Source: a bacterium (GTDB lineage: Bacteria > Patescibacteriota > Patescibacteriia > UBA1558 > UBA10009). Taken from it: a stretch of DNA of 64,000 nucleotides. The notes under the pieces were generated by a model, which did not search any database, was not told the origin of the DNA, and saw only the letters and a list, made by a program, of their open reading frames with translations. The stretch covers positions 736,977 to 800,976 of the forward strand of contig JABHGM010000001.1 of assembly GCA_018672055.1 (NCBI GenBank). The letters run 5' to 3'. Within the stretch, counting starts at the first letter, position 1. Every line of letters starts with the position of its first letter. This document shows, one piece after another, positions 1 to 64,000 of the stretch. Both the position numbers and the translations under genes were made by a program.

Positions 1-1186
1 CAGTTAACGTAGTACCTAATGGATAATTAAAGTAAAAATCATGATAATAACTTTGATATGTACCATTTACTTCATTTTCCCAAAATAATCCATATTCCCT
101 TGTTGACTTTGGATAGTCAGGAAAACCAAAGTATTCGTAACATGATTTAAAATATTTTTGCCCATTAAACTTATTAATCTTTAAACAATATGATATGTCA
201 TTTATTTTTGCTACTTCCAATTGACAATCATGGCTATGATCACCATGCCTTATACCTGAACATAATTTAATATTATTCTCAGTTAAAGCCATAGTAGTTA
301 TTTCTTCATCTGTTAAACCAGCAGTCTCTTCTCTAAGAAGAACAAGCTTAATACCACTAATACATTTATTACTTGAATGCTTATTTATTAATAACCCATC
401 CATTATCATACAAACTTCTTCATTCTTTGTATTAACTGCAATTGCAGATAAACATTTGTACAATGGACTATATCTGGTATCTTCATTATCATTTAATCCC
501 ATACATATTTCAGTATCATTATATTTTTTAGATAAATTTAATTTACAGAAACTTTCACTCTTTGCAGTTAAACATAATGCTAAATCATTTGTTTCTAAAG
601 CTTTTTCAAAAACTACATTATTTTTAAAGTTCTTTAATCTCCTAATATCATTAGATACTTGAGATAATATATAAGGAGTAACTATTATAATTATTATAGT
701 ACTAATAATTAATAATTTTCTACTTATAGGTTTTAATTTATGAGCAGTAACACAATAAATAATATTAAAAATAATTAGTATCATTACTGGAGTTAATAGT
801 ATAAACTCTGAAATATCTTCAATTAATTCTCCTCTATCTTTTGATAAGACGTACCTTATAATAATAAAAGCTAAATAATAAAAAAATACTAATATACTAT
901 ACATTAAATAAACTATACTTATTTTCTTCTGACTCCTATAATTAATCTCTTCTGGGCTAGGTAAATGTTTAAATTCATACACCAAATATATTAATACTAC
1001 AACTATTATTTCAAGTATCCACATAAAATAAAATATGATACCACCCATTCCATAACCACCTCTAGGTTCAAATAAAAAAGGTAAAATAGCAATAAAACCA
1101 GCAATACCTAATATAATTGAATAAAAAATTACTCTTTCAGACTTTAAGAATTTAATATTTTTTAATTTTTCTATTAATCTGTTCAT
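1..1186 (-). CDS. Partial CDS running off the window start. Hypothetical membrane protein: N-terminal TM helices followed by a Cys-rich extracytoplasmic domain. Absent from the supplied ORF track, presumably because it is truncated at the edge.
   Basis: Hand translation of the minus strand from ATG at 1184-1186 (MNRLIEKLKNIKFLKSERVIFYSIILGIAGFIAIL...) stays open to position 1. Hydrophobic N-terminal segments, many Cys later. No competing long ORF on the other strand. Confidence 0.4.
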   Translation of the reverse strand, partial: MNRLIEKLKNIKFLKSERVIFYSIILGIAGFIAILPFLFEPRGGYGMGGIIFYFMWILEIIVVVLIYLVYEFKHLPSPEEINYRSQKKISIVYLMYSILVFFYYLAFIIIRYVLSKDRGELIEDISEFILLTPVMILIIFNIIYCVTAHKLKPISRKLLIISTIIIIIVTPYILSQVSNDIRRLKNFKNNVVFEKALETNDLALCLTAKSESFCKLNLSKKYNDTEICMGLNDNEDTRYSPLYKCLSAIAVNTKNEEVCMIMDGLLINKHSSNKCISGIKLVLLREETAGLTDEEITTMALTENNIKLCSGIRHGDHSHDCQLEVAKINDISYCLKINKFNGQKYFKSCYEYFGFPDYPKSTREYGLFWENEVNGTYQSYYHDFYFNYPLGTTLT

Positions 1187-1291
1187 ATTTTTTTATTTAA
1201 ATTAAAGGATAAACTCGTTTAAGTGTATCTTTTGAATTATCCCAGGTTAATGTATTAATAGCTTCTTCATAAGTATACCATTTAGCATCTA

Positions 1292-1627
1292 TTACTTCAT
1301 TATCACAGATGATAACTTATTATTCTTAGCTTTAACTAAATAAATTGGTCTTATTACATATTGATCTTCTCTACCATCTTTATTTGAATCATATTTAAAT
1401 TCTTCTGTTAAATCTGTTTTTTTTATTTCAACATCTTTTATATCTAAACCTAGTTCTTCCTTTATCTCCCTATACAACCCATCTTCTATACTAGCATCCT
1501 CATCATCAAATCCGCCTCCAGGTAAAGAAAAACCTCTTTTACTATGGACAATAGCAAATTTCTTTACTTCTTCATCTAGATATACTACACCTACTACTCC
1601 TGAATAATTATTTATTTGTTTTAACAT
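1292..1627 (-). CDS. Nudix hydrolase. The Nudix box is present, but the gene is frameshifted near 1305-1312: the C-terminal ~40 aa continue in another frame down to the stop at 1197-1199.
   Basis: Motif GGGFDDEDASIEDGLYREIKEELGL matches Nudix box GX5EX7REUXEEXGU. The shifted frame encodes IICDNEVIDAKWYTYEEAINTLTWDNSKDTLKRVYPLI, a typical Nudix C-terminus. Confidence 0.6.
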   Translation of the reverse strand: MLKQINNYSGVVGVVYLDEEVKKFAIVHSKRGFSLPGGGFDDEDASIEDGLYREIKEELGLDIKDVEIKKTDLTEEFKYDSNKDGREDQYVIRPIYLVKAKNNKLSSVIMK

Positions 1628-1683
1628 ATTTAATACTTATTATATATACAATGTTTTCATTTATTACATTAATTGTCAATAAT

Positions 1684-1713
1684 TAAAAAAGGACGTACTC
1701 GTAAGTACGTCCT
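1684..1713 (-). terminator. Rho-independent terminator for the 1734..2258 gene.
   Basis: Perfect palindrome AGGACGTACTCGTAAGTACGTCCT followed, on the minus strand, by TTTTTT. Confidence 0.55.
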
Positions 1714-1733
1714 ATTAAACTTAATAAAGTTTA

Positions 1734-2258
1734 TTAGCTTCTTGTCCAAGAAAGATGTTGTCTGTATGCGATTTCAAAGAGACGACCTTGCATTCTAGAA
1801 AGATCTAGAAATTTAGGATGATTTCTATCAAAATACTTAAAATCAGGCAAACATAAATCTACTGGGTCATTAGAACTTGCAAGATGCATAGAACATAAAT
1901 CACCCATCAGTTTATTGTATTTATTCTCATCTTTCTTACAATCTTCACAATCTGGTTTACATAGCTTAAATTTCTTTTCTTCCCTTTCAATATACTTAAC
2001 AAAGTACTCACTAGTTATTTCAACATCTTTTCCATTATCATTTTTAAAATGAAGCATAAATAGAGGATGTCCATCTCTTGGAAAATATTCTACTTTCAAA
2101 AGAACAAAAGGTCCGCTTCCGACTTTTTTAATCATTTCCATAGAGATTCTTTTTTCTCTTTCTTCAAGACAATCAAGACTTGGAAAGCAAAACTTATTCC
2201 CTATTCTAACTATTACTCCAGATAAACGAACTAAACGTCTTATCTTACCTTTTACCAT
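1734..2258 (-). CDS. Hypothetical Cys-rich protein.
   Basis: 174-aa ORF with multiple Cys pairs (CKPDCEDCKK, CLPDF). Own terminator downstream. No recognisable family. Confidence 0.45.
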   Translation of the reverse strand: MVKGKIRRLVRLSGVIVRIGNKFCFPSLDCLEEREKRISMEMIKKVGSGPFVLLKVEYFPRDGHPLFMLHFKNDNGKDVEITSEYFVKYIEREEKKFKLCKPDCEDCKKDENKYNKLMGDLCSMHLASSNDPVDLCLPDFKYFDRNHPKFLDLSRMQGRLFEIAYRQHLSWTRS

Positions 2259-2403
2259 TGTACTATCTCCTATAATTTATTGTATTGGATTACCCAACAC
2301 AAATAACACTAAAACTTATGGCTATATTATCATATCATTAAAAAAAGGCAAATAATAAATAATGCGTAATATAAGCATTAAATTAATACTATTTTATTTA
2401 ATA

Positions 2404-2432
2404 TTGACAGATACATATAATTGATATATATT
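2404..2432 (+). promoter_or_regulatory. Sigma-70-like promoter driving a short plus-strand transcript.
   Basis: TTGACA (2404-2409), 17-bp spacer, TATATT (2427-2432). Also reads as an extended -10, TGATATATA. Confidence 0.35.
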
Positions 2433-2435
2433 GAA

Positions 2436-2528
2436 ATTAGCACTTGTGAGGGCCTAGGCTCTCCCACGGTCAATGGTTTTCCAAAACCGTAGACAAGTGC
2501 TAACAAAAGACACTAAAATTTAGTGTTT
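2436..2528 (+). ncRNA. Candidate small structured RNA of ~90 nt with its own promoter and intrinsic terminator. Family not recognised.
   Basis: GC-rich island in AT-rich DNA. Nested stems AGCACTTGT...ACAAGTGCT, GAGGGCC/GGCTCTC, ACGGT...ACCGT, GGTTTTccAAAACC. Ends with hairpin ACACTAAAATTTAGTGT plus TTTTTT. No plus-strand ORF. Confidence 0.25.
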
Positions 2529-2532
2529 TTTG

Positions 2533-2946
2533 TTAATCTAGATCAGGTCTTCCGTTATGTAGTTTTCTTTTATCACTTATCTTATTAATATTCATAAAAT
2601 CAATTATTCTTTGTTTTCTCTCATTCTTTTGTTTTGCTTTGAAATAAATTTCTAAAAATACTATTTTTTGAAAACTAGGAAAATATGCATAAATTACTCG
2701 AATACCACTTTTAGCTCCTCTACCTTTTAAACTCTTACATTGAAACTTTTTAATCTTAAAAAATTGTAACTCATCAGTATTACCAACACCTTGAATTTTA
2801 AAAATACTTCCACTATTAATTTCTTTGCCATGAAATAAATCTATACGATATTTCTTATTTACTTCTAAATCTTCAGTTAATGAAGAAAACTTCTTCATTA
2901 ATTTTTTAATATCTCTGGTAAATTCTTTCGTTTCCTCATATTTCAT
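2533..2946 (-). CDS. RelE/ParE-superfamily-like toxin, the downstream partner of the HTH-Panacea protein.
   Basis: 137 aa. Segment LKGRGAKSGIRVIYAYFPSFQKIVFLEIYFKAKQKNE resembles the RelE/HigB core (LKG...G.R.IY......I.LL.I). Abuts the antitoxin-like gene with a 1-bp gap. Confidence 0.45.
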   Translation of the reverse strand: MKYEETKEFTRDIKKLMKKFSSLTEDLEVNKKYRIDLFHGKEINSGSIFKIQGVGNTDELQFFKIKKFQCKSLKGRGAKSGIRVIYAYFPSFQKIVFLEIYFKAKQKNERKQRIIDFMNINKISDKRKLHNGRPDLD

Positions 2947-2947
2947 C

Positions 2948-3709
2948 CTAGTACTGTCTTACAGAAAATTCATCTGTCCTAGAAAAAACAGCTTCATAAT
3001 CAATAACTTTTAAATTATCTGTACCAATCCATGGTACATCTTTATGGGAGTATTCTTTTATTCTAGTTGCATTAAAATCTTTAAATCTTTCAATTTCCCA
3101 ATCAATAAAATCTTTTTCACGAGCAGTAAAACTTGATAAATCTGCATTTCTGAATGGAAGATACTTTTTTTGATCGTGTTGAAAATATTTATTTACAATA
3201 GCCCCTAAATCACCATCTTTTTCCATTTGTTTAACAATTTTTGTGAAAGCTACTGGTGTTGGACCAAAATGATTTTTTATATACTTAGCGCCTATTAACT
3301 GTTCTTCAAACTTTTCATAATAATCAAAATCAATAAAATACATTAATTTACAAATAACAGCTTCACCAACATTAGAACGAGCGCCAATTCGTTCTAAAAT
3401 ATATAATAATACTTCTTTAAATTTCTCTATTCTTTCTTGTGGTACAGAAATACGCATCTCTGGCTTTGGCTTTACTTTCTTTATAGTTTTAGCAAGTTTT
3501 ACTTTTGGTTCTAAATTTTCTTTACCAGCTAAAAAATCATCTAAAGACAATCCAAAAAATTTAGCAAAAGTTTGTGCTTCTTCAACAAGAAGCTTGCGTT
3601 TACCAGCCTCAATTTGTACATAAGTTGGCCTTGATACACCAATTCTTTTTGCTAAAAAATCCTGACTAATACCTTGTTTTTCTCTAAGTTTTTTTAAAAA
3701 AGTAGTCAT
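2948..3709 (-). CDS. Antitoxin-like protein: N-terminal XRE-family HTH fused to a C-terminal Panacea (DUF4065/SocA-like) domain.
   Basis: N-terminus LREKQGISQDFLAKRIGVSRPTYVQIEAGKR is a Cro/C1-type HTH. C-terminus KLMYFIDFDYYEKFEEQLIGAKYIKNHFGPTPVAF...DGDLG matches the DUF4065/Panacea signature. Confidence 0.55.
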   Translation of the reverse strand: MTTFLKKLREKQGISQDFLAKRIGVSRPTYVQIEAGKRKLLVEEAQTFAKFFGLSLDDFLAGKENLEPKVKLAKTIKKVKPKPEMRISVPQERIEKFKEVLLYILERIGARSNVGEAVICKLMYFIDFDYYEKFEEQLIGAKYIKNHFGPTPVAFTKIVKQMEKDGDLGAIVNKYFQHDQKKYLPFRNADLSSFTAREKDFIDWEIERFKDFNATRIKEYSHKDVPWIGTDNLKVIDYEAVFSRTDEFSVRQY

Positions 3710-3879
3710 AGTATTATAAATGAATTATTATTTATACTATGACTATATCAAATGTAAAAAATACTGTCAAGCTATATGTTGATAACTTTTACATTGCTAA
3801 TTTAAGAACCCTATCCACTTCTGATTATAATATTATACTTACCTTTATGCTTATTATATATAATTTAAAAATAATTATT

Positions 3880-4167
3880 CTAAAAACTATCCTTTAATTT
3901 CTCTAATAGACTAGGTTTACTTTCAACACACTTATCAATTACATCCAAACATTTTGGACAACTAGATGTCCGTTTTATTTTACAATGATTATCAGCTTCA
4001 CAAGGAGTATAATCTCTATTACTAGGTATTACATTTGCATATCGTTCATTACAAGGTACAAGATTTATTTTATAAATTGTATATCCTATAATAAAAGATA
4101 AAATAGATAATACAATAATTATTAATACAATTTTTCTTTGTTGATAATAAGTAAGTTTACTTGTCAT
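3880..4167 (-). CDS. Small membrane-anchored Cys-rich protein.
   Basis: 95 aa. N-terminal TM (IVLIIIVLSILSFIIGYTIY) then 6 Cys. Preceded by a conserved repeat and an 8-codon uORF overlapping its start (ATGA). Confidence 0.4.
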   Translation of the reverse strand: MTSKLTYYQQRKIVLIIIVLSILSFIIGYTIYKINLVPCNERYANVIPSNRDYTPCEADNHCKIKRTSSCPKCLDVIDKCVESKPSLLEKLKDSF

Positions 4168-4240
4168 ATATTTATATTTACTTCTTTCATTCTTTTAATG
4201 GTTTAAGCTGATTTGATTGGTTTTTTATGGTTTTCTTTTT
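4168..4240. repeat. Conserved intergenic repeat, copy 1 (core TTTAAGCTGATTTGATTGGTTTTTTAT).
   Basis: About 90% identical over ~68 bp to 11723..11795. Core shared with 4562..4607 and 5405..5455. Confidence 0.7.
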
Positions 4241-4279
4241 ACTAATTCTCTATTATTAATTTCTTAAACAATAATAAAA

Positions 4280-4561
4280 TTATCTATCAATAATCCAAGT
4301 AATAATTAATAGTATCAATACTATTGAATACACGGAAATTGCAAAACGCCAATTACCTGCCCAATATAAACCCATAACTGTTTTATCAGGATTTTTTTCT
4401 AAAAATGATTTAACAGAAGGATTAAATTTACTTATAAAACGTTCTCTGCTCATGTTAACTTTATGCATACATCTATTACAAATATTATCCTTATTTAAAT
4501 ACTCATTTAAAACTGATTTATTACAGAGTTCGCATTTTGCTAATTTTGTATTGTCTTTCAT
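4280..4561 (-). CDS. Small zinc-ribbon protein with a C-terminal TM helix.
   Basis: 93 aa. CELCNKS...CNRC motif. C-terminal hydrophobic segment ISVYSIVLILLIITWII. Confidence 0.4.
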   Translation of the reverse strand: MKDNTKLAKCELCNKSVLNEYLNKDNICNRCMHKVNMSRERFISKFNPSVKSFLEKNPDKTVMGLYWAGNWRFAISVYSIVLILLIITWIIDR

Positions 4562-4607
4562 ACTTTTATTCTTTTAGTAGTTTAAGCGGATTTGGTTGGT
4601 TTTTTAT
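4562..4607. repeat. Conserved intergenic repeat, copy 2 (core TTTAAGCGGATTTGGTTGGTTTTTTAT).
   Basis: Exact core match to copy 4. Overlaps the stop codon of 4604..4987 and lies just upstream of the 4561 start. Confidence 0.7.
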
Positions 4608-4987
4608 ATAAAATCCTTTAGTTGATTAGGATTACTTTTTAAGTCTACTAATACTAATTTATCAAAACATTCATTTTTAAGCAATATACGTTTTTCAGCT
4701 TCTAATACATAATCATCAAACCATTTAAACTCTTTTTTAAAGTCTATAGCTTCAGTTTTAAGCATATCCCAATTAGTAGGCTTTATCTTATTTAAATAAA
4801 TAAAACAATTTTTATCTAAAAATTGTTTTAAGTATTCTAATGTATTACTTTCTTCTCCTTTACAATGAGTAGTTAACCAATAACATTCATGATTATCTGT
4901 AACATACTTTAAAAACTCATATACATTCTTTGCAGGCTTTAAATCCTTAGTAATTAATACTTGATCTATATCTAAGTAGATGTTCAT
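4604..4987 (-). CDS. Hypothetical small protein with a possible HAD-like N-terminal DxD motif.
   Basis: 127 aa, begins MNIYLDIDQVLI (hhhDxDxT/V-like). Otherwise unrecognised. Confidence 0.35.
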   Translation of the reverse strand: MNIYLDIDQVLITKDLKPAKNVYEFLKYVTDNHECYWLTTHCKGEESNTLEYLKQFLDKNCFIYLNKIKPTNWDMLKTEAIDFKKEFKWFDDYVLEAEKRILLKNECFDKLVLVDLKSNPNQLKDFI

Positions 4988-5388
4988 ATTAATTCTTTAA
5001 TCTTTTTAATAAATTCATCTCCAAATTTATCTATTTCCATATAATCTTTTCTAACCACATGTTTAACACCTAATTTCTCTACTTCTTCATTGTATTCTAC
5101 ATTAGTTGAGATAGCAATTACATTATTCACATTAAATTTGTTTAAATCTAATACATGGAAAGAACCTCCTAATTTACAATCTTTATCTAATATTATTAAA
5201 TCAAAATTATTCTTTTCTAAGCTATTTACATAATCTTTAACCTGTATATACGTAGAAAACACAGTAACTGAGAAATCAAGAGGTTTAGATGTATTAAATA
5301 ACTCTTCTTCTAGTTTAAATAACCTATCCATAATAATAGATAGGGTCTTTAAATCATCTTCTAATATTAATATGTTTAGAGTTTTCAT
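4984..5388 (-). CDS. Orphan response-regulator receiver (CheY-like) domain protein.
   Basis: 134 aa. ILILEDD acidic pocket, DLIILDKD phospho-acceptor region, conserved K near the C-terminus. No kinase or output domain nearby. Confidence 0.5.
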   Translation of the reverse strand: MKTLNILILEDDLKTLSIIMDRLFKLEEELFNTSKPLDFSVTVFSTYIQVKDYVNSLEKNNFDLIILDKDCKLGGSFHVLDLNKFNVNNVIAISTNVEYNEEVEKLGVKHVVRKDYMEIDKFGDEFIKKIKELI

Positions 5389-5404
5389 ATTATATATTAC
5401 TCTT

Positions 5405-5455
5405 TTACTTTTTTTTCTAAGGTTATATCCGGATTTGGTTGGTTTTTATTTTTAA
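5405..5455. repeat. Conserved intergenic repeat, copy 3 (core CCGGATTTGGTTGGTTTTTAT).
   Basis: Shares the 21-bp core with copies 1, 2 and 4. Lies between the stop of 5482..5832 and the start of 4984..5388. Confidence 0.6.
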
Positions 5456-5481
5456 TCTTGATTTAATTATTCCTGCTGCTT

Positions 5482-5832
5482 TTAACTAAATAACCAAATA
5501 TAAATATTTTTACAATAATCATAATGTTTAATAGTAAAATCTCTTTCATAAATACCTATATAACCTTCACTAGATAAATATATCAATAAAAAGAAAGCAA
5601 CTAAATATAGTAAAGGTACAATATAATATATTATTTTTACATTAATACTATACTTATGTAATTTATAAGCAATAAATGTGCTTATGAATAATAGAACAGT
5701 TTGAAAAAATAATACCCCATTAATAACAGTACAATCCGTATGTTCGTTTATTTTATTAAAAATTAAACTAAATCCATATATAGCTAAAATACCTAACAGA
5801 AATTGTATAATAATTAATAATACCTTTTTCAT
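5482..5832 (-). CDS. Small integral membrane protein (about 3 TM), last gene of the mod-res-nuclease operon.
   Basis: 116 aa, hydrophobic throughout. Starts 4 bp after the nuclease gene. Confidence 0.45.
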   Translation of the reverse strand: MKKVLLIIIQFLLGILAIYGFSLIFNKINEHTDCTVINGVLFFQTVLLFISTFIAYKLHKYSINVKIIYYIVPLLYLVAFFLLIYLSSEGYIGIYERDFTIKHYDYCKNIYIWLFS

Positions 5833-5836
5833 ATAT

Positions 5837-6583
5837 TTAAATAATTTTATTTACTTCATCTCTATACTTACAATAATCACATTCAATACCAGCTTTAGGT
5901 ATACTTTTACTTTTTAAACATGTGTCAGCTTCTATAATCGCTTCATCTACCCAATTATCGTTCCCTTCATATGGTATAAGGGTTACTTCAAACTCTAACT
6001 TAGCATCAAAGGCTTCTTTATCTGTAATACCATTACAATACACAAAATAGCCTGTATTTGAGACTTTAAAGCCACTTTGTCTAAGTAGCCACTGATATAC
6101 TTCCATTTGCCTCTTATATGATATTTGCCAGTCTTGATCTAAAGCTTCAATCTTACCTTCTTTACTAGTAGATTTATAATCTACTACATATAATATACCT
6201 TTTTTATCTACCCAGATATCATCTATAGCGCCAAATATTATTAAACCTGTTTTTTTATGATTAACACGTATTCCTTTAAAATTCTCTCTCCATTCATCCA
6301 TCATATCGTGTTTAAAAGGTACTAAATCTATATTATATGATTTGAGTAATGGATGTACCTTATTCTTAGCTCTATGTATATCAAATTCTTTTTTGAGTAA
6401 AGTATCTACTGCACTATTTAAATTAAAAGGATAACCTGGAGGTCTTTTAATTCCAAGCTTATTATCTAAATAAAAGCATTTAGGACATTCAATAAATAAA
6501 TCTATTTTAGATCTAGATAATTTCCATTGACTTCCTTTATAATTCCATTCTGCTTTTCTTGGGATGTTATAGTATTGGGACAT
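5837..6583 (-). CDS. Standalone Cas4/RecB-family PD-(D/E)xK nuclease with a putative 4-Cys Fe-S cluster.
   Basis: Motifs GAIDDIWVD (motif I), VVDYKST (DYK, motif II), RQMEVYQWLL (QhxxY, motif III). N-terminal CPKC plus C-terminal C...CDYC. 1-bp gap after res. Confidence 0.6.
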   Translation of the reverse strand: MSQYYNIPRKAEWNYKGSQWKLSRSKIDLFIECPKCFYLDNKLGIKRPPGYPFNLNSAVDTLLKKEFDIHRAKNKVHPLLKSYNIDLVPFKHDMMDEWRENFKGIRVNHKKTGLIIFGAIDDIWVDKKGILYVVDYKSTSKEGKIEALDQDWQISYKRQMEVYQWLLRQSGFKVSNTGYFVYCNGITDKEAFDAKLEFEVTLIPYEGNDNWVDEAIIEADTCLKSKSIPKAGIECDYCKYRDEVNKII

Positions 6584-6584
6584 G

Positions 6585-9503
6585 TTATATTAATTTACCC
6601 TTAGCATTTGCTTCTGTAACTTTAGCTAATTCACAAATTTCACTTATTGAAGCATTGTTATCTTTTAGTCCATAAAAATGATTTTGACCTAACAAAATAT
6701 ATATCCATTTTCTTTCCATTCTATCTTTTGGATTTAATTTATTTATCCTTTTAACCCAATCAAGTGTTGCTAATTGTTTTTGTTTAACATTCAAATCATT
6801 TAAATCTTTATCCGATTTTGTTTCAATCAAATAAATTTTTTCTTTTGTTTTCACTATGAAATCTGGATAATATAATGATAATAAGCCGTCAGTTCTAATA
6901 TAAGTTATATGTGCGAATGGATGACGATATTCATCAATTTTTATAAAACTTTCAACTTTTGAATCTCCGTCGATATATTCAATAAAATCTTTTTCAAGAC
7001 CTCCTTTATTTGATGGAAATGGTAGTCTTTCATAAATACTTTTAGCTACCTTTAAAGAAAAGCTTTCTCTCATTTTCATTTCCGTAATTTCTGAAAAATT
7101 TTGTTTTCTTACAATCCCTTCGCTAGATTCTATGCTACTCTGCATTTCAAAAATTAGTTTTCCAACTTCTTTTACAATATGCTGAGTAACGATTCCATTT
7201 TTTAATAAGAGAACTTTCCAATTACTGCCATCAAATGGATCAAACCTTTTACCAAACAATTTTGTTCTAATATATTTATCAATAGTTTTTACTAAGTTTA
7301 TATTGTTTATTTGCATAGTAGGAAAAGCTCTAGCAGCTTTTCTACCAATACGTCCCATCCTATTCACTACTGTATTTAAAACTTTTTCTAAATATTCATT
7401 ATAACTTTGTGAATTGAATAAATTTGCATTTACTATATAATCACCAAATCTTGTTTTTACAGTAACCTCTTCTGAAAAAAATGATTCACCATCTTTTTTA
7501 AAAAATTGTTGCAGCTGTTCTAATTTAAAAGCCTCAAATTTTTCTAATTTATCTAGTTTCAAATCTGTAGATTTTAACTCCTCATCTGAATCTTTAACTA
7601 TATATGGCCAAAACAAATCATATTTTTCATAACCATCTTTAAGTTTAACTTTTATTAAATCTCCAACTACATCTGAACCAGAAGTAATTTCTACATTAGA
7701 CTCACCAATCAAACCTTCTGCTAAGAGATCGTCATAAAATTGAACAAAAGATGGATGTTCAATAATCGATAATATATCTAAATAATTAGTTGGCTCCTGT
7801 TTATCTAATAATAATTTTTTTCGATTCTCATTTTTAATATCCTGAAATTCTGGATCCCTCCACATCAAACGTAAACCTCTTCCAATTGTTTGCTCTAATA
7901 ATATTGGTGCATCAGAAGCTCTTAAAGGTACTATTACACATATATTATTCACATCAAAACCTTCTCTAAGCATCAAAACAGAAACTACTACTCTAGGATT
8001 TTTATGTTTATCCATATTAAACAGCCTTTGTTTAATATCAAACCATTCTTTTTCTGGCACTTCACCTTTTTTATTAGAGTCAATTTGCATGACCTCTTCT
8101 ACTTTTAATCCTTCTTGAATTAAAAATTCTGTTACTAAAGGTGTAACTTTAGTATCCTCGCACATTACCATCATTTTAGGATGCTTATTACTCTCTCCTT
8201 TTTCATCCCCAAAAAATTCTACAAAATGTTTTTCTAACTTGTTCAATTTTTTTAATCCAGCTCTTAACATTAATCTTTGACCATCTGATAAATCTATGGG
8301 TTTATTACCCTCTCTTATAGCTTTAAATTCTAATGGTAATTCTGCAATCTCCTTTCTTTTATCAATTGCTATAATTTTTACCATTCCTTTTTGAATTGCT
8401 GTTTTTAATTCAAAATCAACAATAATATAAGGAAAAAAATGTTTTGTTCTTTTTTGCCCACTTCCGGTAGTATCATAGGGCGTTGCAGAAAAATCGACTT
8501 GCATCATCTTTTTCTCTTTTCCAGCTGTAATTTGATTTAAACTTTTCTGCCATTCTACTTCTTGTATTTCTCCATAACTTTTATTTTCATGAATATGATG
8601 AGCTTCATCATTCATAATTACTAAATCATCTAAATCTACTAAATACTCTAACTCTTTACCTCTAGCATAAGCAGCATCTAAAGCTCTTAAATCATTGCCA
8701 GTTGCTTTTCCTGGGCTTATTGGCATAATGTCACGAATTATAGAACTTGGATTTTCTAATGGACTATTTAATTCTTCATCTAATTTTTCTTTTTCTAAAA
8801 ATAAATGCCAATTAGTAATACCTATCATTCCATCACCTGTAACTTTTGTTCCAATTTCCTCCTTCTTAGCTACACTACCTTGAATAAAACCAAATAACTC
8901 ATCTCTATAACTTGGTGGTATAAAAACATCTTGAAATAAATAAAAATCAGATTTCTCAAATTCTCTTTCACCTTTATTATTTTCTTTTCCTAAAAATGCA
9001 TCTAATAGTCTCTCGTAAACTATTAATCCAGGTGCAACCAAAAGAAAATTCTTTGAATATCTATTAGTTTTTTCTTCCTCATATTTAGCGTTTAAGTATT
9101 GCCAAATCATTAAAGCGTGCATAACCCAAGTTTTACCCGTACCTGTAGCCATCTTAATGGCATATTTGGGAATTTCATATTTTGGTTTTTTTAATTCTAC
9201 TGAATTAATTTCTAACAGCAATTCTGAATTAATATTCTGATATATATCTACCACTGATGTAGTTTTTAAAATTTCATGAAGGTAAATCACATTCAAAATT
9301 GCTTGCTTCTGACCTTCGTGAAAATTTATTTTACGAGTATCAATATGTGGCTCCTTAAACCAAAAATTTAAAAGATCTTTAGTAATAGGAGAAACCTTCG
9401 ATATAATTTCCCCGCTATCCCAAAATCCTAAAACTACTTCAGTTATATTTTTAGCTAATTTTAATGGAATATCTCGCGTTCCTATATTTAATGGTGTTGG
9501 CAT
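6585..9503 (-). CDS. res: Type III restriction endonuclease Res subunit (SF2 DEAH helicase plus C-terminal PD-ExK endonuclease).
   Basis: Walker A MATGTGKT, DEAH box (IMNDEAHHI). C-terminal YYPDF...IYLIETK endonuclease motif. Lies directly downstream of mod, the Type III arrangement. Confidence 0.8.
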   Translation of the reverse strand: MPTPLNIGTRDIPLKLAKNITEVVLGFWDSGEIISKVSPITKDLLNFWFKEPHIDTRKINFHEGQKQAILNVIYLHEILKTTSVVDIYQNINSELLLEINSVELKKPKYEIPKYAIKMATGTGKTWVMHALMIWQYLNAKYEEEKTNRYSKNFLLVAPGLIVYERLLDAFLGKENNKGEREFEKSDFYLFQDVFIPPSYRDELFGFIQGSVAKKEEIGTKVTGDGMIGITNWHLFLEKEKLDEELNSPLENPSSIIRDIMPISPGKATGNDLRALDAAYARGKELEYLVDLDDLVIMNDEAHHIHENKSYGEIQEVEWQKSLNQITAGKEKKMMQVDFSATPYDTTGSGQKRTKHFFPYIIVDFELKTAIQKGMVKIIAIDKRKEIAELPLEFKAIREGNKPIDLSDGQRLMLRAGLKKLNKLEKHFVEFFGDEKGESNKHPKMMVMCEDTKVTPLVTEFLIQEGLKVEEVMQIDSNKKGEVPEKEWFDIKQRLFNMDKHKNPRVVVSVLMLREGFDVNNICVIVPLRASDAPILLEQTIGRGLRLMWRDPEFQDIKNENRKKLLLDKQEPTNYLDILSIIEHPSFVQFYDDLLAEGLIGESNVEITSGSDVVGDLIKVKLKDGYEKYDLFWPYIVKDSDEELKSTDLKLDKLEKFEAFKLEQLQQFFKKDGESFFSEEVTVKTRFGDYIVNANLFNSQSYNEYLEKVLNTVVNRMGRIGRKAARAFPTMQINNINLVKTIDKYIRTKLFGKRFDPFDGSNWKVLLLKNGIVTQHIVKEVGKLIFEMQSSIESSEGIVRKQNFSEITEMKMRESFSLKVAKSIYERLPFPSNKGGLEKDFIEYIDGDSKVESFIKIDEYRHPFAHITYIRTDGLLSLYYPDFIVKTKEKIYLIETKSDKDLNDLNVKQKQLATLDWVKRINKLNPKDRMERKWIYILLGQNHFYGLKDNNASISEICELAKVTEANAKGKLI

Positions 9504-9514
9504 ATAATTTTGAT

Positions 9515-11095
9515 TTATAATTCTTCTATTACAATGCTTTCAAAACCAAAAACATCTACTGCTTTAACACATACTTTTCTTTTTGATTTTTTAGGCACTC
9601 TTAATGTAGTTTTTTTTATTACATGATATGGATCATTATCATTCTCTATATTTTCTCTATAATCTTGCCATTTGCTCCTAAATGTTTTACCGTCATAATC
9701 TGGATCAATACTCCAATATTCAATAAGGCTTAAAGGATCGCTAGATATAATTTCTTGTAGCTTCTCTTTGTCTTTATCGTCTAATGGTATATTGTCTGGG
9801 GACAACAAAACATAATTTTCTAATTCAATATTTATAACCTCCTCGTCCTTTTTACCCCCTACTTCTAATTGAATAGGTTTTATAGTTAAATATTGTAACG
9901 ATGAAAATCTAACTTTTCCACTATCAACTAGCTTATCATAACCTTTCTTACTTTTTAGTGTGTCTAATAAATCTGGAGGAATTACTAAAACCTCTAATTT
10001 ATCATCATTTAAGCTTTGAATAGCTTGAGTAATATCATAAGTAAAATTCCAGCCTAAAACTATGACCTTTTTCCACCCGCCCATAAATGAATTACGTAAT
10101 TCCATAGCTTTTTGTAAAGTATTTAAGCCAGTTAATTTATTAGGAGAATCAACAAAAATCAAAGTTTTAGAATCCTTGATATAACCTATATTCCTAATAT
10201 AACTATCTTCATCTTTAAAGGGAATTGCACCATACAATTGCAAAACTACATGAGATAAATCACCTATTCTTTTATATAATTTTGAAGAGGCTAAAACTTC
10301 CTTTTGATAATCTCCTATAGATTGATATAAAAATGGTTTTGTATCTTCGTCAATAAATCTTTTTCTAGAAATTAAATTAGCTGGCTTCCCTATATCAGAT
10401 ATAATCCACCTTCTATTTAATTTTTCAGAAACCGAACCTATAGTTCCAGAACCTGCAAAAAAATCAGCAACAATAGAATTTTCATTCGAAGATGATTCTA
10501 TTATCCGTTGAATAAGTGATTCTGGTTTTTGAGTTTTATAGTTTTTATTTTCAGAACTCATTGGATTAAGCATACTAACATACCATACATCTCCAACTCT
10601 CCTGCCTTTGAACTCCGCTATAATATCATCTTCAACTGGCTCTCTATCGTGTAATTTTATAAACTTTTTCAAATAAGGTTTAAATTTTCCATCATCATAA
10701 GGTGCATTATTTGCAAATATTTTACCATCTTTAATATAATTCTCCCATCTTTTTATTACACCACTATCTGTTCTTTCTTTTTCATAAAGAATATTAAAAA
10801 TAGCATTTTGACTTTTTGTATAATAAAAAATCATCTGACTTCTTTTTGGAAAATTATTTTCACTTTCCACCCACGACCCTTGATATTCCCAAGTAATATG
10901 TGATCCAAAATTATTTTTACCAAAAATATCATCCAACAATAATTTTACATAGTGACCAACATGCCAATCTATATGTACATATATGGATCCTTTGTCTGAT
11001 AATAATTCTTTCATTAAAGCAAGTCTAGGATACAACATTTTAAGATATGAGACCGTCCCTTCTCTCCAGGTATCAGAATATGCAAATTGTTCCAT
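9515..11095 (-). CDS. mod: Type III N6-adenine DNA methyltransferase Mod, C-terminal portion. In frame with 11108..11476 but separated from it by a TAG stop.
   Basis: [62 protein letters not shown] parallels the region after DPPY in Type III Mod proteins. Later FAGSGT (SAM-binding motif I). Confidence 0.75.
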
Positions 11096-11107
11096 AGTAG
11101 TAGGTTT

Positions 11108-11476
11108 CTACTCCAAATCTTTTCCTTTTAATTTAATCTTGATTCTATAATCAGCTTTAGAATCGAACGGTGGATCAATATATATAAGATCTATCTTGCC
11201 TCTTAAAGAATCTAAATTACTAGCTGGATCACCAGCTAGTAAAGCTTGGATTACTAGTAAATTATCTCCATAAATTAAACGATTAATCCAATCGACTTCT
11301 GATTCCTCAGGCATTCTCCCACTAAACAAACCAGCGGAGTCCTTAGCTGGTAAAACCAATTCATTTGTTTGTAATGTAAGTTTGCTTTTACTAGATAACC
11401 TTTCTAATATCTGTTCTACCTCTTTTTTACCCTCTTTTACGATCTTTGGTAATTCTTCTATTAAAGATTTTGTCAT
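11108..11476 (-). pseudogene. mod: Type III Mod, N-terminal portion ending right after catalytic motif IV (DPPF). An in-frame TAG at 11108-11110 separates it from the rest of mod.
   Basis: IDLIYIDPPFDSKADY (DPPF motif). Same reading frame as 9515..11095, with only 4 codons between the TAG and the downstream ATG. Confidence 0.65.
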
Positions 11477-11537
11477 ATAATATAAATTTATTTATTTACT
11501 CTTATTTTTCCACTTTTTACCTAAGTTGTCAATAAAA

Positions 11538-11566
11538 ACAGAGTTTTACTCTGTTTTTATATTATA
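11538..11566 (-). terminator. Intrinsic terminator after the 813-aa gene. A probable mod promoter (TTGACA) follows on the minus strand.
   Basis: AAAAACAGAGTTTTACTCTGTTTTT hairpin with a T-run on the minus strand. Confidence 0.45.
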
Positions 11567-11722
11567 ATTAACTAAATTATTAATTAGTATCTGATTCATT
11601 TTTTAGTATAAAAGCTTGTTTATCATTTTTCTCATTAAATATACATGATGGTTCTAACATATGAAAATGCCACTTCTTACCTTCTTTATGTAGCTTATAT
11701 GCTATTTCTTTTATTTTATTTT

Positions 11723-11795
11723 ATTTATATTTACTTCTTTCATTCTTTTAAGGATTTAAGCGGATTTGGTTGGTTTTTTATGTTTTTCTTTTTGA
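11723..11795. repeat. Conserved repeat, copy 4, overlapping the stop codon of the 813-aa gene.
   Basis: ATATTTACTTCTTTCATTCTTTTAAGGATTTAAGCGGATTTGGTTGGTTTTTTATGTTTTTCTTTTTG is about 90% identical to 4168..4240. Confidence 0.7.
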
Positions 11796-14219
11796 TTTAG
11801 ATTTGTTTAATTTTTTCTTTCTTTTTCTTTCCCATTCTTCGTGCCACTCTGTATGCCAAGAAGGCATTTTCAAATAAATTTGTTGCGTGGCATTGCATAG
11901 ATTAATAAGACCTGGTATACGATCATGTTCTTTCTTTGTTTTTTTATCCCAGCAATAAGGTGGTCCCAATTGATTTAATAACTCATTACCAGTTAAAATT
12001 AAAACAGGATTAATAGGTCTTTCTGACTTCCAATATTTTCTTCCTGATTTAGTGATTTTTTTTAGTTCTATAATTTCATTTCTTGTTAGTGATTTTCGTA
12101 AAGTACTAAAAACTAATATAGCGCCTGGAAAAGTTTTTGCTAGATATCGCATTCTTGTAAAATCTTTTTTTTCAAACATTCCATATGTTTTGCACTCACT
12201 AAACAATAAGCCATCTTTTTTCTGACCGTAAACTGAATCCTGCCAAAATGCTGCAAAATCTGCTTCTATATTTTCTTTGTCAGCAGTAATAGCAGAAAAA
12301 CTTAATAATGGTGTTATACGCATCGTGGTCATTTTATATTCATTGAAAAAATCTAGTGCTAAAAGAACTGCATAAGCACCTTCTGCATAATTCGGTATAC
12401 TAAATGGTCCAACAGTCTTATAACACCATATAGAGTTTTCTAAATTACCAATAGCAGAAAAATCATTGAGACATAATTGACACAAAAAGTTATTACTAAT
12501 TTTTTCAAGCTCAAACCAGGACTTTCTTGAACAATATGGACATTTAATACGTATCCCTAATTTAAATACTCCTTTTTCAACTAAATAATTATGTAACTTG
12601 TCACCTCTTGTTTTATCACTCAATCTTCTTTTTATTTCGCCAATTGGCATTTCTCTTTCTTGATTGATCTTATTATTTGCTTTTGGACTTCCAGCTATAT
12701 TTACACTACCACCATTCATATGCTCAAAAATGTTTAGTAGCTTTTCATTTTTTAAAGTTGATAAATAACCATTAAGTTGTTTATGAATTTGCTTTGCTAA
12801 TTTTCCTGAAGACGATAATTTTGGTTCCCATCCTAAATCTTTCAGCCAAGCAATAACAATATTTTCAGATAATGGAATATTTATTGTTTCGTTAGAATTA
12901 TCTTCAACAAGTCTCACGAGTCCGTTATTTCCAACTCGCCAATTACCTCGTAAAGCCATAAGGCCAGATATCTCTCGTATAAAATTTTTAGCAGAAGATT
13001 TAGGAAAAACTTCTGCAATATATTCATCTGCACCATAAAAACTAAATATAACTTCATTTGCACAACGTGGATTTCCATGATAACTGTATTTATCAGCAAA
13101 ATCTGGCAGTAAAGTAGTGAATCTTATATTATTTTTCAAATCTGCAACATCAAATGATTCTTCTTGACTACCATATATATTGTCTGGTATTGCACCATCT
13201 TTATCACGAGCCCACTCATCCCAAACCCTTGGATACCAATGTTGTAGTACGTAAAAACTATCTTTAGATAGGTCATTAGAATCTGGTTTTATTTTTATGG
13301 TCTTTGCAAAATTTTCAACCTCCTCCATCGTACAATTACGTGATCTGATAATTGAAGCCCTATCACAAACGGTCGGATTATGTTTCCATGGACGACGATA
13401 CATTTTTAAAAAATTAATAACAATTTTTTTTATTACAGGCTCACTCTTCATCTGTTTTGCTACAGGCATCACCACTCTACCCATTGCCCTTAAATTCCAA
13501 TAATCAACTATATCTTCAACCTTGTTTGCATCCATAAAGTAAATACAAGCATCTCTACCAAAACGTGTATGGCTATTATTATTTATTTTGTGTAGCGTAA
13601 TTCTACGTGGAAACAAAATATTGTTCTTTAACATTTTATTTAAATTTTTAATTTCAAATTTTGGAGTCTCTATTTCAAGTGGTCCATAATAATGTTTTTT
13701 TAAATTTGGAATTACCTCAGGTAAAATTTCACCAAAAAAACTAGACCAAAATAAAGAATATTTTCTTGGTAATTCAGGAAATGCAATTTTCATTGGATAT
13801 TTCATTTTATATTTAAAGTCTTGTTCAAAAATATCATCTAATATTTCATAAATACCAAGCCCATATGAAGGGATTAAATTAAAATCTTCATTTATATTAT
13901 CCCAAATTTCATTTGATTTTATAATTTTTAAACCACTATCAACAATATATTTAGGAACTGATTTTGATAATTGTATAAGAATATCCGGATCAAATGCATC
14001 AAGATAACCGAGTATTACATCTTTTGCTAAAGGAGCTTTTATGGTTCCATCTTTCCATGTAGCAGGCATTATTTTATATAATTGTATAATTGGAAAAAAA
14101 GATCCCCCCCACAAAGTTGAGCTTAATTGAATTGCCTTTTTAACTTGTGTCGAACTTTTTGGATCAACTAAAAAAGCAATTTTCAATGGCCTAGTTTTAA
14201 TATTAATTGTACCTATCAT
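11778..14219 (-). CDS. Large cytoplasmic protein of unknown function with an internal zinc ribbon and a basic C-terminal tail.
   Basis: 813 aa with no TM and no Walker motifs. CPYCSRKS...CQLC zinc-ribbon. C-terminal RKRKKKLNKSKSKRKT. Sits between the glycan cluster and the R-M operon with its own terminator. Confidence 0.5.
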   Translation of the reverse strand: MIGTINIKTRPLKIAFLVDPKSSTQVKKAIQLSSTLWGGSFFPIIQLYKIMPATWKDGTIKAPLAKDVILGYLDAFDPDILIQLSKSVPKYIVDSGLKIIKSNEIWDNINEDFNLIPSYGLGIYEILDDIFEQDFKYKMKYPMKIAFPELPRKYSLFWSSFFGEILPEVIPNLKKHYYGPLEIETPKFEIKNLNKMLKNNILFPRRITLHKINNNSHTRFGRDACIYFMDANKVEDIVDYWNLRAMGRVVMPVAKQMKSEPVIKKIVINFLKMYRRPWKHNPTVCDRASIIRSRNCTMEEVENFAKTIKIKPDSNDLSKDSFYVLQHWYPRVWDEWARDKDGAIPDNIYGSQEESFDVADLKNNIRFTTLLPDFADKYSYHGNPRCANEVIFSFYGADEYIAEVFPKSSAKNFIREISGLMALRGNWRVGNNGLVRLVEDNSNETINIPLSENIVIAWLKDLGWEPKLSSSGKLAKQIHKQLNGYLSTLKNEKLLNIFEHMNGGSVNIAGSPKANNKINQEREMPIGEIKRRLSDKTRGDKLHNYLVEKGVFKLGIRIKCPYCSRKSWFELEKISNNFLCQLCLNDFSAIGNLENSIWCYKTVGPFSIPNYAEGAYAVLLALDFFNEYKMTTMRITPLLSFSAITADKENIEADFAAFWQDSVYGQKKDGLLFSECKTYGMFEKKDFTRMRYLAKTFPGAILVFSTLRKSLTRNEIIELKKITKSGRKYWKSERPINPVLILTGNELLNQLGPPYCWDKKTKKEHDRIPGLINLCNATQQIYLKMPSWHTEWHEEWERKRKKKLNKSKSKRKT

Positions 14220-14319
14220 ACTTATAAATTGAATATATTATTATCAGAACCAGAGAAGGGTCATATTTCCTCTTATTAAATAAAAAATAATAGCTAATAC
14301 TATAAAATTGATATCCATA

Positions 14320-15726
14320 TCACAACCCAATAACCTCCCCATCCATATCATGAAGTACCTCTACATTAAAATGATTTAATATAGTAGGTGCATAATCTAA
14401 TATATTAATATCTTTCTTACTATTTAATACACCTTCACCATAAGCTAAGAATATACCTTTTTTTTCATTTTCACCAGTCCAATGGTCTGGAGCCTCAAAA
14501 ACATGTTTAGAGCCTAAAGAACCACTAAAATGAGTATGAGGAGCTTGATCTACTATTAAATCAGGAGCTTTACTTAAATCAGAAGACTTATATATTTCTT
14601 CCCGAGTAAATACCTTATTTACTATACTCATACCCTTATACTCTAATTCTTCTAACTCACGTATTAATTTATTCTTAAATTCTAAGTCTTTACTTAGTAA
14701 GTATATAGGGCCTTGACCAGAAGCAAAACATTTAGAATTATCCCAATCTATTTTATCTGCTTTACCTGCATACATTACTTGTCCTTCTTTATTTGGTATC
14801 ATTTCTTGTACTTTACGTGGTACTAGTTTTTTAGCTAGTTCTTTTAAATGTAGCTTAGTAAATAGTTTAATTAAAGATTCTCGGTTAATACCTATTTTTT
14901 CTAGTTTGGAACTAGTATTATCTTGTTTAATCTTTAAATAGCCTTTTTCTTGTAAATACGTATTAATATTGAATTTAAATTTAATTTCATTAGTACCATG
15001 ATCAGACATTAAAAAGAATAATCTATCTGGGTACTTAGTAATTAATGAATTAATACCCTCATCTATTATTTGCCAAGCTTTAAATACTTTATCATCTCCA
15101 TAGTGGTAATGCTGTAATACGTTTATTAAATAAACAGCTACCATAAAGAAATCAAAGTTACCTTCTTTTAAAAGATACTCAGCAACTTCAAAACGTACTT
15201 TAATTAGTCTATATATTTCATCTATTACTGAAGTCTCATCTTTTTTCATTAAACTAATATTCTGAGGTAATGCTCTATAATCAAATTTATTCTTTAAAAG
15301 CTTTTCTAAAGGTTCAGGATAGGTATACTTAGATTCCATAGCATCTGGGCCACCTGAAACCATTACTCCATTTATTTTATGTGGCGGATAAGTTGTAGGC
15401 ATATTTACAACGCCTACTCGGTAACCAGCATCGGATAAGTAATCAAATATTTCTTTACCTTTAAAATTGTCAGAAGAAGGTATATATATTTTTCTATTGG
15501 CTACATCTACGTTTTCCCACCAATAAACACCAAGTTTAGCTGGATTTAAACCTGTAGAAAAACATTTCCAATTTGGTGATGTTACTGGAGGAAGTTGTGA
15601 TTCTTGAATACCCCAAGTTCCTTGTGTCTGTAGTTTCTTAAATGTAGGTAGTTTATCTTCATCAATCCATTTTTGAATATAGTTCCAACTACCACCATCT
15701 AAACCTATTACTATTACTTTCTGCAT
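14320..15726 (-). CDS. Alkaline-phosphatase-superfamily enzyme (type I phosphodiesterase/nucleotide pyrophosphatase-like), last gene of the glycan operon.
   Basis: N-terminal IVIGLDGGSW metal-binding motif. SGGPDAM and LMSDHGTN motifs typical of the AlkP core. Overlaps the upstream GT gene by 13 nt. Confidence 0.55.
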   Translation of the reverse strand: MQKVIVIGLDGGSWNYIQKWIDEDKLPTFKKLQTQGTWGIQESQLPPVTSPNWKCFSTGLNPAKLGVYWWENVDVANRKIYIPSSDNFKGKEIFDYLSDAGYRVGVVNMPTTYPPHKINGVMVSGGPDAMESKYTYPEPLEKLLKNKFDYRALPQNISLMKKDETSVIDEIYRLIKVRFEVAEYLLKEGNFDFFMVAVYLINVLQHYHYGDDKVFKAWQIIDEGINSLITKYPDRLFFLMSDHGTNEIKFKFNINTYLQEKGYLKIKQDNTSSKLEKIGINRESLIKLFTKLHLKELAKKLVPRKVQEMIPNKEGQVMYAGKADKIDWDNSKCFASGQGPIYLLSKDLEFKNKLIRELEELEYKGMSIVNKVFTREEIYKSSDLSKAPDLIVDQAPHTHFSGSLGSKHVFEAPDHWTGENEKKGIFLAYGEGVLNSKKDINILDYAPTILNHFNVEVLHDMDGEVIGL

Positions 15727-16778
15727 ACTTTAGTAAAAATATTTATTATCTTATCTATTAAATTATATATATTATGGTTATCTATTACAATCTGTCTTAA
15801 AGCTTTACCTGTATTAATACGTTTATCTCTAGGTAACAAAGTAACTTCTTCTAATTTAGAAGCTAACTCTTTATAATTACCATGTTCAAACTGACATAAA
15901 GGAAAATCTTTTAAAATATCGCTATAACCTATATTTGAATTTATTACATATGTACCACATGACATAGCTTCTAAAACTGTTTTATCTAAACTTTTAGTAT
16001 TACCTGTATTTATAAATATATCTGCTTGCTTGTACTTAGTTACTATTTCTTTAAAAGGTATTGAACCTAAAAATTTAATATTTGGAGTAGCTATTTCTTT
16101 TAATTTATTTAAATATGCTTCTTGCGAAGTAAGACCAATGTCTCCTACTATTTCAATATTTAAATTAATTCCTTTTGTGCTTAATATTTTATCTGCTTCA
16201 ATAAGAGTTTCTATATTCTTAACAGGTGAAATTCTACCAACCCATAATACTTTTTTAACTTGTTCGTTACTTTCAGTAAAAGAAAACATATCTGTATCTA
16301 TGCCTTGTCCTGTTATAATACGTTTCTTAGTATTAATTGGAAAACCAGATTCAGATGAGGTTATTATATTCTTTACTAAGTATCTTGCAATTTTAGATTT
16401 AAAACTTAAGTTACCATGAGCTTTCCACCAAACAATTGGTTTTCTATATATAAAAGCAAGAGGCCAAATAAGTAATACGAATATTTCGCTCATGTGAACG
16501 AATATTACATCTACTTCCTTATTTCTAAATAAAGGTATTAACTTTGCGTAGAAGTTACGTATCTTACCTCTTTTGCCTTCACCTCTTTCTTTACCTAGAG
16601 ATATAACATTTATATTACTTTCTATACCAAGTGTCTCCCCTTTTTCTAAACAAACTGCGTTTACTTTTTGTGCACGTTTAGCAATTAAGTTAAGCCATTT
16701 AAAAAAAACAGATAGTATTGGATCTGAAGTGCCTACTTTTTGAGTAATGTATAATATTTTTAAATTGCTTTCTGCCAT
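15714..16778 (-). CDS. Glycosyltransferase, GT4 family (group 1).
   Basis: C-terminal EAMSCGTYVINSNIGY...(E-x7-E region) typical of GT-B/GT4. Translationally coupled to its neighbours. Confidence 0.65.
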   Translation of the reverse strand: MAESNLKILYITQKVGTSDPILSVFFKWLNLIAKRAQKVNAVCLEKGETLGIESNINVISLGKERGEGKRGKIRNFYAKLIPLFRNKEVDVIFVHMSEIFVLLIWPLAFIYRKPIVWWKAHGNLSFKSKIARYLVKNIITSSESGFPINTKKRIITGQGIDTDMFSFTESNEQVKKVLWVGRISPVKNIETLIEADKILSTKGINLNIEIVGDIGLTSQEAYLNKLKEIATPNIKFLGSIPFKEIVTKYKQADIFINTGNTKSLDKTVLEAMSCGTYVINSNIGYSDILKDFPLCQFEHGNYKELASKLEEVTLLPRDKRINTGKALRQIVIDNHNIYNLIDKIINIFTKVCRK

Positions 16779-17866
16779 GCTTCTACTTGTAAATTTAATA
16801 ATTCATCTTCTGTTGGTAACTTACTTATCACACTCAAACTGTTAGAAGATATAGTTTGTTCAAGTTCTTTATCCTCTATTATTCTCTCCATAGCTTTAAT
16901 TAGTTCTTCTTCATTATTTGGCTTAATAATTAAACCATTTTCTTCGTTTTTAACGATTTCTCCGGCTAAACCAACATCAGTCATAATAATAGGCAAACCA
17001 GCTGCTAAAGCCTCAATAACGGTTAAATTATAGCCCTCAGAGTAAGATGTAACCACATAAAGGTTAGCTGAATTATAATATGGGGCTAAATCTGTCTGCC
17101 AGCCCTCAAAATATACTTTATCCTCTATTTTTAAATCAGTTACTAATTGTTTTAATTTATTTTCTTGGCTACCAGTGCCTACCATAACTAAAGCTGAATT
17201 AGAATTATTTAACTTTTTAAATGAGTTAATTAATAATTCATAATTCTTTTCAGCTTCAAATCTACCTACTGTTAGAATAATATATTTATTATTAAACTTA
17301 TCTCTTAAATGGTTTTCGTTCGGCTTATTAAATTCATCTAAATCTACATATATGGGAGCAATGGTTATTCTCTTATAATCTATTTTAAACTTTTTTAAGC
17401 TAGTAGCTATTCTTTTACTTACCACTCTTATGGAACCGGCACTAGGTAGAGTTTTTTTAGCAAGTCTCATTCTTATTTTATTCTTTAAGCTTTTTTCTAA
17501 CCAATAATTTGTAGAAAAGAAATCGCCATGTATTTGAATATTTAAACCTATTTTAAATTTCTTTTTAAGCTTTAAACCTACCCAAGCTGTTTCAAAAGGA
17601 TCTTGTGTAGTTACTAAGTCATACTTATTTAATTTATAAAGTTTTTTTGAAAGCTTTAAAGCATGAGATGGATAAAATAATTTATTATTTGTCTTAGTTG
17701 AATGTACGAAAATATTATCTGCTAGTTTTAAATTATTTACTTTCTGTTTACTATACACAACTATATCTAAACGTTCTACTAAACCTGCATATTTTTTAAT
17801 ACGCTTTGCTACTCTAGAATCTAAATTTAAAATAGCTTCATCTAAGCTAAGCATTAATACTTTCAT
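16760..17866 (-). CDS. Glycosyltransferase, GT4 family.
   Basis: TSYSEGYNLTVIEALAAGLPIIMTDVGLAGEIV motif. Confidence 0.7.
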   Translation of the reverse strand: MKVLMLSLDEAILNLDSRVAKRIKKYAGLVERLDIVVYSKQKVNNLKLADNIFVHSTKTNNKLFYPSHALKLSKKLYKLNKYDLVTTQDPFETAWVGLKLKKKFKIGLNIQIHGDFFSTNYWLEKSLKNKIRMRLAKKTLPSAGSIRVVSKRIATSLKKFKIDYKRITIAPIYVDLDEFNKPNENHLRDKFNNKYIILTVGRFEAEKNYELLINSFKKLNNSNSALVMVGTGSQENKLKQLVTDLKIEDKVYFEGWQTDLAPYYNSANLYVVTSYSEGYNLTVIEALAAGLPIIMTDVGLAGEIVKNEENGLIIKPNNEEELIKAMERIIEDKELEQTISSNSLSVISKLPTEDELLNLQVEAWQKAI

Positions 17867-18996
17867 ATATTTTTTAATATTTTATTTGTTTCTTCTACCA
17901 TATTATTAAAAGTAAACTTATTTAATACTTCTTTACCTTTTTCTATAAACTCAGCTTGTTTACTAGGATCACTTAAAAGAGAATCTATTTTTGTAAATAT
18001 CTCTTCTTTATTATTATATTCTACTAAGTAACCATTTATATTATCTTCTATTACCTCTGGGTTACCACCCATACGACTAGCAATAATTGGAACACTAGAA
18101 GCTAGAGCTTCAAGTAAAACATGAGGCAGACCTTCGTATCCACTATTTAAAAGAAATATAGAAGCTTGGGCATAATAATCTCCTACTTTGTCGTGATCTA
18201 CTTGTCCGACTAATTTAACAGAGTTCTCTAAATTTAATTTATTTATTAAATTATTTAAATTATTTTTTAGAGGACCGTCGCCAACTATGTTAAATAATAT
18301 ATCAGGATACTTATCTTTTAACTTAGGTATTACTTCTATAATAGCTTCTAAGCCTTTCCAGTTAGTTAAACGCCCTACATAGAGTAAATTGTTTTTTTCT
18401 TTTTCTAAATTATTAGTATTTAAAGATTCAAATGAATTATATACTACTTGTATACTATTATCTGGTACTTCCCATTTAGAAATAATAGATTTAAGGTATT
18501 TACTGGGTGTTATTATTGTATTTACGTTTTTTGCTATATAGTGCTCTATATATTTTAATACTTCTATATTAAATGAATACTTTTTATCTTGAAAATCATC
18601 TAATAGCTCTGGTATATCATATTCATTCTTTGCTCGTTCCCAAGCAACGTCACCGACTACTTTAACTACTACTTTAATATTTAAAAACCATTTAACTAAA
18701 ATAGCTGGTATGCCTGAGGCGAATAATCCTTGAGCGTAAATTAAATCAGCTTTTTTTGCTAAATGGTGTAGTTGTCTAAAATAATTAAAGTATTTAAATA
18801 ATATATTAGTTTGTCTTGGTATTTTAAATACCTTATAACCATCAATATTTTCTAAAGTACTTTCCTCTACATCAGCATAAGTTACAACTTGTACTTCATT
18901 GCCTAATTTTAAAAGCTCTGGAACAATACGTGTTACATAGGTTGCTGGACCACCTGGATCTGGTGGAAATATTTCTGAAGCAATTATTATTCTCAT
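17863..18996 (-). CDS. Glycosyltransferase, GT4 family.
   Basis: SGYEGLPHVLLEALASSVPIIASRMGGNPEVIED motif. Confidence 0.7.
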   Translation of the reverse strand: MRIIIASEIFPPDPGGPATYVTRIVPELLKLGNEVQVVTYADVEESTLENIDGYKVFKIPRQTNILFKYFNYFRQLHHLAKKADLIYAQGLFASGIPAILVKWFLNIKVVVKVVGDVAWERAKNEYDIPELLDDFQDKKYSFNIEVLKYIEHYIAKNVNTIITPSKYLKSIISKWEVPDNSIQVVYNSFESLNTNNLEKEKNNLLYVGRLTNWKGLEAIIEVIPKLKDKYPDILFNIVGDGPLKNNLNNLINKLNLENSVKLVGQVDHDKVGDYYAQASIFLLNSGYEGLPHVLLEALASSVPIIASRMGGNPEVIEDNINGYLVEYNNKEEIFTKIDSLLSDPSKQAEFIEKGKEVLNKFTFNNMVEETNKILKNI

Positions 18997-20732
18997 AATG
19001 ATAAATATTTTTTACCTAGTTTCTTAGCTTCTTCTTTATTATAGAATCTTTTAACATCAAATAGGATTGGTTTTTCATTCATAAAAGATTTTAATTTTTC
19101 TAAGGTTAGCTCCTTAAATTCTTTATGTGGAGAAAATACTATAATAGCATCTAAATTATTTAATTCATCTATTGTATTATTCTTTTGTCCAAAGAAACTA
19201 CTAATAAATTCTGGGTTAGCTATTGGATCATGAATTAATACTTCTACATTATTTCTTTTTAATTCAACTAATAATTCTTTAGCCTTACTATTTCTTAAAT
19301 CAGGTACATCTTCTTTAAAGGTTAAACCTAGTATTAATACTCTAGACTTACTTAATTCTTTACCAGCTTCTTTTAAGCTTTCCATTACTTGGTTAGCAAC
19401 ATATGTAGGCATGTAATCATTTACTTCTCTACCCATTAAGATGAACTTTGGATTTAAACCAGATTCTATTGATCTATTTGTTAAATAATATGGATCTACG
19501 CTAATACAATGCCCACCAACTAGTCCCGGTGAATATTTAACAAAGTTCCATTTAGTATCTGCTGCTTCAATTACTTCTTTAGTATCAATATCTAATTTAT
19601 TAAAAATCATAGATATTTCATTCATTAAAGCAATATTTGAATCTCTTTGTACATTCTCTAATATTTTAGTAGCTTCTGCTGCTTTAATAGAAGAAACTGG
19701 ATGAACCCCTGCAGTTATTACTGAACTATACATCTTGGAAATAGTATCTAGAGCTTCTTTATTAGAAGCACTAACTACTTTTATTATTTTATCTAAAGGA
19801 TGTTCAAAGTCACCTGGATTAATACGTTCTGGTGAGTAACCGACTGAAAAATCTTGATTAAACTTAAGACCTGATTCATTTTCTAAAATTGGAATACATA
19901 TTTCTTCTGTACAACCTGGGTAAACAGTACTTTCGTATGTAACAATAGAACCTTTTCTTAAATTTCTACCTACTATACGACTAGCATCTTTTAAGAAAGT
20001 AAGGTCTGGATTTTTATGCTCATCAATAGGTGTTGGTACTGCTACTATAATAATATTCGATTCTTTTATTATGTTAGGATCAAAACTATACTTAATACCA
20101 TATTGTTTTAAATCTTTTATTTCATTTGTTCTATCGTGCCCATTATTTAATTCTTCAATCTTTTTTTCATCAACATCAAAACCAGATACTTCATATTCTT
20201 TAGATAATAAACAAGCTAGTGGTAAACCAACGTAGCCTAGACCTACAATACATATTTTATTATCCATATTCTTTTTATTATGTTTAAATGTTAAATTTTT
20301 GTTACCAAGAAAATTCCATATCATATTTGCTAATGAACTAAATACACGAGCCCAGATATACCACATAGCAAAATATTCTACTAAGAAATATAGGATGGTA
20401 TTATTTATTAATAGACCAATACCAACTACTAAAAAAAATATACTTATTTGTCTTATAAATCTTGGATCTTGACTATTAAATGTCCATTTTCTATTTAAAA
20501 AGTAATTTGTTAAAGCAGCTAGAACAAAAGATATAACTCCAGAGTACAGATACCAAATACCTAAATACTCAGTTAAAGTATATAGGAAAAAGAAATCTAC
20601 TATAGTAGCTAATACACCAACTAAACAATATCTAAAAAAAATATCCCAACTTTTACAACTAATATTTACTTTAATTTTTATTGATATTTTCTCTGCTATT
20701 TGTGAAAAAAATACAATTATTTTATCTATCAT
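18993..20732 (-). CDS. Fusion protein: GtrA-like membrane domain plus a nucleotide-sugar 6-dehydrogenase of the TviB/WbpA/WecC-like clade.
   Basis: N-terminus has 4 TM with LVGVLATIVDFFFLY...NRKWTF (GtrA family). Then Rossmann KICIVGLGYVGLPLA and catalytic GGHCISVDPYYL. Confidence 0.65.
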   Translation of the reverse strand: MIDKIIVFFSQIAEKISIKIKVNISCKSWDIFFRYCLVGVLATIVDFFFLYTLTEYLGIWYLYSGVISFVLAALTNYFLNRKWTFNSQDPRFIRQISIFFLVVGIGLLINNTILYFLVEYFAMWYIWARVFSSLANMIWNFLGNKNLTFKHNKKNMDNKICIVGLGYVGLPLACLLSKEYEVSGFDVDEKKIEELNNGHDRTNEIKDLKQYGIKYSFDPNIIKESNIIIVAVPTPIDEHKNPDLTFLKDASRIVGRNLRKGSIVTYESTVYPGCTEEICIPILENESGLKFNQDFSVGYSPERINPGDFEHPLDKIIKVVSASNKEALDTISKMYSSVITAGVHPVSSIKAAEATKILENVQRDSNIALMNEISMIFNKLDIDTKEVIEAADTKWNFVKYSPGLVGGHCISVDPYYLTNRSIESGLNPKFILMGREVNDYMPTYVANQVMESLKEAGKELSKSRVLILGLTFKEDVPDLRNSKAKELLVELKRNNVEVLIHDPIANPEFISSFFGQKNNTIDELNNLDAIIVFSPHKEFKELTLEKLKSFMNEKPILFDVKRFYNKEEAKKLGKKYLSL

Positions 20733-20819
20733 GTAATTTTAGAGCTTGATTAAATTAAAAAAAAATTATACTCTGTTATTATAGTTAAAAACACCTATTT
20801 AAGTCAATATACATAAAAA

Positions 20820-21974
20820 ATGGAAAATAAGCAAAAAATAATATATTTAATTACCAAGTCTGAGTGGGGCGGAGCTCAGAAGTATATTTTTAATTTAGCA
20901 ACTAACTTAGATAAGGATAAGTATGATGTTTTAGTTTTAGCTGGTGAAGGTAATGATGAATTATTTAATAGGTTAAAAGAAAGTGAAGTAGATTATATTA
21001 AACTAGATAGTTTGAAAAGAGCAATTAGTTTAAAACAAGATTTTAAAGCTTTTAATGAGATATATAAAATTCTTAAAAAAGAAAAGCCAGATGTTATACA
21101 TTTAAATAGCTCTAAGATAAGTATTCTTGGTTCACTGGCTGCTAAAAGATATAATACATTTAGAAGAGATAAAGCAAAAGTAATCTATACTGTCCATGGT
21201 TGGGTATTTAATGAACCATTATCCCCTTTTAAACAAAGAATGTATTTCTACTTAGAAAAATGGACTAGCAGATTTAAAGATATAATAATATGTGTTTCTG
21301 AGCTTGATAAACAAATAGCTACGGCTGCTAATATAGCTTTAGAGGATAAGTTAGTTACTATCCATAATGGAATTGATTTAAAGAATTTAAAATTCTTAAA
21401 TACGAAGCTTGCTAAACAAATATTACTTCAGAATATAAAACGTGATGGTAAGTTTACTATAATCGGAACTATTGCAAATTTATATAAAACAAAAGGATTA
21501 AATAGTTTAATTCAAGCTGCCGGAACTCTTGTAAAGCATAATAATAATCTATTATTTATAGTAATTGGTGAAGGCCCTGAAAGAAAAAACTTAGAAAATT
21601 TAATTAAAGAATATAATCTAGAAAAGAATTTCTATTTAACTGGTAATATAGATAAAGCATATACACTACTAAAAGGTTTTGATATATTTGTACTACCTTC
21701 AGTTAAAGAAGGTTGGCCATACACTATTTTAGAAGCCCTAGCTGCTGAAGTACCAATTATTGCTACTAAGGTAGGTGGTATACCTGAGATTATAAATGAT
21801 TTAAGTAATGGTATTTTAATTAAACCAGGAAGTTATAAAAATATAGCATATGCTATAGCTGAGATAATTGATAATCCTGTTTTAAAAAAAGATTTTAAGA
21901 AAAACTCTCTACTCTCAGTTTCAAAATATAATTTAGAAGACTTTTTACAACAAACATATAATATATATAAATAG
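20820..21974 (+). CDS. Glycosyltransferase, GT4 family (the only plus-strand gene in the cluster).
   Basis: EGWPYTILEALAAEVPIIATKVGGIPEII motif. Confidence 0.7.
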   Translation: MENKQKIIYLITKSEWGGAQKYIFNLATNLDKDKYDVLVLAGEGNDELFNRLKESEVDYIKLDSLKRAISLKQDFKAFNEIYKILKKEKPDVIHLNSSKISILGSLAAKRYNTFRRDKAKVIYTVHGWVFNEPLSPFKQRMYFYLEKWTSRFKDIIICVSELDKQIATAANIALEDKLVTIHNGIDLKNLKFLNTKLAKQILLQNIKRDGKFTIIGTIANLYKTKGLNSLIQAAGTLVKHNNNLLFIVIGEGPERKNLENLIKEYNLEKNFYLTGNIDKAYTLLKGFDIFVLPSVKEGWPYTILEALAAEVPIIATKVGGIPEIINDLSNGILIKPGSYKNIAYAIAEIIDNPVLKKDFKKNSLLSVSKYNLEDFLQQTYNIYK

Positions 21975-21980
21975 GTAAAC

Positions 21981-22013
21981 AAAAAACTCAAGTTATTAAA
22001 CTTGAGTTTTTTT
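21981..22013. terminator. Bidirectional intrinsic terminator between the convergent GT4 and TPR genes.
   Basis: AAAAACTCAAGTtattaaACTTGAGTTTTTTT. Confidence 0.5.
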
Positions 22014-22020
22014 ATATATT

Positions 22021-22710
22021 CTATTGTCCTAATAATCCTCTAACCTCTTCTATTTCTAAATTAACTAGATCTTTCATTTCTTGTTCTGGTGCATGCTCTA
22101 CAAATAACTGTAAATATTCTAAAGCCTTTTCATTATTAGCCATTTCTCTTAAATATGAAGAGTAGAAATAAATTAATTGATAATCATTATTTGTTTTTAC
22201 AATACCTTCTTCAAATATATCCATTACCCTCTGAGTATTATTATAGTCTTGTGCTTTATATACTTTAGCTAAATTAAAATATACTAAGTAGTATGTATCA
22301 CTTAAAGATCTGGCTACTTCAAAAGATGCAATGGTTTCGTCATACATAGCTAATCTATAATAGACATTACCTATATTTAACCAAGGTGTACTATTGGTTG
22401 GAATTAATTCGGATGCTTGTTTAAAATATTCTATAGCTTGTGTAGCATTACCTAATTCTCTTTCAATATTTCCTAAATCTAAATATGAGGTATAGTTACC
22501 TGGAAATAATTCTAAATCACTTAAATTCTTATCTCTTCTGTCCTCAAAATCTTTTCTAGCTTCTTCAGACATATTAACTTCTAGGAATAAGCCTTGTTCT
22601 GTATTATTAACGATATCAAAATTATTTTTAGTAAAATAAAATACTGCTAATACTATAATAATTAGTATTACTATAATATAAAATAATTTATTATTGATCT
22701 TGTTCATCAT
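22021..22710 (-). CDS. TPR-repeat protein with an N-terminal membrane anchor.
   Basis: N-terminal TM (LFYIIVILIIIVLAVFYF) followed by TPR-like A/Y/L periodicity. Confidence 0.5.
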   Translation of the reverse strand: MMNKINNKLFYIIVILIIIVLAVFYFTKNNFDIVNNTEQGLFLEVNMSEEARKDFEDRRDKNLSDLELFPGNYTSYLDLGNIERELGNATQAIEYFKQASELIPTNSTPWLNIGNVYYRLAMYDETIASFEVARSLSDTYYLVYFNLAKVYKAQDYNNTQRVMDIFEEGIVKTNNDYQLIYFYSSYLREMANNEKALEYLQLFVEHAPEQEMKDLVNLEIEEVRGLLGQ

Positions 22711-24982
22711 ATTGATTTTTTATTAATTGTTCTATTTCTTTATATGACTGTAAAGCATTGTAACTATAGCCTGGGTTAATTTTAGATGCTTGTTTTAAAA
22801 TTACTAAAGCTTCTTCATATTGTAAATCCATAACATATAAGCCAACTAAATTATTCCAATGATTTAAATCGGTTGGATCAATCTCAGTTAAAATCGTAAC
22901 TACATTAATTAATTGTTCAACATCTTGTCTTTCATCAAAATAATTTAATAGTTCAAATATATCATTATTTGAAAACGGATAATTATGTTCCATCATTTTT
23001 TTATACATCTCTCCTTGACCATCTACATTACCTTGAGCCTTATAAATAATTGATTTATAGTAATAATTTTGAGCTGTTCCCTCATTAATATTTATAGCTA
23101 TATCTATATTCTCTATAGCTAAATCATATTGCTCATTTAAAAGATACATTTGTGCAATTACCCAATATGGTCTAATTCTATTAGCAGCATATTCTTTAGA
23201 TTCAACAGCAAAGTAAAGGCCCTTGTCAAAATATTCCATATCACCTGTTAATTCAAAAAGATGAGAATAATTTTTAGACTGAATATAATAAAGATACATA
23301 TTAGATGAATCTAAATCTAAAGCTCTATCCATTAAACTAGCAGCTATTTTAAAATTACTAATCTTTGTTTCTGGAGATGCAAAAAAGTTTTGATTATAAA
23401 ATGATTCATCTAAAGCACTAGAAAATAAATGAGCTGGATCTATCTTATTAACTGCTACATCTGCTGCTTGCTTATAATGTTCAACCATTGTTTCGTAATC
23501 AACTCTACCCTTGTCTCTAAATGTTTCAAATATTGAATTATTTGCTTTAACTTCTACTAAATTAATACTAAAGAATAACCAAGTAAAACTAATTATAACT
23601 AAAGGTATTGTTAAAATAGGTCTGGCTAATACCTTAGACTCATTTAAAGACTCATTATTATCTTGAATATACAAACTATAAACAAAGGCAAGTAGTAAAT
23701 AGAATAAGATTAAACTATTTAAAGAATCAAAGACAAATAAATTTTGAATAAAGTATGTTATAAATAATAAGCTAAGTATAATAAATGAAGAATCTGAAAG
23801 TAATTTCCTTTTAAGTAAATTAATTAAATAATAAAATAATGCAATAAAAATTGATAGATAACTAAGCAAACCAAATATACCCATCATTACACCAATGTCA
23901 ATTACTGTATTATGTGATCTATCAAACCAAACTTCATCACCAGTATAATCATAAAATTCAGGATTAATATATTCATTAAAAACATTTTGAAAATTTTCAG
24001 AGCCAACACCTAATAATAAATTATCTTTAAAGCCTTCATAACCTGCTTGCCAAGAAAGAAGTCTAGTTTGTACTGTATTATCTTCTAAAGAATAATTAGT
24101 AAGTCTATTTAAAAAATAATTATCTTTTATAAATGAATTGCTTCTTAAAGCAAATAATGATGAGCCTAGTAGAACTAATATACTTACACCTATTAACATG
24201 TACTTAATTCCTTTATTATTTCTCCATAACTTTAAAACTAAACTAAATATAATGAAAATAATAAGAGAAATAAATAAAGCTAGCTGAGCACCACGAGTAG
24301 CTGCTAAAAATATATTAATTAAAACTAAAACAAATGAAATAATATAAAATATTTTGTATTTAATATCTTTTACTTTAAATAAGTATAATAAAGATATAAA
24401 TAAGTGAAATATTAAATAACTAGATAATAAAGAAGCATTACCAATAGTACTTTTAACTCTGTCTATACCTGCTTCAAATACAAAATTTAAACCTAACATC
24501 TGGGCTATACCATATAAACAAATAACTATAGATGTTACTAATGAAAAATCTAATATCCTCTTCCAAGCTATTTGGGTTTTAAATACTGATATTAAAATTA
24601 AAAACCAAACAAAATAATGGAGATAATTAAATGTACCCATCATTCTTTCCCAATTACCCCACCAACTTCTAGCAATGCTATCTCCAGTAAAAGTAGTTAC
24701 TAACATAACAACAAAGAAAGCTATTAAACTCCATAATAAGAATGATTTTTTAGGTAAATATTTTCTATTAAATAATACTAATACTAAATAAATACCAAAC
24801 AGTAATTCAATAACTATCCTTAAGAGGATAGTCTTTTGAATAACGTATGGAAAATATGATTGAGGTATAAAAATTGCAGGTATAAAAACAATAAAATAAC
24901 TACCCCAAATAAGTAATTTTTTAAGTATATTTTCTAGTTTTAAGCTATTATTTTCTAGCATAAGTATTAATATAAGATACAC
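22691..24982 (-). CDS. Wzy_C/O-antigen-ligase-like polytopic membrane protein fused to C-terminal TPR repeats. Candidate O-oligosaccharyltransferase or polymerase.
   Basis: At least 10 TM. LAATRGAQLALFISL loop typical of Wzy_C/O-antigen ligase. C-terminal ~300 aa is TPR-like. Confidence 0.55.
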   Translation of the reverse strand: MYLILILMLENNSLKLENILKKLLIWGSYFIVFIPAIFIPQSYFPYVIQKTILLRIVIELLFGIYLVLVLFNRKYLPKKSFLLWSLIAFFVVMLVTTFTGDSIARSWWGNWERMMGTFNYLHYFVWFLILISVFKTQIAWKRILDFSLVTSIVICLYGIAQMLGLNFVFEAGIDRVKSTIGNASLLSSYLIFHLFISLLYLFKVKDIKYKIFYIISFVLVLINIFLAATRGAQLALFISLIIFIIFSLVLKLWRNNKGIKYMLIGVSILVLLGSSLFALRSNSFIKDNYFLNRLTNYSLEDNTVQTRLLSWQAGYEGFKDNLLLGVGSENFQNVFNEYINPEFYDYTGDEVWFDRSHNTVIDIGVMMGIFGLLSYLSIFIALFYYLINLLKRKLLSDSSFIILSLLFITYFIQNLFVFDSLNSLILFYLLLAFVYSLYIQDNNESLNESKVLARPILTIPLVIISFTWLFFSINLVEVKANNSIFETFRDKGRVDYETMVEHYKQAADVAVNKIDPAHLFSSALDESFYNQNFFASPETKISNFKIAASLMDRALDLDSSNMYLYYIQSKNYSHLFELTGDMEYFDKGLYFAVESKEYAANRIRPYWVIAQMYLLNEQYDLAIENIDIAININEGTAQNYYYKSIIYKAQGNVDGQGEMYKKMMEHNYPFSNNDIFELLNYFDERQDVEQLINVVTILTEIDPTDLNHWNNLVGLYVMDLQYEEALVILKQASKINPGYSYNALQSYKEIEQLIKNQYDEQDQ

Positions 24983-25004
24983 TATTATTATATATTATTC
25001 AAGC

Positions 25005-25036
25005 AACTCAAAACCCCCTGCCAAAAGGCAGGGGGT
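25005..25036 (-). terminator. Strong GC hairpin terminator after the surface-protein gene.
   Basis: CCCCCTGCCaaaaGGCAGGGGG followed by a T-run on the minus strand. Confidence 0.6.
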
Positions 25037-25075
25037 TTATTATTTCAACAGTATCTTGTAATTAAGTAATAGCTA

Positions 25076-28000
25076 TTAGTTAAGTACTCTAGTAACGTCT
25101 AAAGTCTTAATCTTATAACCATTGTACCAATCAGCTGAACTTGAATCATCAGCAGTAATATCGGCATGGGTATTATTACCATTAGTACCGGTATTATCTG
25201 ACCAAATCATATAAGCTGCAGCATCAGTAGTACCACTAGCATCATCAGTTAAACAGAATTTGCCAGGTACACCACTAACACCAGTTGCATCACAATGAGC
25301 TGTGATGTAATTATAGGCTGTGGTTGAAGAATCACCATCATTCAAGTACATACTAATAGAGTCACTACTGGAAGCTCCAGTATTAACATTACCAGCTGTT
25401 GCTTTTAAGATGAAATACTTACTAGAACCAGCACTGATTAATCTATCATCATTAAAGACAACGATTACATCATGAGAAGTTGAAGAAGTATTACCAGCAT
25501 AGTTTTGATAAACAACACCAGTTGAAGCACTTAATTTACCACCTGTACCAGTACCATTAGCAGTTGTAGTTGTTACACCATAACCGTTATAGACTTGGTA
25601 ACCATCAGTTGCAGTATCACTTTGTGTTAAGACAGTAGCAGCACTATAACTTGAACCTTCATAAACTTGGAAGTTTGTAAGACTCAAGGTAGATGTAGTT
25701 TGAACTGAATCAGTAAGACTTAACTTAAATGATAATTTCTTCAAGCTTAATGCAGTACCACCTTCAGGAGCGCTAACTTGGAATCTGTATAATTCGGCAG
25801 GACCATTAATTAAACTTGCATTTGTAGTATTATCAGCAGTAAATGTTGGTACTGTACCCATTACAGTCATAACGCTACCAGCTCTATCAGTTGTATCAGA
25901 TGGAGCAGTTAGGCTAGTACTTCCAGAATCAGCACTCTTAGCTTCAAAGTTAGCATCACTATCAAAGTTAGCATAAATTTCATCACCAGAATAAGTAGCA
26001 TTAGTTTGATTGATAGCAGGAATATTGAAGTATACATTCATTATTCTATATGTATTAGCTGGGATATAGAATGGATTTGTTGTGATATTGAAGTCAGCGT
26101 TACCACTAATTTCAACATTATTTGCAGTTATAGTTTCACCAGCTTCATTCATGTAACCAATAGTAACTGAATCTACAGCTCTATTACCATCAGCTTGTAA
26201 CTGTTGGATTCTAACCTTATTAAGGTTGAATGCTTCGTTAACAGCTTGAAACTTAAGGTTAAGCATAGGTACATCAGAAGTACCAGCAACTACATTAGCA
26301 ATTGAAGGGTTACTTTCGGTAGTAACATTCAAAGTACCTGCATCAGAAATAAGAACGTAATAAGAACTGGCTACTAATGTAGCAGAACCATTACCATCAG
26401 CAATAGCCCAAGCAGTACCATCATTATCAGTTAAAGTAACATCTGTACCTGTGTCATCATTAATTGATACACCGGCAGCAGTAGCTACATTAATCTTTAC
26501 AGTCTTATTAACTGAACATCCATTTGTATAAGCAGTATTAACTGTATCACCAACAACTCTCATGACATGAGTCTCACCACCTGGAATAGTCCAATTAACA
26601 TTGGAGAAGGTTGCTGCACCTGTAGCAGATGCAAAACTTTCGATGGTTGAATTTAGATTATTAGTCATGTCTGGATCAGCAGTAATATCATACAATGCTA
26701 GAGATGAAATTAGGTTGTTAACAGTTGTATAAACAGCTGCACCACAATCTTGACGTCTTACGACAACATTAGTGGTGTCAGTACCAACATAACCATATAA
26801 AGTTAAGCCAGTTATTGTCATATCTGAACCTGAACCTGCGTTGAAAGCAAATTCACCTAAATTAACATCTTCTGTACCTTGAACTACTGTAACACCAGCA
26901 GCATTACTAGCTAGGGCAATACCTAGAGAAGCAGCTGCTACTGTCATATCATTACCTGTAGTATGAGTAGTAGGGACAATATCAGTAATCCATTGGTTAT
27001 TATCAGTATTCTTAATACCATCAGTTGTATTAATGGTATAAGTACTTCCTGTACTACCTAAAGTAGCATAGTAATTACCGGTTGTACTTAAACTTACGTT
27101 TAAGTCAGCAACTACTTTGAAAGTTCTGGTTTGACCAGCATCAAAATTAAAGTAATCAGTATAGTCATAATAAATACCAGCATCTGATCCACTAATTTCA
27201 GTGAAAGTACCACAATCAACACCTGATGTTGAATCACCATTATCTACGTCAACGATCTTAACGTTAGAAATATAATTACTAGAAGTATCACAAGCAGTAT
27301 CATCATCATCAGTATCTAAGTCAGTAGAATCATTATGTAATTCAAGTCTTAACTTACGTAATTCAGCATTAACACCAGAAGTAATTGAAAAGTTTAATAA
27401 TTCTACTTCTGTACCACCTCTAGCAACAGTTGATGATTGAGGTCCATTTTTAGCAACAGTAATTTGACCACCTTGAACAGTTAAGGTTGTTGTATCAGCA
27501 TCACCACTAACACCATCATAATCACCTGAAGTTACACCAGCACCATAACCATAGAATGAACCTACAGCTAATAGATCGGATGTATTTTCTAAGTAGATCT
27601 TAGTAGTATCACCGTTTCTAGAATCACCACTTATATCACCATAAATCTTAAAAATACGATTTGTATTTTTTTCTAAGATAAATGGACTATCACTTAAATC
27701 AAACACAACTAAACTGTTACTTGTAATACCACTAACAGTACCAAGCAAATCTGCGCCTTGATAAAGCTCTAAATCAGTAATATAAGTACTATTAATACTA
27801 CCAGCTTGATATAGAGTAATTCTACTAATTTCAAGATTTTCAGCAGAACCAGCAGTTAACTTGAATTGAGCAATTTGTGCATTTTGTTGAGCTACAGTTG
27901 GGTTTGCAAGAGTACCATTTTTTGCAATGGTAATTGTACCTGCAACACTTGAACCCAATGTTAATGTGTTACTAACTAATGGAAATGAACCATTAATAGC

Positions 28001-29131
28001 AGCATCAGAACTAACATCATCACTACCTACTTCAAAATAACTAAAGTTACCAGCAGTAGCTGAATTTAAATCAGCAACTAAAGAAACAACCTTAGTTGTA
28101 CCTGCTGGTACATTAAAGTCTAGGTTAATAAATGTAGCTTTATGAGTAGAGCTATTTATAGACTTACCTGAGGTTAGTCTTGTAGCACCATCATAAATAT
28201 ATAAGTTGGAGAAATCACCAGTTGCACCAACACCTCTTCTGGTGAAGGTTAAACCGTCAAGATCAACAGCACCATCAGAAGAAGCAGTTACATTAATTTT
28301 CATTAAAGTAACACCAGTTGCTGATAATGGACCAACTTGTGCGCCAGGATTATCTGAAGCTAAAGCAACAGTTAAACCTGAACCACCAACTACTGTACCA
28401 GGATCGGTAGCACCAGTTGCTGGGTTTGCTAAAGCATCTTCTGTAGCTGTTACAGAAGTACCGTCGCTATATGCTGATAAATCAGTTACAGCAATAACAT
28501 AATCAGCATTAAAACGATTACCAGTCATACCTGCATCTGTTACAGGTCTCTTGGAATCGCCATCAATATAATATACTTGATCATCCATTTGAACCAAAGT
28601 ACCACTTGGGTAAGTTGATGCAGCAGTTAAAGCAGCGCCTGTTGCGCTATAACCACCTGCTAAGTAAGTAGGTACTGCGAAAATCATTGATTCCCAGTTA
28701 GCACCATACAAAGCAACAGCAGCTTCGGCTGAGTCAAGTTTGTGTAATAAACCATCAACAGCAACGCCATAAACTTCAGGAGTATTAGCAGTCAAAAATT
28801 GACTACCATCACTTGAAATTTCAACATACTGTAATAGTTTAGCACCAGGTCTTACGGTAACAGAAGCACCTAAAGTGTAAGAAGTCATTTCATCTTGAGC
28901 AACTGTGACGACATCGCCAAAGTCTTCATACCAAGACATAAATTCTCTTTCACTTGGAAAAGGATGCTTGAAACCGTCAGCGTCTAAATAATAGACAGCT
29001 GTATAACCTTCGGTTTTAATTAGATCTCCAGCTGAAGCAACGTTTTCGGCAGCAACAGGTGTAAAAGCTACACCCATTAAACCAATAACGGCAACCATGG
29101 AGATCAAGAAAGCTTTCTTGATTAAATTCAT
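25076..29131 (-). CDS. Giant secreted T/S/G/A/N/D-rich cell-surface protein. S-layer-like glycoprotein candidate.
   Basis: 1351 aa. Signal peptide MNLIKKAFLISMVAVIGLMGVAFTPVAAEN. Very Thr/Ser/Gly-rich and low in charge. Local GC is higher than its surroundings. Good RBS AAGGAAA. Dedicated strong terminator. Confidence 0.55.
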   Translation of the reverse strand: MNLIKKAFLISMVAVIGLMGVAFTPVAAENVASAGDLIKTEGYTAVYYLDADGFKHPFPSEREFMSWYEDFGDVVTVAQDEMTSYTLGASVTVRPGAKLLQYVEISSDGSQFLTANTPEVYGVAVDGLLHKLDSAEAAVALYGANWESMIFAVPTYLAGGYSATGAALTAASTYPSGTLVQMDDQVYYIDGDSKRPVTDAGMTGNRFNADYVIAVTDLSAYSDGTSVTATEDALANPATGATDPGTVVGGSGLTVALASDNPGAQVGPLSATGVTLMKINVTASSDGAVDLDGLTFTRRGVGATGDFSNLYIYDGATRLTSGKSINSSTHKATFINLDFNVPAGTTKVVSLVADLNSATAGNFSYFEVGSDDVSSDAAINGSFPLVSNTLTLGSSVAGTITIAKNGTLANPTVAQQNAQIAQFKLTAGSAENLEISRITLYQAGSINSTYITDLELYQGADLLGTVSGITSNSLVVFDLSDSPFILEKNTNRIFKIYGDISGDSRNGDTTKIYLENTSDLLAVGSFYGYGAGVTSGDYDGVSGDADTTTLTVQGGQITVAKNGPQSSTVARGGTEVELLNFSITSGVNAELRKLRLELHNDSTDLDTDDDDTACDTSSNYISNVKIVDVDNGDSTSGVDCGTFTEISGSDAGIYYDYTDYFNFDAGQTRTFKVVADLNVSLSTTGNYYATLGSTGSTYTINTTDGIKNTDNNQWITDIVPTTHTTGNDMTVAAASLGIALASNAAGVTVVQGTEDVNLGEFAFNAGSGSDMTITGLTLYGYVGTDTTNVVVRRQDCGAAVYTTVNNLISSLALYDITADPDMTNNLNSTIESFASATGAATFSNVNWTIPGGETHVMRVVGDTVNTAYTNGCSVNKTVKINVATAAGVSINDDTGTDVTLTDNDGTAWAIADGNGSATLVASSYYVLISDAGTLNVTTESNPSIANVVAGTSDVPMLNLKFQAVNEAFNLNKVRIQQLQADGNRAVDSVTIGYMNEAGETITANNVEISGNADFNITTNPFYIPANTYRIMNVYFNIPAINQTNATYSGDEIYANFDSDANFEAKSADSGSTSLTAPSDTTDRAGSVMTVMGTVPTFTADNTTNASLINGPAELYRFQVSAPEGGTALSLKKLSFKLSLTDSVQTTSTLSLTNFQVYEGSSYSAATVLTQSDTATDGYQVYNGYGVTTTTANGTGTGGKLSASTGVVYQNYAGNTSSTSHDVIVVFNDDRLISAGSSKYFILKATAGNVNTGASSSDSISMYLNDGDSSTTAYNYITAHCDATGVSGVPGKFCLTDDASGTTDAAAYMIWSDNTGTNGNNTHADITADDSSSADWYNGYKIKTLDVTRVLN

Positions 29132-29436
29132 ATTTATTTCCTTTGTTAACTTATTTACTCAACTAATCTCTTAAAAACAATTAATTTACTCACACTATTT
29201 CTTAGTGATTTTGCATTTAAAATCTCGACCTTTACTAATTAATAATTAAGGTAATTGTTCCTAATATGAGACGAGCGCAAATAAATAAGCTTTATAATAT
29301 CGATTAGATTATAATTTAAATTTACTAATCGACTTATTAATTATTTAACACGTCCTTAAATTGGACATTATTAACACATTTTTAATTTACATAAATACTT
29401 AAATGGGATTTCCATTTAAGTAAACCATGTATATCT

Positions 29437-30618
29437 TTATTCAATTTCTATAACCTCTGAAGTACTTTCGTCTAATTTCTTTACTTCTATATCTTTTTCT
29501 TCACTTACACCTTTAACTTCTGATATTTCTTCTTCAATTACTTCTTCTTTAGTTATTTCAATTATTTTATCATTAACTTGATTTACTAAATTATTTCCTT
29601 CTTTAAGCTTTTCTAAAGTATCAACAAAATTCTCTTCTACTAATAGCTCACTGCTACTTACCATATATTTTTTAGCTTCTGAAACCTTTTTAAATAAATC
29701 ATTTAATGATTGTTTTTCAATATCAAATAATGGTTCTCTAACACAAATAGTGGTTCCGCCACTTCTTTCACATCTTCTATTACTTAAACCAACTTCTATT
29801 TCATTTAAACTTATAGTAATAACTTCAATCTTTTTATTAATTCTATTTATTTTATCATCAAGTAATGCTGTTAAATCTTCATTAGTAAATTCAATCTCTG
29901 CTATTTCTCCTGATTCTTGCTGTACAGCTAAAATCTTTATAGCATCTTGTTCTGCATTTTCTGAAGAATCAATAACTTCAGCAATTATCTGTTCTACATT
30001 CTCTAATTGAATATCCTCATTTACTTGATTTAAAACTTCAACTGCGTCTTTACTATCAATAGTTATTTGTTTAGCTAAATCAGCAACTTTATCTGATTCT
30101 TCATCTGCTTTATTTACTATACTCAGTGACGCACTAGCTGATGATAAATCTTGTTTTAATTTAGAAACAACAGTATTAATGTATTCTTCTTTTTCTGCTT
30201 TAGTTAAGTTTTCTGACTGAGCTAACTTAATAACTTCATCTTTTCTATTTTGTACATGTTTTAAATGAATTGCAGCTTCTTGATATGAAGACATAGCTAA
30301 AACTAATTCAATCTTTTCTATAGTCTTTTTAACAAAGTATAATGTTCTATCTGGTCTATATTCTGCTTTAGCAGCAAGTCCAGTTGAACCAAGTAAACCA
30401 AATATTAATAATGTAGCCATAATCTTACTTGGAGCTGGTACAAATCTTTTTTGCCAGTCAATCATTAAAACCTTGAAATGATATGTCCAAGGTGTTTGAT
30501 AGGTGATAGTGTCTCTATCAACTTTTTTAACTAAAAAATCACGAGTTGAATTTAACCATTCTTCTCGTGGTTCGATACTATCTAATTTATTAAATTGTCT
30601 AGTAATACGTTCTGGCAT
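29437..30618 (-). CDS. Putative membrane-anchored anti-sigma factor (single TM, extracytoplasmic coiled-coil/acidic domain).
   Basis: Follows the ECF sigma gene with a 5-bp gap. TM IMATLLIFGLLGSTGLAA. Long acidic coiled-coil C-terminal region. Confidence 0.4.
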   Translation of the reverse strand: MPERITRQFNKLDSIEPREEWLNSTRDFLVKKVDRDTITYQTPWTYHFKVLMIDWQKRFVPAPSKIMATLLIFGLLGSTGLAAKAEYRPDRTLYFVKKTIEKIELVLAMSSYQEAAIHLKHVQNRKDEVIKLAQSENLTKAEKEEYINTVVSKLKQDLSSASASLSIVNKADEESDKVADLAKQITIDSKDAVEVLNQVNEDIQLENVEQIIAEVIDSSENAEQDAIKILAVQQESGEIAEIEFTNEDLTALLDDKINRINKKIEVITISLNEIEVGLSNRRCERSGGTTICVREPLFDIEKQSLNDLFKKVSEAKKYMVSSSELLVEENFVDTLEKLKEGNNLVNQVNDKIIEITKEEVIEEEISEVKGVSEEKDIEVKKLDESTSEVIEIE

Positions 30619-30623
30619 TTTAT

Positions 30624-31148
30624 TTAAGTAAATTTTTGTAATTCTTTTATTGCCCTGTGGATAATTACTCTAACGTTGCCACTGGACTTATCAACTATTT
30701 TAGATATTTCTTTTATACTAAACCCTTCTATATATCTAAGAACTATAATTTCTCTTTGATCGCTTTTTAAAGAAGCTATTAATCTTTCTAAGTTCTGCTT
30801 ATCTATCTCTTTGTCAGGATCTATTTTTAATTGATCTGGTATATCCTCAGAGTCATAGATTAAAGGCAATTCTTCTTTTTCACGTGTTCTATAATAATCA
30901 ATTATTAAATTTCTAGCTGTTCTATATATAAATGGTTTAAATTGCTTTATCTTCTTTCCTTCTAATATATACTCCCAAACTTTAAGGAAAGCCTGACTAG
31001 CTAAATCTTCTGCTATTTCTTCGGTAGCTACTTTAAAGTATATAAACCTATATATAGGTTTTGAATACTTATCGAATAACTCACCATAAGCTTCAGAGTC
31101 ACCCCTGCTAGCCTTAAAAAGAATTAATTTTTCATTATCTATAGACAT
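30624..31148 (-). CDS. ECF-type sigma-70 family RNA polymerase sigma factor.
   Basis: Region 2 (FIYRTARNLIIDYYR) and region 4 HTH (IIVLRYIEGFSIKEISKIVDKSSGNVRVIIHRAIKEL). Confidence 0.75.
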   Translation of the reverse strand: MSIDNEKLILFKASRGDSEAYGELFDKYSKPIYRFIYFKVATEEIAEDLASQAFLKVWEYILEGKKIKQFKPFIYRTARNLIIDYYRTREKEELPLIYDSEDIPDQLKIDPDKEIDKQNLERLIASLKSDQREIIVLRYIEGFSIKEISKIVDKSSGNVRVIIHRAIKELQKFT

Positions 31149-31490
31149 TAAATAAGACGGTAAAAACTAAAAAATGTTACAAACATAAGTATATATTATG
31201 TAATAAATTTTGTCTATAGTCAAATAGAATTATAGAAATGGCTAATATTAGCTAAATTATAAAATGGCTGTTAATAAAATAAAAAAAGTTAGATTTTATG
31301 CTTTATCAATTAAACCCAATATTAATCAAATAATTGTTAAATTTTATGTAAATAAGAATACAAAGTGAATACTTAAATACAGATAATATATCTTGTACTT
31401 CTACTGTAATCTAGAAGTAAGTAATATATTTATATTACTATTAACATTTTACTTCTAGAATATTCTACAAATAAATGGTAATATATAAAT

Positions 31491-31790
31491 ATGATTAATA
31501 AAACTAAATTTAGTATGCCTTTAAGAGTCTCTGTAAGTGAAGCTGCCAGACTTTTTGGTGTTTCAACTAAAACTATTCGTACAGCTATAAAAAATGAAGA
31601 CTTACACTACATCGTAGTAAATGGTAGATATAAGCTGAACTTTGATAGTCTTATCAAATGGTCTCAGTTATCCACAAGGCGTCATACTCAATTTAACAAT
31701 CAAGGCTTAGGTCAGTATGTGGATAAATGGAAAATTACTAATAAAAAATATAGTCCTAATCCAGAACTAATAAAAAAGTTAAAATCTTAA
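31491..31790 (+). CDS. Small HTH DNA-binding protein (excisionase/MerR-like HTH_17 type).
   Basis: LRVSVSEAARLFGVSTKTIRTAIKNEDLHYIVVNGRYKL. Confidence 0.45.
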   Translation: MINKTKFSMPLRVSVSEAARLFGVSTKTIRTAIKNEDLHYIVVNGRYKLNFDSLIKWSQLSTRRHTQFNNQGLGQYVDKWKITNKKYSPNPELIKKLKS

Positions 31791-32998
31791 TCTATTTTTC
31801 TAAAACCTATCCTATCACGTGCAATATCTTCAGTTTTCCACATCCTGCCTAAATGAATAGCGTAATCTCCATATACGTTATTTATGTTATCCACAAGCCT
31901 GCTTATTCTTGGATCTTCAGTAATAAATAATGAAAGCTGATTATTTCTAGGGACTAAATTAAAGACTCCTACAGCTAGCATTCTAACCTTATCCTTTAAC
32001 TCAGTATCCCTTAAAACCTTTACAGCTTTATTAAATATAACTTCTGTTGATGTAACAGAAGTTTTTAGTTTAAAACGTTTACCATAACCCTGTATACTAT
32101 AATCAACATAGGTCCAATAAATATAAATACCTTGGGCTAATTGATCTCTGGATCTTAAACGTTTACCTACACGATGTGTTAATTTGTATAGTACCTTCTC
32201 TAAGTACTTTTTATCACGTGTCCAATTAGGTACACAGTAGGAATGGCCAATAGATTTACTTAAGAGCTGATCCTGATCTCTTAAGTAATCAATTTCTAAT
32301 CCATTAACTTTAGCCCATAAAAAATAGCCAGGTTTACCAAGGGCTTGAATTAAATTTTGAATAGGGGATTTTTTTAATTCATTTATAGTATAAATACCTA
32401 TAGCATTTAAACGTTCTTCTAATTTAATATTTATACCCCAAATATCTGTTAACTTATACCTCTCAAACCACTGAGAAAGCTCATTTTTTGACTTAAGAGA
32501 CCTTATTTCATCAACTCCTATAACATCAGAAACAAATTTAGCTAAAAACTTAGTATAGGATATACCAATAGAACATTTAAGGTATGAACCAATTTCTTGC
32601 TTAATACGTATATTCATTTCTTGAGCTAATTTAAAAGCCTCATCATAATCATGAGCTACACCTGTTAAATCTAAAAAAGCTTCATCTATACTATATGGTT
32701 CAAAATCTTCAGAATATGAAGTCATTATGTTAAAAAACTTCTTGGTAACAGTCCTGTATTTATTAGGATCGTTTTCAAGAAGTATGATGTTTGGATATAG
32801 TTGTTTTGCTTTCTTTACTAAGCAACCAGTCTTAATACCTACTTTTTTAGCTTCAATAGATGAAGCTACAATACAACCGTTGTTTGATAAGTAGGCACAA
32901 ACGCCTACTGGTTTACCTCGAATAAATGGATTTGCTTGTTGCTCAACTGTAGCAAAATACGAATTCATATCCAAATGTAAAATAATTCGTTTAGCCAT
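31787..32998 (-). CDS. dinB: Y-family DNA polymerase IV (DinB).
   Basis: N-terminal ILHLDMNSYFATVEQQANPFIRGKPVGVC matches the UmuC/DinB catalytic signature. Sits in an operon with lexA. Confidence 0.8.
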   Translation of the reverse strand: MAKRIILHLDMNSYFATVEQQANPFIRGKPVGVCAYLSNNGCIVASSIEAKKVGIKTGCLVKKAKQLYPNIILLENDPNKYRTVTKKFFNIMTSYSEDFEPYSIDEAFLDLTGVAHDYDEAFKLAQEMNIRIKQEIGSYLKCSIGISYTKFLAKFVSDVIGVDEIRSLKSKNELSQWFERYKLTDIWGINIKLEERLNAIGIYTINELKKSPIQNLIQALGKPGYFLWAKVNGLEIDYLRDQDQLLSKSIGHSYCVPNWTRDKKYLEKVLYKLTHRVGKRLRSRDQLAQGIYIYWTYVDYSIQGYGKRFKLKTSVTSTEVIFNKAVKVLRDTELKDKVRMLAVGVFNLVPRNNQLSLFITEDPRISRLVDNINNVYGDYAIHLGRMWKTEDIARDRIGFRKID

Positions 32999-33257
32999 TG
33001 TTATACATTGTTGATAAGGTCCAAGTTAAAGTTAATGGATTAAATATTAATTGAAAATAATTTACTTTATCTGTAACAGAGAAGTGGTAGAGTAGACCTT
33101 TACCATTTTGAGACGTATGAATAAAATGTACTTTATCTACCTTGTATATTTTACGACGCCAACTAAAGAACTTAGGAAATATTTCACTTTTCTTAAAACT
33201 AGCAACTACTTCTATACTTTCATTTATCTTATCGTACATAATATTAAACAGTTGCAA
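32991..33257 (-). CDS. Small hypothetical protein encoded between lexA and dinB, overlapping both.
   Basis: 88-aa ORF overlapping lexA by 14 nt and dinB by 8 nt. No recognisable family. Confidence 0.4.
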   Translation of the reverse strand: MQLFNIMYDKINESIEVVASFKKSEIFPKFFSWRRKIYKVDKVHFIHTSQNGKGLLYHFSVTDKVNYFQLIFNPLTLTWTLSTMYNNG

Positions 33258-33861
33258 ATTTTCTAATAACAGCTCTTACTATCCCCTGAATTAATGGATC
33301 CTTAGCATAGATAGGTTTCATAGTAGCATTAGCTGGTTGTAAACGTATTCTATTGTTTTCCTTATAAAACTTCTTTAAAGTTGCATAAGCATTATCAAGT
33401 AAAGCAACTACTACATCCCCATTCTGTGGGCTATGATTTCTTTCTACTATTACATAATCTCCATCCCAAATACCCTCATCTATCATAGATTGACCCTTAA
33501 CACGTAATACATATGAGTTATCAGAATTAGTTACAAAATCAGCAGGTATAGCCATGGTCTCATTACCTTCAACAGCTTCAATTGGTTTACCAGCTGTAAT
33601 AAGTCCTACAAGTGGTAAATCAATAGCTATAGCATCACGGTAACTTGATAACATAATAGGTTCTAAAGCTCGTTTTTGGTTCTTAAACGACTTTAAATAG
33701 CCTTTACCTTCTAAAGCCTTAATATGCTGATGAATAGTAGCAGAAGAAGAAACTCCTAAATTATCAGCAATTTCTAAATAGCTTGGAGCATATGAATTAT
33801 CATCAATATATTGATTTACATAATCCAAAACTTCTTTTTGTCTTTTAGTTAATTTTTCCAT
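33244..33861 (-). CDS. lexA: LexA repressor (S24 peptidase).
   Basis: N-terminal wHTH (LTKRQKEVLDYV...YLEIADNLGVSSSATIHQHIKALEGKGYL). Catalytic GQSM Ser and a downstream Lys (RVKGQSMIDEGI...LKKF). Confidence 0.85.
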   Translation of the reverse strand: MEKLTKRQKEVLDYVNQYIDDNSYAPSYLEIADNLGVSSSATIHQHIKALEGKGYLKSFKNQKRALEPIMLSSYRDAIAIDLPLVGLITAGKPIEAVEGNETMAIPADFVTNSDNSYVLRVKGQSMIDEGIWDGDYVIVERNHSPQNGDVVVALLDNAYATLKKFYKENNRIRLQPANATMKPIYAKDPLIQGIVRAVIRKFATV

Positions 33862-33907
33862 ATTTTTTGTTTTAATTATTAGTTATCCCCATATCCCTTT
33901 TTATATA

Positions 33908-33942
33908 TTAATTATATACCGAAAGTTAACCGAAAGTCAAGC
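33908..33942 (-). promoter_or_regulatory. lexA promoter (TTGACT-17-TATAAT on the minus strand) with a tandem direct repeat ACTTTCGGT-TA-ACTTTCGGT filling the spacer. Candidate operator.
   Basis: Read directly: plus strand ATTATATACCGAAAGTTAACCGAAAGTCAA. Its reverse complement gives the near-consensus -35/-10 with the repeat between them. Confidence 0.45.
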
Positions 33943-33956
33943 ATTACTCCCCTGTA

Positions 33957-33985
33957 TTGACAAAATAGCTTAAATATATTAAAAT
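33957..33985 (+). promoter_or_regulatory. Divergent sigma-70-like promoter for the 34096 gene.
   Basis: TTGACA (33957-62), 17-bp spacer, TAAAAT (33980-85). Confidence 0.45.
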
Positions 33986-34095
33986 ACTCTAATCATTTTA
34001 TATACTGAAATGATTATTTTAAACATATAAAGTATCTATTAATATAGATAAATGGTTAAAAGCTCATTGAAAATAATACATAAGAAAGGAAAAAG

Positions 34096-36885
34096 ATGAG
34101 AAATCTTTTTGTCTTACTCATAGTTAATATTGGCCTGATGTTTGGAACAGAATGGTATGTAGATGTAAATGCCTCTAGCAGTACTGAGGTCGGTACTGAA
34201 GAAAATCCATTTCTTACAATTCAAGATGGACTTGACGCATGTTCTGCTGATGATGAAGTCTCTGTTTCCGATGGTACTTACGATGAAAATCTAGCATGGC
34301 CATCTGTTGATGGAATTCAATTAATTGGTAACCCATCGGATGCTAGCGCTGTAATAATTGACGGTGATCTAGGGCATAATAGTGTTATTCAATTTAATTT
34401 TGAATCTGCAGGAACTATTACTAATTCAACATTATTAGATGGATTTACATTAATTAATGGTTTTGGTGTTCAAGGTGCTCAATCCGGAAATGGACATTAT
34501 TACTATGGTGCTGGAGTATATATAAAATATGCAAATCCAGTATTAAATCATATTAATATGAGTGACACAGACACTACTACTGAACCTGCTGACAGAATAT
34601 ATGGTGGTATATATTGTTTGAATTCTACTGTTGTAATAAATAACTTAGAGTCTTCAAATAATGGCGGTATAGTACAACATCATAATGGAACTACACTGTA
34701 TGCTGATAATTCCAACGTAACTATGTCTGATGTTATAATGACAGATAACTTTGGCTACTATGATATTAAAGGAACAGATGGTTCAAACATTACTTTAATT
34801 AATATTGAAGGAACTAATCACTCCAATACTTATAGTACTTCTGTAATAAATATCTATGATGAATCTAGTCTTAATATTACTTCTGGTTCATTCCATGACA
34901 ATGATTTTATAAATAATTCTAGTTCAGTTATAAGCTCATACAACTCTGATTTTACTCTTACTGATGTATTGATAGAAGATAATACTTGTGCTCCAGGTTA
35001 TGATTGTAGCGTCATTCAGGTGAATGATAATGATGAAATCGAAAGAACACAAAATCTTGTTAATGTTAATATAAAAAATAGTGATAACTTTGAATTTCTT
35101 ATGTGGATTGATGCTGATGAAGTAAATATAACAAACTGTGAAATAACTGAAAATGATATGACAATTGCTGCAATAATTTCTATATCTATAAACACGCTGA
35201 ATATTGTTAATTCTACTATAGCAGGTAATAATTCTGGTTATGGAATATACCAAACGTCTGGAGGAACTATTACATTAACTAACTCAATACTTGATAATAT
35301 TAATAGTGGTTATGAAATTAAGCTTAGAAATTTCGATGACCCATTGAGCATATTAATTGCTGATTACAATCTAGTAGAAAATGGTGAATTAGCTATTGAA
35401 ACATGGGGAGATTCTTGGGCAACTGAACCGGTGACTTCCTGGGGAAGTCATAATATTGAAGATGAAGGTCCTGAATTTGTTGGATATTTAACTGGTAACT
35501 ATGATTTAACTCCAGAATCACCTTGCATTGATACAGCAGATCCTAATCTTGATGGCGATGCTTTTGCCTGGAATGAGGATGAAGATGATCAAGATCCAGA
35601 TGGTACAAGAATGGATATGGGTAGTAATTACCTTCATCAAGATTTCCAAGAAATAACTTCCATAGTTGATGCTCCTGGAACTCCAAATGATGAAGTAGTT
35701 ATTAATTGGAATAAACATTCAAGTGATCAAGTATCCTATCCAGGTGTTCATCACTACACTGTTTGGAGATATCTGCCAGATGGTAGAGGCTGGGATGAAT
35801 TAGATGATACTAATGCTTCTGGCTCTACTTCATACTCAGATTTTGCTCCAACATTCTATGATCCTGCAGTTGGTAATGACTTTACTCTTTATAAAGTACT
35901 TGCTTACAGATATGAATCTGGTTGGCCTTTCTGGGAGAGTGAAACTATGTATGGTACATCAGATGGTGCAAAAGGTGATATTGATTTTAATCAAGCTGTT
36001 GATGTAGTAGATCTGGTAATGATGGTTGCATTTATCCTAGAAACAAATACTCCTAATAATTATGAAGCATGGGCTGGTGACTTGAATGATGATGATGCAA
36101 TTGATGTTCTTGATATTGTAATGGCTGTTACGCTAATTCTAGATGAAACCATGATTGAAGATGATGGTGGATCTACTATTGTTGAAAGAATCATTAAACC
36201 AAAGAGTGGTAATCCTCCATATGAAATGCAAGTTAATATGACAACTACAGCTGTAGTTCCCGGTATTCAACAAGAGATACAAATTGATGCTGGTTACAAA
36301 GCAACAGCAGTTTATGCTGGAAGCTATGCAACATCTGCAGATATGGTACTCGCCTATTCATTATCAACTGATGGTTACACTGTTAAATATTTGTACTATG
36401 GTCCAGATGGAGAAGAATTTCCAATTGGTAATGGTAGAATATTGAATATTGATTTAATCTATGAAGGAGTAAGTAGGAATAACTTTATTCTAATCGATTC
36501 AGAAACTACTTCTGAGCTACTTGTAGCTGGTCGTGGTGGTCATGAAAAAGAAAGTTATGAAGTACCTCATGATGAATTTGTTAGGTTAGTTAATGAACAG
36601 GAATTAAGTATTATCACTCCTAATAAATATACACTGTTTCCTGCCTATCCTAATCCATTTAATCCAGAAACTACTATTTCCTATCAATTACCTCAAAATG
36701 ATGAGGTTAGCGTAATAATTTACGATATGATGGGAAGAGAAGTTACTGAATTAGTTAATGGACATCAAGTATCTGGATATCATCAGATACAATGGAATGC
36801 AAAGAATATATCATCTGGTATATACTTTGTTAAAATGATTGCTGGTAACAATATCAGTAATCAAAAAATTATCTTATTAAAATAA
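34096..36885 (+). CDS. Large secreted right-handed beta-helix (pectate-lyase-fold-like) protein with two dockerin-like Ca-binding repeats and a T9SS-type C-terminal sorting (Por_Secre_tail-like) domain.
   Basis: Signal peptide. Repetitive N/T/G-rich beta-helix segments. GDIDFNQAVDVVDLVMMVAF and GDLNDDDAIDVLDIVMAVTL (dockerin repeats). C-terminal NPFNPETTISYQLPQ...SGIYFVKMIAG... Confidence 0.55.
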   Translation: MRNLFVLLIVNIGLMFGTEWYVDVNASSSTEVGTEENPFLTIQDGLDACSADDEVSVSDGTYDENLAWPSVDGIQLIGNPSDASAVIIDGDLGHNSVIQFNFESAGTITNSTLLDGFTLINGFGVQGAQSGNGHYYYGAGVYIKYANPVLNHINMSDTDTTTEPADRIYGGIYCLNSTVVINNLESSNNGGIVQHHNGTTLYADNSNVTMSDVIMTDNFGYYDIKGTDGSNITLINIEGTNHSNTYSTSVINIYDESSLNITSGSFHDNDFINNSSSVISSYNSDFTLTDVLIEDNTCAPGYDCSVIQVNDNDEIERTQNLVNVNIKNSDNFEFLMWIDADEVNITNCEITENDMTIAAIISISINTLNIVNSTIAGNNSGYGIYQTSGGTITLTNSILDNINSGYEIKLRNFDDPLSILIADYNLVENGELAIETWGDSWATEPVTSWGSHNIEDEGPEFVGYLTGNYDLTPESPCIDTADPNLDGDAFAWNEDEDDQDPDGTRMDMGSNYLHQDFQEITSIVDAPGTPNDEVVINWNKHSSDQVSYPGVHHYTVWRYLPDGRGWDELDDTNASGSTSYSDFAPTFYDPAVGNDFTLYKVLAYRYESGWPFWESETMYGTSDGAKGDIDFNQAVDVVDLVMMVAFILETNTPNNYEAWAGDLNDDDAIDVLDIVMAVTLILDETMIEDDGGSTIVERIIKPKSGNPPYEMQVNMTTTAVVPGIQQEIQIDAGYKATAVYAGSYATSADMVLAYSLSTDGYTVKYLYYGPDGEEFPIGNGRILNIDLIYEGVSRNNFILIDSETTSELLVAGRGGHEKESYEVPHDEFVRLVNEQELSIITPNKYTLFPAYPNPFNPETTISYQLPQNDEVSVIIYDMMGREVTELVNGHQVSGYHQIQWNAKNISSGIYFVKMIAGNNISNQKIILLK

Positions 36886-36907
36886 GATAAAATGTCTTTT
36901 TAAAGAC

Positions 36908-36940
36908 AAAAAGCCTTAGGTAAACCTAAGGCTTTTTTAT
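36908..36940. terminator. Bidirectional intrinsic terminator.
   Basis: AAGCCTTAGGTaaACCTAAGGCTTTTTT. Confidence 0.55.
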
Positions 36941-36949
36941 ATACTATTC

Positions 36950-37987
36950 TTAATTTCCTAAGTTTCTAAATAATGGTAAACCAGTTGAAGGGCTAGTTGG
37001 AATATATATTGTACCTTCCCTATCTTTAAGCTCTCTAATGTATAAGTAGTAAAGGTAATTCTGAGATAAGCTTTGATTAATAATAGACTGAGCATCTCTT
37101 TGTCCTTCAGCTTCAATTACTTTTCTCTGCTTTTCTTTTTCTTCTTTAGTTAACAAGAAATCATATTTTTCTGCTTCTTGCTCTGCTTGTAATTTTTCTT
37201 GAATTGAATTAGCTAAATTAGAAGGTAAAACTACATTTCTAAGTAAAACTTCTTCAATGACAATGCCTCTTGGTTCTAAATCCTCTCTTAAACTGTCTTG
37301 TATCTGTATAGTAGCCTCTTGTCTTTTTTCTGAATAAATATCTTTAGCTTCATACTTAGCAATTACTTCTCGAATTACACTTCTAATTGATGGTCTAATT
37401 ATTTTTTCATCATAGGTCAAGCCTACATTTTTATAAATATCAGACGCCTGTTCTTCGTTTAAACGATATAAAACAGTCATATCCAGATCAACACTTAAAC
37501 CTTCTTTAGTAAGCGCAGTAATAGCATCAGCGCCTTTTTTATTACCTTCATCAGAGATAATACTCATAGTGTATTCTTCTGTTCTAATAGTCATCTTAGT
37601 TACTTTAGCTAATGGAATAACTAAATGAAAACCCGATCTTAACTCTTGATCTTTTACTCTACCAAATAAAGAATAAACACCAGTTTCACCAGCATCTACA
37701 ACAATAATTGAAGCAAAAAACAACCAAATAATTAAAACTGAACCAACGCCAACTAAAACATTCTTTTTTATATTTTTATTTGTTTTTAGATTGTCCATGT
37801 CTATTACATTATCCATAGATTTATTTAAGTTAAGTTTATTATGTTTTTTTATATAAAATATTAAAATGATAACAACAATAACAATTAAAAGACCCGGACT
37901 ATTTTTAAATACGGGCATTAACATTATAGCTAAGAATATTAGTAAAGGTATGTTCTTTTTTATTTTATCTTCCATATTATAATTCAC
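36950..37987 (-). CDS. SPFH/band-7 (HflC/K-like) membrane protein.
   Basis: N-terminal TMs, then an SPFH core (FGRVKDQELRSGFHLVIPLAKV...). C-terminal coiled coil EKLQAEQEAEK. Confidence 0.6.
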   Translation of the reverse strand: MNYNMEDKIKKNIPLLIFLAIMLMPVFKNSPGLLIVIVVIILIFYIKKHNKLNLNKSMDNVIDMDNLKTNKNIKKNVLVGVGSVLIIWLFFASIIVVDAGETGVYSLFGRVKDQELRSGFHLVIPLAKVTKMTIRTEEYTMSIISDEGNKKGADAITALTKEGLSVDLDMTVLYRLNEEQASDIYKNVGLTYDEKIIRPSIRSVIREVIAKYEAKDIYSEKRQEATIQIQDSLREDLEPRGIVIEEVLLRNVVLPSNLANSIQEKLQAEQEAEKYDFLLTKEEKEKQRKVIEAEGQRDAQSIINQSLSQNYLYYLYIRELKDREGTIYIPTSPSTGLPLFRNLGN

Positions 37988-39203
37988 CTAAAACTACTTT
38001 AATCTCTATTTCTTCACCGCTTCTCAATATTAGTAAAGTTAACTCTTGACCAGGTGTATATTCCTGAACAAGCTTAGTTAATGAATTCCTCTCATCAATT
38101 TCTTCATCATTTACTTTAAGTATTATATCCCCTGCTTCTAAACCAGCTTCTTCTGCTGGACTACCAATTAAAACAGATAATATATCTTCTGAAGCATTAC
38201 CAAGTAAAACAGCGCCTTTTAACTTACCTTCGGTAATACTTTCATCTAAACCAAGTGTTTCTGACAAATCAACGTAAGTAACACCTAAACTACTTCTAAA
38301 TATTTCAGAACTGTTAGTTAAAAAATTATCAACAGCTGATTCTAAATAATATGCAGGAATAGCCAATCTTAATTCAGAACGTCCTGAATTAAAAATTAAA
38401 CCAACTATTTCAACCTGATCATTAACTACTAAAGCACCATTATATACTTCTTCAAAATCTTTATCTAATTTTAAGTAATGATCAATACTTTCAGTAGTAA
38501 GTAAGAAATAATCAGCTACAGATTGATCATGATAGAAAGATTTTTGAATACTTGTTTTTATAATATCACTTCCATGATTCTGAGCACTAAACCTAGAAAC
38601 AAGCAATGATTTAGTAGGTTGCAGAGAATCAAGATCTGCAAATTTAACAGGTTTTAAATTAGTAGCTGAAACCTGGATTAAAACAACTCCACTAAATTCA
38701 TCATGAACTATACTAATTGGCTCTAAAACTTTCTTATCATCAGTAATAATAACATAATCAGTATCACCAATAACACTTGAATGAGTTAAAATCCAACCAT
38801 CTGATGTCAAAATCATACCACTTCCTAAGAAATCTTTTTCTAAATATATTGAACCCAAAATATCATCAGCTACTCTTTTATCATAAATACCAACTATTTG
38901 ACTTTTAAGTTCAGATAAAACTTGAGTAAATGAATCATCTTCTTTTTTAAGTAAAAAATTAAGATCAATAACCTCTGATTCTGGATCTTTAGTATCTTCT
39001 AAAACAACAGGAGTATATTCATCAAACCAAATATCATGCACAAAACCAGCTAGAAAACCAGCTAACGTTGATAATATTAAAAATAGAATTAATATCTTAT
39101 TTGGAACTTTCTGCTCTTGCAATGGTCTAACCATTTTTTGAGAATATAAGTCCTTAATTATATCCTTTTTAGGAACTTTTTTTTGTGTTGTTTTTTCTTT
39201 CAT
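37977..39203 (-). CDS. HtrA/DegP-like trypsin-fold protein with a C-terminal PDZ domain. The canonical GNSGG serine motif appears degenerate.
   Basis: TM anchor, His-containing LTHSSVIGD, Asp region ITDDKK. The motif reads YNGALVVND instead of GNSGGPLVN. PDZ domain (GAVLLGNASE...EAGDIILKVNDEEI). Confidence 0.45.
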   Translation of the reverse strand: MKEKTTQKKVPKKDIIKDLYSQKMVRPLQEQKVPNKILILFLILSTLAGFLAGFVHDIWFDEYTPVVLEDTKDPESEVIDLNFLLKKEDDSFTQVLSELKSQIVGIYDKRVADDILGSIYLEKDFLGSGMILTSDGWILTHSSVIGDTDYVIITDDKKVLEPISIVHDEFSGVVLIQVSATNLKPVKFADLDSLQPTKSLLVSRFSAQNHGSDIIKTSIQKSFYHDQSVADYFLLTTESIDHYLKLDKDFEEVYNGALVVNDQVEIVGLIFNSGRSELRLAIPAYYLESAVDNFLTNSSEIFRSSLGVTYVDLSETLGLDESITEGKLKGAVLLGNASEDILSVLIGSPAEEAGLEAGDIILKVNDEEIDERNSLTKLVQEYTPGQELTLLILRSGEEIEIKVVLGEL

Positions 39204-39266
39204 GAATATATTTTAAAGTGTATATATTATAATGTTTTTAGCTGAATTTATCAATGTGTATAAACA

Positions 39267-40031
39267 TTAAAACCATTGAGCTGTTATAAATAGTAATAGT
39301 AATATAAATAGGGATATAGCTATTATATTCTTAATATATTTTACTTGATATCTTTTACTAAAATGCCAAATAATTAATTCATCAAATATAAAATAAAATA
39401 TAGTAAAAATTATACCTTTAAAAAAATATACTTGAGGTAGTATAGTTAATCCCCAAAAAACTTGAGCCATTACTAAACTCATTATTAAACGATAATTAAA
39501 AGCTGATATTTTAAGCGACCAACTCTGCCAATTATGATACCAACTTAAAATAAACATCATGATAAAAAAGATTACTAAAGTAAGGTAAGGTGACAAATTA
39601 AAAAAGTCACGAAAACCAAAAAATATTGAAGTAACAAAAAATATTAAAAATAACTTAGCTTGTTTAATATATAACCACAATCTTTCTGATTCTTTTATTA
39701 TATTTTTAAAATATATTATGAATAACTCATTAAAAAAGATAAACAATAATACTAAGTTAGTTAAAACTAAACCTAATTTAAAATAAAAGTTTTCTAAAAA
39801 TAGAAAAAGTGTTAATACTGAATATGATATAAGTAAACTAAATAAAGAAAAATAAAATGTTTTTTTCTTATCTTTAACCTTGTCCATGATAAAAAACATA
39901 GTACCTAGAAAAACAAAGATAAAGAGTAATATATAAAGTAAAAATACCAAATCTTCTTTAAAGAATAATAAACTAATAAGCAAAGAAGATATTAGCGGTA
40001 TTAAATAAGATATTATTCTATAACCTAACAT
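39267..40031 (-). CDS. Polytopic integral membrane protein, unknown function.
   Basis: 254 aa, 7-8 hydrophobic segments. Confidence 0.45.
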   Translation of the reverse strand: MLGYRIISYLIPLISSLLISLLFFKEDLVFLLYILLFIFVFLGTMFFIMDKVKDKKKTFYFSLFSLLISYSVLTLFLFLENFYFKLGLVLTNLVLLFIFFNELFIIYFKNIIKESERLWLYIKQAKLFLIFFVTSIFFGFRDFFNLSPYLTLVIFFIMMFILSWYHNWQSWSLKISAFNYRLIMSLVMAQVFWGLTILPQVYFFKGIIFTIFYFIFDELIIWHFSKRYQVKYIKNIIAISLFILLLLFITAQWF

Positions 40032-40036
40032 TTTAA

Positions 40037-40426
40037 TTAAAAATTATTAATTATAAATAAAGATAACGTCGAAGCTAACCAAGAATAATCATCAACTATT
40101 TTTTTTAGTTTAGCTTGTTCAATACCTTGCTCATCAAGTGTAGTAATTAATTTAAGATGCAATTCTTGATATTTAAGTGGTACAGTTAATTCCATTAAAT
40201 CATCACCTATACTATCCAATGAATTATTTGGCTGACTATACTTTTGTATAAGCTTAGTTAAACTATTCTGATAATCATCTTCTAAAACTTTTTGTTTTAA
40301 ATCAATTCCACTTACAGAGTTACTATAAGGTAAGATGTTGAGTTCAGAAATAAGAGTAATGCCAGTTAACATCATAGCACACACTAAAAGAAAGATAGCT
40401 AAAAAAACTATTTTACTAATATTCAT
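40037..40426 (-). CDS. Small secreted/membrane-anchored hypothetical protein.
   Basis: 129-aa ORF with an N-terminal hydrophobic anchor. Confidence 0.4.
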   Translation of the reverse strand: MNISKIVFLAIFLLVCAMMLTGITLISELNILPYSNSVSGIDLKQKVLEDDYQNSLTKLIQKYSQPNNSLDSIGDDLMELTVPLKYQELHLKLITTLDEQGIEQAKLKKIVDDYSWLASTLSLFIINNF

Positions 40427-40447
40427 AAATTATATTATTTTTATATT

Positions 40448-40873
40448 TTAATTTACTTTAGGTTTAAACATAAGACCAAGTATTATACCAAGTATCATGT
40501 AGTTTATAAGGCTAGATATAAGCCATAGGACAACTAATTCTTCTGGTACAGCCATAGTTACAAAAGTCATAATTAAACCAGGTACAGCGCCAACTAACCA
40601 AATCCAAAAACCATATTGAATACCTTTTCCAACTCCGGAATCAGGTACTGATTTATAAAAAATAGTATAAACTAATGTAAATACTAAACCAACAATAATA
40701 TCAGCAATAAGTGATGTCATCCACCAATTACCTGTCATATCCTTCCAAAGTGATGGATCTGAAGCAGTATATAAACCGCCAAATAAATAACCTTCGATTG
40801 AATGTAAGATAAAGAAGGCAATGCCTACTAAGACACCTATTTGAAATATCTTACCTTGATTATTTTTTACCAT
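40448..40873 (-). CDS. Small integral membrane protein (4 TM).
   Basis: 141 aa, hydrophobic. Confidence 0.45.
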   Translation of the reverse strand: MVKNNQGKIFQIGVLVGIAFFILHSIEGYLFGGLYTASDPSLWKDMTGNWWMTSLIADIIVGLVFTLVYTIFYKSVPDSGVGKGIQYGFWIWLVGAVPGLIMTFVTMAVPEELVVLWLISSLINYMILGIILGLMFKPKVN

Positions 40874-40920
40874 AAAAAAACATTATTAATTATTAATTAT
40901 AATATCCTCATGCTAATATT

Positions 40921-41238
40921 TTATACAAATGAATCTGCACTTATCTCTTGCCAAATACTTCCCTCTTTCTTATATATCTTAAAAGTATGTGTTACTTCAT
41001 CTTCAGAATAAATATATTCTACACTAACATCACCACCAACACGATTTGAATAAGTAGTCTTTTTATCAAGTACTTTAGGACGTGTTATCCATTCTGTTTT
41101 CATTAAACCAAGAGGTCCATTAAATTCAATAGTTTCTATTTCTTGATGTCTTTCTTCATCTTTTTCGTACTTTTCATCAATAACACTAAAATCAGCTTTA
41201 ATCTTCTTTTTTAAATCATTATATCTATCCTCATGCAT
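40921..41238 (-). CDS. Hypothetical protein.
   Basis: 105-aa ORF, no family recognised. Confidence 0.4.
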   Translation of the reverse strand: MHEDRYNDLKKKIKADFSVIDEKYEKDEERHQEIETIEFNGPLGLMKTEWITRPKVLDKKTTYSNRVGGDVSVEYIYSEDEVTHTFKIYKKEGSIWQEISADSFV

Positions 41239-41324
41239 ATTAATAATATTATACCACTTATTTAAACACTTGTCTTATTAAAAAAACATATTATTTAAAA
41301 TATGTTTATTTATATAATTATATA

Positions 41325-42011
41325 TTAATTACCACCAAACGTTCTATTTCTACGTTTATATTCTTTAACAATACTATCTATTACTTTCTCAGTCATGGCT
41401 GGCCAACATGTTTTAATAAACATTAGTTCAGAATAAGCGCTATGCCATAATAAAAAGCCAGATAATCTCATTTCACCAGCTGTCCTAACAATCATATCAA
41501 CTTTAGATAAATTTGGGATATAAAAATAGTTAGATAATGATTTAGGAGTAACACTCTTTACTTTATTCTTAATTAATTTATTAATACCATCTGTTATTTC
41601 AAAATGTCCGCCATAGTTAACTGCTAAATTAATTATTAACTTATTATTATTTTTAGTTTTAAGTTCAGCATCTTTAATTAATTTTAAAACTTCTTTACTC
41701 ATTCCCTGTTCTCTACCTATTATTCTAAACTTAAAACCTTTTTCATGAATTTGATCTAAGTCATTTAGTAAACCTGTTTTTAATAAATTCATTAGATAAG
41801 AAACTTCCTTTTTACTACGATTCCAATTCTCAGTAGAAAAAGCAAAAAAAGTCACTTCTTTAATCTGATGCTTATAACACCAATCAGCAACTTTAAAAAC
41901 CCTATCATAACCTTTCTTATGACCTATTAAAGTAGGTAAACCTCTTTTTATAGCCCATCTTCTATTACCATCCATTATAAAGGCTAAATGATTTAATTTA
42001 TTCTTAGACAT
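41325..42011 (-). CDS. uppS: Undecaprenyl-diphosphate synthase (cis-isoprenyl transferase).
   Basis: HLAFIMDGNRRWA and FSTENW motifs. C-terminal ...RTFGG. Confidence 0.85.
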   Translation of the reverse strand: MSKNKLNHLAFIMDGNRRWAIKRGLPTLIGHKKGYDRVFKVADWCYKHQIKEVTFFAFSTENWNRSKKEVSYLMNLLKTGLLNDLDQIHEKGFKFRIIGREQGMSKEVLKLIKDAELKTKNNNKLIINLAVNYGGHFEITDGINKLIKNKVKSVTPKSLSNYFYIPNLSKVDMIVRTAGEMRLSGFLLWHSAYSELMFIKTCWPAMTEKVIDSIVKEYKRRNRTFGGN

Positions 42012-42164
42012 AATTGATATATATTATATCACTTATTTACTAATAATAAAACAGTCTTAAATAATGATACTTATAACAGGTATTGACAAAATATACTATA
42101 TATGCTATACTATATAGTATAATAAAAATAGAAATAATAATAGCACTTAAACAAGGAGACTATC

Positions 42165-42563
42165 ATGAAAATGATATATGCTTTAATACCTCTACTATTA
42201 ATTGCTTTAATATTAATAGTAAATATAGAACCTCAAGGAATGCCAAGAGAGAATGAAGAAGGCATTATTATTCAATGCATCCCAGAGCTGTTAAGTTATA
42301 TTAACGATCCGCTAGTCCATGAAATATATGCAACTCACCCTGAAACTAAATCAATGTTAACAATTCGCATTGATAATGAATTTGATGAATATAGAGTTAA
42401 TGACTGGGAAAAGATTAATGCTCTTGTTCAAAGAATCATGATAAGTTACAGCTTAAGAAGAGTTCCAATTCTACCAGAAGGAATAAAAGTCCTTACAGCT
42501 GATATAGGATCAGCAAAGGACATATTCCCAGATGTATATTTAGCTGATATGTCAGCTCAATAA
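42165..42563 (+). CDS. Small secreted hypothetical protein.
   Basis: Signal-peptide-like N-terminus. RBS AAGGAGA. GC-rich terminator downstream. Confidence 0.4.
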   Translation: MKMIYALIPLLLIALILIVNIEPQGMPRENEEGIIIQCIPELLSYINDPLVHEIYATHPETKSMLTIRIDNEFDEYRVNDWEKINALVQRIMISYSLRRVPILPEGIKVLTADIGSAKDIFPDVYLADMSAQ

Positions 42564-42581
42564 CTCCAAACCCTACTCTAA

Positions 42582-42608
42582 AAGCCGGACGCTCACGCGA
42601 CGGCTTTT
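42582..42608 (+). terminator. GC-rich intrinsic terminator.
   Basis: AGCCGGACGCtcacGCGACGGCTTTT. Confidence 0.5.
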
Positions 42609-42618
42609 AACTTTAAAT

Positions 42619-42646
42619 AAAAAATCCCTCGAATTTCAAGGGATTT
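42619..42646 (-). terminator. Intrinsic terminator for the convergent 42658..43095 gene.
   Basis: AAATCCCTTGAAATTCGAGGGATTTTTT on the minus strand. Confidence 0.5.
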
Positions 42647-42657
42647 AAGATAAAATG

Positions 42658-43095
42658 TTATCTACATAGATCCGAACTCTTATATTTCATTTTATGTAAA
42701 ATGCTATCTTTTTGCATAATAATAAACTCTCTTAAGTGACGAATCTCTGAAAATGCTTTATTTATATCTTCTATTTGAGAAGCTCGAATTGCAATATTAT
42801 AAATGAAAATACTTTTTAAATCATTAAGCTTATTTATAGCAGAGTCAAAGCGAGCCAACTCAAGATTTATTATAATTGAATTCAAGTAATTTGAATAAGG
42901 TTCAATTAATTTAGCAAGCTCGACTTGTTTAGAATCAGCTGAGTTTAGATTTTCAATCAATTGTTCAATCAATGAATATGCATGAGAACGACCCTCTGCT
43001 TTACAATTACGAAGTATCGTATCAATAACTTTAATCATCTTTTTCTCTAAAGCTACAATCTTATCATATGCCACAGAATCAAAATCTTTTGCCAT
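42658..43095 (-). CDS. Hypothetical protein.
   Basis: 145-aa ORF with a clear terminator. No family recognised. Confidence 0.4.
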   Translation of the reverse strand: MAKDFDSVAYDKIVALEKKMIKVIDTILRNCKAEGRSHAYSLIEQLIENLNSADSKQVELAKLIEPYSNYLNSIIINLELARFDSAINKLNDLKSIFIYNIAIRASQIEDINKAFSEIRHLREFIIMQKDSILHKMKYKSSDLCR

Positions 43096-43242
43096 TGTTA
43101 TCTCCTTTTTTTAAATATCAATAACATAAATATATTTGCACATATATTAAATAAAGTCAATACTATCTACTCCTTACTCATTGACAAATATATTAAATTA
43201 ATGTATTACTAATGTGGTACTTTAAAAGTAAGGAGGCCTCAA

Positions 43243-43560
43243 ATGAATAAAATAATATATATTGCTTTTCTTGGATTTATTTGTAGTGCTATACTCTTAA
43301 ACGTAGGAAATAGACCTATTCAAACTACCTCAAAAGGATTAGAAGTACAATATATAAATAAAGTATTTACCAATCCTTTTGATCCAAAAATCAAATATAT
43401 AATCGTTTATTTAGAAAATGAATCTGCTTCAACTAACTGGCAGATTGAATTCAATCAAAATAACTATCATCATAGTGATAGTGTAATAATTAATGATTGG
43501 GTTGATGGATTTTTTCTAGATAATATACCAGATTCAACTATAACTAAAACTCAACTATAA
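43243..43560 (+). CDS. Small secreted hypothetical protein.
   Basis: Signal peptide MNKIIYIAFLGFICSAILL. RBS AAGGAGG upstream. Confidence 0.4.
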   Translation: MNKIIYIAFLGFICSAILLNVGNRPIQTTSKGLEVQYINKVFTNPFDPKIKYIIVYLENESASTNWQIEFNQNNYHHSDSVIINDWVDGFFLDNIPDSTITKTQL

Positions 43561-43589
43561 CTAGTGTTGTTAAAACAACGCTAGTTTTT

Positions 43590-44786
43590 TTAATTCAATT
43601 GATTCTTATAATTTTCAATATCTGAATAATATCTAGACATATTTTCTTCTTTAATAGCTTCACCTGGAGGTAATACTTCATACCTAGCATCTATCTTAGT
43701 ACCATACTTTACCATTTCATAATGTAAATGAGGACCAGTTGATAGACCAGTTGATCCAACATAACCTATTATCTCACCTTGAACTACTTTTTGACCATAC
43801 TTAACTATTATCCTGGACTGATGAGCATAGTTAGTTGAGTAAGTAGCATTATGTCTAATTTTAGTTAAATTACCATAGCCTCCACTATTCCAACCAGCAA
43901 ACATAACTGTACCATCACCTACTGCTCTAATTGGGGTACCTGAGGCTGCTGCATAATCTAGAGCCCTGTGATTAGTACATAACTGATAATATGATAAACA
44001 TCTAAGACCAGTAGTAAAACCAGATGATATATATTTATATTGTATAGGCGCTTTTAGAAACATCTTCTGTACTGAGTTGCCCTCAGGGTCGAAATATCCC
44101 TTATTCTCATCATGTTCTTCAAAATAGTATATTCTATGCTCAGTTCCAGCATTAACGTACAAGGAAGCGAGTATTTTACCTGGCATCACATATTCATTAT
44201 CTCTATACCTTTCTTCATAAATAAACTTAAAAGTGTCACCTACACGTGGATCTATAGCAAAATCTATATTCCATTGATAAGCATCAGCTAAATCAATTAT
44301 TACCCTAACATCAATATCATTATCTAAAGCTGTTTGATACATAGAAGTAATAAGTTCGCCTTCACTTGTTTTAATACGTATTTCATAAGGTATATCTTTT
44401 CTTTCAGCAACCCATTCATTACCTTCTAAAGTAACAAATAATTCTTCTTCAGTATCAATTTGATAGACAAGCTTTTTAAATTTATTAGATTCAATATCAT
44501 AATACAGATCAAGAGATCTATCAGTTCTAATTTTAACTAAATCATATACTTCCTCTGAAGCTTTAAGTATTTGTGCAGTAACTGTACTTGGTACTCCATT
44601 ATCACTCATTAAAGCGCCAAAGGTAGAGTTAGGTGTTATCTCTATACTCTCCAGTCTTTCAGTAATAATAGGTTCTTTAATATCTAAAGCATCATCACTT
44701 TTTAAATTAGATTGATTATTGAGTAATAAAAAAATAGCTATAGCTACTAGAAATATGATACTTATATATATTCTAATGTTTTTCAT
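43590..44786 (-). CDS. M23-family (LytM-like) metallo-endopeptidase with an N-terminal anchor.
   Basis: HxxxD-like region plus TGLSTGPHLHYEM (the M23 HxH motif). Confidence 0.75.
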   Translation of the reverse strand: MKNIRIYISIIFLVAIAIFLLLNNQSNLKSDDALDIKEPIITERLESIEITPNSTFGALMSDNGVPSTVTAQILKASEEVYDLVKIRTDRSLDLYYDIESNKFKKLVYQIDTEEELFVTLEGNEWVAERKDIPYEIRIKTSEGELITSMYQTALDNDIDVRVIIDLADAYQWNIDFAIDPRVGDTFKFIYEERYRDNEYVMPGKILASLYVNAGTEHRIYYFEEHDENKGYFDPEGNSVQKMFLKAPIQYKYISSGFTTGLRCLSYYQLCTNHRALDYAAASGTPIRAVGDGTVMFAGWNSGGYGNLTKIRHNATYSTNYAHQSRIIVKYGQKVVQGEIIGYVGSTGLSTGPHLHYEMVKYGTKIDARYEVLPPGEAIKEENMSRYYSDIENYKNQLN

Positions 44787-44837
44787 AAGGTTATGTTATT
44801 CTAGCATAAAACTAAAACAACACAAAGCATAAAGAAA

Positions 44838-45110
44838 TCAAGATATAGATATATTTAATTTTACATCTAGGGCTTTAGTAATTTTATTTAAAAAAGATAT
44901 GGTAGGGTTATATGAACCTTGTTCAAAACGAGAAATAGCTGATTGCTTAGTGCCAACCTTTTTAGCTAATTGTGCTTGTGTTAAACCTGATTTTATCCTC
45001 TTTTCAATTATTTTCTGAATAATAATAAACTCTGGTTCTAAATTATTATAAGCATTCTTAACTACCTTATCTTTTAAAATTTCTTTTTTAAAATTTGTAT
45101 ATTTTTTCAT
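44838..45110 (-). CDS. XRE-family HTH protein, HigA-like antitoxin.
   Basis: GLTQAQLAKKVGTKQSAISRFEQG HTH. Immediately downstream of the gp49-like toxin. Confidence 0.55.
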   Translation of the reverse strand: MKKYTNFKKEILKDKVVKNAYNNLEPEFIIIQKIIEKRIKSGLTQAQLAKKVGTKQSAISRFEQGSYNPTISFLNKITKALDVKLNISIS

Positions 45111-45138
45111 ATATTTTAAGTATAACGTATATGTTATA

Positions 45139-45444
45139 TTATGTCAACTCTTTTTTTCGAATATATGCTAAATTAATTTCTTTTTTAGGAATTTGATTAC
45201 TTTTCTTTACTATCCCATGTAGGATTATTATATTGTTATTATAAAAAATATAGAATAATCTAACCTCTTGACTACCACGAATTCTTAATTCAAATAATCC
45301 TTTACCTAATGGTTTACTATGAGGTAATGGTAATTTATAATTAAATTCTTCTAATAAATCTAAAACTCGTAAGACTTTAGCTATAATTTCTTTATTTAAT
45401 GATTTTATAAAATCGCTTATTTCTTTATCTATTAAAATGTCCAT
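45139..45444 (-). CDS. HigB/Gp49-like (RelE superfamily) toxin.
   Basis: KPLGKGLFELRIRGSQEVRLFYIFYNNNIIILHGIVKK matches the phage Gp49/HigB family pattern. Confidence 0.55.
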   Translation of the reverse strand: MDILIDKEISDFIKSLNKEIIAKVLRVLDLLEEFNYKLPLPHSKPLGKGLFELRIRGSQEVRLFYIFYNNNIIILHGIVKKSNQIPKKEINLAYIRKKELT

Positions 45445-45516
45445 ATAAATACAAAAAAGTCACATAATGTGACCCTTTATATATCTAACTTATCATAAAA
45501 TGATAATCTGTCAAAT

Positions 45517-45591
45517 TGGTACCGCCTAGGGGAATCGAACCCCTGTTACCGGAATGAGAATCCGGCGTCCTAGCCACTAGACGAAGGCGGC
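45517..45591 (-). tRNA. tRNA-Glu (anticodon CUC), 75 nt with an encoded CCA.
   Basis: Manual fold of GCCGCCTTCGTCTAGTGGCTAGGACGCCGGATTCTCATTCCGGTAACAGGGGTTCGATTCCCCTAGGCGGTACCA. 7-bp acceptor stem (G1-U72 wobble), D-arm, anticodon stem CCGGA/TCCGG with loop TTCTCAT, T-arm AGGGG-TTCGATT-CCCCT. Close to canonical tRNA-Glu. Confidence 0.8.
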
Positions 45592-45596
45592 AAATA

Positions 45597-46871
45597 TTAT
45601 TGCCAATCAATAGTTTGTCTAACAAGTAACTCTTTTGCTTTATCCGGCTCAGCCATTAATTCTTTTGTAATTTGCTCCATCCTAGCACCCTGAGAACCTT
45701 TAATCAAGACTATATCATTCTCATGTAATCTATTTTGAATAAAAGTACCTGCTTCTTTATTTGTTGCAAAGTAAAATATATTATCTTCACTCATACCTTG
45801 TTCCTTAGCTCCACGCACTATGTCACGAGATCTTTCACCAACACATATTAATGTATCGATATTTGATTCAGATGCTTTAGCTCCTACTTCTTGATGCCCA
45901 GCTTCAGTATAACTACCTAGCTCTAACATTTCACCAAGTATAGCTATTTTTTTACCACTACCTCTTATAGCAACATCTTTTAATATATTTAAAGCAGCTT
46001 TTGAAGATATAGGTGATGAGTTATATGTATCATCTATTAATAATGTATTTTTAATTCCTTTCAGTAAATTAGTTCTACCTGGAGGTACTTTATATTTTCC
46101 AAAATCATCAATTAGCTCAAGTAGATTTACTTTTAAAGATATGCCAACAGCTAAAGCGGCTAGTGCTGCTTTAACTTGTATTGAACCTAAAACATTATTT
46201 AAAAATACAGGTATTACTTTACCATCAATTTCTAATTTAAATGAGGTACCAATATTATTTTCTTTAAATGATAATTTAATATCAGATGCTTTAAATGTAG
46301 AATCATCAGTTAAACCATAGGTAACAATTTTAGCTTTAGTCATGGTTTTCATTTTCATAACATTTGGATCATCACTATTTAGTATAGCTAAGTGACTTGT
46401 CTTTAAATGTTTTACTATTTCACCTTTTTCAGAAATAATATTTTCGAGTGTCTCGAAATATTCAAAATGAACTTTAGATACAGCAGTAACTACAGAAATA
46501 TCACATGGTACCATATCAACTAAGTATTTAATATCCCCTACTTTATCTGCGCCCATTTCTAGTACTAGCATTTCTGGATAATCATTATCTTTTTTAATGA
46601 TAAGCTTAAGTGCTTTAAAAAATATACCTAACCATTTAAATATATTACTATTTCCAGACTTAGAACCTATTATAGTTAGAGGTACACCTATTTCATTATT
46701 ATAATTCTTTATATTACGTCTAACCATAAAATTACCTCTTAAAAGAGCATATATTGCTTCTTTAGTAGAAGTTTTACCTACTGACCCAGTTATACCAATA
46801 ACTAAAGGACGATATTTCTTCAATATCTTAGTAGCTAACGTTTTAAGGATTTTAAATAGTATTTTCTTCAT
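45597..46871 (-). CDS. murF: Mur ligase, most likely UDP-MurNAc-tripeptide:D-Ala-D-Ala ligase MurF.
   Basis: ATP-binding GITGSVGKTSTKE. Mur ligase middle and C-terminal domains. Located within the dcw context. Confidence 0.65.
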   Translation of the reverse strand: MKKILFKILKTLATKILKKYRPLVIGITGSVGKTSTKEAIYALLRGNFMVRRNIKNYNNEIGVPLTIIGSKSGNSNIFKWLGIFFKALKLIIKKDNDYPEMLVLEMGADKVGDIKYLVDMVPCDISVVTAVSKVHFEYFETLENIISEKGEIVKHLKTSHLAILNSDDPNVMKMKTMTKAKIVTYGLTDDSTFKASDIKLSFKENNIGTSFKLEIDGKVIPVFLNNVLGSIQVKAALAALAVGISLKVNLLELIDDFGKYKVPPGRTNLLKGIKNTLLIDDTYNSSPISSKAALNILKDVAIRGSGKKIAILGEMLELGSYTEAGHQEVGAKASESNIDTLICVGERSRDIVRGAKEQGMSEDNIFYFATNKEAGTFIQNRLHENDIVLIKGSQGARMEQITKELMAEPDKAKELLVRQTIDWQ

Positions 46872-46948
46872 ATAACTAATATATCATTAAATAAAAAAAG
46901 GACAAGTGCCTTTATTTTAGTTTTTGTTTTAGTATGAGTTTAATAAAT

Positions 46949-47563
46949 TTAACATAAACTAAAAGAATCTATTAATTTACGACAAGTACAGCCATCACCT
47001 AATTGAAATATAGCTATTTTATTTGACATAAATTCAACAGGAAACTTAATAGTTTCACCTAGATTTTCAAATTCAAGACAACTAAGTGTTATATGCGGAT
47101 TATAATTTTGATTGGAATATAAATCATAGAAATTATTTATTACCTTATTTGATGATTTACTTATCCCAGTTATGTCACCTTCTGCTAACATATCAGGAGA
47201 CTCATATTTAATATATTTATCTGACACACTATTTATTATTTTCTGATGTAATTTTTGTACTTCATCAGTAATACCTATATTAATAATTACTCTTTTTCCA
47301 TAATGTCTTTCTCTAATATCAAACTTTTCTAAATTTAAATGTAATGGTTTTTGATTATTAGAAACTTCTTTAACTATTTCAATAATATCAGCTATATCTT
47401 CTTCGCTACAGCAACCAATTGCTAAAGATATATGTGGTACTATATAATCTTTGCTAAGCTGAAATCTACCTTTGTCATGCTTAAAAGCTTCTTTATTTAT
47501 ATCAATACATAAATCAATTACTTCGTCAGATGGTAATAATACTATGCCTATTGCTTTATTCAT
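46949..47563 (-). CDS. 2H phosphoesterase superfamily protein (LigT/ThpR-like).
   Basis: Two H-x-[ST]-x motifs: VPHISLAIG and NPHITLSCL. Confidence 0.5.
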   Translation of the reverse strand: MNKAIGIVLLPSDEVIDLCIDINKEAFKHDKGRFQLSKDYIVPHISLAIGCCSEEDIADIIEIVKEVSNNQKPLHLNLEKFDIRERHYGKRVIINIGITDEVQKLHQKIINSVSDKYIKYESPDMLAEGDITGISKSSNKVINNFYDLYSNQNYNPHITLSCLEFENLGETIKFPVEFMSNKIAIFQLGDGCTCRKLIDSFSLC

Positions 47564-47575
47564 AAGAAACTTATT

Positions 47576-49324
47576 TTAATTATATGCTGGGGGTACTTGT
47601 AAGTAATTAAGTAAAAACTGAGATATTTCACCAAATAATGGAGCAGCAGATGATGAAGCAAATTCAACGCTCTTTGGATGGTTTAATTTAATTAACATAA
47701 CAAATTTAGGATCTTGAACAGGCGCAAAACCAACAAATGAATGAATTGACTTATCAATTGAGTATTTACCTGTTTCAGAATCAGCAACTTGAGCTGTACC
47801 AGTTTTACCAGCTATGTAATAACCATGAACACCTGCACGTTGTGCATGACCATATTTTACAACAGAGGCAAGCATAGCAGATAGGGTTTGAGCTGTTTGA
47901 TTAGTTATTACTTGCCTGATCATAGTAGGGTCAGTTTTTTCTTGTCTGCCATCAGGATGAATTATTTCTTCAACAATATATGGCTTCATTAATTTACCTT
48001 GATTAGCAATAGCAGCAAATGAATTAATTACTTGAAGTGGTGTAGCTGTAATACCCTGTCCATATGAGGCTGTAGCCATAAATATTTCATTAGGGTAACT
48101 TAAATTCTTAATATCTCCATTTCTTTCTGTTTCTAAACGTATATCAGTTAAATCACCATAACCGAAATTATAGAAATAATTTTTAAAAATATCAGGTCCT
48201 ATTTGACGTGCTGCATAAATAGCTCCAGTATTTAAAGACTCTTCTAAAACTTGTGTCATATTTTTAAGACCATGAGCTTCGCCATCAGAGTTATGAATTG
48301 TAAAACCAGATATTTCAACTGTACCTGTATCAATATATGTAGTAGCTGGAGTAACACCTCCTATATCTACTGCAGCAGCCATAGTAATACCTTTAATCAT
48401 AGAACCTGGCTCATATGGTTCAAAAATAGCACGATTATTATATACTTCAATATTTTCTACTTCATTATAATTATTTGGATTAAAATCAGGATAATTACAC
48501 ATAGCCATAATAGCTCCAGTTTCAGGATCCATAATTATAACACTACCATCCTCTGCGCCATGCTTTAGAACTGTAGCTTCCAAAGCAGAACAAGCAAAGA
48601 ATTGAATAGCTCTATCAATAGTTAAAACAATATTTGCTCCATTAACTTGATCTGCTTTAAGCCTACCACCAATTGGAATTAATCTACCAACAGCATCACG
48701 TTCAAATTCGTAAGTTCCTGATGAACCAGCAAGTTCATCTTGCCAATATCCTTCAATACCATATCTACCAACTAAATCATCACCTTGATAGCCCACAAAG
48801 CCAAGTACCTGAGAGCCAATGTTTTCTTCAGGATAAAATCTAAATACTTCTTCTTGAAAACGTATACCTTCAAGTTCAAGTGATTCTATCTCTAATTTCT
48901 TTAAATCATCTAACTTATGTTTTAAAGGCTCATAAATATCATCTTCTTTACTTAAACGATATAATAAGGTGTCTTCTTCCATTTCTAGAATAGGTGCTAA
49001 GAGCTTAGAATAAGCCAAAGGATTTTTAACTTGATTAGGAACAGCGTAAGCTAAAAAATATTTACGATTTAAAGCAACAGGATAAAGTACATCTTCCCCA
49101 GCTTCCCTGTCATGAATTAGAATAGTACCTCTTTCTGGATTTAATTTAGCCAGGGCTAAATGTTGTTCTTCAGCTAAAGCTAAGTACTTATTATGATTAA
49201 TAACCTGCAAATTAAATAATTTTAAAATAGTAAGTGCAGTTAATAAAAAAAAGACTATACTAATGATAGTTAAACGATCTGCGGAAATAAGAAAAGATCT
49301 TGATTGTCCGTTATATTGATTCAT
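47576..49324 (-). CDS. ftsI: Class B penicillin-binding protein (FtsI/PBP2-type transpeptidase).
   Basis: N-terminal TM and dimerisation domain. SxxK (GSMIK), SxN (SLN), KTGT (GKTGTA). Confidence 0.8.
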   Translation of the reverse strand: MNQYNGQSRSFLISADRLTIISIVFFLLTALTILKLFNLQVINHNKYLALAEEQHLALAKLNPERGTILIHDREAGEDVLYPVALNRKYFLAYAVPNQVKNPLAYSKLLAPILEMEEDTLLYRLSKEDDIYEPLKHKLDDLKKLEIESLELEGIRFQEEVFRFYPEENIGSQVLGFVGYQGDDLVGRYGIEGYWQDELAGSSGTYEFERDAVGRLIPIGGRLKADQVNGANIVLTIDRAIQFFACSALEATVLKHGAEDGSVIIMDPETGAIMAMCNYPDFNPNNYNEVENIEVYNNRAIFEPYEPGSMIKGITMAAAVDIGGVTPATTYIDTGTVEISGFTIHNSDGEAHGLKNMTQVLEESLNTGAIYAARQIGPDIFKNYFYNFGYGDLTDIRLETERNGDIKNLSYPNEIFMATASYGQGITATPLQVINSFAAIANQGKLMKPYIVEEIIHPDGRQEKTDPTMIRQVITNQTAQTLSAMLASVVKYGHAQRAGVHGYYIAGKTGTAQVADSETGKYSIDKSIHSFVGFAPVQDPKFVMLIKLNHPKSVEFASSSAAPLFGEISQFLLNYLQVPPAYN

Positions 49325-49339
49325 GTAATTAAAGTTGTC

Positions 49340-49681
49340 TTAATCTTTTTTAGCTACAGGACCTTTAGGTAAAACATAATCAAAATTGTCAGCTAAAACC
49401 ATATTCAATTGAGCTGAACTAATTTCTTTAATGCGTGGCAATGATTGTAACAAAGTAGCTCTACTTTGTAAATCACGATGCTCTTCTTTAAGCTCTTGAA
49501 TTGCCATTTGCATTTTAGCAATTTCATAACCTTTGGTATTTACATCATTAACTACAACTAAATACGAGAGTAAACTAGTTAATAATAAACAGAATATTAA
49601 AATTCTGAAATTATTAATAAAACCTACTGCTCCTTTTGTATTCTTTAATTTTGAAAACAAAGAAAATTTTGTTTTAGTCAT
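49340..49681 (-). CDS. FtsL-like cell-division protein (TM plus coiled coil).
   Basis: 113 aa with a single TM and a heptad region. Position between rsmH and ftsI. Confidence 0.5.
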   Translation of the reverse strand: MTKTKFSLFSKLKNTKGAVGFINNFRILIFCLLLTSLLSYLVVVNDVNTKGYEIAKMQMAIQELKEEHRDLQSRATLLQSLPRIKEISSAQLNMVLADNFDYVLPKGPVAKKD

Positions 49682-49696
49682 ACTTTTTATTTTTGT

Positions 49697-50674
49697 TTAT
49701 ATTACTTCAAAAGCTCTTAATTTTGCACTCCTGCTACGTGGATTATTTTTAATCTCTAGAGTAGTCGGAGTAATTGGCTTTTTAGTAATTATTTTTACTT
49801 TTTTCTTTTTATTACATCTACAAACAGGTATTTCTACTGGGCAGATACATTCTTTTGCTTCATAGTTAATGAATTTTTTTACAATTCTATCTTCTAATGA
49901 ATGAAAGGATATAACTACTACCCTAGCACCTGATGGTAAAATATTTAAAATATTTTCTAAACTATTTTCTAAAACTCCTAACTCATTATTTACAGCAATG
50001 CGTAATGCTTGAAAGATACGAGTAGCTGGATGAGTCTTAGAACGACCGGAGTAGCGGCTTCGATAAACTTGATTTACTATTGAGGTTAAATCCGAAGCCG
50101 CATCAAAAGGAGTTTCTTCTCGAAAGAGAATTATTTTATTAGCAATTTTAGTTGCTAATCGTTCTTCACCAAATTCTTTAAATATTTTTATTAAATCTTC
50201 CTTCTTATAATTATTTAAAATGTAATTTGCAGTTAGATCCGTATCAGGACCAAAACGCATATCTAGCGCTTCTTTTGATTGGTAACTAAAACCACGTGGT
50301 TCTTCAGGTTCCATTTGAGCTGACGATACGCCCAAATCAAGTAAAAGGCCATTAATGTGTAAATTATTTCTTTGTCCATTTTTATTTTTATTTAAATATT
50401 TATTTATGTTTTGATACGAGTCATTTATTAGAGTAACTCGTTTATTATATTTTTTTAACTTTTTACCTGCTTCTTCAATTGCTCTGGGATCTCTATCAAA
50501 GCCAATTAACTTACCTTGAGGTATAGTATTTTTTAATATTTCATAAGCATGTCCTCCTCCGCCAATAGTACCATCAATTACATTGTAATTACTTTCTAAA
50601 TTTAAATACTTTAAAACTTCTTTAACTAAAACTGGTTTATGTATATACTTCATATTTTTAAACACCAAGTTCAC
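49697..50674 (-). CDS. rsmH: 16S rRNA (cytosine1402-N4)-methyltransferase RsmH (MraW).
   Basis: HKPVLVKEVL, DGTIGGGGHA, FHSLEDRIVK motifs. Confidence 0.85.
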   Translation of the reverse strand: MNLVFKNMKYIHKPVLVKEVLKYLNLESNYNVIDGTIGGGGHAYEILKNTIPQGKLIGFDRDPRAIEEAGKKLKKYNKRVTLINDSYQNINKYLNKNKNGQRNNLHINGLLLDLGVSSAQMEPEEPRGFSYQSKEALDMRFGPDTDLTANYILNNYKKEDLIKIFKEFGEERLATKIANKIILFREETPFDAASDLTSIVNQVYRSRYSGRSKTHPATRIFQALRIAVNNELGVLENSLENILNILPSGARVVVISFHSLEDRIVKKFINYEAKECICPVEIPVCRCNKKKKVKIITKKPITPTTLEIKNNPRSRSAKLRAFEVI

Positions 50675-51089
50675 CTAAAGCTTCAGCAATATTAGAACTA
50701 TCTTTTTCAGTACTAGCTTTATACTTTTCCCAAGCCTTTTCTTCCCATATTTCCAAACGATTCATAAGACCAGTTACAATTACCTTTTTACTAAGTGAAG
50801 CAAATTTCTTTAAATAATCTGGCAAAATAATTCTACCTTGTTTATCGAGTGATACATCCATAGCTCCGGCTAACATTAATCTAGAAAAAGCACGAGTATT
50901 TGATTGACTAATAGGTAGCTTAGATAATTTTAAAGCTAATTCTTCCCATTCTTTTTTAGTATATAAAAAAAGGCAGTTATCTAAACCTTTAGTAACTACG
51001 CAACCTTTAGCTAATACTGCTCTAAATTTAGCAGGAACAGCTAACCTATTCTTTGAATCAATTGTATGCTGATATTCTCCGATGAACAT
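50658..51089 (-). CDS. mraZ: Transcriptional regulator MraZ.
   Basis: MFIGEYQHTIDSKNRLAVPAKFR with a duplicated DxxxR core. Overlaps the rsmH start. Confidence 0.85.
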   Translation of the reverse strand: MFIGEYQHTIDSKNRLAVPAKFRAVLAKGCVVTKGLDNCLFLYTKKEWEELALKLSKLPISQSNTRAFSRLMLAGAMDVSLDKQGRIILPDYLKKFASLSKKVIVTGLMNRLEIWEEKAWEKYKASTEKDSSNIAEALGELGV

Positions 51090-51145
51090 AATTATTACTC
51101 AAAACCTCTATTTTAATTAAGTTATACCCAGTTCACAATGATTAT

Positions 51146-51195
51146 CCCCACATTTATCCACTTTTAACCACTGTATGTACATAATACCCCACTAA
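51146..51195 (-). promoter_or_regulatory. MraZ-box-like direct repeats: GTGG(G) at 10-bp spacing on the minus strand, upstream of mraZ.
   Basis: Plus strand CCCCACATTT/ATCCACTTTT/AACCACTGTA plus CCCCACTA. Its reverse complement gives GTGG-N6 repeats about 60-100 nt upstream of the mraZ ATG. Resembles the known MraZ operator (tandem TGGGN repeats at helical spacing). Confidence 0.45.
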
Positions 51196-51308
51196 GATAT
51201 ATTACGCAACCCCTTTTCACCACCAAAACTGTGAATAACTTAAGTTATGCCATTTTTTAAATAAAAAAACAACGTTTTAAATAATTAACGTTATTTTTTA
51301 AATAGTGT

Positions 51309-51947
51309 CTATTTAATTCCTAAAATTTCTTTAAATTCATTTATATTACGTGCTATATAATTTGGGTTTGCTTTTTTTATCTTTTCTTCATCTTGTAGCC
51401 CCCAGGTTACTGAAATAGATATTAAAGATAATTCATTACTTACATCTGCTTCATTGTCAGTATCCCCTACAAAAATTGTTTCTTTAGGAGCTAAGCCATA
51501 TTTATCTATTATTCTCTTAACACCATTTAACTTATTATGCGCCCCAAACTCTATCTCAGTAAAAATATTTTCTAAATCAAAAGAAACTATTTCACTAGTA
51601 ATGTTTACTAAAGGATCAGAACTTACTACAAACATATTCTTATTTAATCTCTTACATTCTTTTAAAACTTCAACTATACCTGAATATGAGTACGGATGAT
51701 GCTCTTTAATAATTTCATTATAGTATTTCTTATATAACCTCTGCTCTTCTTTTAGAGATAAATCTGGTAAATATTTATTATAAAATAACATAAATGGTTG
51801 TATCCATTCTCTTCTAAACTCTTCAGAAGTAATTTCTGGGACATTAAAATGTTTAAATAACTTATTAGCAGTAAGTAATGTAGTCTCCCAATTATCATTA
51901 ATTACTCCAGACCAATCAAATATTATATTTTTATATTCTTCTTTCAT
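51309..51947 (-). CDS. HAD-superfamily hydrolase.
   Basis: IIFDWSGVIND (motif I, DxD-like) and a downstream VGDTDNEADV (motif IV). Confidence 0.6.
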   Translation of the reverse strand: MKEEYKNIIFDWSGVINDNWETTLLTANKLFKHFNVPEITSEEFRREWIQPFMLFYNKYLPDLSLKEEQRLYKKYYNEIIKEHHPYSYSGIVEVLKECKRLNKNMFVVSSDPLVNITSEIVSFDLENIFTEIEFGAHNKLNGVKRIIDKYGLAPKETIFVGDTDNEADVSNELSLISISVTWGLQDEEKIKKANPNYIARNINEFKEILGIK

Positions 51948-51948
51948 G

Positions 51949-53148
51949 TTATTTATATGATTCTTGATTAATTGAACGTAGAAATAATATCTCTACAATA
52001 ACAGCAAATGCCATAATAACCAAAACATATTGTAATTGTTGAACAGCTAGACTACCAACAAAAAGTAATAATACATAACTTGAGCCTCTACCAAATAAGA
52101 TACCAAACCATTCACGTATCACAATGTACTCTACTCTATGATGAGTGTAATCATCAATTTGATGTACTAAGTTTTCACTAATAACTCTTTTTGGAATTTG
52201 TAAAAATAGACTACCTAATTCTTTAACAATACCGAATATAATATATGTTAAAAGAATTGGAAAGCCAATTAAAGATAAAATAGAAACAAAAAATAACAAA
52301 CCACCAATCGTTGCAAAATTCTTGTAATGTTTGTAATTAATATGCCTACCAAATAATACAGCCAAGAATGCAGAAATCAAAGCAAAAAAAGATAACCAGC
52401 CACCAAGTTCAAACTCATTTTGTAATATATCAAATATAAGTAATGGTAATAATATTCTTAACAATGCACCAGCACGACCAAAACCACCTAAAAAATAAAC
52501 TATCATAGATTTTTGCAAGTCTTTATGCTTCATTATTTCTTTAATAGTTTTTCTTAGATGTAACTTAGTATGAGTACTTTTAGGCAATGGTATATTACCA
52601 ATAAAAAATGATACTAAATATAGGAAAGAACCAAGTAAAAAAACATTACCATAACCATAATTATAAAAATTCTGAACAATTATATACCCACCAAGTATTG
52701 GTAATATTATTCCAATAACTGTACCAATAGCTTTTTCTGTACCAGTGTAATTACCACGATTAGATGTCTTAGTATAATCAAATCTAAAAATATGATAACT
52801 AATCCAATACATTCCATTAAAAAAACCAAAGCCCATAGCAATAGGTATTAAATGCTCTATAGCCCTGTCACCTAATAAAAAAATACTAAAGTATACTGAA
52901 GCACATCCTATTATCCCTAATTTTCTAGGAAAATGCATTACTCCCTTTTTTACTAAACTAGCAAATACAGTAAAAGAAAAAGTATGAATTAATAAATAAG
53001 TAATATAGAATGTAGCAACTAGATTAATGTCTTTAGTTTCAGACCAAATAAAAACACTCATAAATAAACCAAAAAATACTTTACCAGCTACAAAAAAACT
53101 ATGAGCTGTTAATAATCTTTTTACATATGGTTGTGAAATACTATTCAT
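51949..53148 (-). CDS. Polytopic membrane transporter-like protein (MFS-like).
   Basis: 399 aa with about 11-12 TM. Confidence 0.45.
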   Translation of the reverse strand: MNSISQPYVKRLLTAHSFFVAGKVFFGLFMSVFIWSETKDINLVATFYITYLLIHTFSFTVFASLVKKGVMHFPRKLGIIGCASVYFSIFLLGDRAIEHLIPIAMGFGFFNGMYWISYHIFRFDYTKTSNRGNYTGTEKAIGTVIGIILPILGGYIIVQNFYNYGYGNVFLLGSFLYLVSFFIGNIPLPKSTHTKLHLRKTIKEIMKHKDLQKSMIVYFLGGFGRAGALLRILLPLLIFDILQNEFELGGWLSFFALISAFLAVLFGRHINYKHYKNFATIGGLLFFVSILSLIGFPILLTYIIFGIVKELGSLFLQIPKRVISENLVHQIDDYTHHRVEYIVIREWFGILFGRGSSYVLLLFVGSLAVQQLQYVLVIMAFAVIVEILFLRSINQESYK

Positions 53149-53513
53149 TTTTTAGCTTTAGTTATATTAGGCTCCTTGCCATATTTAGGAATAACAGGTT
53201 TAAATTCTTTAGATATTTTAACTTGAGATATATCTTGATCTACTTTAAGCTCCATAACTGGAATATGTAAACTCCAAGCAAGAGCATTAGCTGTACTAAC
53301 ACCTATTCTAAGTGCAGAGAAAGCACCAGGTCCAGAAACTACATAAATAGCCTCTAACTTTTTTAAATCATGAACCACCTTATCAATCATTTTTAAAAGA
53401 AGTTCAGACTGTTTTAGATTCTCATTACTTATTTTCTCTTTAACAAGCTTGTTATCTAAAAAAAGTTTAACTTCAATTAAATCAGTTTTAGAGGTATTAA
53501 TATATAATATCAT
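53145..53513 (-). CDS. tsaB: TsaB (YeaZ)-like protein, N-terminal half only.
   Basis: ILYINTS...VVSGPGAFSALRIGVSTANALAW matches the TsaB N-terminal ASKHA fold. Only 122 aa against about 220 typical. Confidence 0.5.
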   Translation of the reverse strand: MILYINTSKTDLIEVKLFLDNKLVKEKISNENLKQSELLLKMIDKVVHDLKKLEAIYVVSGPGAFSALRIGVSTANALAWSLHIPVMELKVDQDISQVKISKEFKPVIPKYGKEPNITKAKK

Positions 53514-54418
53514 ACTTGAGTCTTACCTTCTTTAATTATAGTAACCCTGTAAATTGAATACATAAGAACTATTGCTCCTAACCACTGTACCCAAGACAAA
53601 ACATTACCACGTATTACATATTCAAAAAGTATAGCAGACAAGGGAAAAGCAAGTTCACAAATTGTAGAAACAGAAGCTGTAACAAACTTTAATCCGTAGT
53701 AGTAAAAGAATAGAGCCAGACCACCTGAAGAAAAAACAATAATTAAAAAATAAAGTAATTGATGCAAAGTAATTTGATCAAAGTTGGATATATTGCCTGT
53801 ACCTAAAACAACTAAAAACATTATTAAAGTAGTTACACCAAATCTAAGATAAACACCAACTCTAAAATTAATTTTTTGTAAAGCTCTTTTACTAAAAACT
53901 GTAGACGAAGCAAAAGAAAAAGAAGCTAAAAGTGAAAATAAAGCAGCTGCTATTATTTTCTCACCAGAACTAAGATTAGGTATGGCTAAGCCAAAAGTAA
54001 CAAAGTAACCACCAATTATCGCTAAACCTGCCCAAACAAAGAATTTTTTTGGTAACTTCTCTTTTAAGACAAGCCAAGCAAGAAGTATAGCAAAGAGAGG
54101 CTGAAACTTCTGTAGAAGTATTACTACAGAAAGATTAACAAAATCTACGTAAAATAAAGCTTTAGTAATAGCCATAGTACCAATAGCTCCGCCAAATACA
54201 GCGATCCAAACAAAAGCACCCCAGTCCCCTTTTTTAAGCTTCTTAACTTCTTTAAACTCTTTAATTAAAAATGGAATTAAAATTAAAAAAGCTAAAGCAT
54301 GTTCTACAAAAACAACAAGTGGTACTGGTAAAGCATACAAAGAAGGTCTTAGAACAATTCCATCTAAGCCCCAAAGTACAGCAGCTATTATTATAAATAT
54401 CGGTGCGTATTTTTTCAT
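53510..54418 (-). CDS. DMT-superfamily (EamA) transporter.
   Basis: Ten TM arranged as two EamA-like halves. Confidence 0.6.
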   Translation of the reverse strand: MKKYAPIFIIIAAVLWGLDGIVLRPSLYALPVPLVVFVEHALAFLILIPFLIKEFKEVKKLKKGDWGAFVWIAVFGGAIGTMAITKALFYVDFVNLSVVILLQKFQPLFAILLAWLVLKEKLPKKFFVWAGLAIIGGYFVTFGLAIPNLSSGEKIIAAALFSLLASFSFASSTVFSKRALQKINFRVGVYLRFGVTTLIMFLVVLGTGNISNFDQITLHQLLYFLIIVFSSGGLALFFYYYGLKFVTASVSTICELAFPLSAILFEYVIRGNVLSWVQWLGAIVLMYSIYRVTIIKEGKTQV

Positions 54419-55194
54419 AAGTATTTTTTAAACCAATTAATTGATAAATTAATTACTCTATCTAAATGTTTAGGGTTACTAAATCCATGATCAGCATTTT
54501 TAATAATAACTTGCTTCTTTTTACATTCAAGTAATTTAAAAATTGTGTAAGCGTCTTTTACCAAAACTCTTCTATCATTATCTCCATGGATGACTAATGT
54601 AGGACTCTCTATCTTGGAGATTAAGTATTTCCTTTTCAAATAGAGACGATCTTTAAAATAATGTTTAGTAATCTTAAAATTGGGTTTTGTGCCACTTGAA
54701 CTGCTCAATAGCCAATAATCTTCTCCTTCTTCTACAACTCTCTTTTCCTTCTTATAACTATCTAAAACTTTAGAACCATCATAAAGACTAGCGACCGAAA
54801 CAACAGACTTAAATTTATTTGATAAACTACTAGCTAATATTAAAGCAGTAAAACCTCCCATACTATGACCAGCCATACCAAGTCTCTTCATATCAATTTG
54901 AGGAAACTTTCCTAAAATTTTTAAAGCTTTCTTAATATCTCTTAAAAATTGTGATACTAATACTTCCTTATAACCCCCTTCGCTTGGTTTATGTCCAGAA
55001 AAAGTAAATCTTAAAACAGCTATTTTCTCTTTCACTAATTCAGGTGCCATTCTTTTTATCATTCTTGATTCATGACTGCCTTTAAAGCCATGACACAATA
55101 TTACTACAGGAAAAGGTCCTTTACCGTGAGGTATGTGTAAAACGCCAACTAAACGTTGGCCTCTAGAATTTTTAAAACTTACCTTCTTATTCAT
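54415..55194 (-). CDS. Alpha/beta hydrolase.
   Basis: Nucleophile elbow AGHSMGG. Catalytic Asp/His near the C-terminus (NADHGF). Confidence 0.65.
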   Translation of the reverse strand: MNKKVSFKNSRGQRLVGVLHIPHGKGPFPVVILCHGFKGSHESRMIKRMAPELVKEKIAVLRFTFSGHKPSEGGYKEVLVSQFLRDIKKALKILGKFPQIDMKRLGMAGHSMGGFTALILASSLSNKFKSVVSVASLYDGSKVLDSYKKEKRVVEEGEDYWLLSSSSGTKPNFKITKHYFKDRLYLKRKYLISKIESPTLVIHGDNDRRVLVKDAYTIFKLLECKKKQVIIKNADHGFSNPKHLDRVINLSINWFKKYL

Positions 55195-55753
55195 TAATTT
55201 TTAATTTATTAACCAAAACTATTTTTTTACTATTTAATATTGAATATAAGAACTTATCAGTTACATTTCTTCTTAAATTATATTCTTGCATTGTAAAATA
55301 AGTATAGCGTATATCCATACGATAAACTTTTTTAAGCTCAGAAATAAACTTTTCCATATTATCTCTACTAACCTTACCAATAAATAAAACATCAGTTGAA
55401 ACTTGTTCCTCGTCGGTAAACATACCAGTTAAAGTTAAGAATTTAACGCCTGGTATTTTTTTAGCTTTTTCACCAAGTTTTCTTTCAGCAAGTACTTTAG
55501 ATTTATCAATTAAAGATTTCAATTCATTTAATATAGGGAACTCTGGATTGATAAAATAATACTTTTTTTGATCTTCTTGCTTAGAAATAAGTAAACCAAA
55601 TTTTTCTAAGTTTTCTAACTCGCGTCTTACAGAATGAATCCTCTCATTAATAGTACGACAGATCTCACGTACATAAAAAGCCTCTTTTATATTCTCTAAA
55701 AAGAGGTGTAAAAGCTTAGTTCTAGTACGTGAACCAAATAGTTGTTCAAGCAT
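55187..55753 (-). CDS. Putative winged-HTH transcriptional regulator.
   Basis: N-terminal TRTKLLHLFLEN...YVREICRTINERIHSVRRELENLEKFGLL resembles an ArsR/PadR-like wHTH. Confidence 0.4.
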   Translation of the reverse strand: MLEQLFGSRTRTKLLHLFLENIKEAFYVREICRTINERIHSVRRELENLEKFGLLISKQEDQKKYYFINPEFPILNELKSLIDKSKVLAERKLGEKAKKIPGVKFLTLTGMFTDEEQVSTDVLFIGKVSRDNMEKFISELKKVYRMDIRYTYFTMQEYNLRRNVTDKFLYSILNSKKIVLVNKLKINE

Positions 55754-55837
55754 TTTTACCTAATTAATTGCTTAAATTCAGGTCTTACCAAACTAACCTA
55801 AATATAGTATAATCATTTTAGTTGATTCTTTCAAGAC

Positions 55838-57922
55838 ATGGCATATAAAATAGCATATTTGAATATACATGATCCTCATCACAGTAAAAAAACTGGAGAG
55901 ATTTTAATACAACCAGCTAGTGAACAAAATGAGTCAGATTTATTTGTTTTAACGGAAATAGATTCAAATAATCAAGAAGATAATCAATTTATTGAAGAGC
56001 TCTTAAGAAGTGCTCTTTTAGAATATCAAAGTAATGAACCATTTAATGGAGAAAAATTACTTGAAGTAATCTTACAAAAATTAAATGTAGAAATACCAAT
56101 TATAATGCCTAAAAAAAAGAATTGGTTAGAATCAATGCATTGCTTTGTAGGTGTTTATTATAAAGATAATCTTTACTTCTCTACTTTTGGTAAAGTAAAA
56201 ATATATTTAATAAAAGATGCTTTAATTAAAAAAATATCAAATAAAGCGCCTGAAGAAGAAAAAGAAGTTTTTGCCTATACTCTGTCAGGTGAAGTTAAAG
56301 AGAAAGATAAATTATTAATAACCACAGAGAGTTTAACAAACTATATTTCTCTAGATAAAGTAAAAAAAATAATTTCAACTCTACCACCTAAAAGTAGTAT
56401 TGCTCATTTTAATAATATTTTAGATTCATCACCTCCTGAAGTATCATTTTTTTCTATGATTATTCAATCAACAACTAGAAATCAAGAAATAGAAGAATTA
56501 AATCAAAGAAATGTTAAATTAACAACACCAACTACTTCAAGAAATTCAATTGATGAGCTACTTAAAGTAGAAAGAGATACTGAAAAAATACTTACTCCAC
56601 CTTCTTTCTTTGAAAATATTAAAGATAGTTTAAAAGAAAAACTAACTCCGAAAAAAGAAAAAAATGAATTAAAAAAACACTTAGAGTATGGGCCAAGTAG
56701 AAATATTTTTAAAAGATTTACTCGCCTTACTAAACAAGTGCTGCCTCAACAAATACCTACTCAAAAATTAAGTTTTAGATTCAATGACTACATAAATCAT
56801 AAAGTAACAAAATTTAAAAAGTTATCTAAATTAAATAGAACTTTAATTATAATAATAATAGTATTACTACTCCTCTTCTCTCAGAATTTAATCTGGCAAT
56901 CAAGACAACAATCAAAAATTAAAGATAATGAAACGTATGAACAACTATTAGGCGAATTAATAAATAAACAAAATGGTATTGAAGCTTCACTTATATATAA
57001 CGATACAGTAAGGGCTAAACAACTCTTACAAGAAATATATGATATATTAAATGACTTACCTAAAGATTCAAAAGATAGAATTGCTAAACATAATGAAATA
57101 AATGAATCAATTCAAGTAATCTATGAAAGAATTTGGAAAGTAAATAATATTGAAGAACCACTATCACTTATTAATTTTAAAGAATTAAATCCAGGAGTAA
57201 ATATTACTAACATAGAAATAAGAGATAATAAATTATATGGCTTTAATAATTTAAATAAGCTCTATGGTTTAGATTTAGAAAATAATGAAAAAATAGTAAT
57301 TGATGATTTTAATCTAGGTTTAAAAGATACACAGTTATTTAATAAGAATAATATAATAATTGGCTATGATTTAAATAAAAATTTCTTTAGCATTCAAGAT
57401 AATGAATCATCTGGTATAAATGCTAGTGTACCAGCTAATCTACTAAATATAGATGATCTTACTTTTTACTTAGATAAGATGTATTTATTAAATAAAGAAA
57501 ATAATCAAATAGTTAGATTAACAAGTAATGGAGATAATTTTGTATCCCAAAGAAATTGGCTAAAAGATGATACAGATATAAGTACAGCTAAAGCAATTAC
57601 AGTCGATGGCTTACTTTATGTATTAATGGAAAACGGAGAAATAAAAAAATTATCTGGTGGTAATAAAAGAGACTTCCCGCAAGTAATAGTAGAACCAGCT
57701 TTAAATAAACCAAGTGACATTACTACTACAGAAAACTCAGATAACTTATACATTTTAGATGAAGAAAATAAAAGAATCGTAGTAATAAATAAAGAGTCAG
57801 GTGAACTAGCTAATCAATACTATTCAGATAAGTTTAACGAATTAAAAGATTTTATACTAGATTATGATAATAATAAGATATATATTTTAAATGATAACCA
57901 AGTCTTTGTAATAGCTATATAA
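55838..57922 (+). CDS. Large hypothetical protein with one central TM and a repeat-rich extracytoplasmic C-terminal half.
   Basis: 694 aa. TM LIIIIIVLLLLFSQNLIW near residue 340. No family recognised. Confidence 0.45.
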   Translation: MAYKIAYLNIHDPHHSKKTGEILIQPASEQNESDLFVLTEIDSNNQEDNQFIEELLRSALLEYQSNEPFNGEKLLEVILQKLNVEIPIIMPKKKNWLESMHCFVGVYYKDNLYFSTFGKVKIYLIKDALIKKISNKAPEEEKEVFAYTLSGEVKEKDKLLITTESLTNYISLDKVKKIISTLPPKSSIAHFNNILDSSPPEVSFFSMIIQSTTRNQEIEELNQRNVKLTTPTTSRNSIDELLKVERDTEKILTPPSFFENIKDSLKEKLTPKKEKNELKKHLEYGPSRNIFKRFTRLTKQVLPQQIPTQKLSFRFNDYINHKVTKFKKLSKLNRTLIIIIIVLLLLFSQNLIWQSRQQSKIKDNETYEQLLGELINKQNGIEASLIYNDTVRAKQLLQEIYDILNDLPKDSKDRIAKHNEINESIQVIYERIWKVNNIEEPLSLINFKELNPGVNITNIEIRDNKLYGFNNLNKLYGLDLENNEKIVIDDFNLGLKDTQLFNKNNIIIGYDLNKNFFSIQDNESSGINASVPANLLNIDDLTFYLDKMYLLNKENNQIVRLTSNGDNFVSQRNWLKDDTDISTAKAITVDGLLYVLMENGEIKKLSGGNKRDFPQVIVEPALNKPSDITTTENSDNLYILDEENKRIVVINKESGELANQYYSDKFNELKDFILDYDNNKIYILNDNQVFVIAI

Positions 57923-57934
57923 ATAAAATATTAT

Positions 57935-58510
57935 ATGAATATAGAATATGAAATAACTTTCCCAAATATTAATAAAGCAGATATCAGGAAAAGATTAAAA
58001 AAAGCTAAAGCTAAGTTAATAAGAAAAACTTTTTTACAAAAAAGACATACATATAATTTACCAAATGGTCATAGAGTTAAACATGGCTGGGCACGTGTAA
58101 GAAATGACGGTGGTCAAATTACTCTGAGCATTAAAATGATAACGGGTAAAAAAATAAGTGATCAAAAAGAAATTTGTTTAAATGTTGATAATTATGATGA
58201 TGCAAATCAAATATTACAAATACTCGGATGTAAACAAAAAGCCTACCAAGAAACTAAAAGAGAATTATGGAAATTAGGCTCTACAGAAATAACTATAGAT
58301 GAATGGCCTTTCTTAGAACCTTTTATAGAAATAGAAGGTAAATCAAAAAAGAAAGTAAAAGAAGTAGTAACTAAACTAGATTTTAATTATAATGAAGGAA
58401 TAATTGGCGCCGTAGACGAATTATATGCTAAGAAATATAATATATCTAAATATAGAATAAATAATAAAACACCAAAGATAGTATTTAAAATGAAAAATCC
58501 ATTTATTTAA
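57935..58510 (+). CDS. CYTH-domain protein (CyaB/thiamine-triphosphatase-like).
   Basis: N-terminal EYEITF (ExExK signature). RVR and ITIDEW / EIE motifs. Confidence 0.55.
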   Translation: MNIEYEITFPNINKADIRKRLKKAKAKLIRKTFLQKRHTYNLPNGHRVKHGWARVRNDGGQITLSIKMITGKKISDQKEICLNVDNYDDANQILQILGCKQKAYQETKRELWKLGSTEITIDEWPFLEPFIEIEGKSKKKVKEVVTKLDFNYNEGIIGAVDELYAKKYNISKYRINNKTPKIVFKMKNPFI

Positions 58511-58519
58511 TACAATAAT

Positions 58520-58903
58520 ATGAAAACAATACTAGTAGATGCAATTAATACTTTTGTAATAAAAGAAGTAGGAATATTTAATGAAATGCACCAAATGCTT
58601 GAAGAATATCCAAATAAAAAAATTATTTTAACTTCTGCAAATGATGAACAAGTGAAAATGTTTAAACTTGATAATATGCCTTATGAAATATTTACTTTAA
58701 AACATGAACCAGAAAAAACCGATCCAAATTATTATAAAACAATGTTAAGTAACTTTAATCTTAATGCTCAGGATGTAATTTATTTCGAACATAATAAAGA
58801 AGCAGTAGAAAGTGCAAAATCAGTAGGTATTAAGACATTTCATTATAATAAAGATACTAAAGATTTAACTACATTAAAAAAATTTATTGATAAAGAACTA
58901 TAA
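58520..58903 (+). CDS. Small HAD-like hydrolase-fold protein (tentative).
   Basis: ILVDAINTF N-terminal motif, ...ILTSAN. 127 aa. Confidence 0.3.
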   Translation: MKTILVDAINTFVIKEVGIFNEMHQMLEEYPNKKIILTSANDEQVKMFKLDNMPYEIFTLKHEPEKTDPNYYKTMLSNFNLNAQDVIYFEHNKEAVESAKSVGIKTFHYNKDTKDLTTLKKFIDKEL

Positions 58904-58927
58904 TAATCTGAATTAAATAATACTATT

Positions 58928-59236
58928 ATGAAATATAATAAACTCATAAGAGATAAAATACCTGAAATAATAAAAAAGAGCGGCTTAAAATCTGTTACTC
59001 ATATTGCTGACGATAAAGAATATAAGCAAAAATTAAGAGCTAAACTTCAAGAAGAAGTTGATGAATTTTTGGAAGAATCAAATGAAGAAGAACTTGCTGA
59101 TATCTTAGAAGTTATTAATGCACTTTGTGATCTATATAAGTTTGATAAAAATAATGTAGAACAAATTAGAAAAGAAAAAGCTGAAAAACGAGGTAGCTTT
59201 CAAGAAAGGATAATTCTTGAGGAAACTAAAAAATAA
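58928..59236 (+). CDS. MazG-like nucleotide pyrophosphohydrolase (small all-alpha NTP-PPase).
   Basis: YNKLIRDKIPEII start and EEL.D..E. acidic motifs typical of the MazG-like family. Confidence 0.45.
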   Translation: MKYNKLIRDKIPEIIKKSGLKSVTHIADDKEYKQKLRAKLQEEVDEFLEESNEEELADILEVINALCDLYKFDKNNVEQIRKEKAEKRGSFQERIILEETKK

Positions 59237-59248
59237 ATAACTTGAAAG

Positions 59249-60430
59249 ATGATTAACCTTGTGCAAAAAAAATTAAAAGCAAATATTTGGAAATATTTTT
59301 TAAATAATTTAACAAACAGAAGAAGTTATTTACCTATTCTGTCAATTTATTTTCTATCTCTACCAAATACTGTTGCTCATCAAATAGGTATATATACTGG
59401 TATTGGCTGGTTAGTAGGATTTTTACTAGAAATTCCATCTGGTTATTTATCAGATATAATTGGTCATAAAAAAACGTTAGTTTTAGCTAAATTTTCTATG
59501 CTATTTTCAACGCTTTTTTTTGTTTTTAGTAATTCAATATTATTTTTTATATTAGGCTCAATTTTTATGGCTTTTGGCTTTGCTTTTACATCAGGAACAG
59601 ATGGAGCCTTTTTACATAATACACTTGTCAGCTTAAAAAGAGAGAAAGATTATGCAAATATCAAAGGCAAAATTAGTGCTAAAGTTTCATTAATCTCTGC
59701 TGGTATGATTCTATTGCTACCAATACTAACAAAAATTTCTTTAACAATGCCTATTAAGGCATATTTAATTTTTGATATTATTGGTATTGTAGTTGCTTTT
59801 TCTCTGTTCTCACCTACAGTAGAATATAGCGCAAAAGATGAAAAAGGAGAAAAACTATTATCACAATTAAAAAGATTTAAAGGTACAGGATTTTATACTA
59901 CTTCATTATTCTTAGGTATCATTGGCGCTTTTATTCTGGTGATTTCTCCATTCAAGGAACTTTTTGTAGAATCCTTAGGCCTTCCTATAGTCTATATTGG
60001 TTCAATAATGGCTTTGTCAAGATTAATTTGGTTTATTGTAGGACATAATCTATCTATAATAAAAAAGATACAGATTAAAAAATTACTATTCTACGAAATA
60101 TTTTTCTTTTCTGGTTTAATTATAATAAGCTCACAATCAAAAAATCCTTATCTTGCAGGCATATTAATAGCTATAATGATTGGATATTATTTTGGCAGAA
60201 GCCCAATATTTGATGAATATTACCTTAATAATTTTTTGATTAATAAAAGATACAAAGCTACTATGCTTTCTACTAAGCAATTAATTAGCAAATTACTTAG
60301 CTCAGGTCTTGTCTTAGCCACAGGTATAGTTATGACCATATCCTTTAACTTAGGATTTCTTATCTCTGGTATATCTATGCTAATTATGCTATTAATAATT
60401 TACCCATTCTTAAAAAAATATATTAAATAA
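59249..60430 (+). CDS. Polytopic membrane protein (transporter-like).
   Basis: 393 aa with about 10-11 TM. Confidence 0.45.
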   Translation: MINLVQKKLKANIWKYFLNNLTNRRSYLPILSIYFLSLPNTVAHQIGIYTGIGWLVGFLLEIPSGYLSDIIGHKKTLVLAKFSMLFSTLFFVFSNSILFFILGSIFMAFGFAFTSGTDGAFLHNTLVSLKREKDYANIKGKISAKVSLISAGMILLLPILTKISLTMPIKAYLIFDIIGIVVAFSLFSPTVEYSAKDEKGEKLLSQLKRFKGTGFYTTSLFLGIIGAFILVISPFKELFVESLGLPIVYIGSIMALSRLIWFIVGHNLSIIKKIQIKKLLFYEIFFFSGLIIISSQSKNPYLAGILIAIMIGYYFGRSPIFDEYYLNNFLINKRYKATMLSTKQLISKLLSSGLVLATGIVMTISFNLGFLISGISMLIMLLIIYPFLKKYIK

Positions 60431-60437
60431 AATCTAT

Positions 60438-60911
60438 ATGACAAAAATATTTAAAATACTATCAGAGGAACATCAAAACATATTAAAAGTAATAAATGAC
60501 TTACTCAAAGAATGTGATACTCTAGAATCTAAAAATGAACTCAATTTAGAATTCTTTAATAAGACAATTGATTTTATAATAAATTATGCAGATAAATTTC
60601 ATCATGCTAAAGAAGAAGATATATTATTTATTGAATTAAATAAAGAAGGTGTTCAAATGCCTTGCAACCCAATAGAACAAATGCTACACGAACATGAACT
60701 GGGCAGAAACTATATAAATGAATTAAAGAAGCAAATTGATGAAAATAATATAGAAAAAATAATTGAAAATTCAAGAGGTTATGCAAGCCTTCTTCAAGAA
60801 CATATATATAAAGAAGATAATATCCTCTACCCTATGGCTGAGGAAGCATTAAGTGAAGATACTAAAAATAAAATATTAAATAAATTTAATGAAATAGAAA
60901 ATAAATTATAA
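60438..60911 (+). CDS. Hemerythrin-like (HHE cation-binding) domain protein.
   Basis: Spaced H..E motifs: FHHAKEEDILF, HEHELGRNYINEL, LQEHIYKEDNILYP. Confidence 0.5.
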   Translation: MTKIFKILSEEHQNILKVINDLLKECDTLESKNELNLEFFNKTIDFIINYADKFHHAKEEDILFIELNKEGVQMPCNPIEQMLHEHELGRNYINELKKQIDENNIEKIIENSRGYASLLQEHIYKEDNILYPMAEEALSEDTKNKILNKFNEIENKL

Positions 60912-60927
60912 TTAATTAAATAATAAT

Positions 60928-61296
60928 ATGAAAACTAAAGATATATTAAAAATATCATCGTTCCCAGTACTTATCGGATCATTATGTTGCCTAGGTCCAA
61001 TTATACTTGTAGCTTTAGGTTTAAGTACTGTTACCTTTGCTGCTTCACTTACTGATACTTTCTATGGAGAATATAGATGGGTATTTAGAATAGTAGCTCT
61101 TATTTTGTTAACAATTTCAGTTATATTCTATCTTAGACGTTCAAAAGATATATGTACTATAGATCAAGCAAAAAGAAGAAGAAATGAAATTATAAACATA
61201 GTAGCAATTGTTTTAATTACAGCTGTACTCGGCTATATCTTCTTTCTTTATGTAGTAGTTCATTATATTGGTGTATGGTTTAATATTTGGCAATAA
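60928..61296 (+). CDS. Small membrane protein with a CC motif in TM1 (MerT-like metal-binding candidate).
   Basis: LIGSLCCLGPII. Three TM. Confidence 0.35.
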   Translation: MKTKDILKISSFPVLIGSLCCLGPIILVALGLSTVTFAASLTDTFYGEYRWVFRIVALILLTISVIFYLRRSKDICTIDQAKRRRNEIINIVAIVLITAVLGYIFFLYVVVHYIGVWFNIWQ

Positions 61297-61351
61297 ATTA
61301 TATATAACGACTGAATTAAGTAATACTTTTTTTTATTTATTAAAAATAACA

Positions 61352-62164
61352 ATGGAAACATTTATACAAGCACTTATTATGTCATTTAGGGAAGGTTTAG
61401 AAGCCTTTTTAATAATTACTATAATATTGAAATTCCTAGACAAAACAAATAGCGCTAATTTTAAAAAAGATGTTTGGAATGGAACTATTATGGGAGTAAT
61501 AATTTCTTTAATTTTAGGAATTACTTTAATGATATTATCCTCATTTATTGGCGGTCTTAGTACCACGGCTAAACTTTGGGAAAGTATTGCTGGTTTTATA
61601 GCTGTAATTCTAATTACAACTTTCATTGTTTGGATGATAAAAAACGGCAGTAAGATTAAAAATCATGTTGAAAATAAAACAGCTCTTAATCTATCAAAAA
61701 AAGGAATATTCCTTTTAGCTTTATTTATGATAACCAGAGAAGGTGCAGAAATTGCTTTATTCTCATTTGCTGGAAAATATTCTATAACGCCTATTATCTT
61801 AGGAATATTATTATCTATTGGTGTTGTTATGTTAATTCACTATTCACTGATAAAAATAAAGTTAAAGACAATTCTATTTATTACACTCGCCTATCTTATA
61901 CTTCAGGCTGGATTCTTATCAGGATACAGTATTCATGAAGGATTATCTGCTGCAAAAAGTTTAAATGTATTAAATGAGAATAACCCAATATTTTTAAAAG
62001 CTTTTGATTTATCAGATACAATATTCTATCATAAAGAAGGAGCTGTAGGTTTACCTTTATATGTAGTATTTGGCTGGTATTCAAAGCCAGAGTGGATTCA
62101 ACTAATATTACAATACAGCTATATATTACTATTTTTCAGTTATTGGTATAAAAAAAATAAATAA
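61352..62164 (+). CDS. FTR1/EfeU-family iron permease. Start taken at the internal Met (METFIQ) of the 61268 ORF.
   Basis: Two REGxE motifs (SFREGLEAFLI and ITREGAEIALF). About 7 TM. Confidence 0.6.
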   Translation: METFIQALIMSFREGLEAFLIITIILKFLDKTNSANFKKDVWNGTIMGVIISLILGITLMILSSFIGGLSTTAKLWESIAGFIAVILITTFIVWMIKNGSKIKNHVENKTALNLSKKGIFLLALFMITREGAEIALFSFAGKYSITPIILGILLSIGVVMLIHYSLIKIKLKTILFITLAYLILQAGFLSGYSIHEGLSAAKSLNVLNENNPIFLKAFDLSDTIFYHKEGAVGLPLYVVFGWYSKPEWIQLILQYSYILLFFSYWYKKNK

Positions 62165-62165
62165 T

Positions 62166-62378
62166 ATGGATTATAATATAATTAGATCAATAATATTCTT
62201 AATAGCTGGTTTAGTATCAATTATTTTTTCAAAGCAGCTTAATAATTTTAAAAATAAAATACTCTTAAAACTAAATCAAGAAAATAAAATAAAAGATGAA
62301 ACAAAGCAATATTATTATTTAGGCATTTTGTTTATAATAATCGCAATAATATTATTTATATACTCATTAAATAATTAA
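62166..62378 (+). CDS. Small two-TM hypothetical protein.
   Basis: 70-aa ORF beginning 1 nt after the FTR1 gene stop. Confidence 0.3.
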   Translation: MDYNIIRSIIFLIAGLVSIIFSKQLNNFKNKILLKLNQENKIKDETKQYYYLGILFIIIAIILFIYSLNN

Positions 62379-62389
62379 ATTAAATAAAA

Positions 62390-62425
62390 AAAGAAGAGTT
62401 AATTAACTCTTCTTTTTTGTATATC
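62390..62425. terminator. Bidirectional terminator after rplL.
   Basis: AAGAAGAGTTAATTAACTCTTCTT perfect palindrome flanked by A/T runs. Confidence 0.55.
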
Positions 62426-62432
62426 TTATATT

Positions 62433-62909
62433 TTACTTTAAAGTAACTTGAGCACCTGCTTCTTCTAATGTTTTCTTCATAGCTTCTGCATCAGCTTTCT
62501 TTACAGCTTCTTTAATAACCTTAGGAGCACTATCTACTAAATCTTTAGCTTCTTTTAAGCCAAGTTCAGTAGCAGCTCTAACAGCTTTAATTACACCAAT
62601 CTTATTATCACCAATACCAGTAAGCTCTACATCAAAACTATCTTTTTCTTCGGCAGCACCAGCATCACCAGCAACACCAGGAGCAGCAGCTACAGCCATA
62701 GGAGCAGCAGCACTAACACCAAATTTATCTTCTAAAAGTGAAACTAATTCAGATAGATCAAGTACTGACATTTTTTCAATCTCTTCAACTAGAGATTTGA
62801 ATTTGCTAGGTACTTTTACTTCTTTAGTTTCTTCTTTTGTGTCCTTTGGAGTTTCCTCTTTTTTAGGTTCTTCCTTAGGAGCTTCGGTCTTTTTTTCTTC
62901 GTCTGTCAT
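62433..62909 (-). CDS. rplL: Ribosomal protein L7/L12 with an unusual ~35-aa K/E/T-rich N-terminal extension.
   Basis: Core [31 protein letters not shown]...[25 protein letters not shown]...GAQVTLK. Preceded by [34 protein letters not shown]. Confidence 0.85.
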
Positions 62910-62937
62910 ATGTTTTTATAATTTAATTATTAATATA

Positions 62938-63462
62938 TTAATTTTTAGTATCTTTAACTGCATTTAAAACGTTTACTAGGTTTCTAATATTGCCACCTAA
63001 AACATTTACAAAACTAGATATTGGAGCTTTTATAGTACCAACAGTTTTAGCAATAAGTTCAATTCTAGATGGTAATAATGCAAGCTCTTTAACTTTATCA
63101 ACATTAATCTGTTCTTGTTCTAAGAAACCACCGTGAATTTGTAATTCTTCATGATCTTTAGAAAAATTATTTAATATTTTTGCAGGAGCTACTTCATCTT
63201 CTGTACCAAAAGCAACGGCTACGTTACCTTCCCATTCAGCCATATCTATTTCTGCAAACTTACTTTGCTTTAAAGCTTCTTTAATAAAAGTCTTTTTTGA
63301 TGCTTGATAGTTTACTTTCTCTTCTCTTAGATTCTTTCTAAGTTCCTGAGCATTAGCTACGCTTAAACCTTTAAACGATGTAAAAACTACTGATTTTGAA
63401 TTACTTAAATTATCAGTTAAGCTTTTTACTTCTTGTTCCTTTTGTTTTCTTGTTTTTGCCAT
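62938..63462 (-). CDS. rplJ: Ribosomal protein L10.
   Basis: 174 aa with the typical L10 N-terminal domain. Immediately upstream of rplL. Confidence 0.85.
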   Translation of the reverse strand: MAKTRKQKEQEVKSLTDNLSNSKSVVFTSFKGLSVANAQELRKNLREEKVNYQASKKTFIKEALKQSKFAEIDMAEWEGNVAVAFGTEDEVAPAKILNNFSKDHEELQIHGGFLEQEQINVDKVKELALLPSRIELIAKTVGTIKAPISSFVNVLGGNIRNLVNVLNAVKDTKN

Positions 63463-63600
63463 ATTTATATATATTTAAAAAATCTGCGTTACCACAGATA
63501 ATTTAGCTAAAGTTAGCTAATTTTTTAACCTACGTAAGATTTATATCATGTTGATACCTACGGTCTGTGGTAATAATTTATATTAGTATATCAAATTATA
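63463..63600 (-). promoter_or_regulatory. Possible rplJ (L10) leader structure.
   Basis: 10-bp inverted repeat TTACCACAGA ... TCTGTGGTAA about 60 nt apart in the 5' leader region. Confidence 0.3.
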
Positions 63601-63810
63601 TTGATAAGTCAAGCCTATTTCATTGTTATATAGTCTATTTGTATAACTATGACCTCTTCATGAGCATAATCGCTAAATACGTCGTTCATGAAATAGATTA
63701 CAGAATAACCAAAAACTACTATTAATAATAGGGCTAGTACTGGTGAAACTTTTTGTTTAAAAAAATTCTTCATAAATATATGATACTTTATATTAATAAA
63801 CTTTTCAACT

Positions 63811-64000
63811 ATTAAGAAAAACTTTTAATCCAGTTATCAAAAATCTCTCGTATTTCTTTTAAATGCTCTACCTCTTTAAAAGTATGTGGAGCTCCCTCAA
63901 TTAAATGAATTTCTTTATTATCACCTGGAATTGCTTTAAATAAAATTTGTTGATGTTTTAATGGTGTACTAGCATCTTTTGTACCAACAATTAAGAGTAC
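63811..64000 (-). CDS. Partial CDS (C-terminus) of an alpha/beta (dienelactone-hydrolase-like) hydrolase running off the window end.
   Basis: Hand translation ...VLLIVGTKDASTPLKHQQILFKAIPGDNKEIHLIEGAPHTFKEVEHLKEIREIFDNWIKSFS* with stop at 63811-63813. Confidence 0.4.

Follow-up and report, generated by a model that had tools for sequence, protein, structure and literature searches.

A putative single-chain PD-(D/E)xK defense nuclease of a previously unnamed family, encoded beside a type III restriction-modification operon in a Patescibacteria genome

The window, by which we mean the whole 64,000-nucleotide stretch of Patescibacteria DNA that was analyzed, carries on its reverse strand a complete gene for an 813-amino-acid (813-aa) protein (positions 11778 to 14219; stop codon at 11778 to 11780). 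Since the reading frame runs through 813 codons with no interruption in DNA of about 29% GC, it did not arise by chance; full-length homologs also number more than 560, some with 50 to 62% identity, and the protein that the initial annotation placed at these positions is therefore real. On the same strand, a gene of the Phosphodiest/AlkP type (14320 to 15726) lies upstream across a gap of 100 nt, and a run of GT4 glycosyltransferase genes, also on this strand, lies further upstream. Downstream is a type III restriction-modification (R-M) operon (5837 to 11476, reverse strand), in which Pfam labels identify Mod (N6_N4_Mtase; 9515 to 11476), Res (ResIII; 6585 to 9503), and a PDDEXK_1 (Cas4-like) gene (5837 to 6583), all on the reverse strand. 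The mod gene is not one clean open reading frame (ORF), as an in-frame TAG at 11108 to 11110 splits it. The location between a glycan operon and an R-M operon, 100 nt after the AlkP-like gene, was thus as originally described.

About 215 nt beyond the stop codon of the 813-aa gene, inspection of the sequence revealed a symmetric, terminator-like 13-bp hairpin with A/T runs on both flanks. A terminator of its own had been assigned to the gene, and such an element was indeed found, but at 11532 to 11560 and not at 11538 to 11566. Directly after the hairpin and before the mod ORF, a promoter-like TTGACA-17-(TG)AAAAAT site (11504 to 11532, reverse strand) confirmed that the gene is just upstream of a likely mod promoter, and this site appears to separate the 813-aa gene transcriptionally from the R-M operon. 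The 300-nt downstream spacer matched no RNA element in Rfam, the single match in the window being a tRNA elsewhere, and terminal repeats or target duplications flanking the gene in the window amounted to AT-rich chance matches only.

Pfam gave no match to the window protein at E values up to 10 and nothing at E values up to 0.05, only noise, for 60 diverse members of the family. With PADLOC-DB v2, 0 of 5027 models (including those for Shedu, Upx, PD-T4/T7/Lambda, and Gabija) matched the window protein at E values up to 10, and zinc-ribbon noise was the most that Pfam, PADLOC, and NCBIfam returned for it. A prophage-borne relative matched nothing in PHROGs, and no relative was detected in the PDB by sequence, either with the single protein or with two family profiles. 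A description of the family was not found in the published literature, which is no proof of absence. The sensitive profile search and the structure prediction with Foldseek comparison that had been proposed at the outset thus led to no housekeeping family; instead, a PD-(D/E)xK nuclease fold was predicted.

The domains described below were delimited with an AF2 model of the full-length protein (pLDDT 85.6; pTM 0.81), and conservation was scored in 207 homologs with 27 to 62% identity (median, 34%). Residues 597 to 750 (11970 to 12431, reverse strand) are predicted, with good support from AF2 topology and Foldseek, to form a PD-(D/E)xK (restriction-endonuclease-like) nuclease domain. In the model, whose block pLDDT here is mostly 84 to 96, residues 611 to 706 have the alpha-beta-beta-beta-alpha-beta core of this superfamily (alpha 611-624, beta 633-645, beta 650-663, beta 666-677, alpha 684-696, and beta 701-706), and predicted strands 2 and 3 of the core bear the catalytic-type motif E652-A-D654 ... 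E675-C-K677 (12189 to 12266, reverse strand; EADFAAFWQDSVYGQKKDGLLFSECK). The acidic residue that opens strand 2 and the (D/E)xK of strand 3 that characterize the superfamily are both present throughout the 207 sequences, with conservation of 0.99 for E652, 1.00 for D654, 1.00 for E675, and 0.98 for K677, and the initial statement that the protein has no recognizable catalytic motifs was consequently wrong. When the full model was compared with the PDB by Foldseek, the best matches were also PD-(D/E)xK proteins (Cdn1, Can2, MspJI, AspBHI, SfsA, and Mus81), headed by Cdn1 (9u49) with an E value of 3e-4 and a probability of 0.97; these matches are modest (E values of 3e-4 to 0.1; TM of 0.32 or less). 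The nuclease domain matched structures of the MspJI/AspBHI family, namely, 4f0q (E value of 0.07) and 4oc8 (E value of 0.11; rmsd of 3.6 over 99 columns). No sequence-profile link between the 813-aa family and curated PD-(D/E)xK family profiles was seen in the Pfam and PDB searches, and a missing profile match is common among divergent members of the PD-(D/E)xK clan.

Immediately before the nuclease domain, a beta-ribbon domain (residues 551 to 596) contains a Cys4 zinc ribbon, C560-P-Y-C563 ... C580-Q-L-C583 (12471 to 12542, reverse strand), recognized from sequence, model, and conservation. This is the CPYC...CQLC ribbon that had been noticed near residue 560, and each of its four cysteines is 100% conserved among the 207 homologs. 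Since the ribbon is joined to a PD-(D/E)xK domain with an invariant E/D/ExK center, the protein should cleave nucleic acid in a Mg2+-dependent manner, and its substrate would most probably be DNA. The chain ends with C-terminal helices and a Lys/Arg-rich tail (residues 751 to 813, with the tail at about 796 to 813; 11781 to 11969, reverse strand), assigned from AF2 and composition. The initial annotation had emphasized this tail as resembling a nucleic-acid-binding element. It is present, with 11 Lys/Arg among the final 20 residues, but it is strong and conserved in the close subfamily only (the median Lys/Arg content of the tail across the family is 25%, and 40% or more was reached in 38 of 207 members), and because it is not conserved across the family, the argument from it is weak. 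The functional clue that had been sought in the tail lies in the C-terminal nuclease motif, which had been overlooked.

The N-terminal part of the protein (residues 1 to 334; 13218 to 14219, reverse strand) is predicted to consist of two Rossmann-like alpha/beta lobes, at residues ~1 to 110 and 211 to 334, linked by a helical insert, and we propose that it serves as a sensor or regulatory region. Its most conserved stretch is the motif D230-A-x4-D236-x2-D239-x-W-N242-L-R244-A-x-G247 (13479 to 13532, reverse strand; DANKVEDIVDYWNLRAMG), which, together with D77-P-D79, is a candidate ligand- or metal-binding site; the conservation in the homolog alignment is 0.99 for D236, 1.00 for N242, 0.98 for R244, and 0.98 for D79. 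Residues 1 to 335, modeled separately with a pLDDT of 85.8 and compared alone with the PDB by Foldseek, gave no convincing match, the best being generic two-lobe enzymes (E value of 5e-3; TM of 0.31 or less). A CARF N terminus was not supported, as neither CARF nor SAVED was among the top 50 PDB matches of this region alone; lobe 2 may, however, account for some of the full-length alignment with Cdn1. The Pfam profiles for CARF, DUF1887, and SAVED were likewise absent from the 61 members scanned. Residues 335 to 450 (12870 to 13217, reverse strand) form an acidic, beta-rich middle domain with an invariant N388, as judged from the AF2 model, conservation, and charge, and residues 451 to 550 (12570 to 12869, reverse strand) form a helical module that is basic, contains an HTH-like turn (S469-x2-G472), and may bind DNA. 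By domain, only the HTH-like and nuclease modules are mildly basic, and the charge profile is otherwise uninformative.

Clustering at 50% identity divides the family into 2,914 clusters, almost all with lengths of about 800 aa, and the whole architecture, including the N-terminal region, is retained across the family down to about 23% identity. Relatives occur in 128 of 185,579 species (~0.07%) from more than 15 phyla, and the Patescibacteria copy shares 62% identity with a copy from a Methanosarcinales MAG. Members include copies in Photobacterium damselae (pWMD-P3-2), Methylobacter tundripaludum SV96, and Roseateles oligotrophus. Only 2 of 72,556 sequenced plasmids carry a member, none was found in GenBank phages, and 5 of 82 copies at unique loci are split or truncated. 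Judged by these sequence comparisons, the family is large, unnamed, rare per genome, and horizontally scattered.

Genomic neighbors were compared at 82 unique loci by all-against-all ORF clustering, and 142 immediate neighbors were labeled separately. There was no conserved partner gene at the 82 loci, where no neighbor family occurred at more than 9, and the ORF clusters with high counts were shadow ORFs overlapping the family gene itself; there is thus good support for the conclusion that the family works without a conserved partner. R-M genes were located within 10 kb at 20 or more of the 82 loci, and either R-M or recombinase/transposase genes were found at 32 or more; by clustering, about 60% of loci lacked both recognizable R-M genes and mobile genes in this range. 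The enrichment of R-M neighbors would be about 10-fold, by an estimate that takes general R-M density in place of a matched genomic control. The commonest families among the 142 immediate neighbors were MTase_I, type IIG, HsdS, ResIII, AAA_15, GmrSD_N, SLFN_AlbA_2, HNH, and Tsp45I, all of which are R-M or defense families. At no fewer than five loci (L003, L051, L053, L062, and L066), the gene lies between the hsd genes of a type I R-M operon and in the same direction. N6_N4_Mtase neighbors were present at 5 of the 82 loci, and type III-like pairs were limited to the window and one other locus (L090). A third subunit of a type III Mod/Res enzyme was considered and rejected, as the co-occurrence with Mod and Res is not conserved and, in the window, the hairpin and promoter-like site intervene.

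Among the 11 contexts labeled with Pfam, the window included, 9 were defense or mobile islands and 2 were plain housekeeping regions. The islands held type III R-M with AbiTii, ThsB_TIR with SLATT, HNH_5 with R-M, HipA with Schlafen, MazEF with HepT/MNT, AAA_13, or an ICE, and solo insertions amid housekeeping genes, with no methyltransferase within 10 kb, were seen in Desulfonatronum and Terracidiphilus. Nearby recombination genes, which bound some of the islands, encode large serine recombinases at 8 loci, tyrosine integrases at 5, and transposases at 4. Distant copies were found within prophages of the Mu-like and P2-like types, and a distant plasmid copy adjoins PrlF/YhaV and an AbiJ-like gene. 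Tandem paralogy on a Bradyrhizobium plasmid was rejected, the adjoining 758-aa protein being unrelated. In the comparison of R-M genes with glycosyltransferases as neighbors, which had been suggested as a check, R-M and defense families led, and no glycosyltransferase or other glycan family recurred at the 82 unique loci.

We interpret the 813-aa protein as a self-contained, single-polypeptide defense endonuclease of a previously unnamed family, with a probability of roughly 0.55. The defense role is supported by guilt by association and by the predicted nuclease domain, and the earlier suggestion of a candidate novel defense protein has gained from both, with no match in Pfam, NCBIfam, PADLOC, or PHROGs. 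That the family is a rare, phylogenetically scattered cargo of defense islands, R-M operons, integrative elements (ICEs), and prophages has good support, and the protein itself is most likely not a glycan enzyme but an uncharacterized nuclease, encoded by a single gene, that acts against invaders. Points against this interpretation are the basis of the nuclease assignment (a predicted structure, modest Foldseek E values, and a short motif, with no profile link), the loci with neither R-M nor mobile genes nearby, the two housekeeping contexts, and the scarcity of the family in plasmids and its absence from GenBank phages. In the mechanism that we envisage, the basic HTH-like module and the zinc ribbon would grip DNA, and the paired N-terminal Rossmann-like lobes would act as the sensor that sets when the nuclease fires; the invariant acidic/polar cluster (D77/D79 and D230/D236/D239/N242/R244) would be expected in the cleft between the lobes. 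Since the gene often occurs without any methyltransferase and an always-on sequence-specific cutter would be lethal to the host, cleavage would have to be conditional. Cleavage may be modification dependent, as in type IV systems, and would then complement neighboring type I or type III R-M enzymes that attack unmodified DNA; alternatively, DNA may be degraded in an abortive-infection-like response to a ligand or phage protein that signals infection. We slightly favor the former. As in type IV systems, the nuclease occurs without a cognate methyltransferase, as judged from the solo loci and the lack of a conserved methyltransferase neighbor. The modified-base readers SRA, EVE/PUA, McrB-N, Mrr-N, and DUF262 were not recognized by Pfam or PADLOC, however, and the structural matches to MspJI and AspBHI cover the nuclease core only, so that the type IV-like reading is without direct support because the N-terminal region resembles no known modified-base reader.

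Several features of the family could also be those of a selfish or mobile-element nuclease that acts through homing-like single-gene spread, post-segregational addiction, or exclusion of competing elements: the single-gene insertions between unrelated housekeeping genes, the serine recombinases, tyrosine integrases, and transposases nearby, the copies in an ICE and in Mu-like and P2-like prophages, the 62% identity that spans bacterial phyla and an archaeal MAG, and the split or truncated copies. We regard this as unlikely, because the gene in the window lacks flanking terminal repeats and target duplications, because its same-orientation embedding between hsdS and hsdM/hsdR in several unrelated lineages is a signature of defense cargo, and because known homing endonucleases do not resemble a chain of 813 aa of which a large part lies outside the nuclease. 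Moreover, exclusion of competing elements would in practice be defense, so that this explanation overlaps with that of a defense endonuclease.

A second-messenger-gated effector like Can2, Card1, or Cdn1, in which a cyclic or linear nucleotide signal from another system of the cell (type III CRISPR, CBASS, or a Thoeris-like system) would bind to the lobes and switch on the C-terminal nuclease, would account for the finding that Cdn1 with cA4 (E value of 3e-4) and several Can2 structures headed the PDB matches to the full model. The alignments extend over 556 to 618 columns, so that the N-terminal alpha/beta region and the C-terminal nuclease occur in the same order, and the ThsB_TIR and SLATT genes adjoin one close relative. 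This explanation nevertheless appears rather improbable, given the absence of CARF and SAVED from the structural matches of the N-terminal region and of CARF, DUF1887, and SAVED profiles from the members scanned, the solo copies amid housekeeping genes, and a length double that of Can2, with additional domains. Cyclase, Cas10, CD-NTase, and CRISPR families, furthermore, were not recurrent at the 82 loci and were not among the 25 commonest families of the 142 immediate neighbors.

Genes located inside hsd operons classically encode guards (PrrC, RloC, and PARIS); PrrC guards EcoprrI, and PARIS responds to Ocr. The position of the family gene inside type I operons at five or more loci, and beside type III R-M in the window and at one other locus, would fit an accessory that monitors the neighboring type I or III enzyme and is set free once that enzyme is blocked by an anti-restriction protein of a phage. 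Most loci, however, have no R-M gene within 10 kb, and the R-M partners vary (types I, III, and IIG, and their subfamilies), which argues against a specific conserved protein-protein partnership; in the window, the terminator-like hairpin and promoter-like site set the gene apart from mod, which itself has an in-frame stop. A guard function is therefore doubtful. The earlier proposal of a novel enzyme of the surface-glycan pathway, whose two lobes would be those of a GT-B-like glycosyltransferase or a sugar-nucleotide enzyme, is close to refuted: it draws on the same-strand position 100 nt downstream of the AlkP-type gene and the GT4 run, on a two-lobe Rossmann architecture common to GT-B enzymes, and on a few GT-B/epimerase structures among weak Foldseek matches (E values of 0.07 to 0.4), but those matches are at noise level (TM of 0.2 or less), glycosyltransferase Pfam profiles are lacking in the window protein and in 60 diverse members, no glycan family recurs near the homologs and solo copies lie amid housekeeping genes, the invariant zinc ribbon and nuclease module have no role in glycan synthesis, and the family is present in only ~0.07% of species.

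If the prediction of a defense endonuclease holds, a conserved 800-aa family of thousands of clusters would be added to the known prokaryotic immune systems and would be among the few such systems in the reduced genomes of Patescibacteria, in which, to our knowledge, little defense beyond R-M is known. Its repeated nesting among hsd genes would add to an emerging rule that type I R-M operons harbor complementary systems, and the family's two-lobe N terminus, in which an acidic cluster is invariant, is a candidate for sensing of a new kind. A further and tentative possibility, which we hold to be less probable than its opposite, is that the protein is the first example of an unrecognized class of single-protein immune nucleases in which a new two-lobed sensor fold of 335 N-terminal residues might read, in its invariant acidic cleft, a hypermodification of phage DNA or a small molecule specific to infection and thereby license the zinc-ribbon/PD-(D/E)xK cutter. 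Such a class would be widespread, with CPR bacteria, Proteobacteria, Acidobacteria, and possibly archaea among the carriers of its ~2,900 clusters (at 50% identity), and would represent a new mechanistic type of methylase-independent restriction, repeatedly nested in type I R-M operons. A conditional nuclease that consists of one chain and recognizes its target through a new module might also find use as a reagent, such as a modification-dependent cutter.

Among known systems, Shedu (SduA, DUF4263) and Upx are standalone, single-gene PD-(D/E)xK nucleases in which a variable or large N terminus controls the C-terminal nuclease and which are carried as cargo of defense islands. The 813-aa protein differs from them in having no PADLOC match, Shedu structures are absent from its top 50 PDB matches, and its N-terminal region is not variable but conserved throughout the family. 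The best structural matches to the full model, Can2, Card1, and Cdn1 (DUF1887 CARF-PD-(D/E)xK effectors of type III CRISPR-Cas), share with it the order of a Rossmann-like domain at the N terminus and a PD-(D/E)xK domain with an E/D/ExK center at the C terminus. In those effectors, a sensor domain gates the nuclease (PMC12825302), and the same concept is proposed for the 813-aa protein; the latter, however, has twice the length, with insertions that comprise a second alpha/beta lobe, the beta-rich and HTH-like modules, and the Cys4 zinc ribbon, and its family has neither a CARF/DUF1887 profile match nor a CRISPR or cyclase neighborhood. The protein also resembles the modification-dependent type IIM/IV enzymes MspJI and AspBHI in being a single chain with an N-terminal recognition part, a C-terminal PD-(D/E)xK domain, and no cognate methyltransferase, but no SRA-like base-flipping domain was detected in it, and the matches are weak and confined to the nuclease core. 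For the genomic logic of the family, there is a precedent in TgvAB, a GmrSD-type type IV system nested in the type I R-M operon of Vibrio cholerae VPI-2, which is methylase independent, lies between hsd genes, occurs also outside R-M clusters, and has been proposed to complement R-M (PMC11411939). The proteins themselves are unrelated, TgvAB consisting of two proteins (DUF262 and DUF1524-HNH) and the present family of one with a PD-(D/E)xK domain, and the likeness is thus one of context: in both cases, a type IV or putatively type IV-like system is found inside a type I R-M operon.

The gene encoding the zinc-ribbon protein (11778-14219, minus strand) was uninterrupted, with a translation of 813 residues, and the GC content was about 29% throughout the surrounding region of the window. 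As described in the initial annotation, the protein contained a zinc ribbon (C560-P-Y-C563 ... C580-Q-L-C583) and a basic C-terminal tail, with 11 Lys or Arg residues among the last 20. An AlphaFold2 model built from a 32-sequence alignment (mean pLDDT, 85.6; pTM, 0.81) predicted that the multiple domains pack into one compact protein and are not strung out like beads. In the model, two beta-alpha-beta Rossmann-like lobes (residues 1-110 and 211-334), joined by a helical insert (residues 111-210), are followed by a beta-rich acidic domain (residues 335-450), a basic module of helices in which the Ser469-x2-Gly472 turn is HTH-like (residues 451-550), the four-stranded Cys4 zinc ribbon (residues 551-596), a domain of alpha-beta-beta-beta-alpha-beta order (residues 597-750), and terminal helices (residues 751-813). 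In the domain at 597-750, the second strand carries D654 close to its start and the third carries E675-C-K677 at its end, a placement that is textbook for PD-(D/E)xK. Among 207 aligned family sequences (27 to 62% identical to the window protein; median, 34%), the four zinc-ribbon Cys residues, D654, and E675 were 100% conserved, followed by E652 (99%), K677 (98%), and D686, E715, T743, and E746 (98 to 99%). The same invariants were recovered in a separate, independent 60-sequence alignment. Thus, the protein, previously thought to have no recognizable catalytic motifs, carries an invariant motif of the PD-(D/E)xK type.

The structural comparison suggested in the initial annotation placed PD-(D/E)xK enzymes at the top of the PDB match list. 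The best Foldseek match of the full model was Cdn1 with cA4 (9u49; E value, 3e-4; probability, 0.97), and the other leading matches were five Can2 entries, MspJI, AspBHI, SfsA, and Mus81. The TM-scores were low (≤0.32) because only parts of the 813-residue query matched, and these matches give fold-level support for PD-(D/E)xK that is convincing only jointly with the invariant motif. Together, these data strongly predict that the family has a conserved, compact architecture of 800 residues and a zinc-ribbon/PD-(D/E)xK module whose active-site motif is intact and invariant.

Profile searches, proposed earlier as a check for a known (e.g., housekeeping) family, gave no meaningful match for the window protein in Pfam, PADLOC-DB, or NCBIfam; Pfam scans of 60 diverse members gave only noise, and PDB sequence searches with the window protein and two profiles found no relative. 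Plasmid-borne members are labeled "hypothetical protein" in RefSeq, and we found no description of the family in the literature, although one may still exist. Among 1.84 billion cluster representatives, a profile search recovered 2,914 proteins at an E value of ≤1e-3 (777 at ≤1e-30), nearly all of about 800 residues and aligned end to end. A Bradyrhizobium plasmid protein of 23% identity retains the N-terminal motifs RP-L-R...WGG and D-x2-D-x-WNLRA as well as the zinc ribbon and the E-x-D...E-C-K motif. One member (P0124; 888 residues) has a C-terminal extension (approximately residues 700 to 888) with a P-loop motif, GPSGVGKST, that was not seen in other members; it could reflect a kinase-like fusion, or the stop may have been missed.

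With one genome per species considered, relatives were present in 128 of 185,579 species, spanning several classes of Patescibacteria, Acidobacteriota, Nitrospirota, Alpha-, Beta-, Gamma-, and Deltaproteobacteria, Bacteroidota, Verrucomicrobiota, Planctomycetota, Chloroflexota, Gemmatimonadota, Poribacteria, Zixibacteria, Ignavibacteriota, and Cloacimonadota. One Methanosarcinales MAG also carried the gene, on a contig of only 5.8 kb, so that mis-binning is possible. Members from different phyla shared 55 to 62% identity, implying horizontal transfer. Only 2 of 72,556 sequenced-plasmid records contained a member, and none was found in GenBank phages; IMG/VR proviral contigs held five distant full-length relatives (22 to 26% identity). 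Two of these five are moron-like cargo, one in a Mu-like transposable prophage after MuA/MuB-type genes (locus L091, 8001-10409) and the other in a myovirus-type prophage, with endolysin/head genes on one side and baseplate genes on the other (L093, 7983-10271). In 5 of 82 loci (L020, L037, L042, L048, and L084), splitting or truncation has left the gene as two ORFs, which would fit the decay of an accessory gene that is dispensable or costly.

When all ORFs within 10 kb on each side of the homolog were clustered across these 82 nonredundant loci, no conserved partner gene emerged. The largest neighbor clusters included HsdM (9 loci), two kinds of HsdR (6 and 4 loci), HsdS (5 and 3 loci), and a type III-like N6_N4 methylase (5 loci, the window among them), together with large serine recombinases (8 loci), tyrosine integrases (5 loci), and rve transposases (4 loci). 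R-M genes, whose recurrence near homologs had been raised as a test of a defense role, occurred in at least 20 of the 82 loci, and R-M or recombinase/transposase genes occurred in at least 32. Genomes carry a few R-M systems each, and the presence of R-M within 10 kb in about one-quarter of loci is a roughly 10-fold excess as estimated from that general density. Among 142 immediate neighbors pooled in a PADLOC and Pfam scan, the commonest families were all R-M or defense related (mad2, MTase_I, type IIG, HsdS, MTase_II, ResIII, and Eco57I, and further AAA_15, AAA_21, GmrSD_N, SLFN_AlbA_2, HNH, and Tsp45I). Eleven contexts with precomputed Pfam labels included a type I operon holding the homolog; an ICE with TraG, relaxase, integrase, and a gasdermin-protease gene; ThsB_TIR and SLATT genes in a prophage-like island; HNH_5 with type I/IIG R-M, a serine recombinase, and Prim-Pol; the order HTH, type III Mod, Res, homolog, GIY-YIG plus AbiTii; a methylase/SNF2 pair with HipA and Schlafen; MazEF, HepT/MNT, and IS66; AAA_13 with a recombinase and a transposase; and two plain housekeeping neighborhoods. 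These results strongly predict that the gene is accessory, moves horizontally, gathers in defense and mobile islands, and has no obligatory partner.

Some pairings were local. An HNH_5 nuclease gene directly preceded the homolog at L089 (6988-7995; 6-nt gap) and an 859-residue AAA_13 ATPase gene followed it at L098 (4136-6715); each of these single-locus pairings could represent a two-gene variant specific to its lineage. A large Mrr_cat_2-ResIII helicase-HA-domain protein recurred in 4 of 82 loci from Legionellaceae and Poribacteria (L073, 7328-10300; L076, 12532-15021; L070; and L075). In two of these it was adjacent to and convergent with the homolog (6 to 33 nt), and it may be a restriction-like neighbor or a partner in that subclade.

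Solo insertions of the gene and its recombinase neighbors would fit a selfish or mobile-element nuclease. This is unlikely, given the size of the protein, the lack of repeats flanking the window gene, and the nesting of the gene between hsd genes at L003, L051, L053, L062, and L066, where it is codirectional and 0 to 75 nt from hsdS or hsdR. The nested loci represent subfamilies far apart in sequence (about 55% and about 32% identical to the window protein), indicating that nesting arose more than once. Because the top matches, Cdn1 and Can2, join a CARF domain to a nuclease (PMC12825302), a CARF test of the N terminus was also run. Residues 1-335 modeled alone (pLDDT, 85.8; pTM, 0.87) had a best PDB E value of 5e-3 and TM-scores of ≤0.31, none of them convincing; the matches were generic two-lobe alpha/beta proteins (glutamate racemase, CWB2 modules of Cwp6/SLP, phosphofructokinase, IspH, carbamoyltransferases, and some GT-B enzymes). 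The top 50 PDB matches included no CARF protein, and as modeled the region appears to be without a recognizable structural relative in the PDB. This negative test and the lack of cyclase neighbors render a Can2-like second-messenger effector rather improbable. A guard of R-M systems comparable to PrrC or PARIS is a still weaker candidate, since many loci are free of R-M and the R-M partners are heterogeneous. The suggested surface-glycan enzyme, a reading from the window alone, is highly improbable, as glycosyltransferases were not recurrent among neighbors in the 82 loci.

In the window, the gene starts 100 nt after the Phosphodiest (alkaline-phosphatase-superfamily) gene that ends a run of glycosyltransferase genes, at the spacing first reported. 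The terminator noted earlier was seen as a 13-bp hairpin with A/T runs (11532-11560), about 215 nt past the stop codon; a promoter-like TTGACA-17-TG-AAAAAT site follows it, before the type III mod and res genes, in agreement with the proposed mod promoter. The description of mod (9515-11476, minus strand) requires correction, for a single in-frame TAG (11108-11110) divides it into a 122-residue part (with DPPF) and a 526-residue part. The TAG could reflect a nonsense mutation, a phase-off state, or a read-through site; a nonfunctional Mod should leave the neighboring Res without activity as well. A Cas4/RecB-like PDDEXK_1 gene with Cys-rich ends (5837-6583, minus strand; 248 residues) starts 2 nt after res and looks cotranscribed with the type III system, in whose operons a third gene of this kind is unusual. 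An HTH_3 plus SocA/Panacea antitoxin gene (253 residues), followed by a 137-residue ORF with no Pfam match (2533-3709, minus strand), probably forms a toxin-antitoxin pair with it at the border of this island. Elsewhere, a 1,351-residue Thr/Ser/Gly/Ala-rich secreted protein (25076-29131, minus strand; local GC, 0.33 to 0.35 versus about 0.28), probably of surface or S-layer type, adjoins an O-antigen-ligase-like membrane protein with TPR repeats (22691-24982). A tRNA (45520-45591, minus strand) was the sole Rfam match at the gathering threshold in the 64-kb window.

We infer that the window protein is a DNA endonuclease acting against invading DNA. Its activity would have to be conditional, because the gene frequently occurs without any methyltransferase. 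In one mode, modification-dependent (type IV-like) cleavage would complement neighboring type I or III systems, a precedent being TgvAB, which lies within the type I operon of Vibrio cholerae VPI-2 (PMC11411939); the nuclease core of the predicted model resembles the MspJI and AspBHI cores in Foldseek. In the other, cleavage would be trigger activated and abortive-infection-like, with the N-terminal two-lobe region as the putative sensor, resembling Can2/Card1/Cdn1 or Shedu in logic but not in homology. The two modes are not separable computationally, and both are considered.

The existence of one more defense-island nuclease would not surprise a specialist; the category is already known, and the widely distributed family and its architecture are new. 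The experimental appeal lies in a large, conserved, wholly unannotated family with repeated type I operon nesting, presence in CPR genomes, and an unexplained putative sensor region. The window protein falls outside the CARF nucleases, the MspJI family, and the type III R-M subunits, and none of the PADLOC systems, including Shedu and Upx, fits it. Its predicted fold and its motif place it only at the level of the PD-(D/E)xK superfamily, and among known systems it is most like a sensor-gated PD-(D/E)xK defense nuclease.

Follow-up and report, generated by a model that had tools for sequence, protein, structure and literature searches.

A candidate S-layer glycoprotein gene beside a putative O-oligosaccharyltransferase module in Patescibacteria

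Gene content of the locus

The window analysed here, a stretch of 64,000 nucleotides (64 kb) from a Patescibacterium, contains the gene of a secreted surface protein of 1351 aa (here called BIG; 25076-29131, minus strand), a candidate S-layer protein, with genes for glycan synthesis and transfer next to it. Upstream of BIG and on the same strand lie a gene for a 174-aa ECF-type sigma-70 family factor (30624-31148), assigned by orthologs carrying PF04542/PF08281, and a gene for a 393-aa DUF5667 protein (29437-30618; PF18915, 37 bits) with one TM helix at aa 65-83 according to hydropathy. A hairpin terminator 3' of the DUF5667 gene (29396-29422) is followed by the promoter and long 5' leader of BIG (29132-29395, minus strand). 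On the other side, a strong palindromic intrinsic terminator (25011-25038; 12 bp stem with 8 GC pairs) separates BIG from the gene of a Wzy_C protein with a C-terminal TPR domain (22691-24982, minus strand; PF04932, 73 bits against a cutoff of 31.7), which starts seven codons further downstream of the GTG in the public record (P0121, 756 aa). We counted this terminator against the interpretation preferred below. The Wzy_C gene overlaps by 20 nt with the gene of a 229-aa TPR protein (TPR229; 22021-22710, minus strand), and a bidirectional hairpin terminator (21981-22012) stands between the latter and a convergent gene for a fourth GT4 glycosyltransferase, GT4d (20820-21974, plus strand). The minus strand continues with a fusion of GtrA and a nucleotide-sugar dehydrogenase (18993-20732; PF04138 with PF03721/PF00984/PF03720), three GT4 genes recognised by Pfam/NCBIfam (17863-18996, 16760-17866 and 15714-16778) and a gene of the AlkP/phosphodiesterase family (14320-15726; PF01663, 114 bits in Pfam), the product of which is predicted to be cytoplasmic. 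The GT4c/GT4b/GT4a and AlkP genes form a translationally coupled block (14320-18996, minus strand), the successive overlaps between starts and stops from AlkP to the dehydrogenase gene being 13, 19, 4 and 4 nt.

The initial annotation had placed the cluster in one single-strand operon with the big gene after it. All genes and domains that it named were recovered, at the coordinates it gave, from the ORF list and with Pfam and NCBIfam, and the assignments of Wzy_C (PF04932) and TPR hold. The arrangement has to be read differently, as BIG is upstream of the cluster in the direction of transcription, and there are at least two transcription units (WzyC-TPR229 and GtrA/dehydrogenase-GT4x3-AlkP), because the plus-strand GT4d gene and the hairpin at 21981-22012 intervene. 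Neither an initiating phosphoglycosyltransferase nor a Wzx or ABC flippase was found in the 64-kb window by Pfam/NCBIfam or by reading of the translations.

The large surface protein and its N-terminal module

BIG is preceded by an AAGGA ribosome binding site and begins with a Sec-type signal (MNLIKKAFLISMVAVIGLMGVAFTPVAA, then EN; signal peptide aa 1-28). Signal peptide, ribosome binding site and a dedicated GC terminator had been recognised at the outset and are all present. The protein had also been described as extremely rich in Thr, Ser and Gly; it is enriched (T 12.7%, A 10.4%, S 9.7%, G 9.5%), T and S together being roughly double the local background, and "extremely" is an overstatement. 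It is acidic (144 D+E versus 59 K+R), with Lys and Cys scarce. The Gly codons of BIG are used as in ribosomal proteins: GGT makes up 88% of them, against 60% in the remaining genes (p = 3.5e-9). BIG is monocistronic; a terminator of its own closes it, and a long leader precedes the coding sequence. In this leader, alignments with Komeilibacteria relatives indicated a conserved box, TAAAGGTCGAG, and after it a variable hairpin; in those relatives TTGACA-17-TATAAT precedes a leader of about 400 nt, and no significant consensus fold of the leader was obtained from the alignment (-0.2 kcal/mol).

After the signal peptide, BIG consists of a triple repeat of about 70 aa (aa ~30-246; nt 28394-29044), a body of about nine Ig-like beta-sandwich domains (aa ~250-1290) and, near the C-terminus, the conserved motif IWSD..H..(S/T/D-rich)..DWxNGY (aa 1308-1340). 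AF2 predicts an all-beta structure of several domains (pLDDT 89). BIG belongs to a large, unannotated family in Patescibacteria (1557 clusters at 50% identity), in which the architecture is fixed: the conserved body comes after an N-terminal module of some 160-320 aa, the length is near-constant, and the domain order aligns end to end across class-level lineages. In the Paceibacteria-type orthologs the place of the triple repeat is taken by a coiled coil and PG_binding_1 (PF01471, up to 50 bits), and in Peregrinibacteria homologs the N-terminal module is 3xSLH. The window-type repeat had no match in Pfam. It occurs also in a Bacillota protein, where four to five copies are fused to a GH18-like hydrolase domain (by the DGITIDFE motif), and its model gave a weak fold match to the repeat domains of EccB1 (E 1e-3). 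By analogy and by this fold match, we regard the triple repeat as a putative wall-binding module.

The exchange of the N-terminal module between lineages follows the pattern of anchor swapping that S-layer proteins typically show. Such exchange, together with a monocistronic gene and a strong terminator, is typical of S-layer genes (PMC2943079), and the earlier description of the protein as S-layer-like thus gains support from the exchanged anchors (PG_binding_1, 3xSLH), the Ig-like array and the monocistronic gene with its own terminator. In Bacillota, modular S-layer proteins (SLH, CWB2 and other modules) likewise combine a conserved lattice-type body with exchangeable N-terminal anchors, often in three copies. 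However, the body of BIG is a separate family, and the triple repeat of the window, one of three anchor types in BIG, is unannotated.

It is also conceivable, if distinctly unlikely, that BIG is a wall-anchored adhesin or fibril by which an episymbiont contacts hosts or particles and which does not form a lattice; the neighbouring genes could even then glycosylate it. Host attachment is presumed for CPR bacteria, a second BIG-like gene is present at some loci (L043), and Foldseek matched BIG only to Ig-like arrays, such as those of the adhesins PrgB and AgI/II (antigen I/II C123) and of integrins, with no solved S-layer protein matched by fold (Foldseek) or by sequence. Adhesins, however, usually differ in repeat number, whereas BIG is near-constant in length and domain order, and the ribosomal-protein-like codon bias speaks against an adhesin as well. 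Luef et al., in 2015, are said to have seen an S-layer on CPR cells by cryo-EM. Further, a preprint describes a new class of S-layer proteins in Paceibacterales, found with the same criteria, and the exchange of anchors in a monocistronic, strongly terminated gene is typical of S-layer genes (PMC2943079).

The Wzy_C enzyme and its pairing with BIG

The Wzy_C protein of the window has 13 predicted TM helices in an N-in/C-out topology that is consistent with the positive-inside rule, so that its C-terminal TPR domain (aa ~474-763, 290 aa) is predicted to be extracytoplasmic. Among membrane-enzyme structures, the family profile matched only the O-antigen ligase WaaL (PDB 7TPG; E 1e-15 to 5e-19), the only solved homolog. 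R230, R307 and H357 show no variation in the family alignment and align to GTRGA, VRLKIW and EHAHN of WaaL (motifs GTRGA, R-L-x-x-W and H-A-H-N); in a broader alignment the same holds for R307 and H357, and TRGA is a conserved motif. The enzyme keeps the catalytic Arg/Arg/His of WaaL and PglL and looks competent. WaaL, in contrast, has 12 TM helices and no TPR, and its acceptor is lipid A-core; in the window protein it is the extra 13th helix that is predicted to put the TPR domain outside the cell. Lipid A synthesis is missing in CPR bacteria (PMC5220378). The PglL_A motif (PF15864) was not detected with Pfam. On its sequence features, the Wzy_C-TPR protein is a candidate O-oligosaccharyltransferase, from a family whose O-oligosaccharyltransferases, ligases and polymerases are alike in sequence to the point of being inseparable (PMC3643930). 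The 229-aa TPR protein has a predicted N-terminal membrane anchor with the TPR domain outside and resembles a WsaA-like partner. Orthologous WzyC-TPR/TPR pairs are found at L006 and L056, and TPR-only neighbours at L010, L044 and L053.

Comparative genomics, proposed in the initial annotation as a check, came out in favour of the association: many lineages of Patescibacteria have the surface protein and a Wzy_C(-TPR) gene side by side. Of 43 related loci, 32 have a Wzy_C gene, mostly TPR-fused, next on the same strand, with its start at most 800 bp downstream of BIG (typical gap from the BIG stop 25-340 bp); upstream of BIG it was found in 1/38. The paired loci come from Jorgensen-, Wolfe-, Lipton-, Harrison-, Wildermuth- and Uhrbacteria and Paceibacterota, with BIG only 28-35% identical, and an Uhrbacteria locus has the same order as the window, sigma-DUF5667-BIG-WzyC_TPR-GT4(-). 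At many loci two to four Wzy_C paralogs stand in tandem, and the common combination is a long paralog carrying TPR and a short one of ~450 aa that lacks it. The four closest relatives (L001, L002, L004 and L005) lack a Wzy_C gene after BIG, one SLH-type homolog (P0119; loci L053/L054 of two assemblies) is followed by a TPR gene alone, and L058 has neither a Wzy_C nor a TPR gene there. These gaps in the closest relatives, and the frequency of Wzy_C genes in CPR genomes, would agree with an adjacency due to chance or to shared ancestry of closely related genomes, with no function; the asymmetry of the counts and the divergence of BIG among the paired lineages effectively refute this.

A more serious competitor, which we nevertheless find rather unlikely, is that the Wzy_C-TPR, GT4 and dehydrogenase genes serve to synthesise a secondary cell-wall polysaccharide or a capsule of anionic character, like teichuronic acid or Vi antigen. 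Wzy_C would then be a polymerase or polymer ligase and not a protein O-oligosaccharyltransferase, and BIG would be adjacent because envelope genes are grouped or because it binds the polymer. Precedents are csaAB, which adjoins Bacillus S-layer genes, and, in C. difficile, the PSII locus next to slpA. The TviB-like dehydrogenase suggests uronic-acid sugars, as acidic wall polymers typically contain. GtrA homologs are involved in the SCWP and teichoic-acid pathways, the tandem long and short Wzy_C paralogs would fit a polymerase plus a ligase, and the family includes both kinds of enzyme (PMC3643930). The terminator between BIG and Wzy_C agrees with this as well, as does one close relative in which the WzyC-TPR/TPR pair lies away from BIG in a general glycan cluster with Bac_transf phosphoglycosyltransferase, ABC transporter, GtrA and GT2 genes. 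These neighbours place the pair in a lipid-linked glycan pathway, which we count in favour of the glycosylation reading. On the other hand, the adjacency to BIG is directional and tight. It is also seen whichever type of anchor is present in BIG (22/24 for the PG_binding_1 type, 7/13 for the repeat type), which argues against an anchor-specific polymer link, and a PG_binding_1-type BIG would bind peptidoglycan directly and need no special polymer. In monoderms, wall polymers are normally ligated by LCP enzymes. An extracellular TPR fused to or beside Wzy_C is moreover the published hallmark of the S-layer and pilin O-oligosaccharyltransferases WsfB, WsaA/WsaB and PglL, and an extracellular TPR is found also in TfpW.

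A possible system for surface-layer glycosylation

It seems to us most probable, at roughly 0.55, that BIG is a wall-anchored surface-layer protein encoded together with an adjacent O-oligosaccharyltransferase module and glycan-building genes. The Firmicute clusters for S-layer glycosylation are the closest parallel: S-layer genes are monocistronic and can adjoin slg clusters, WsfB is a Wzy_C protein with C-terminal TPR, and WsaB has a neighbouring 168-aa TPR protein, WsaA (PMC2943079). The window has both the fused and the separate TPR form, a likeness by domain architecture alone, and it shares with those clusters the monocistronic gene beside a glycan cluster, GT4-type transferases and nucleotide-sugar genes; the Uhrbacteria locus also carries an Asn-synthase homolog like WsfA. 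Unlike the Firmicute clusters, the window has no WsaP/WsfP-type initiating enzyme and no Wzm/Wzt exporter, and BIG is without detectable homology to SgsE and SpaA and has a different anchor module. The tandem Wzy_C paralogs of related loci and the upstream sigma/DUF5667 pair are further differences. The gene of PglL / TfpO (PilO), which has the Wzy_C domain and the conserved Arg/Arg/His in common with the window enzyme, is usually directly downstream of its target structural gene in the same orientation, and pglL-type genes adjoin the target gene in 21/31 cases (PMC3643930). The window differs in lacking a detected PF15864 and in that the presumed target is a wall protein of 1351 aa and not a pilin, in a monoderm organism. 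TfpW of Pseudomonas aeruginosa is likewise a polytopic membrane enzyme with a periplasmic C-terminal TPR, encoded directly downstream of its target pilA, but it is of the GT-C type, with ArnT and Emb as relatives and polyprenyl-P-arabinofuranose as substrate, and is outside the Wzy_C family.

In such a system, BIG would be exported by Sec, be held on the wall by its triple-repeat module and make up the protein layer on the surface of a monoderm Patescibacterium, or a main part of that layer, with the Ig-like array as the exposed layer. The 13-TM Wzy_C and the membrane-anchored TPR protein would act as a WsfB- or WsaA/WsaB-like O-oligosaccharyltransferase module, in which the extracellular TPR domains may bind emerging or assembled BIG, while the catalytic loop (R230, R307, H357) would move a pre-assembled undecaprenyl-pyrophosphate-linked glycan to Ser/Thr/Tyr of BIG. 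We infer the lattice, the acceptor, the nature of the glycan and the role of the TPR domains. BIG shows no excess of the Bacteroidetes-type O-glycosylation motif D[ST][AILVMT] (13 observed versus 10.7 +/- 3.0 expected). The glycan would be built at the cytoplasmic face by the four GT4 enzymes, the GtrA-fused UDP-GlcNAc-6-dehydrogenase and the AlkP-family enzyme, and would probably include a HexNAc uronic acid. The dehydrogenase scores above the cutoff of the subfamily model TIGR03026 (388 bits against 190; NCBIfam) and is closest to the TviB UDP-GlcNAc 6-dehydrogenase (NF011729, 414 bits, under the equivalog cutoff of 592), so we regard this TviB/WbpO-like enzyme as a predicted supplier of UDP-HexNAc uronic acid. 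An initiating phosphoglycosyltransferase and a flippase, neither of which was found in the 64-kb window, would have their genes in another part of the ~1-Mb genome. The original proposal of a glycosylated S-layer protein with its own machinery is in this way partly backed, by the domains and by conserved co-localisation, and lacks these two steps at the locus. Since the pairing of BIG with Wzy_C and sugar genes recurs across the phylum, we consider BIG and its neighbours, from an uncultivated, ultra-small bacterium, a good but unproven candidate for an S-layer glycoprotein system of the Patescibacteria/CPR group.

Among related loci, GT4d is the most consistently kept opposite-strand partner, and the GT4c/GT4b/GT4a-AlkP order is kept in L002, L004 and L005, where AlkP is 67-80% identical. 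A sigma gene is found upstream of the BIG homolog in L001, L003-L005, L007-L009, L039, L040, L043, L045, L057 and L058. The architecture of the DUF5667 protein resembles that of an anti-sigma factor, and the sigma/DUF5667 pair may regulate the genes downstream; sigma-DUF5667-BIG is a conserved triad, and in the window the DUF5667 gene neighbours both the sigma gene and BIG.

The BIG family and its exchangeable putative wall anchors

The candidate S-layer protein BIG, a secreted protein of 1351 aa (25076-29131, minus strand), has a Sec-type signal, an AAGGA ribosome binding site and a strong GC hairpin terminator of its own (25011-25038), just as the initial annotation had read them. The extreme richness in Thr and Ser claimed there was not borne out, but T+S does reach 22%, about twice the background, and the protein is acidic with few Lys and Cys. 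No family was assigned by Pfam or NCBIfam to the whole protein or to four pieces of it, and a sequence profile of 107 BIG homologs matched nothing in the PDB. BIG belongs to a large set of Patescibacteria (CPR) proteins annotated as hypothetical, in which the nearest relatives (49-56% identity) mostly bear the name Candidatus Komeilibacteria and remoter ones belong to Uhrbacteria, Peregrinibacteria, Jorgensen-, Wolfe-, Lipton-, Harrison- and Wildermuthbacteria and Paceibacterota. When 1.84 billion representatives were scanned exhaustively with HMMER, 1557 clusters passed E <= 1e-3 and 381 passed E <= 1e-30; almost all have lengths of 1100-1600 aa, with the match starting at residue 160-320. 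Compared with the literature searched, BIG as a distinct, phylum-wide family is new.

Residues 245-1351 were modelled by AlphaFold2 (107 homologs, pLDDT 89) as an all-beta structure of about nine beta-sandwich domains. When this Ig-like array was compared with the PDB by Foldseek, only generic Ig-like arrays were matched (PrgB, antigen I/II, integrins and complement, TM <0.2), and no solved S-layer protein was among the matches. Such matches would also suit an adhesin instead of a lattice protein, which we nevertheless find improbable given that the architecture is constant across the phylum.

The N-terminal module ahead of this body is exchangeable between lineages. In the window it follows the signal peptide as a compact stretch of ~215 aa without Pfam annotation, built of three ~70-aa repeats (model pLDDT 93), and Paceibacteria-type orthologs have a coiled coil and PG_binding_1 at the same position (PF01471 at 24-50 bits in five of the six tested, the sixth reaching 21.7 bits, just under the 23-bit cutoff). 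In Peregrinibacteria three SLH domains are found there, with the shared body beginning at query residue 253. The exchange of wall anchors on one conserved body is a pattern described for bacterial S-layer proteins, and the unannotated triple repeat as one of three alternative putative anchors of BIG is likewise new in relation to the literature searched. Searched alone, the module of BIG has homologs in only 4 proteins, and the repeat occurs in four to five copies in a Bacillota protein with a putative GH18-like hydrolase domain (DGITIDFE motif). The best fold match of the triple-repeat model, a weak one (E 1e-3), is to the EccB1 repeat domains. The EccB1 domains have been likened to PlyCB, a wall-binding protein, which may be taken as a lead.

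At the C-terminal end (aa 1295-1340, window 25112-25249) a conserved motif, (F/I/M)xWSD...H...DWxNG(Y), brackets a short loop that is rich in S/T/D and modelled with low confidence, and which is a candidate modification or interaction site. The motif is common to the inspected homologs of the repeat and PG_binding_1 types and missing in the SLH-type homolog and in locus L039 of another genome. A tie between the motif and an adjacent Wzy_C gene was rejected, because loci L039-L041 are without the motif yet have 3-4 Wzy_C genes, whereas L001-L005 possess the motif without an adjacent Wzy_C. The Bacteroidetes O-glycosylation motif D[ST][AILVMT] was not enriched in BIG. Glycine is encoded by GGT in 88% of cases in BIG compared to 60% in other genes (p = 3.5e-9), equalling ribosomal L10 and L7/L12, and no other amino acid has a significant codon bias; this bias and the strong terminator hint indirectly at high expression of BIG.

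Luef et al. are said to have seen an S-layer on CPR cells by cryo-EM in 2015. The cell envelope of CPR/Patescibacteria has been explicitly described as unresolved (PMC5220378), and a 2024 preprint reports, for Paceibacterales, S-layer proteins of a 'completely novel class' recognised by the same criteria (signal peptide, anchor and multiple Ig-like domains). The CPR surface is where the ultra-small episymbionts meet their hosts and phages, and a phylum-wide candidate S-layer family, marked by wall anchors that are exchanged and by an O-antigen-ligase-like/TPR enzyme conserved next to it, provides a concrete and testable handle on this envelope.

The Wzy_C-TPR enzyme beside BIG

The window has ~28% GC and most of its genes lie on the minus strand. 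BIG is followed there by a Wzy_C protein with C-terminal TPR (22691-24982, minus strand), a 229-aa TPR protein, TPR229 (22021-22710, minus strand), a convergent GT4 gene on the plus strand (20820-21974), a fusion of GtrA with a nucleotide-sugar dehydrogenase that comes nearest to the UDP-GlcNAc 6-dehydrogenase TviB (18993-20732, minus strand), three overlapping GT4 genes (15714-18996) and an AlkP/phosphodiesterase-family enzyme (14320-15726). All of these genes and domains were found where the initial annotation had placed them. Its description of a single operon with the surface-protein gene after the cluster needs to be corrected in two respects, as BIG precedes the cluster when the genes are read as transcribed, and the plus-strand GT4 together with a bidirectional hairpin (21981-22012) that separates transcription units divides the cluster into at least two of them.

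Co-localisation in other genomes, proposed in the initial annotation as a check by comparative genomics, was found to be widespread. We fetched 52 loci encoding BIG relatives and annotated their ORFs by comparison with the window proteins; among the 43 with at least 700 bp past the BIG stop codon, a Wzy_C gene starts downstream of BIG within 800 bp on the same strand in 32, compared to one of 38 loci with any Wzy_C gene in the 10 kb upstream. With these counts, adjacency of BIG and Wzy_C by mere chance is effectively excluded. The neighbour is present in 22/24 loci of the PG_binding_1 type and 7/13 of the repeat type, and as both types have it, it tracks the body of BIG and not any one anchor. 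In an Uhrbacteria genome the order of the window is kept (sigma, DUF5667, BIG, WzyC-TPR and then an opposite-strand GT4), and this locus also has an Asn-synthase homolog, as in the slg locus of P. alvei. Many loci have two to four Wzy_C paralogs in tandem, commonly one of ~750-850 aa with TPR and often a second of ~450 aa without it. The conserved Wzy_C/TPR neighbour of BIG is new compared with the literature searched, in which no paper tied CPR O-antigen-ligase genes to a surface protein.

The adjacency is missing in the four closest relatives, in which GT4d (the counterpart of the plus-strand GT4) or two small secreted T/S/A-rich proteins come directly after BIG; one of the four has a WzyC-TPR/TPR228 pair elsewhere, beside genes for a Bac_transf phosphoglycosyltransferase, an ABC transporter, GtrA and GT2. 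The SLH-type Peregrinibacteria homolog (one checked; loci L053/L054) is followed by a small TPR protein alone, and in L058 neither a Wzy_C nor a TPR gene follows BIG; an 807-aa gene downstream of BIG in that locus was considered as a diverged Wzy_C and rejected. The small secreted proteins lie between BIG and the glycan genes in L004 (14537-16372) and L005 (14478-16464), with lengths of 239-273 aa and 362-365 aa, the second having a PATPATPAT linker as well as a domain conserved at the C-terminal end. Perhaps they are additional parts of the surface layer and replace the Wzy_C/TPR pair at that position.

The domain annotation suggested earlier for the enzyme was confirmed, with the Wzy_C model PF04932 above its Pfam threshold (73 bits, cutoff 31.7) and the C-terminal TPR present. 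WaaL (7TPG) was the sole match of the family profile among solved membrane enzymes (E 1e-15 to 5e-19). In a 24-sequence CPR family alignment R230, R307 and H357 are invariant and line up with the WaaL motifs, the essential Arg/Arg/His of E. coli WaaL being R215, R288 and H338 (PMC3643930); in a broader alignment of 35 sequences R307 and H357 are invariant and a TRGA motif is conserved. Hydropathy and the positive-inside rule predict 13 TM helices with the K/R-rich loops inside and the catalytic loop (280-364) outside, and the additional thirteenth helix would bring the TPR domain of 290 aa to the outer side. As TPR229 is anchored in the membrane by its N terminus, its TPR domain is predicted to be outside too. 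Judged by its sequence, the enzyme belongs to the Wzy_C/WaaL superfamily. Its placement in the PglL subgroup lacks support, as the enzyme differs from PglL in that the PglL_A motif (PF15864) was not detected by Pfam at E <= 0.01. This does not exclude O-OTase activity because PilO/TfpO are also without the motif, and O-OTase, ligase and polymerase are inseparable by sequence (PMC3643930).

In architecture the window enzyme matches published O-oligosaccharyltransferases of S-layer glycosylation in Firmicutes. In WsfB of P. alvei a Wzy_C domain is joined to a C-terminal TPR, and WsaB of G. stearothermophilus, without TPR, has a 168-aa TPR protein, WsaA, encoded ahead of it (PMC2943079); both the C-terminal TPR and the small adjacent TPR protein are seen in the window. 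The S-layer genes of these systems are monocistronic and can adjoin the slg cluster (PMC2943079), and the position of the enzyme gene in or next to a glycan cluster and near the S-layer gene (here the candidate, BIG) is the same in the window and alike in 32/43 loci. By analogy, the system in the window may work as the Firmicute slg systems do. In 21 of 31 genomes a gene of the pglL type adjoins that of its target (PMC3643930), and TfpW, a membrane glycosylating enzyme with periplasmic TPR, is encoded directly downstream of pilA.

Glycan genes and the proposed surface layer

The dehydrogenase (18993-20732) passed the subfamily model TIGR03026 (388 bits, cutoff 190) and scored 414 bits with the TviB/WbpO equivalog NF011729, below the cutoff of 592. 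The cluster might instead make an anionic wall polysaccharide or capsule, with the Wzy_C enzyme as polymerase or ligase, an explanation with which the likeness of the dehydrogenase to TviB and the occurrence of long and short Wzy_C paralogs in tandem would agree. We consider this rather unlikely because the adjacency is independent of anchor type and because of the TPR hallmark. Were it true, the locus would mark the synthesis of an unknown CPR wall polysaccharide.

At a probability of about 0.55 we favour the reading that BIG is an exposed, wall-held protein layer O-glycosylated by the Wzy_C enzyme with a polyprenyl-carried glycan. BIG would be exported by Sec, held on the wall via its N-terminal module and form the exposed layer, while the four GT4 enzymes would assemble a glycan on a polyprenyl carrier with a HexNAc uronic acid supplied by the dehydrogenase. 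The glycan would then be flipped and moved by the Wzy_C enzyme onto hydroxyl side chains of BIG, and the extracellular TPR domains may recruit the substrate. If so, Wzy_C-type protein O-glycosylation reaches a deep-branching monoderm phylum. This reading is weakened by the likeness in sequence of O-OTases, ligases and polymerases, by the missing PglL_A, by the terminator between BIG and Wzy_C, by the closest relatives without adjacency and by the pathway genes missing from the window: among the cluster genes Pfam and NCBIfam found no initiating phosphoglycosyltransferase (PF02397 or PF00953) and no flippase or exporter, just a GtrA domain, and no initiating transferase or flippase was recognised, mostly from reading translations, among the other window ORFs of at least 120 aa.

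A bolder version, which we regard as quite doubtful, is that BIG and Wzy_C-TPR form the core envelope module of most Patescibacteria. BIG would then be the long-sought CPR S-layer protein and the enzyme, beyond decorating it, would attach to it covalently a long polymer that is probably rich in uronic acid; an S-layer glycoprotein would thereby fill the role that teichoic acids have in other monoderms, under the control of a dedicated ECF sigma/DUF5667 anti-sigma pair. One candidate site of attachment would be the flexible loop, rich in S/T/D, that the C-terminal motifs WSD and DWxNG enclose.

The GtrA-dehydrogenase fusion itself varies among relatives, as the dehydrogenase and GtrA are separate genes in reverse order (dehydrogenase, then GtrA) in L006 (8397-10265), and L004 (17740-19017) has a dehydrogenase without any GtrA.

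The region upstream of BIG and other genes of the window

An ECF-type sigma gene lies directly upstream of BIG in the window and in L001, L003-L005, L007-L009, L039, L040, L043, L045, L057 and L058, loci that represent class-level CPR lineages. Most of these also encode, between the sigma gene and BIG, a DUF5667 protein that has one TM helix and is laid out like an anti-sigma factor (the pair spans 29437-31148, minus strand, in the window), although no DUF5667 gene was detected in L008, and LexA and DinB genes are often found just beyond. This arrangement suggests dedicated regulation of the surface-protein gene by the sigma/DUF5667 pair, the conservation of which is also new against the literature searched. 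BIG has a long 5' leader (29132-29395, minus strand), which was compared with those of L001-L005 and L007. It contains an invariant TAAAGGTCGAG box, then a hairpin whose sequence differs from genome to genome, and a conserved stretch AAACGGA...TAACAAGGA at the ribosome binding site. RNAalifold supported no consensus RNA structure for the leader, and Rfam found one tRNA and nothing else in the window. In the Komeilibacteria relatives the region upstream of BIG has TTGACA-17-TATAAT followed by ~400 nt in which blocks of sequence are conserved.

Directly downstream of the glycan cluster (6585-14219, minus strand) is a type III-like restriction-modification pair with a seemingly split methylase (11108-11476 and 9515-11095), followed by a 972-aa helicase/res subunit; the same region encodes an 813-aa cytoplasmic protein with no Pfam match and no counterpart in related loci, and its genes are outside the BIG/Wzy_C finding. 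On the strand opposite to its neighbours and with a local GC-skew flip, a gene at 34096-36885 (plus strand) encodes a secreted protein of 929 aa with a dockerin-like segment and a C-terminal T9SS sorting domain (Por_Secre_tail PF18962, 44.9 bits). The sorting domain is unexpected because a monoderm Patescibacteria genome should have no type IX secretion, and horizontal acquisition or re-use of the domain is possible.
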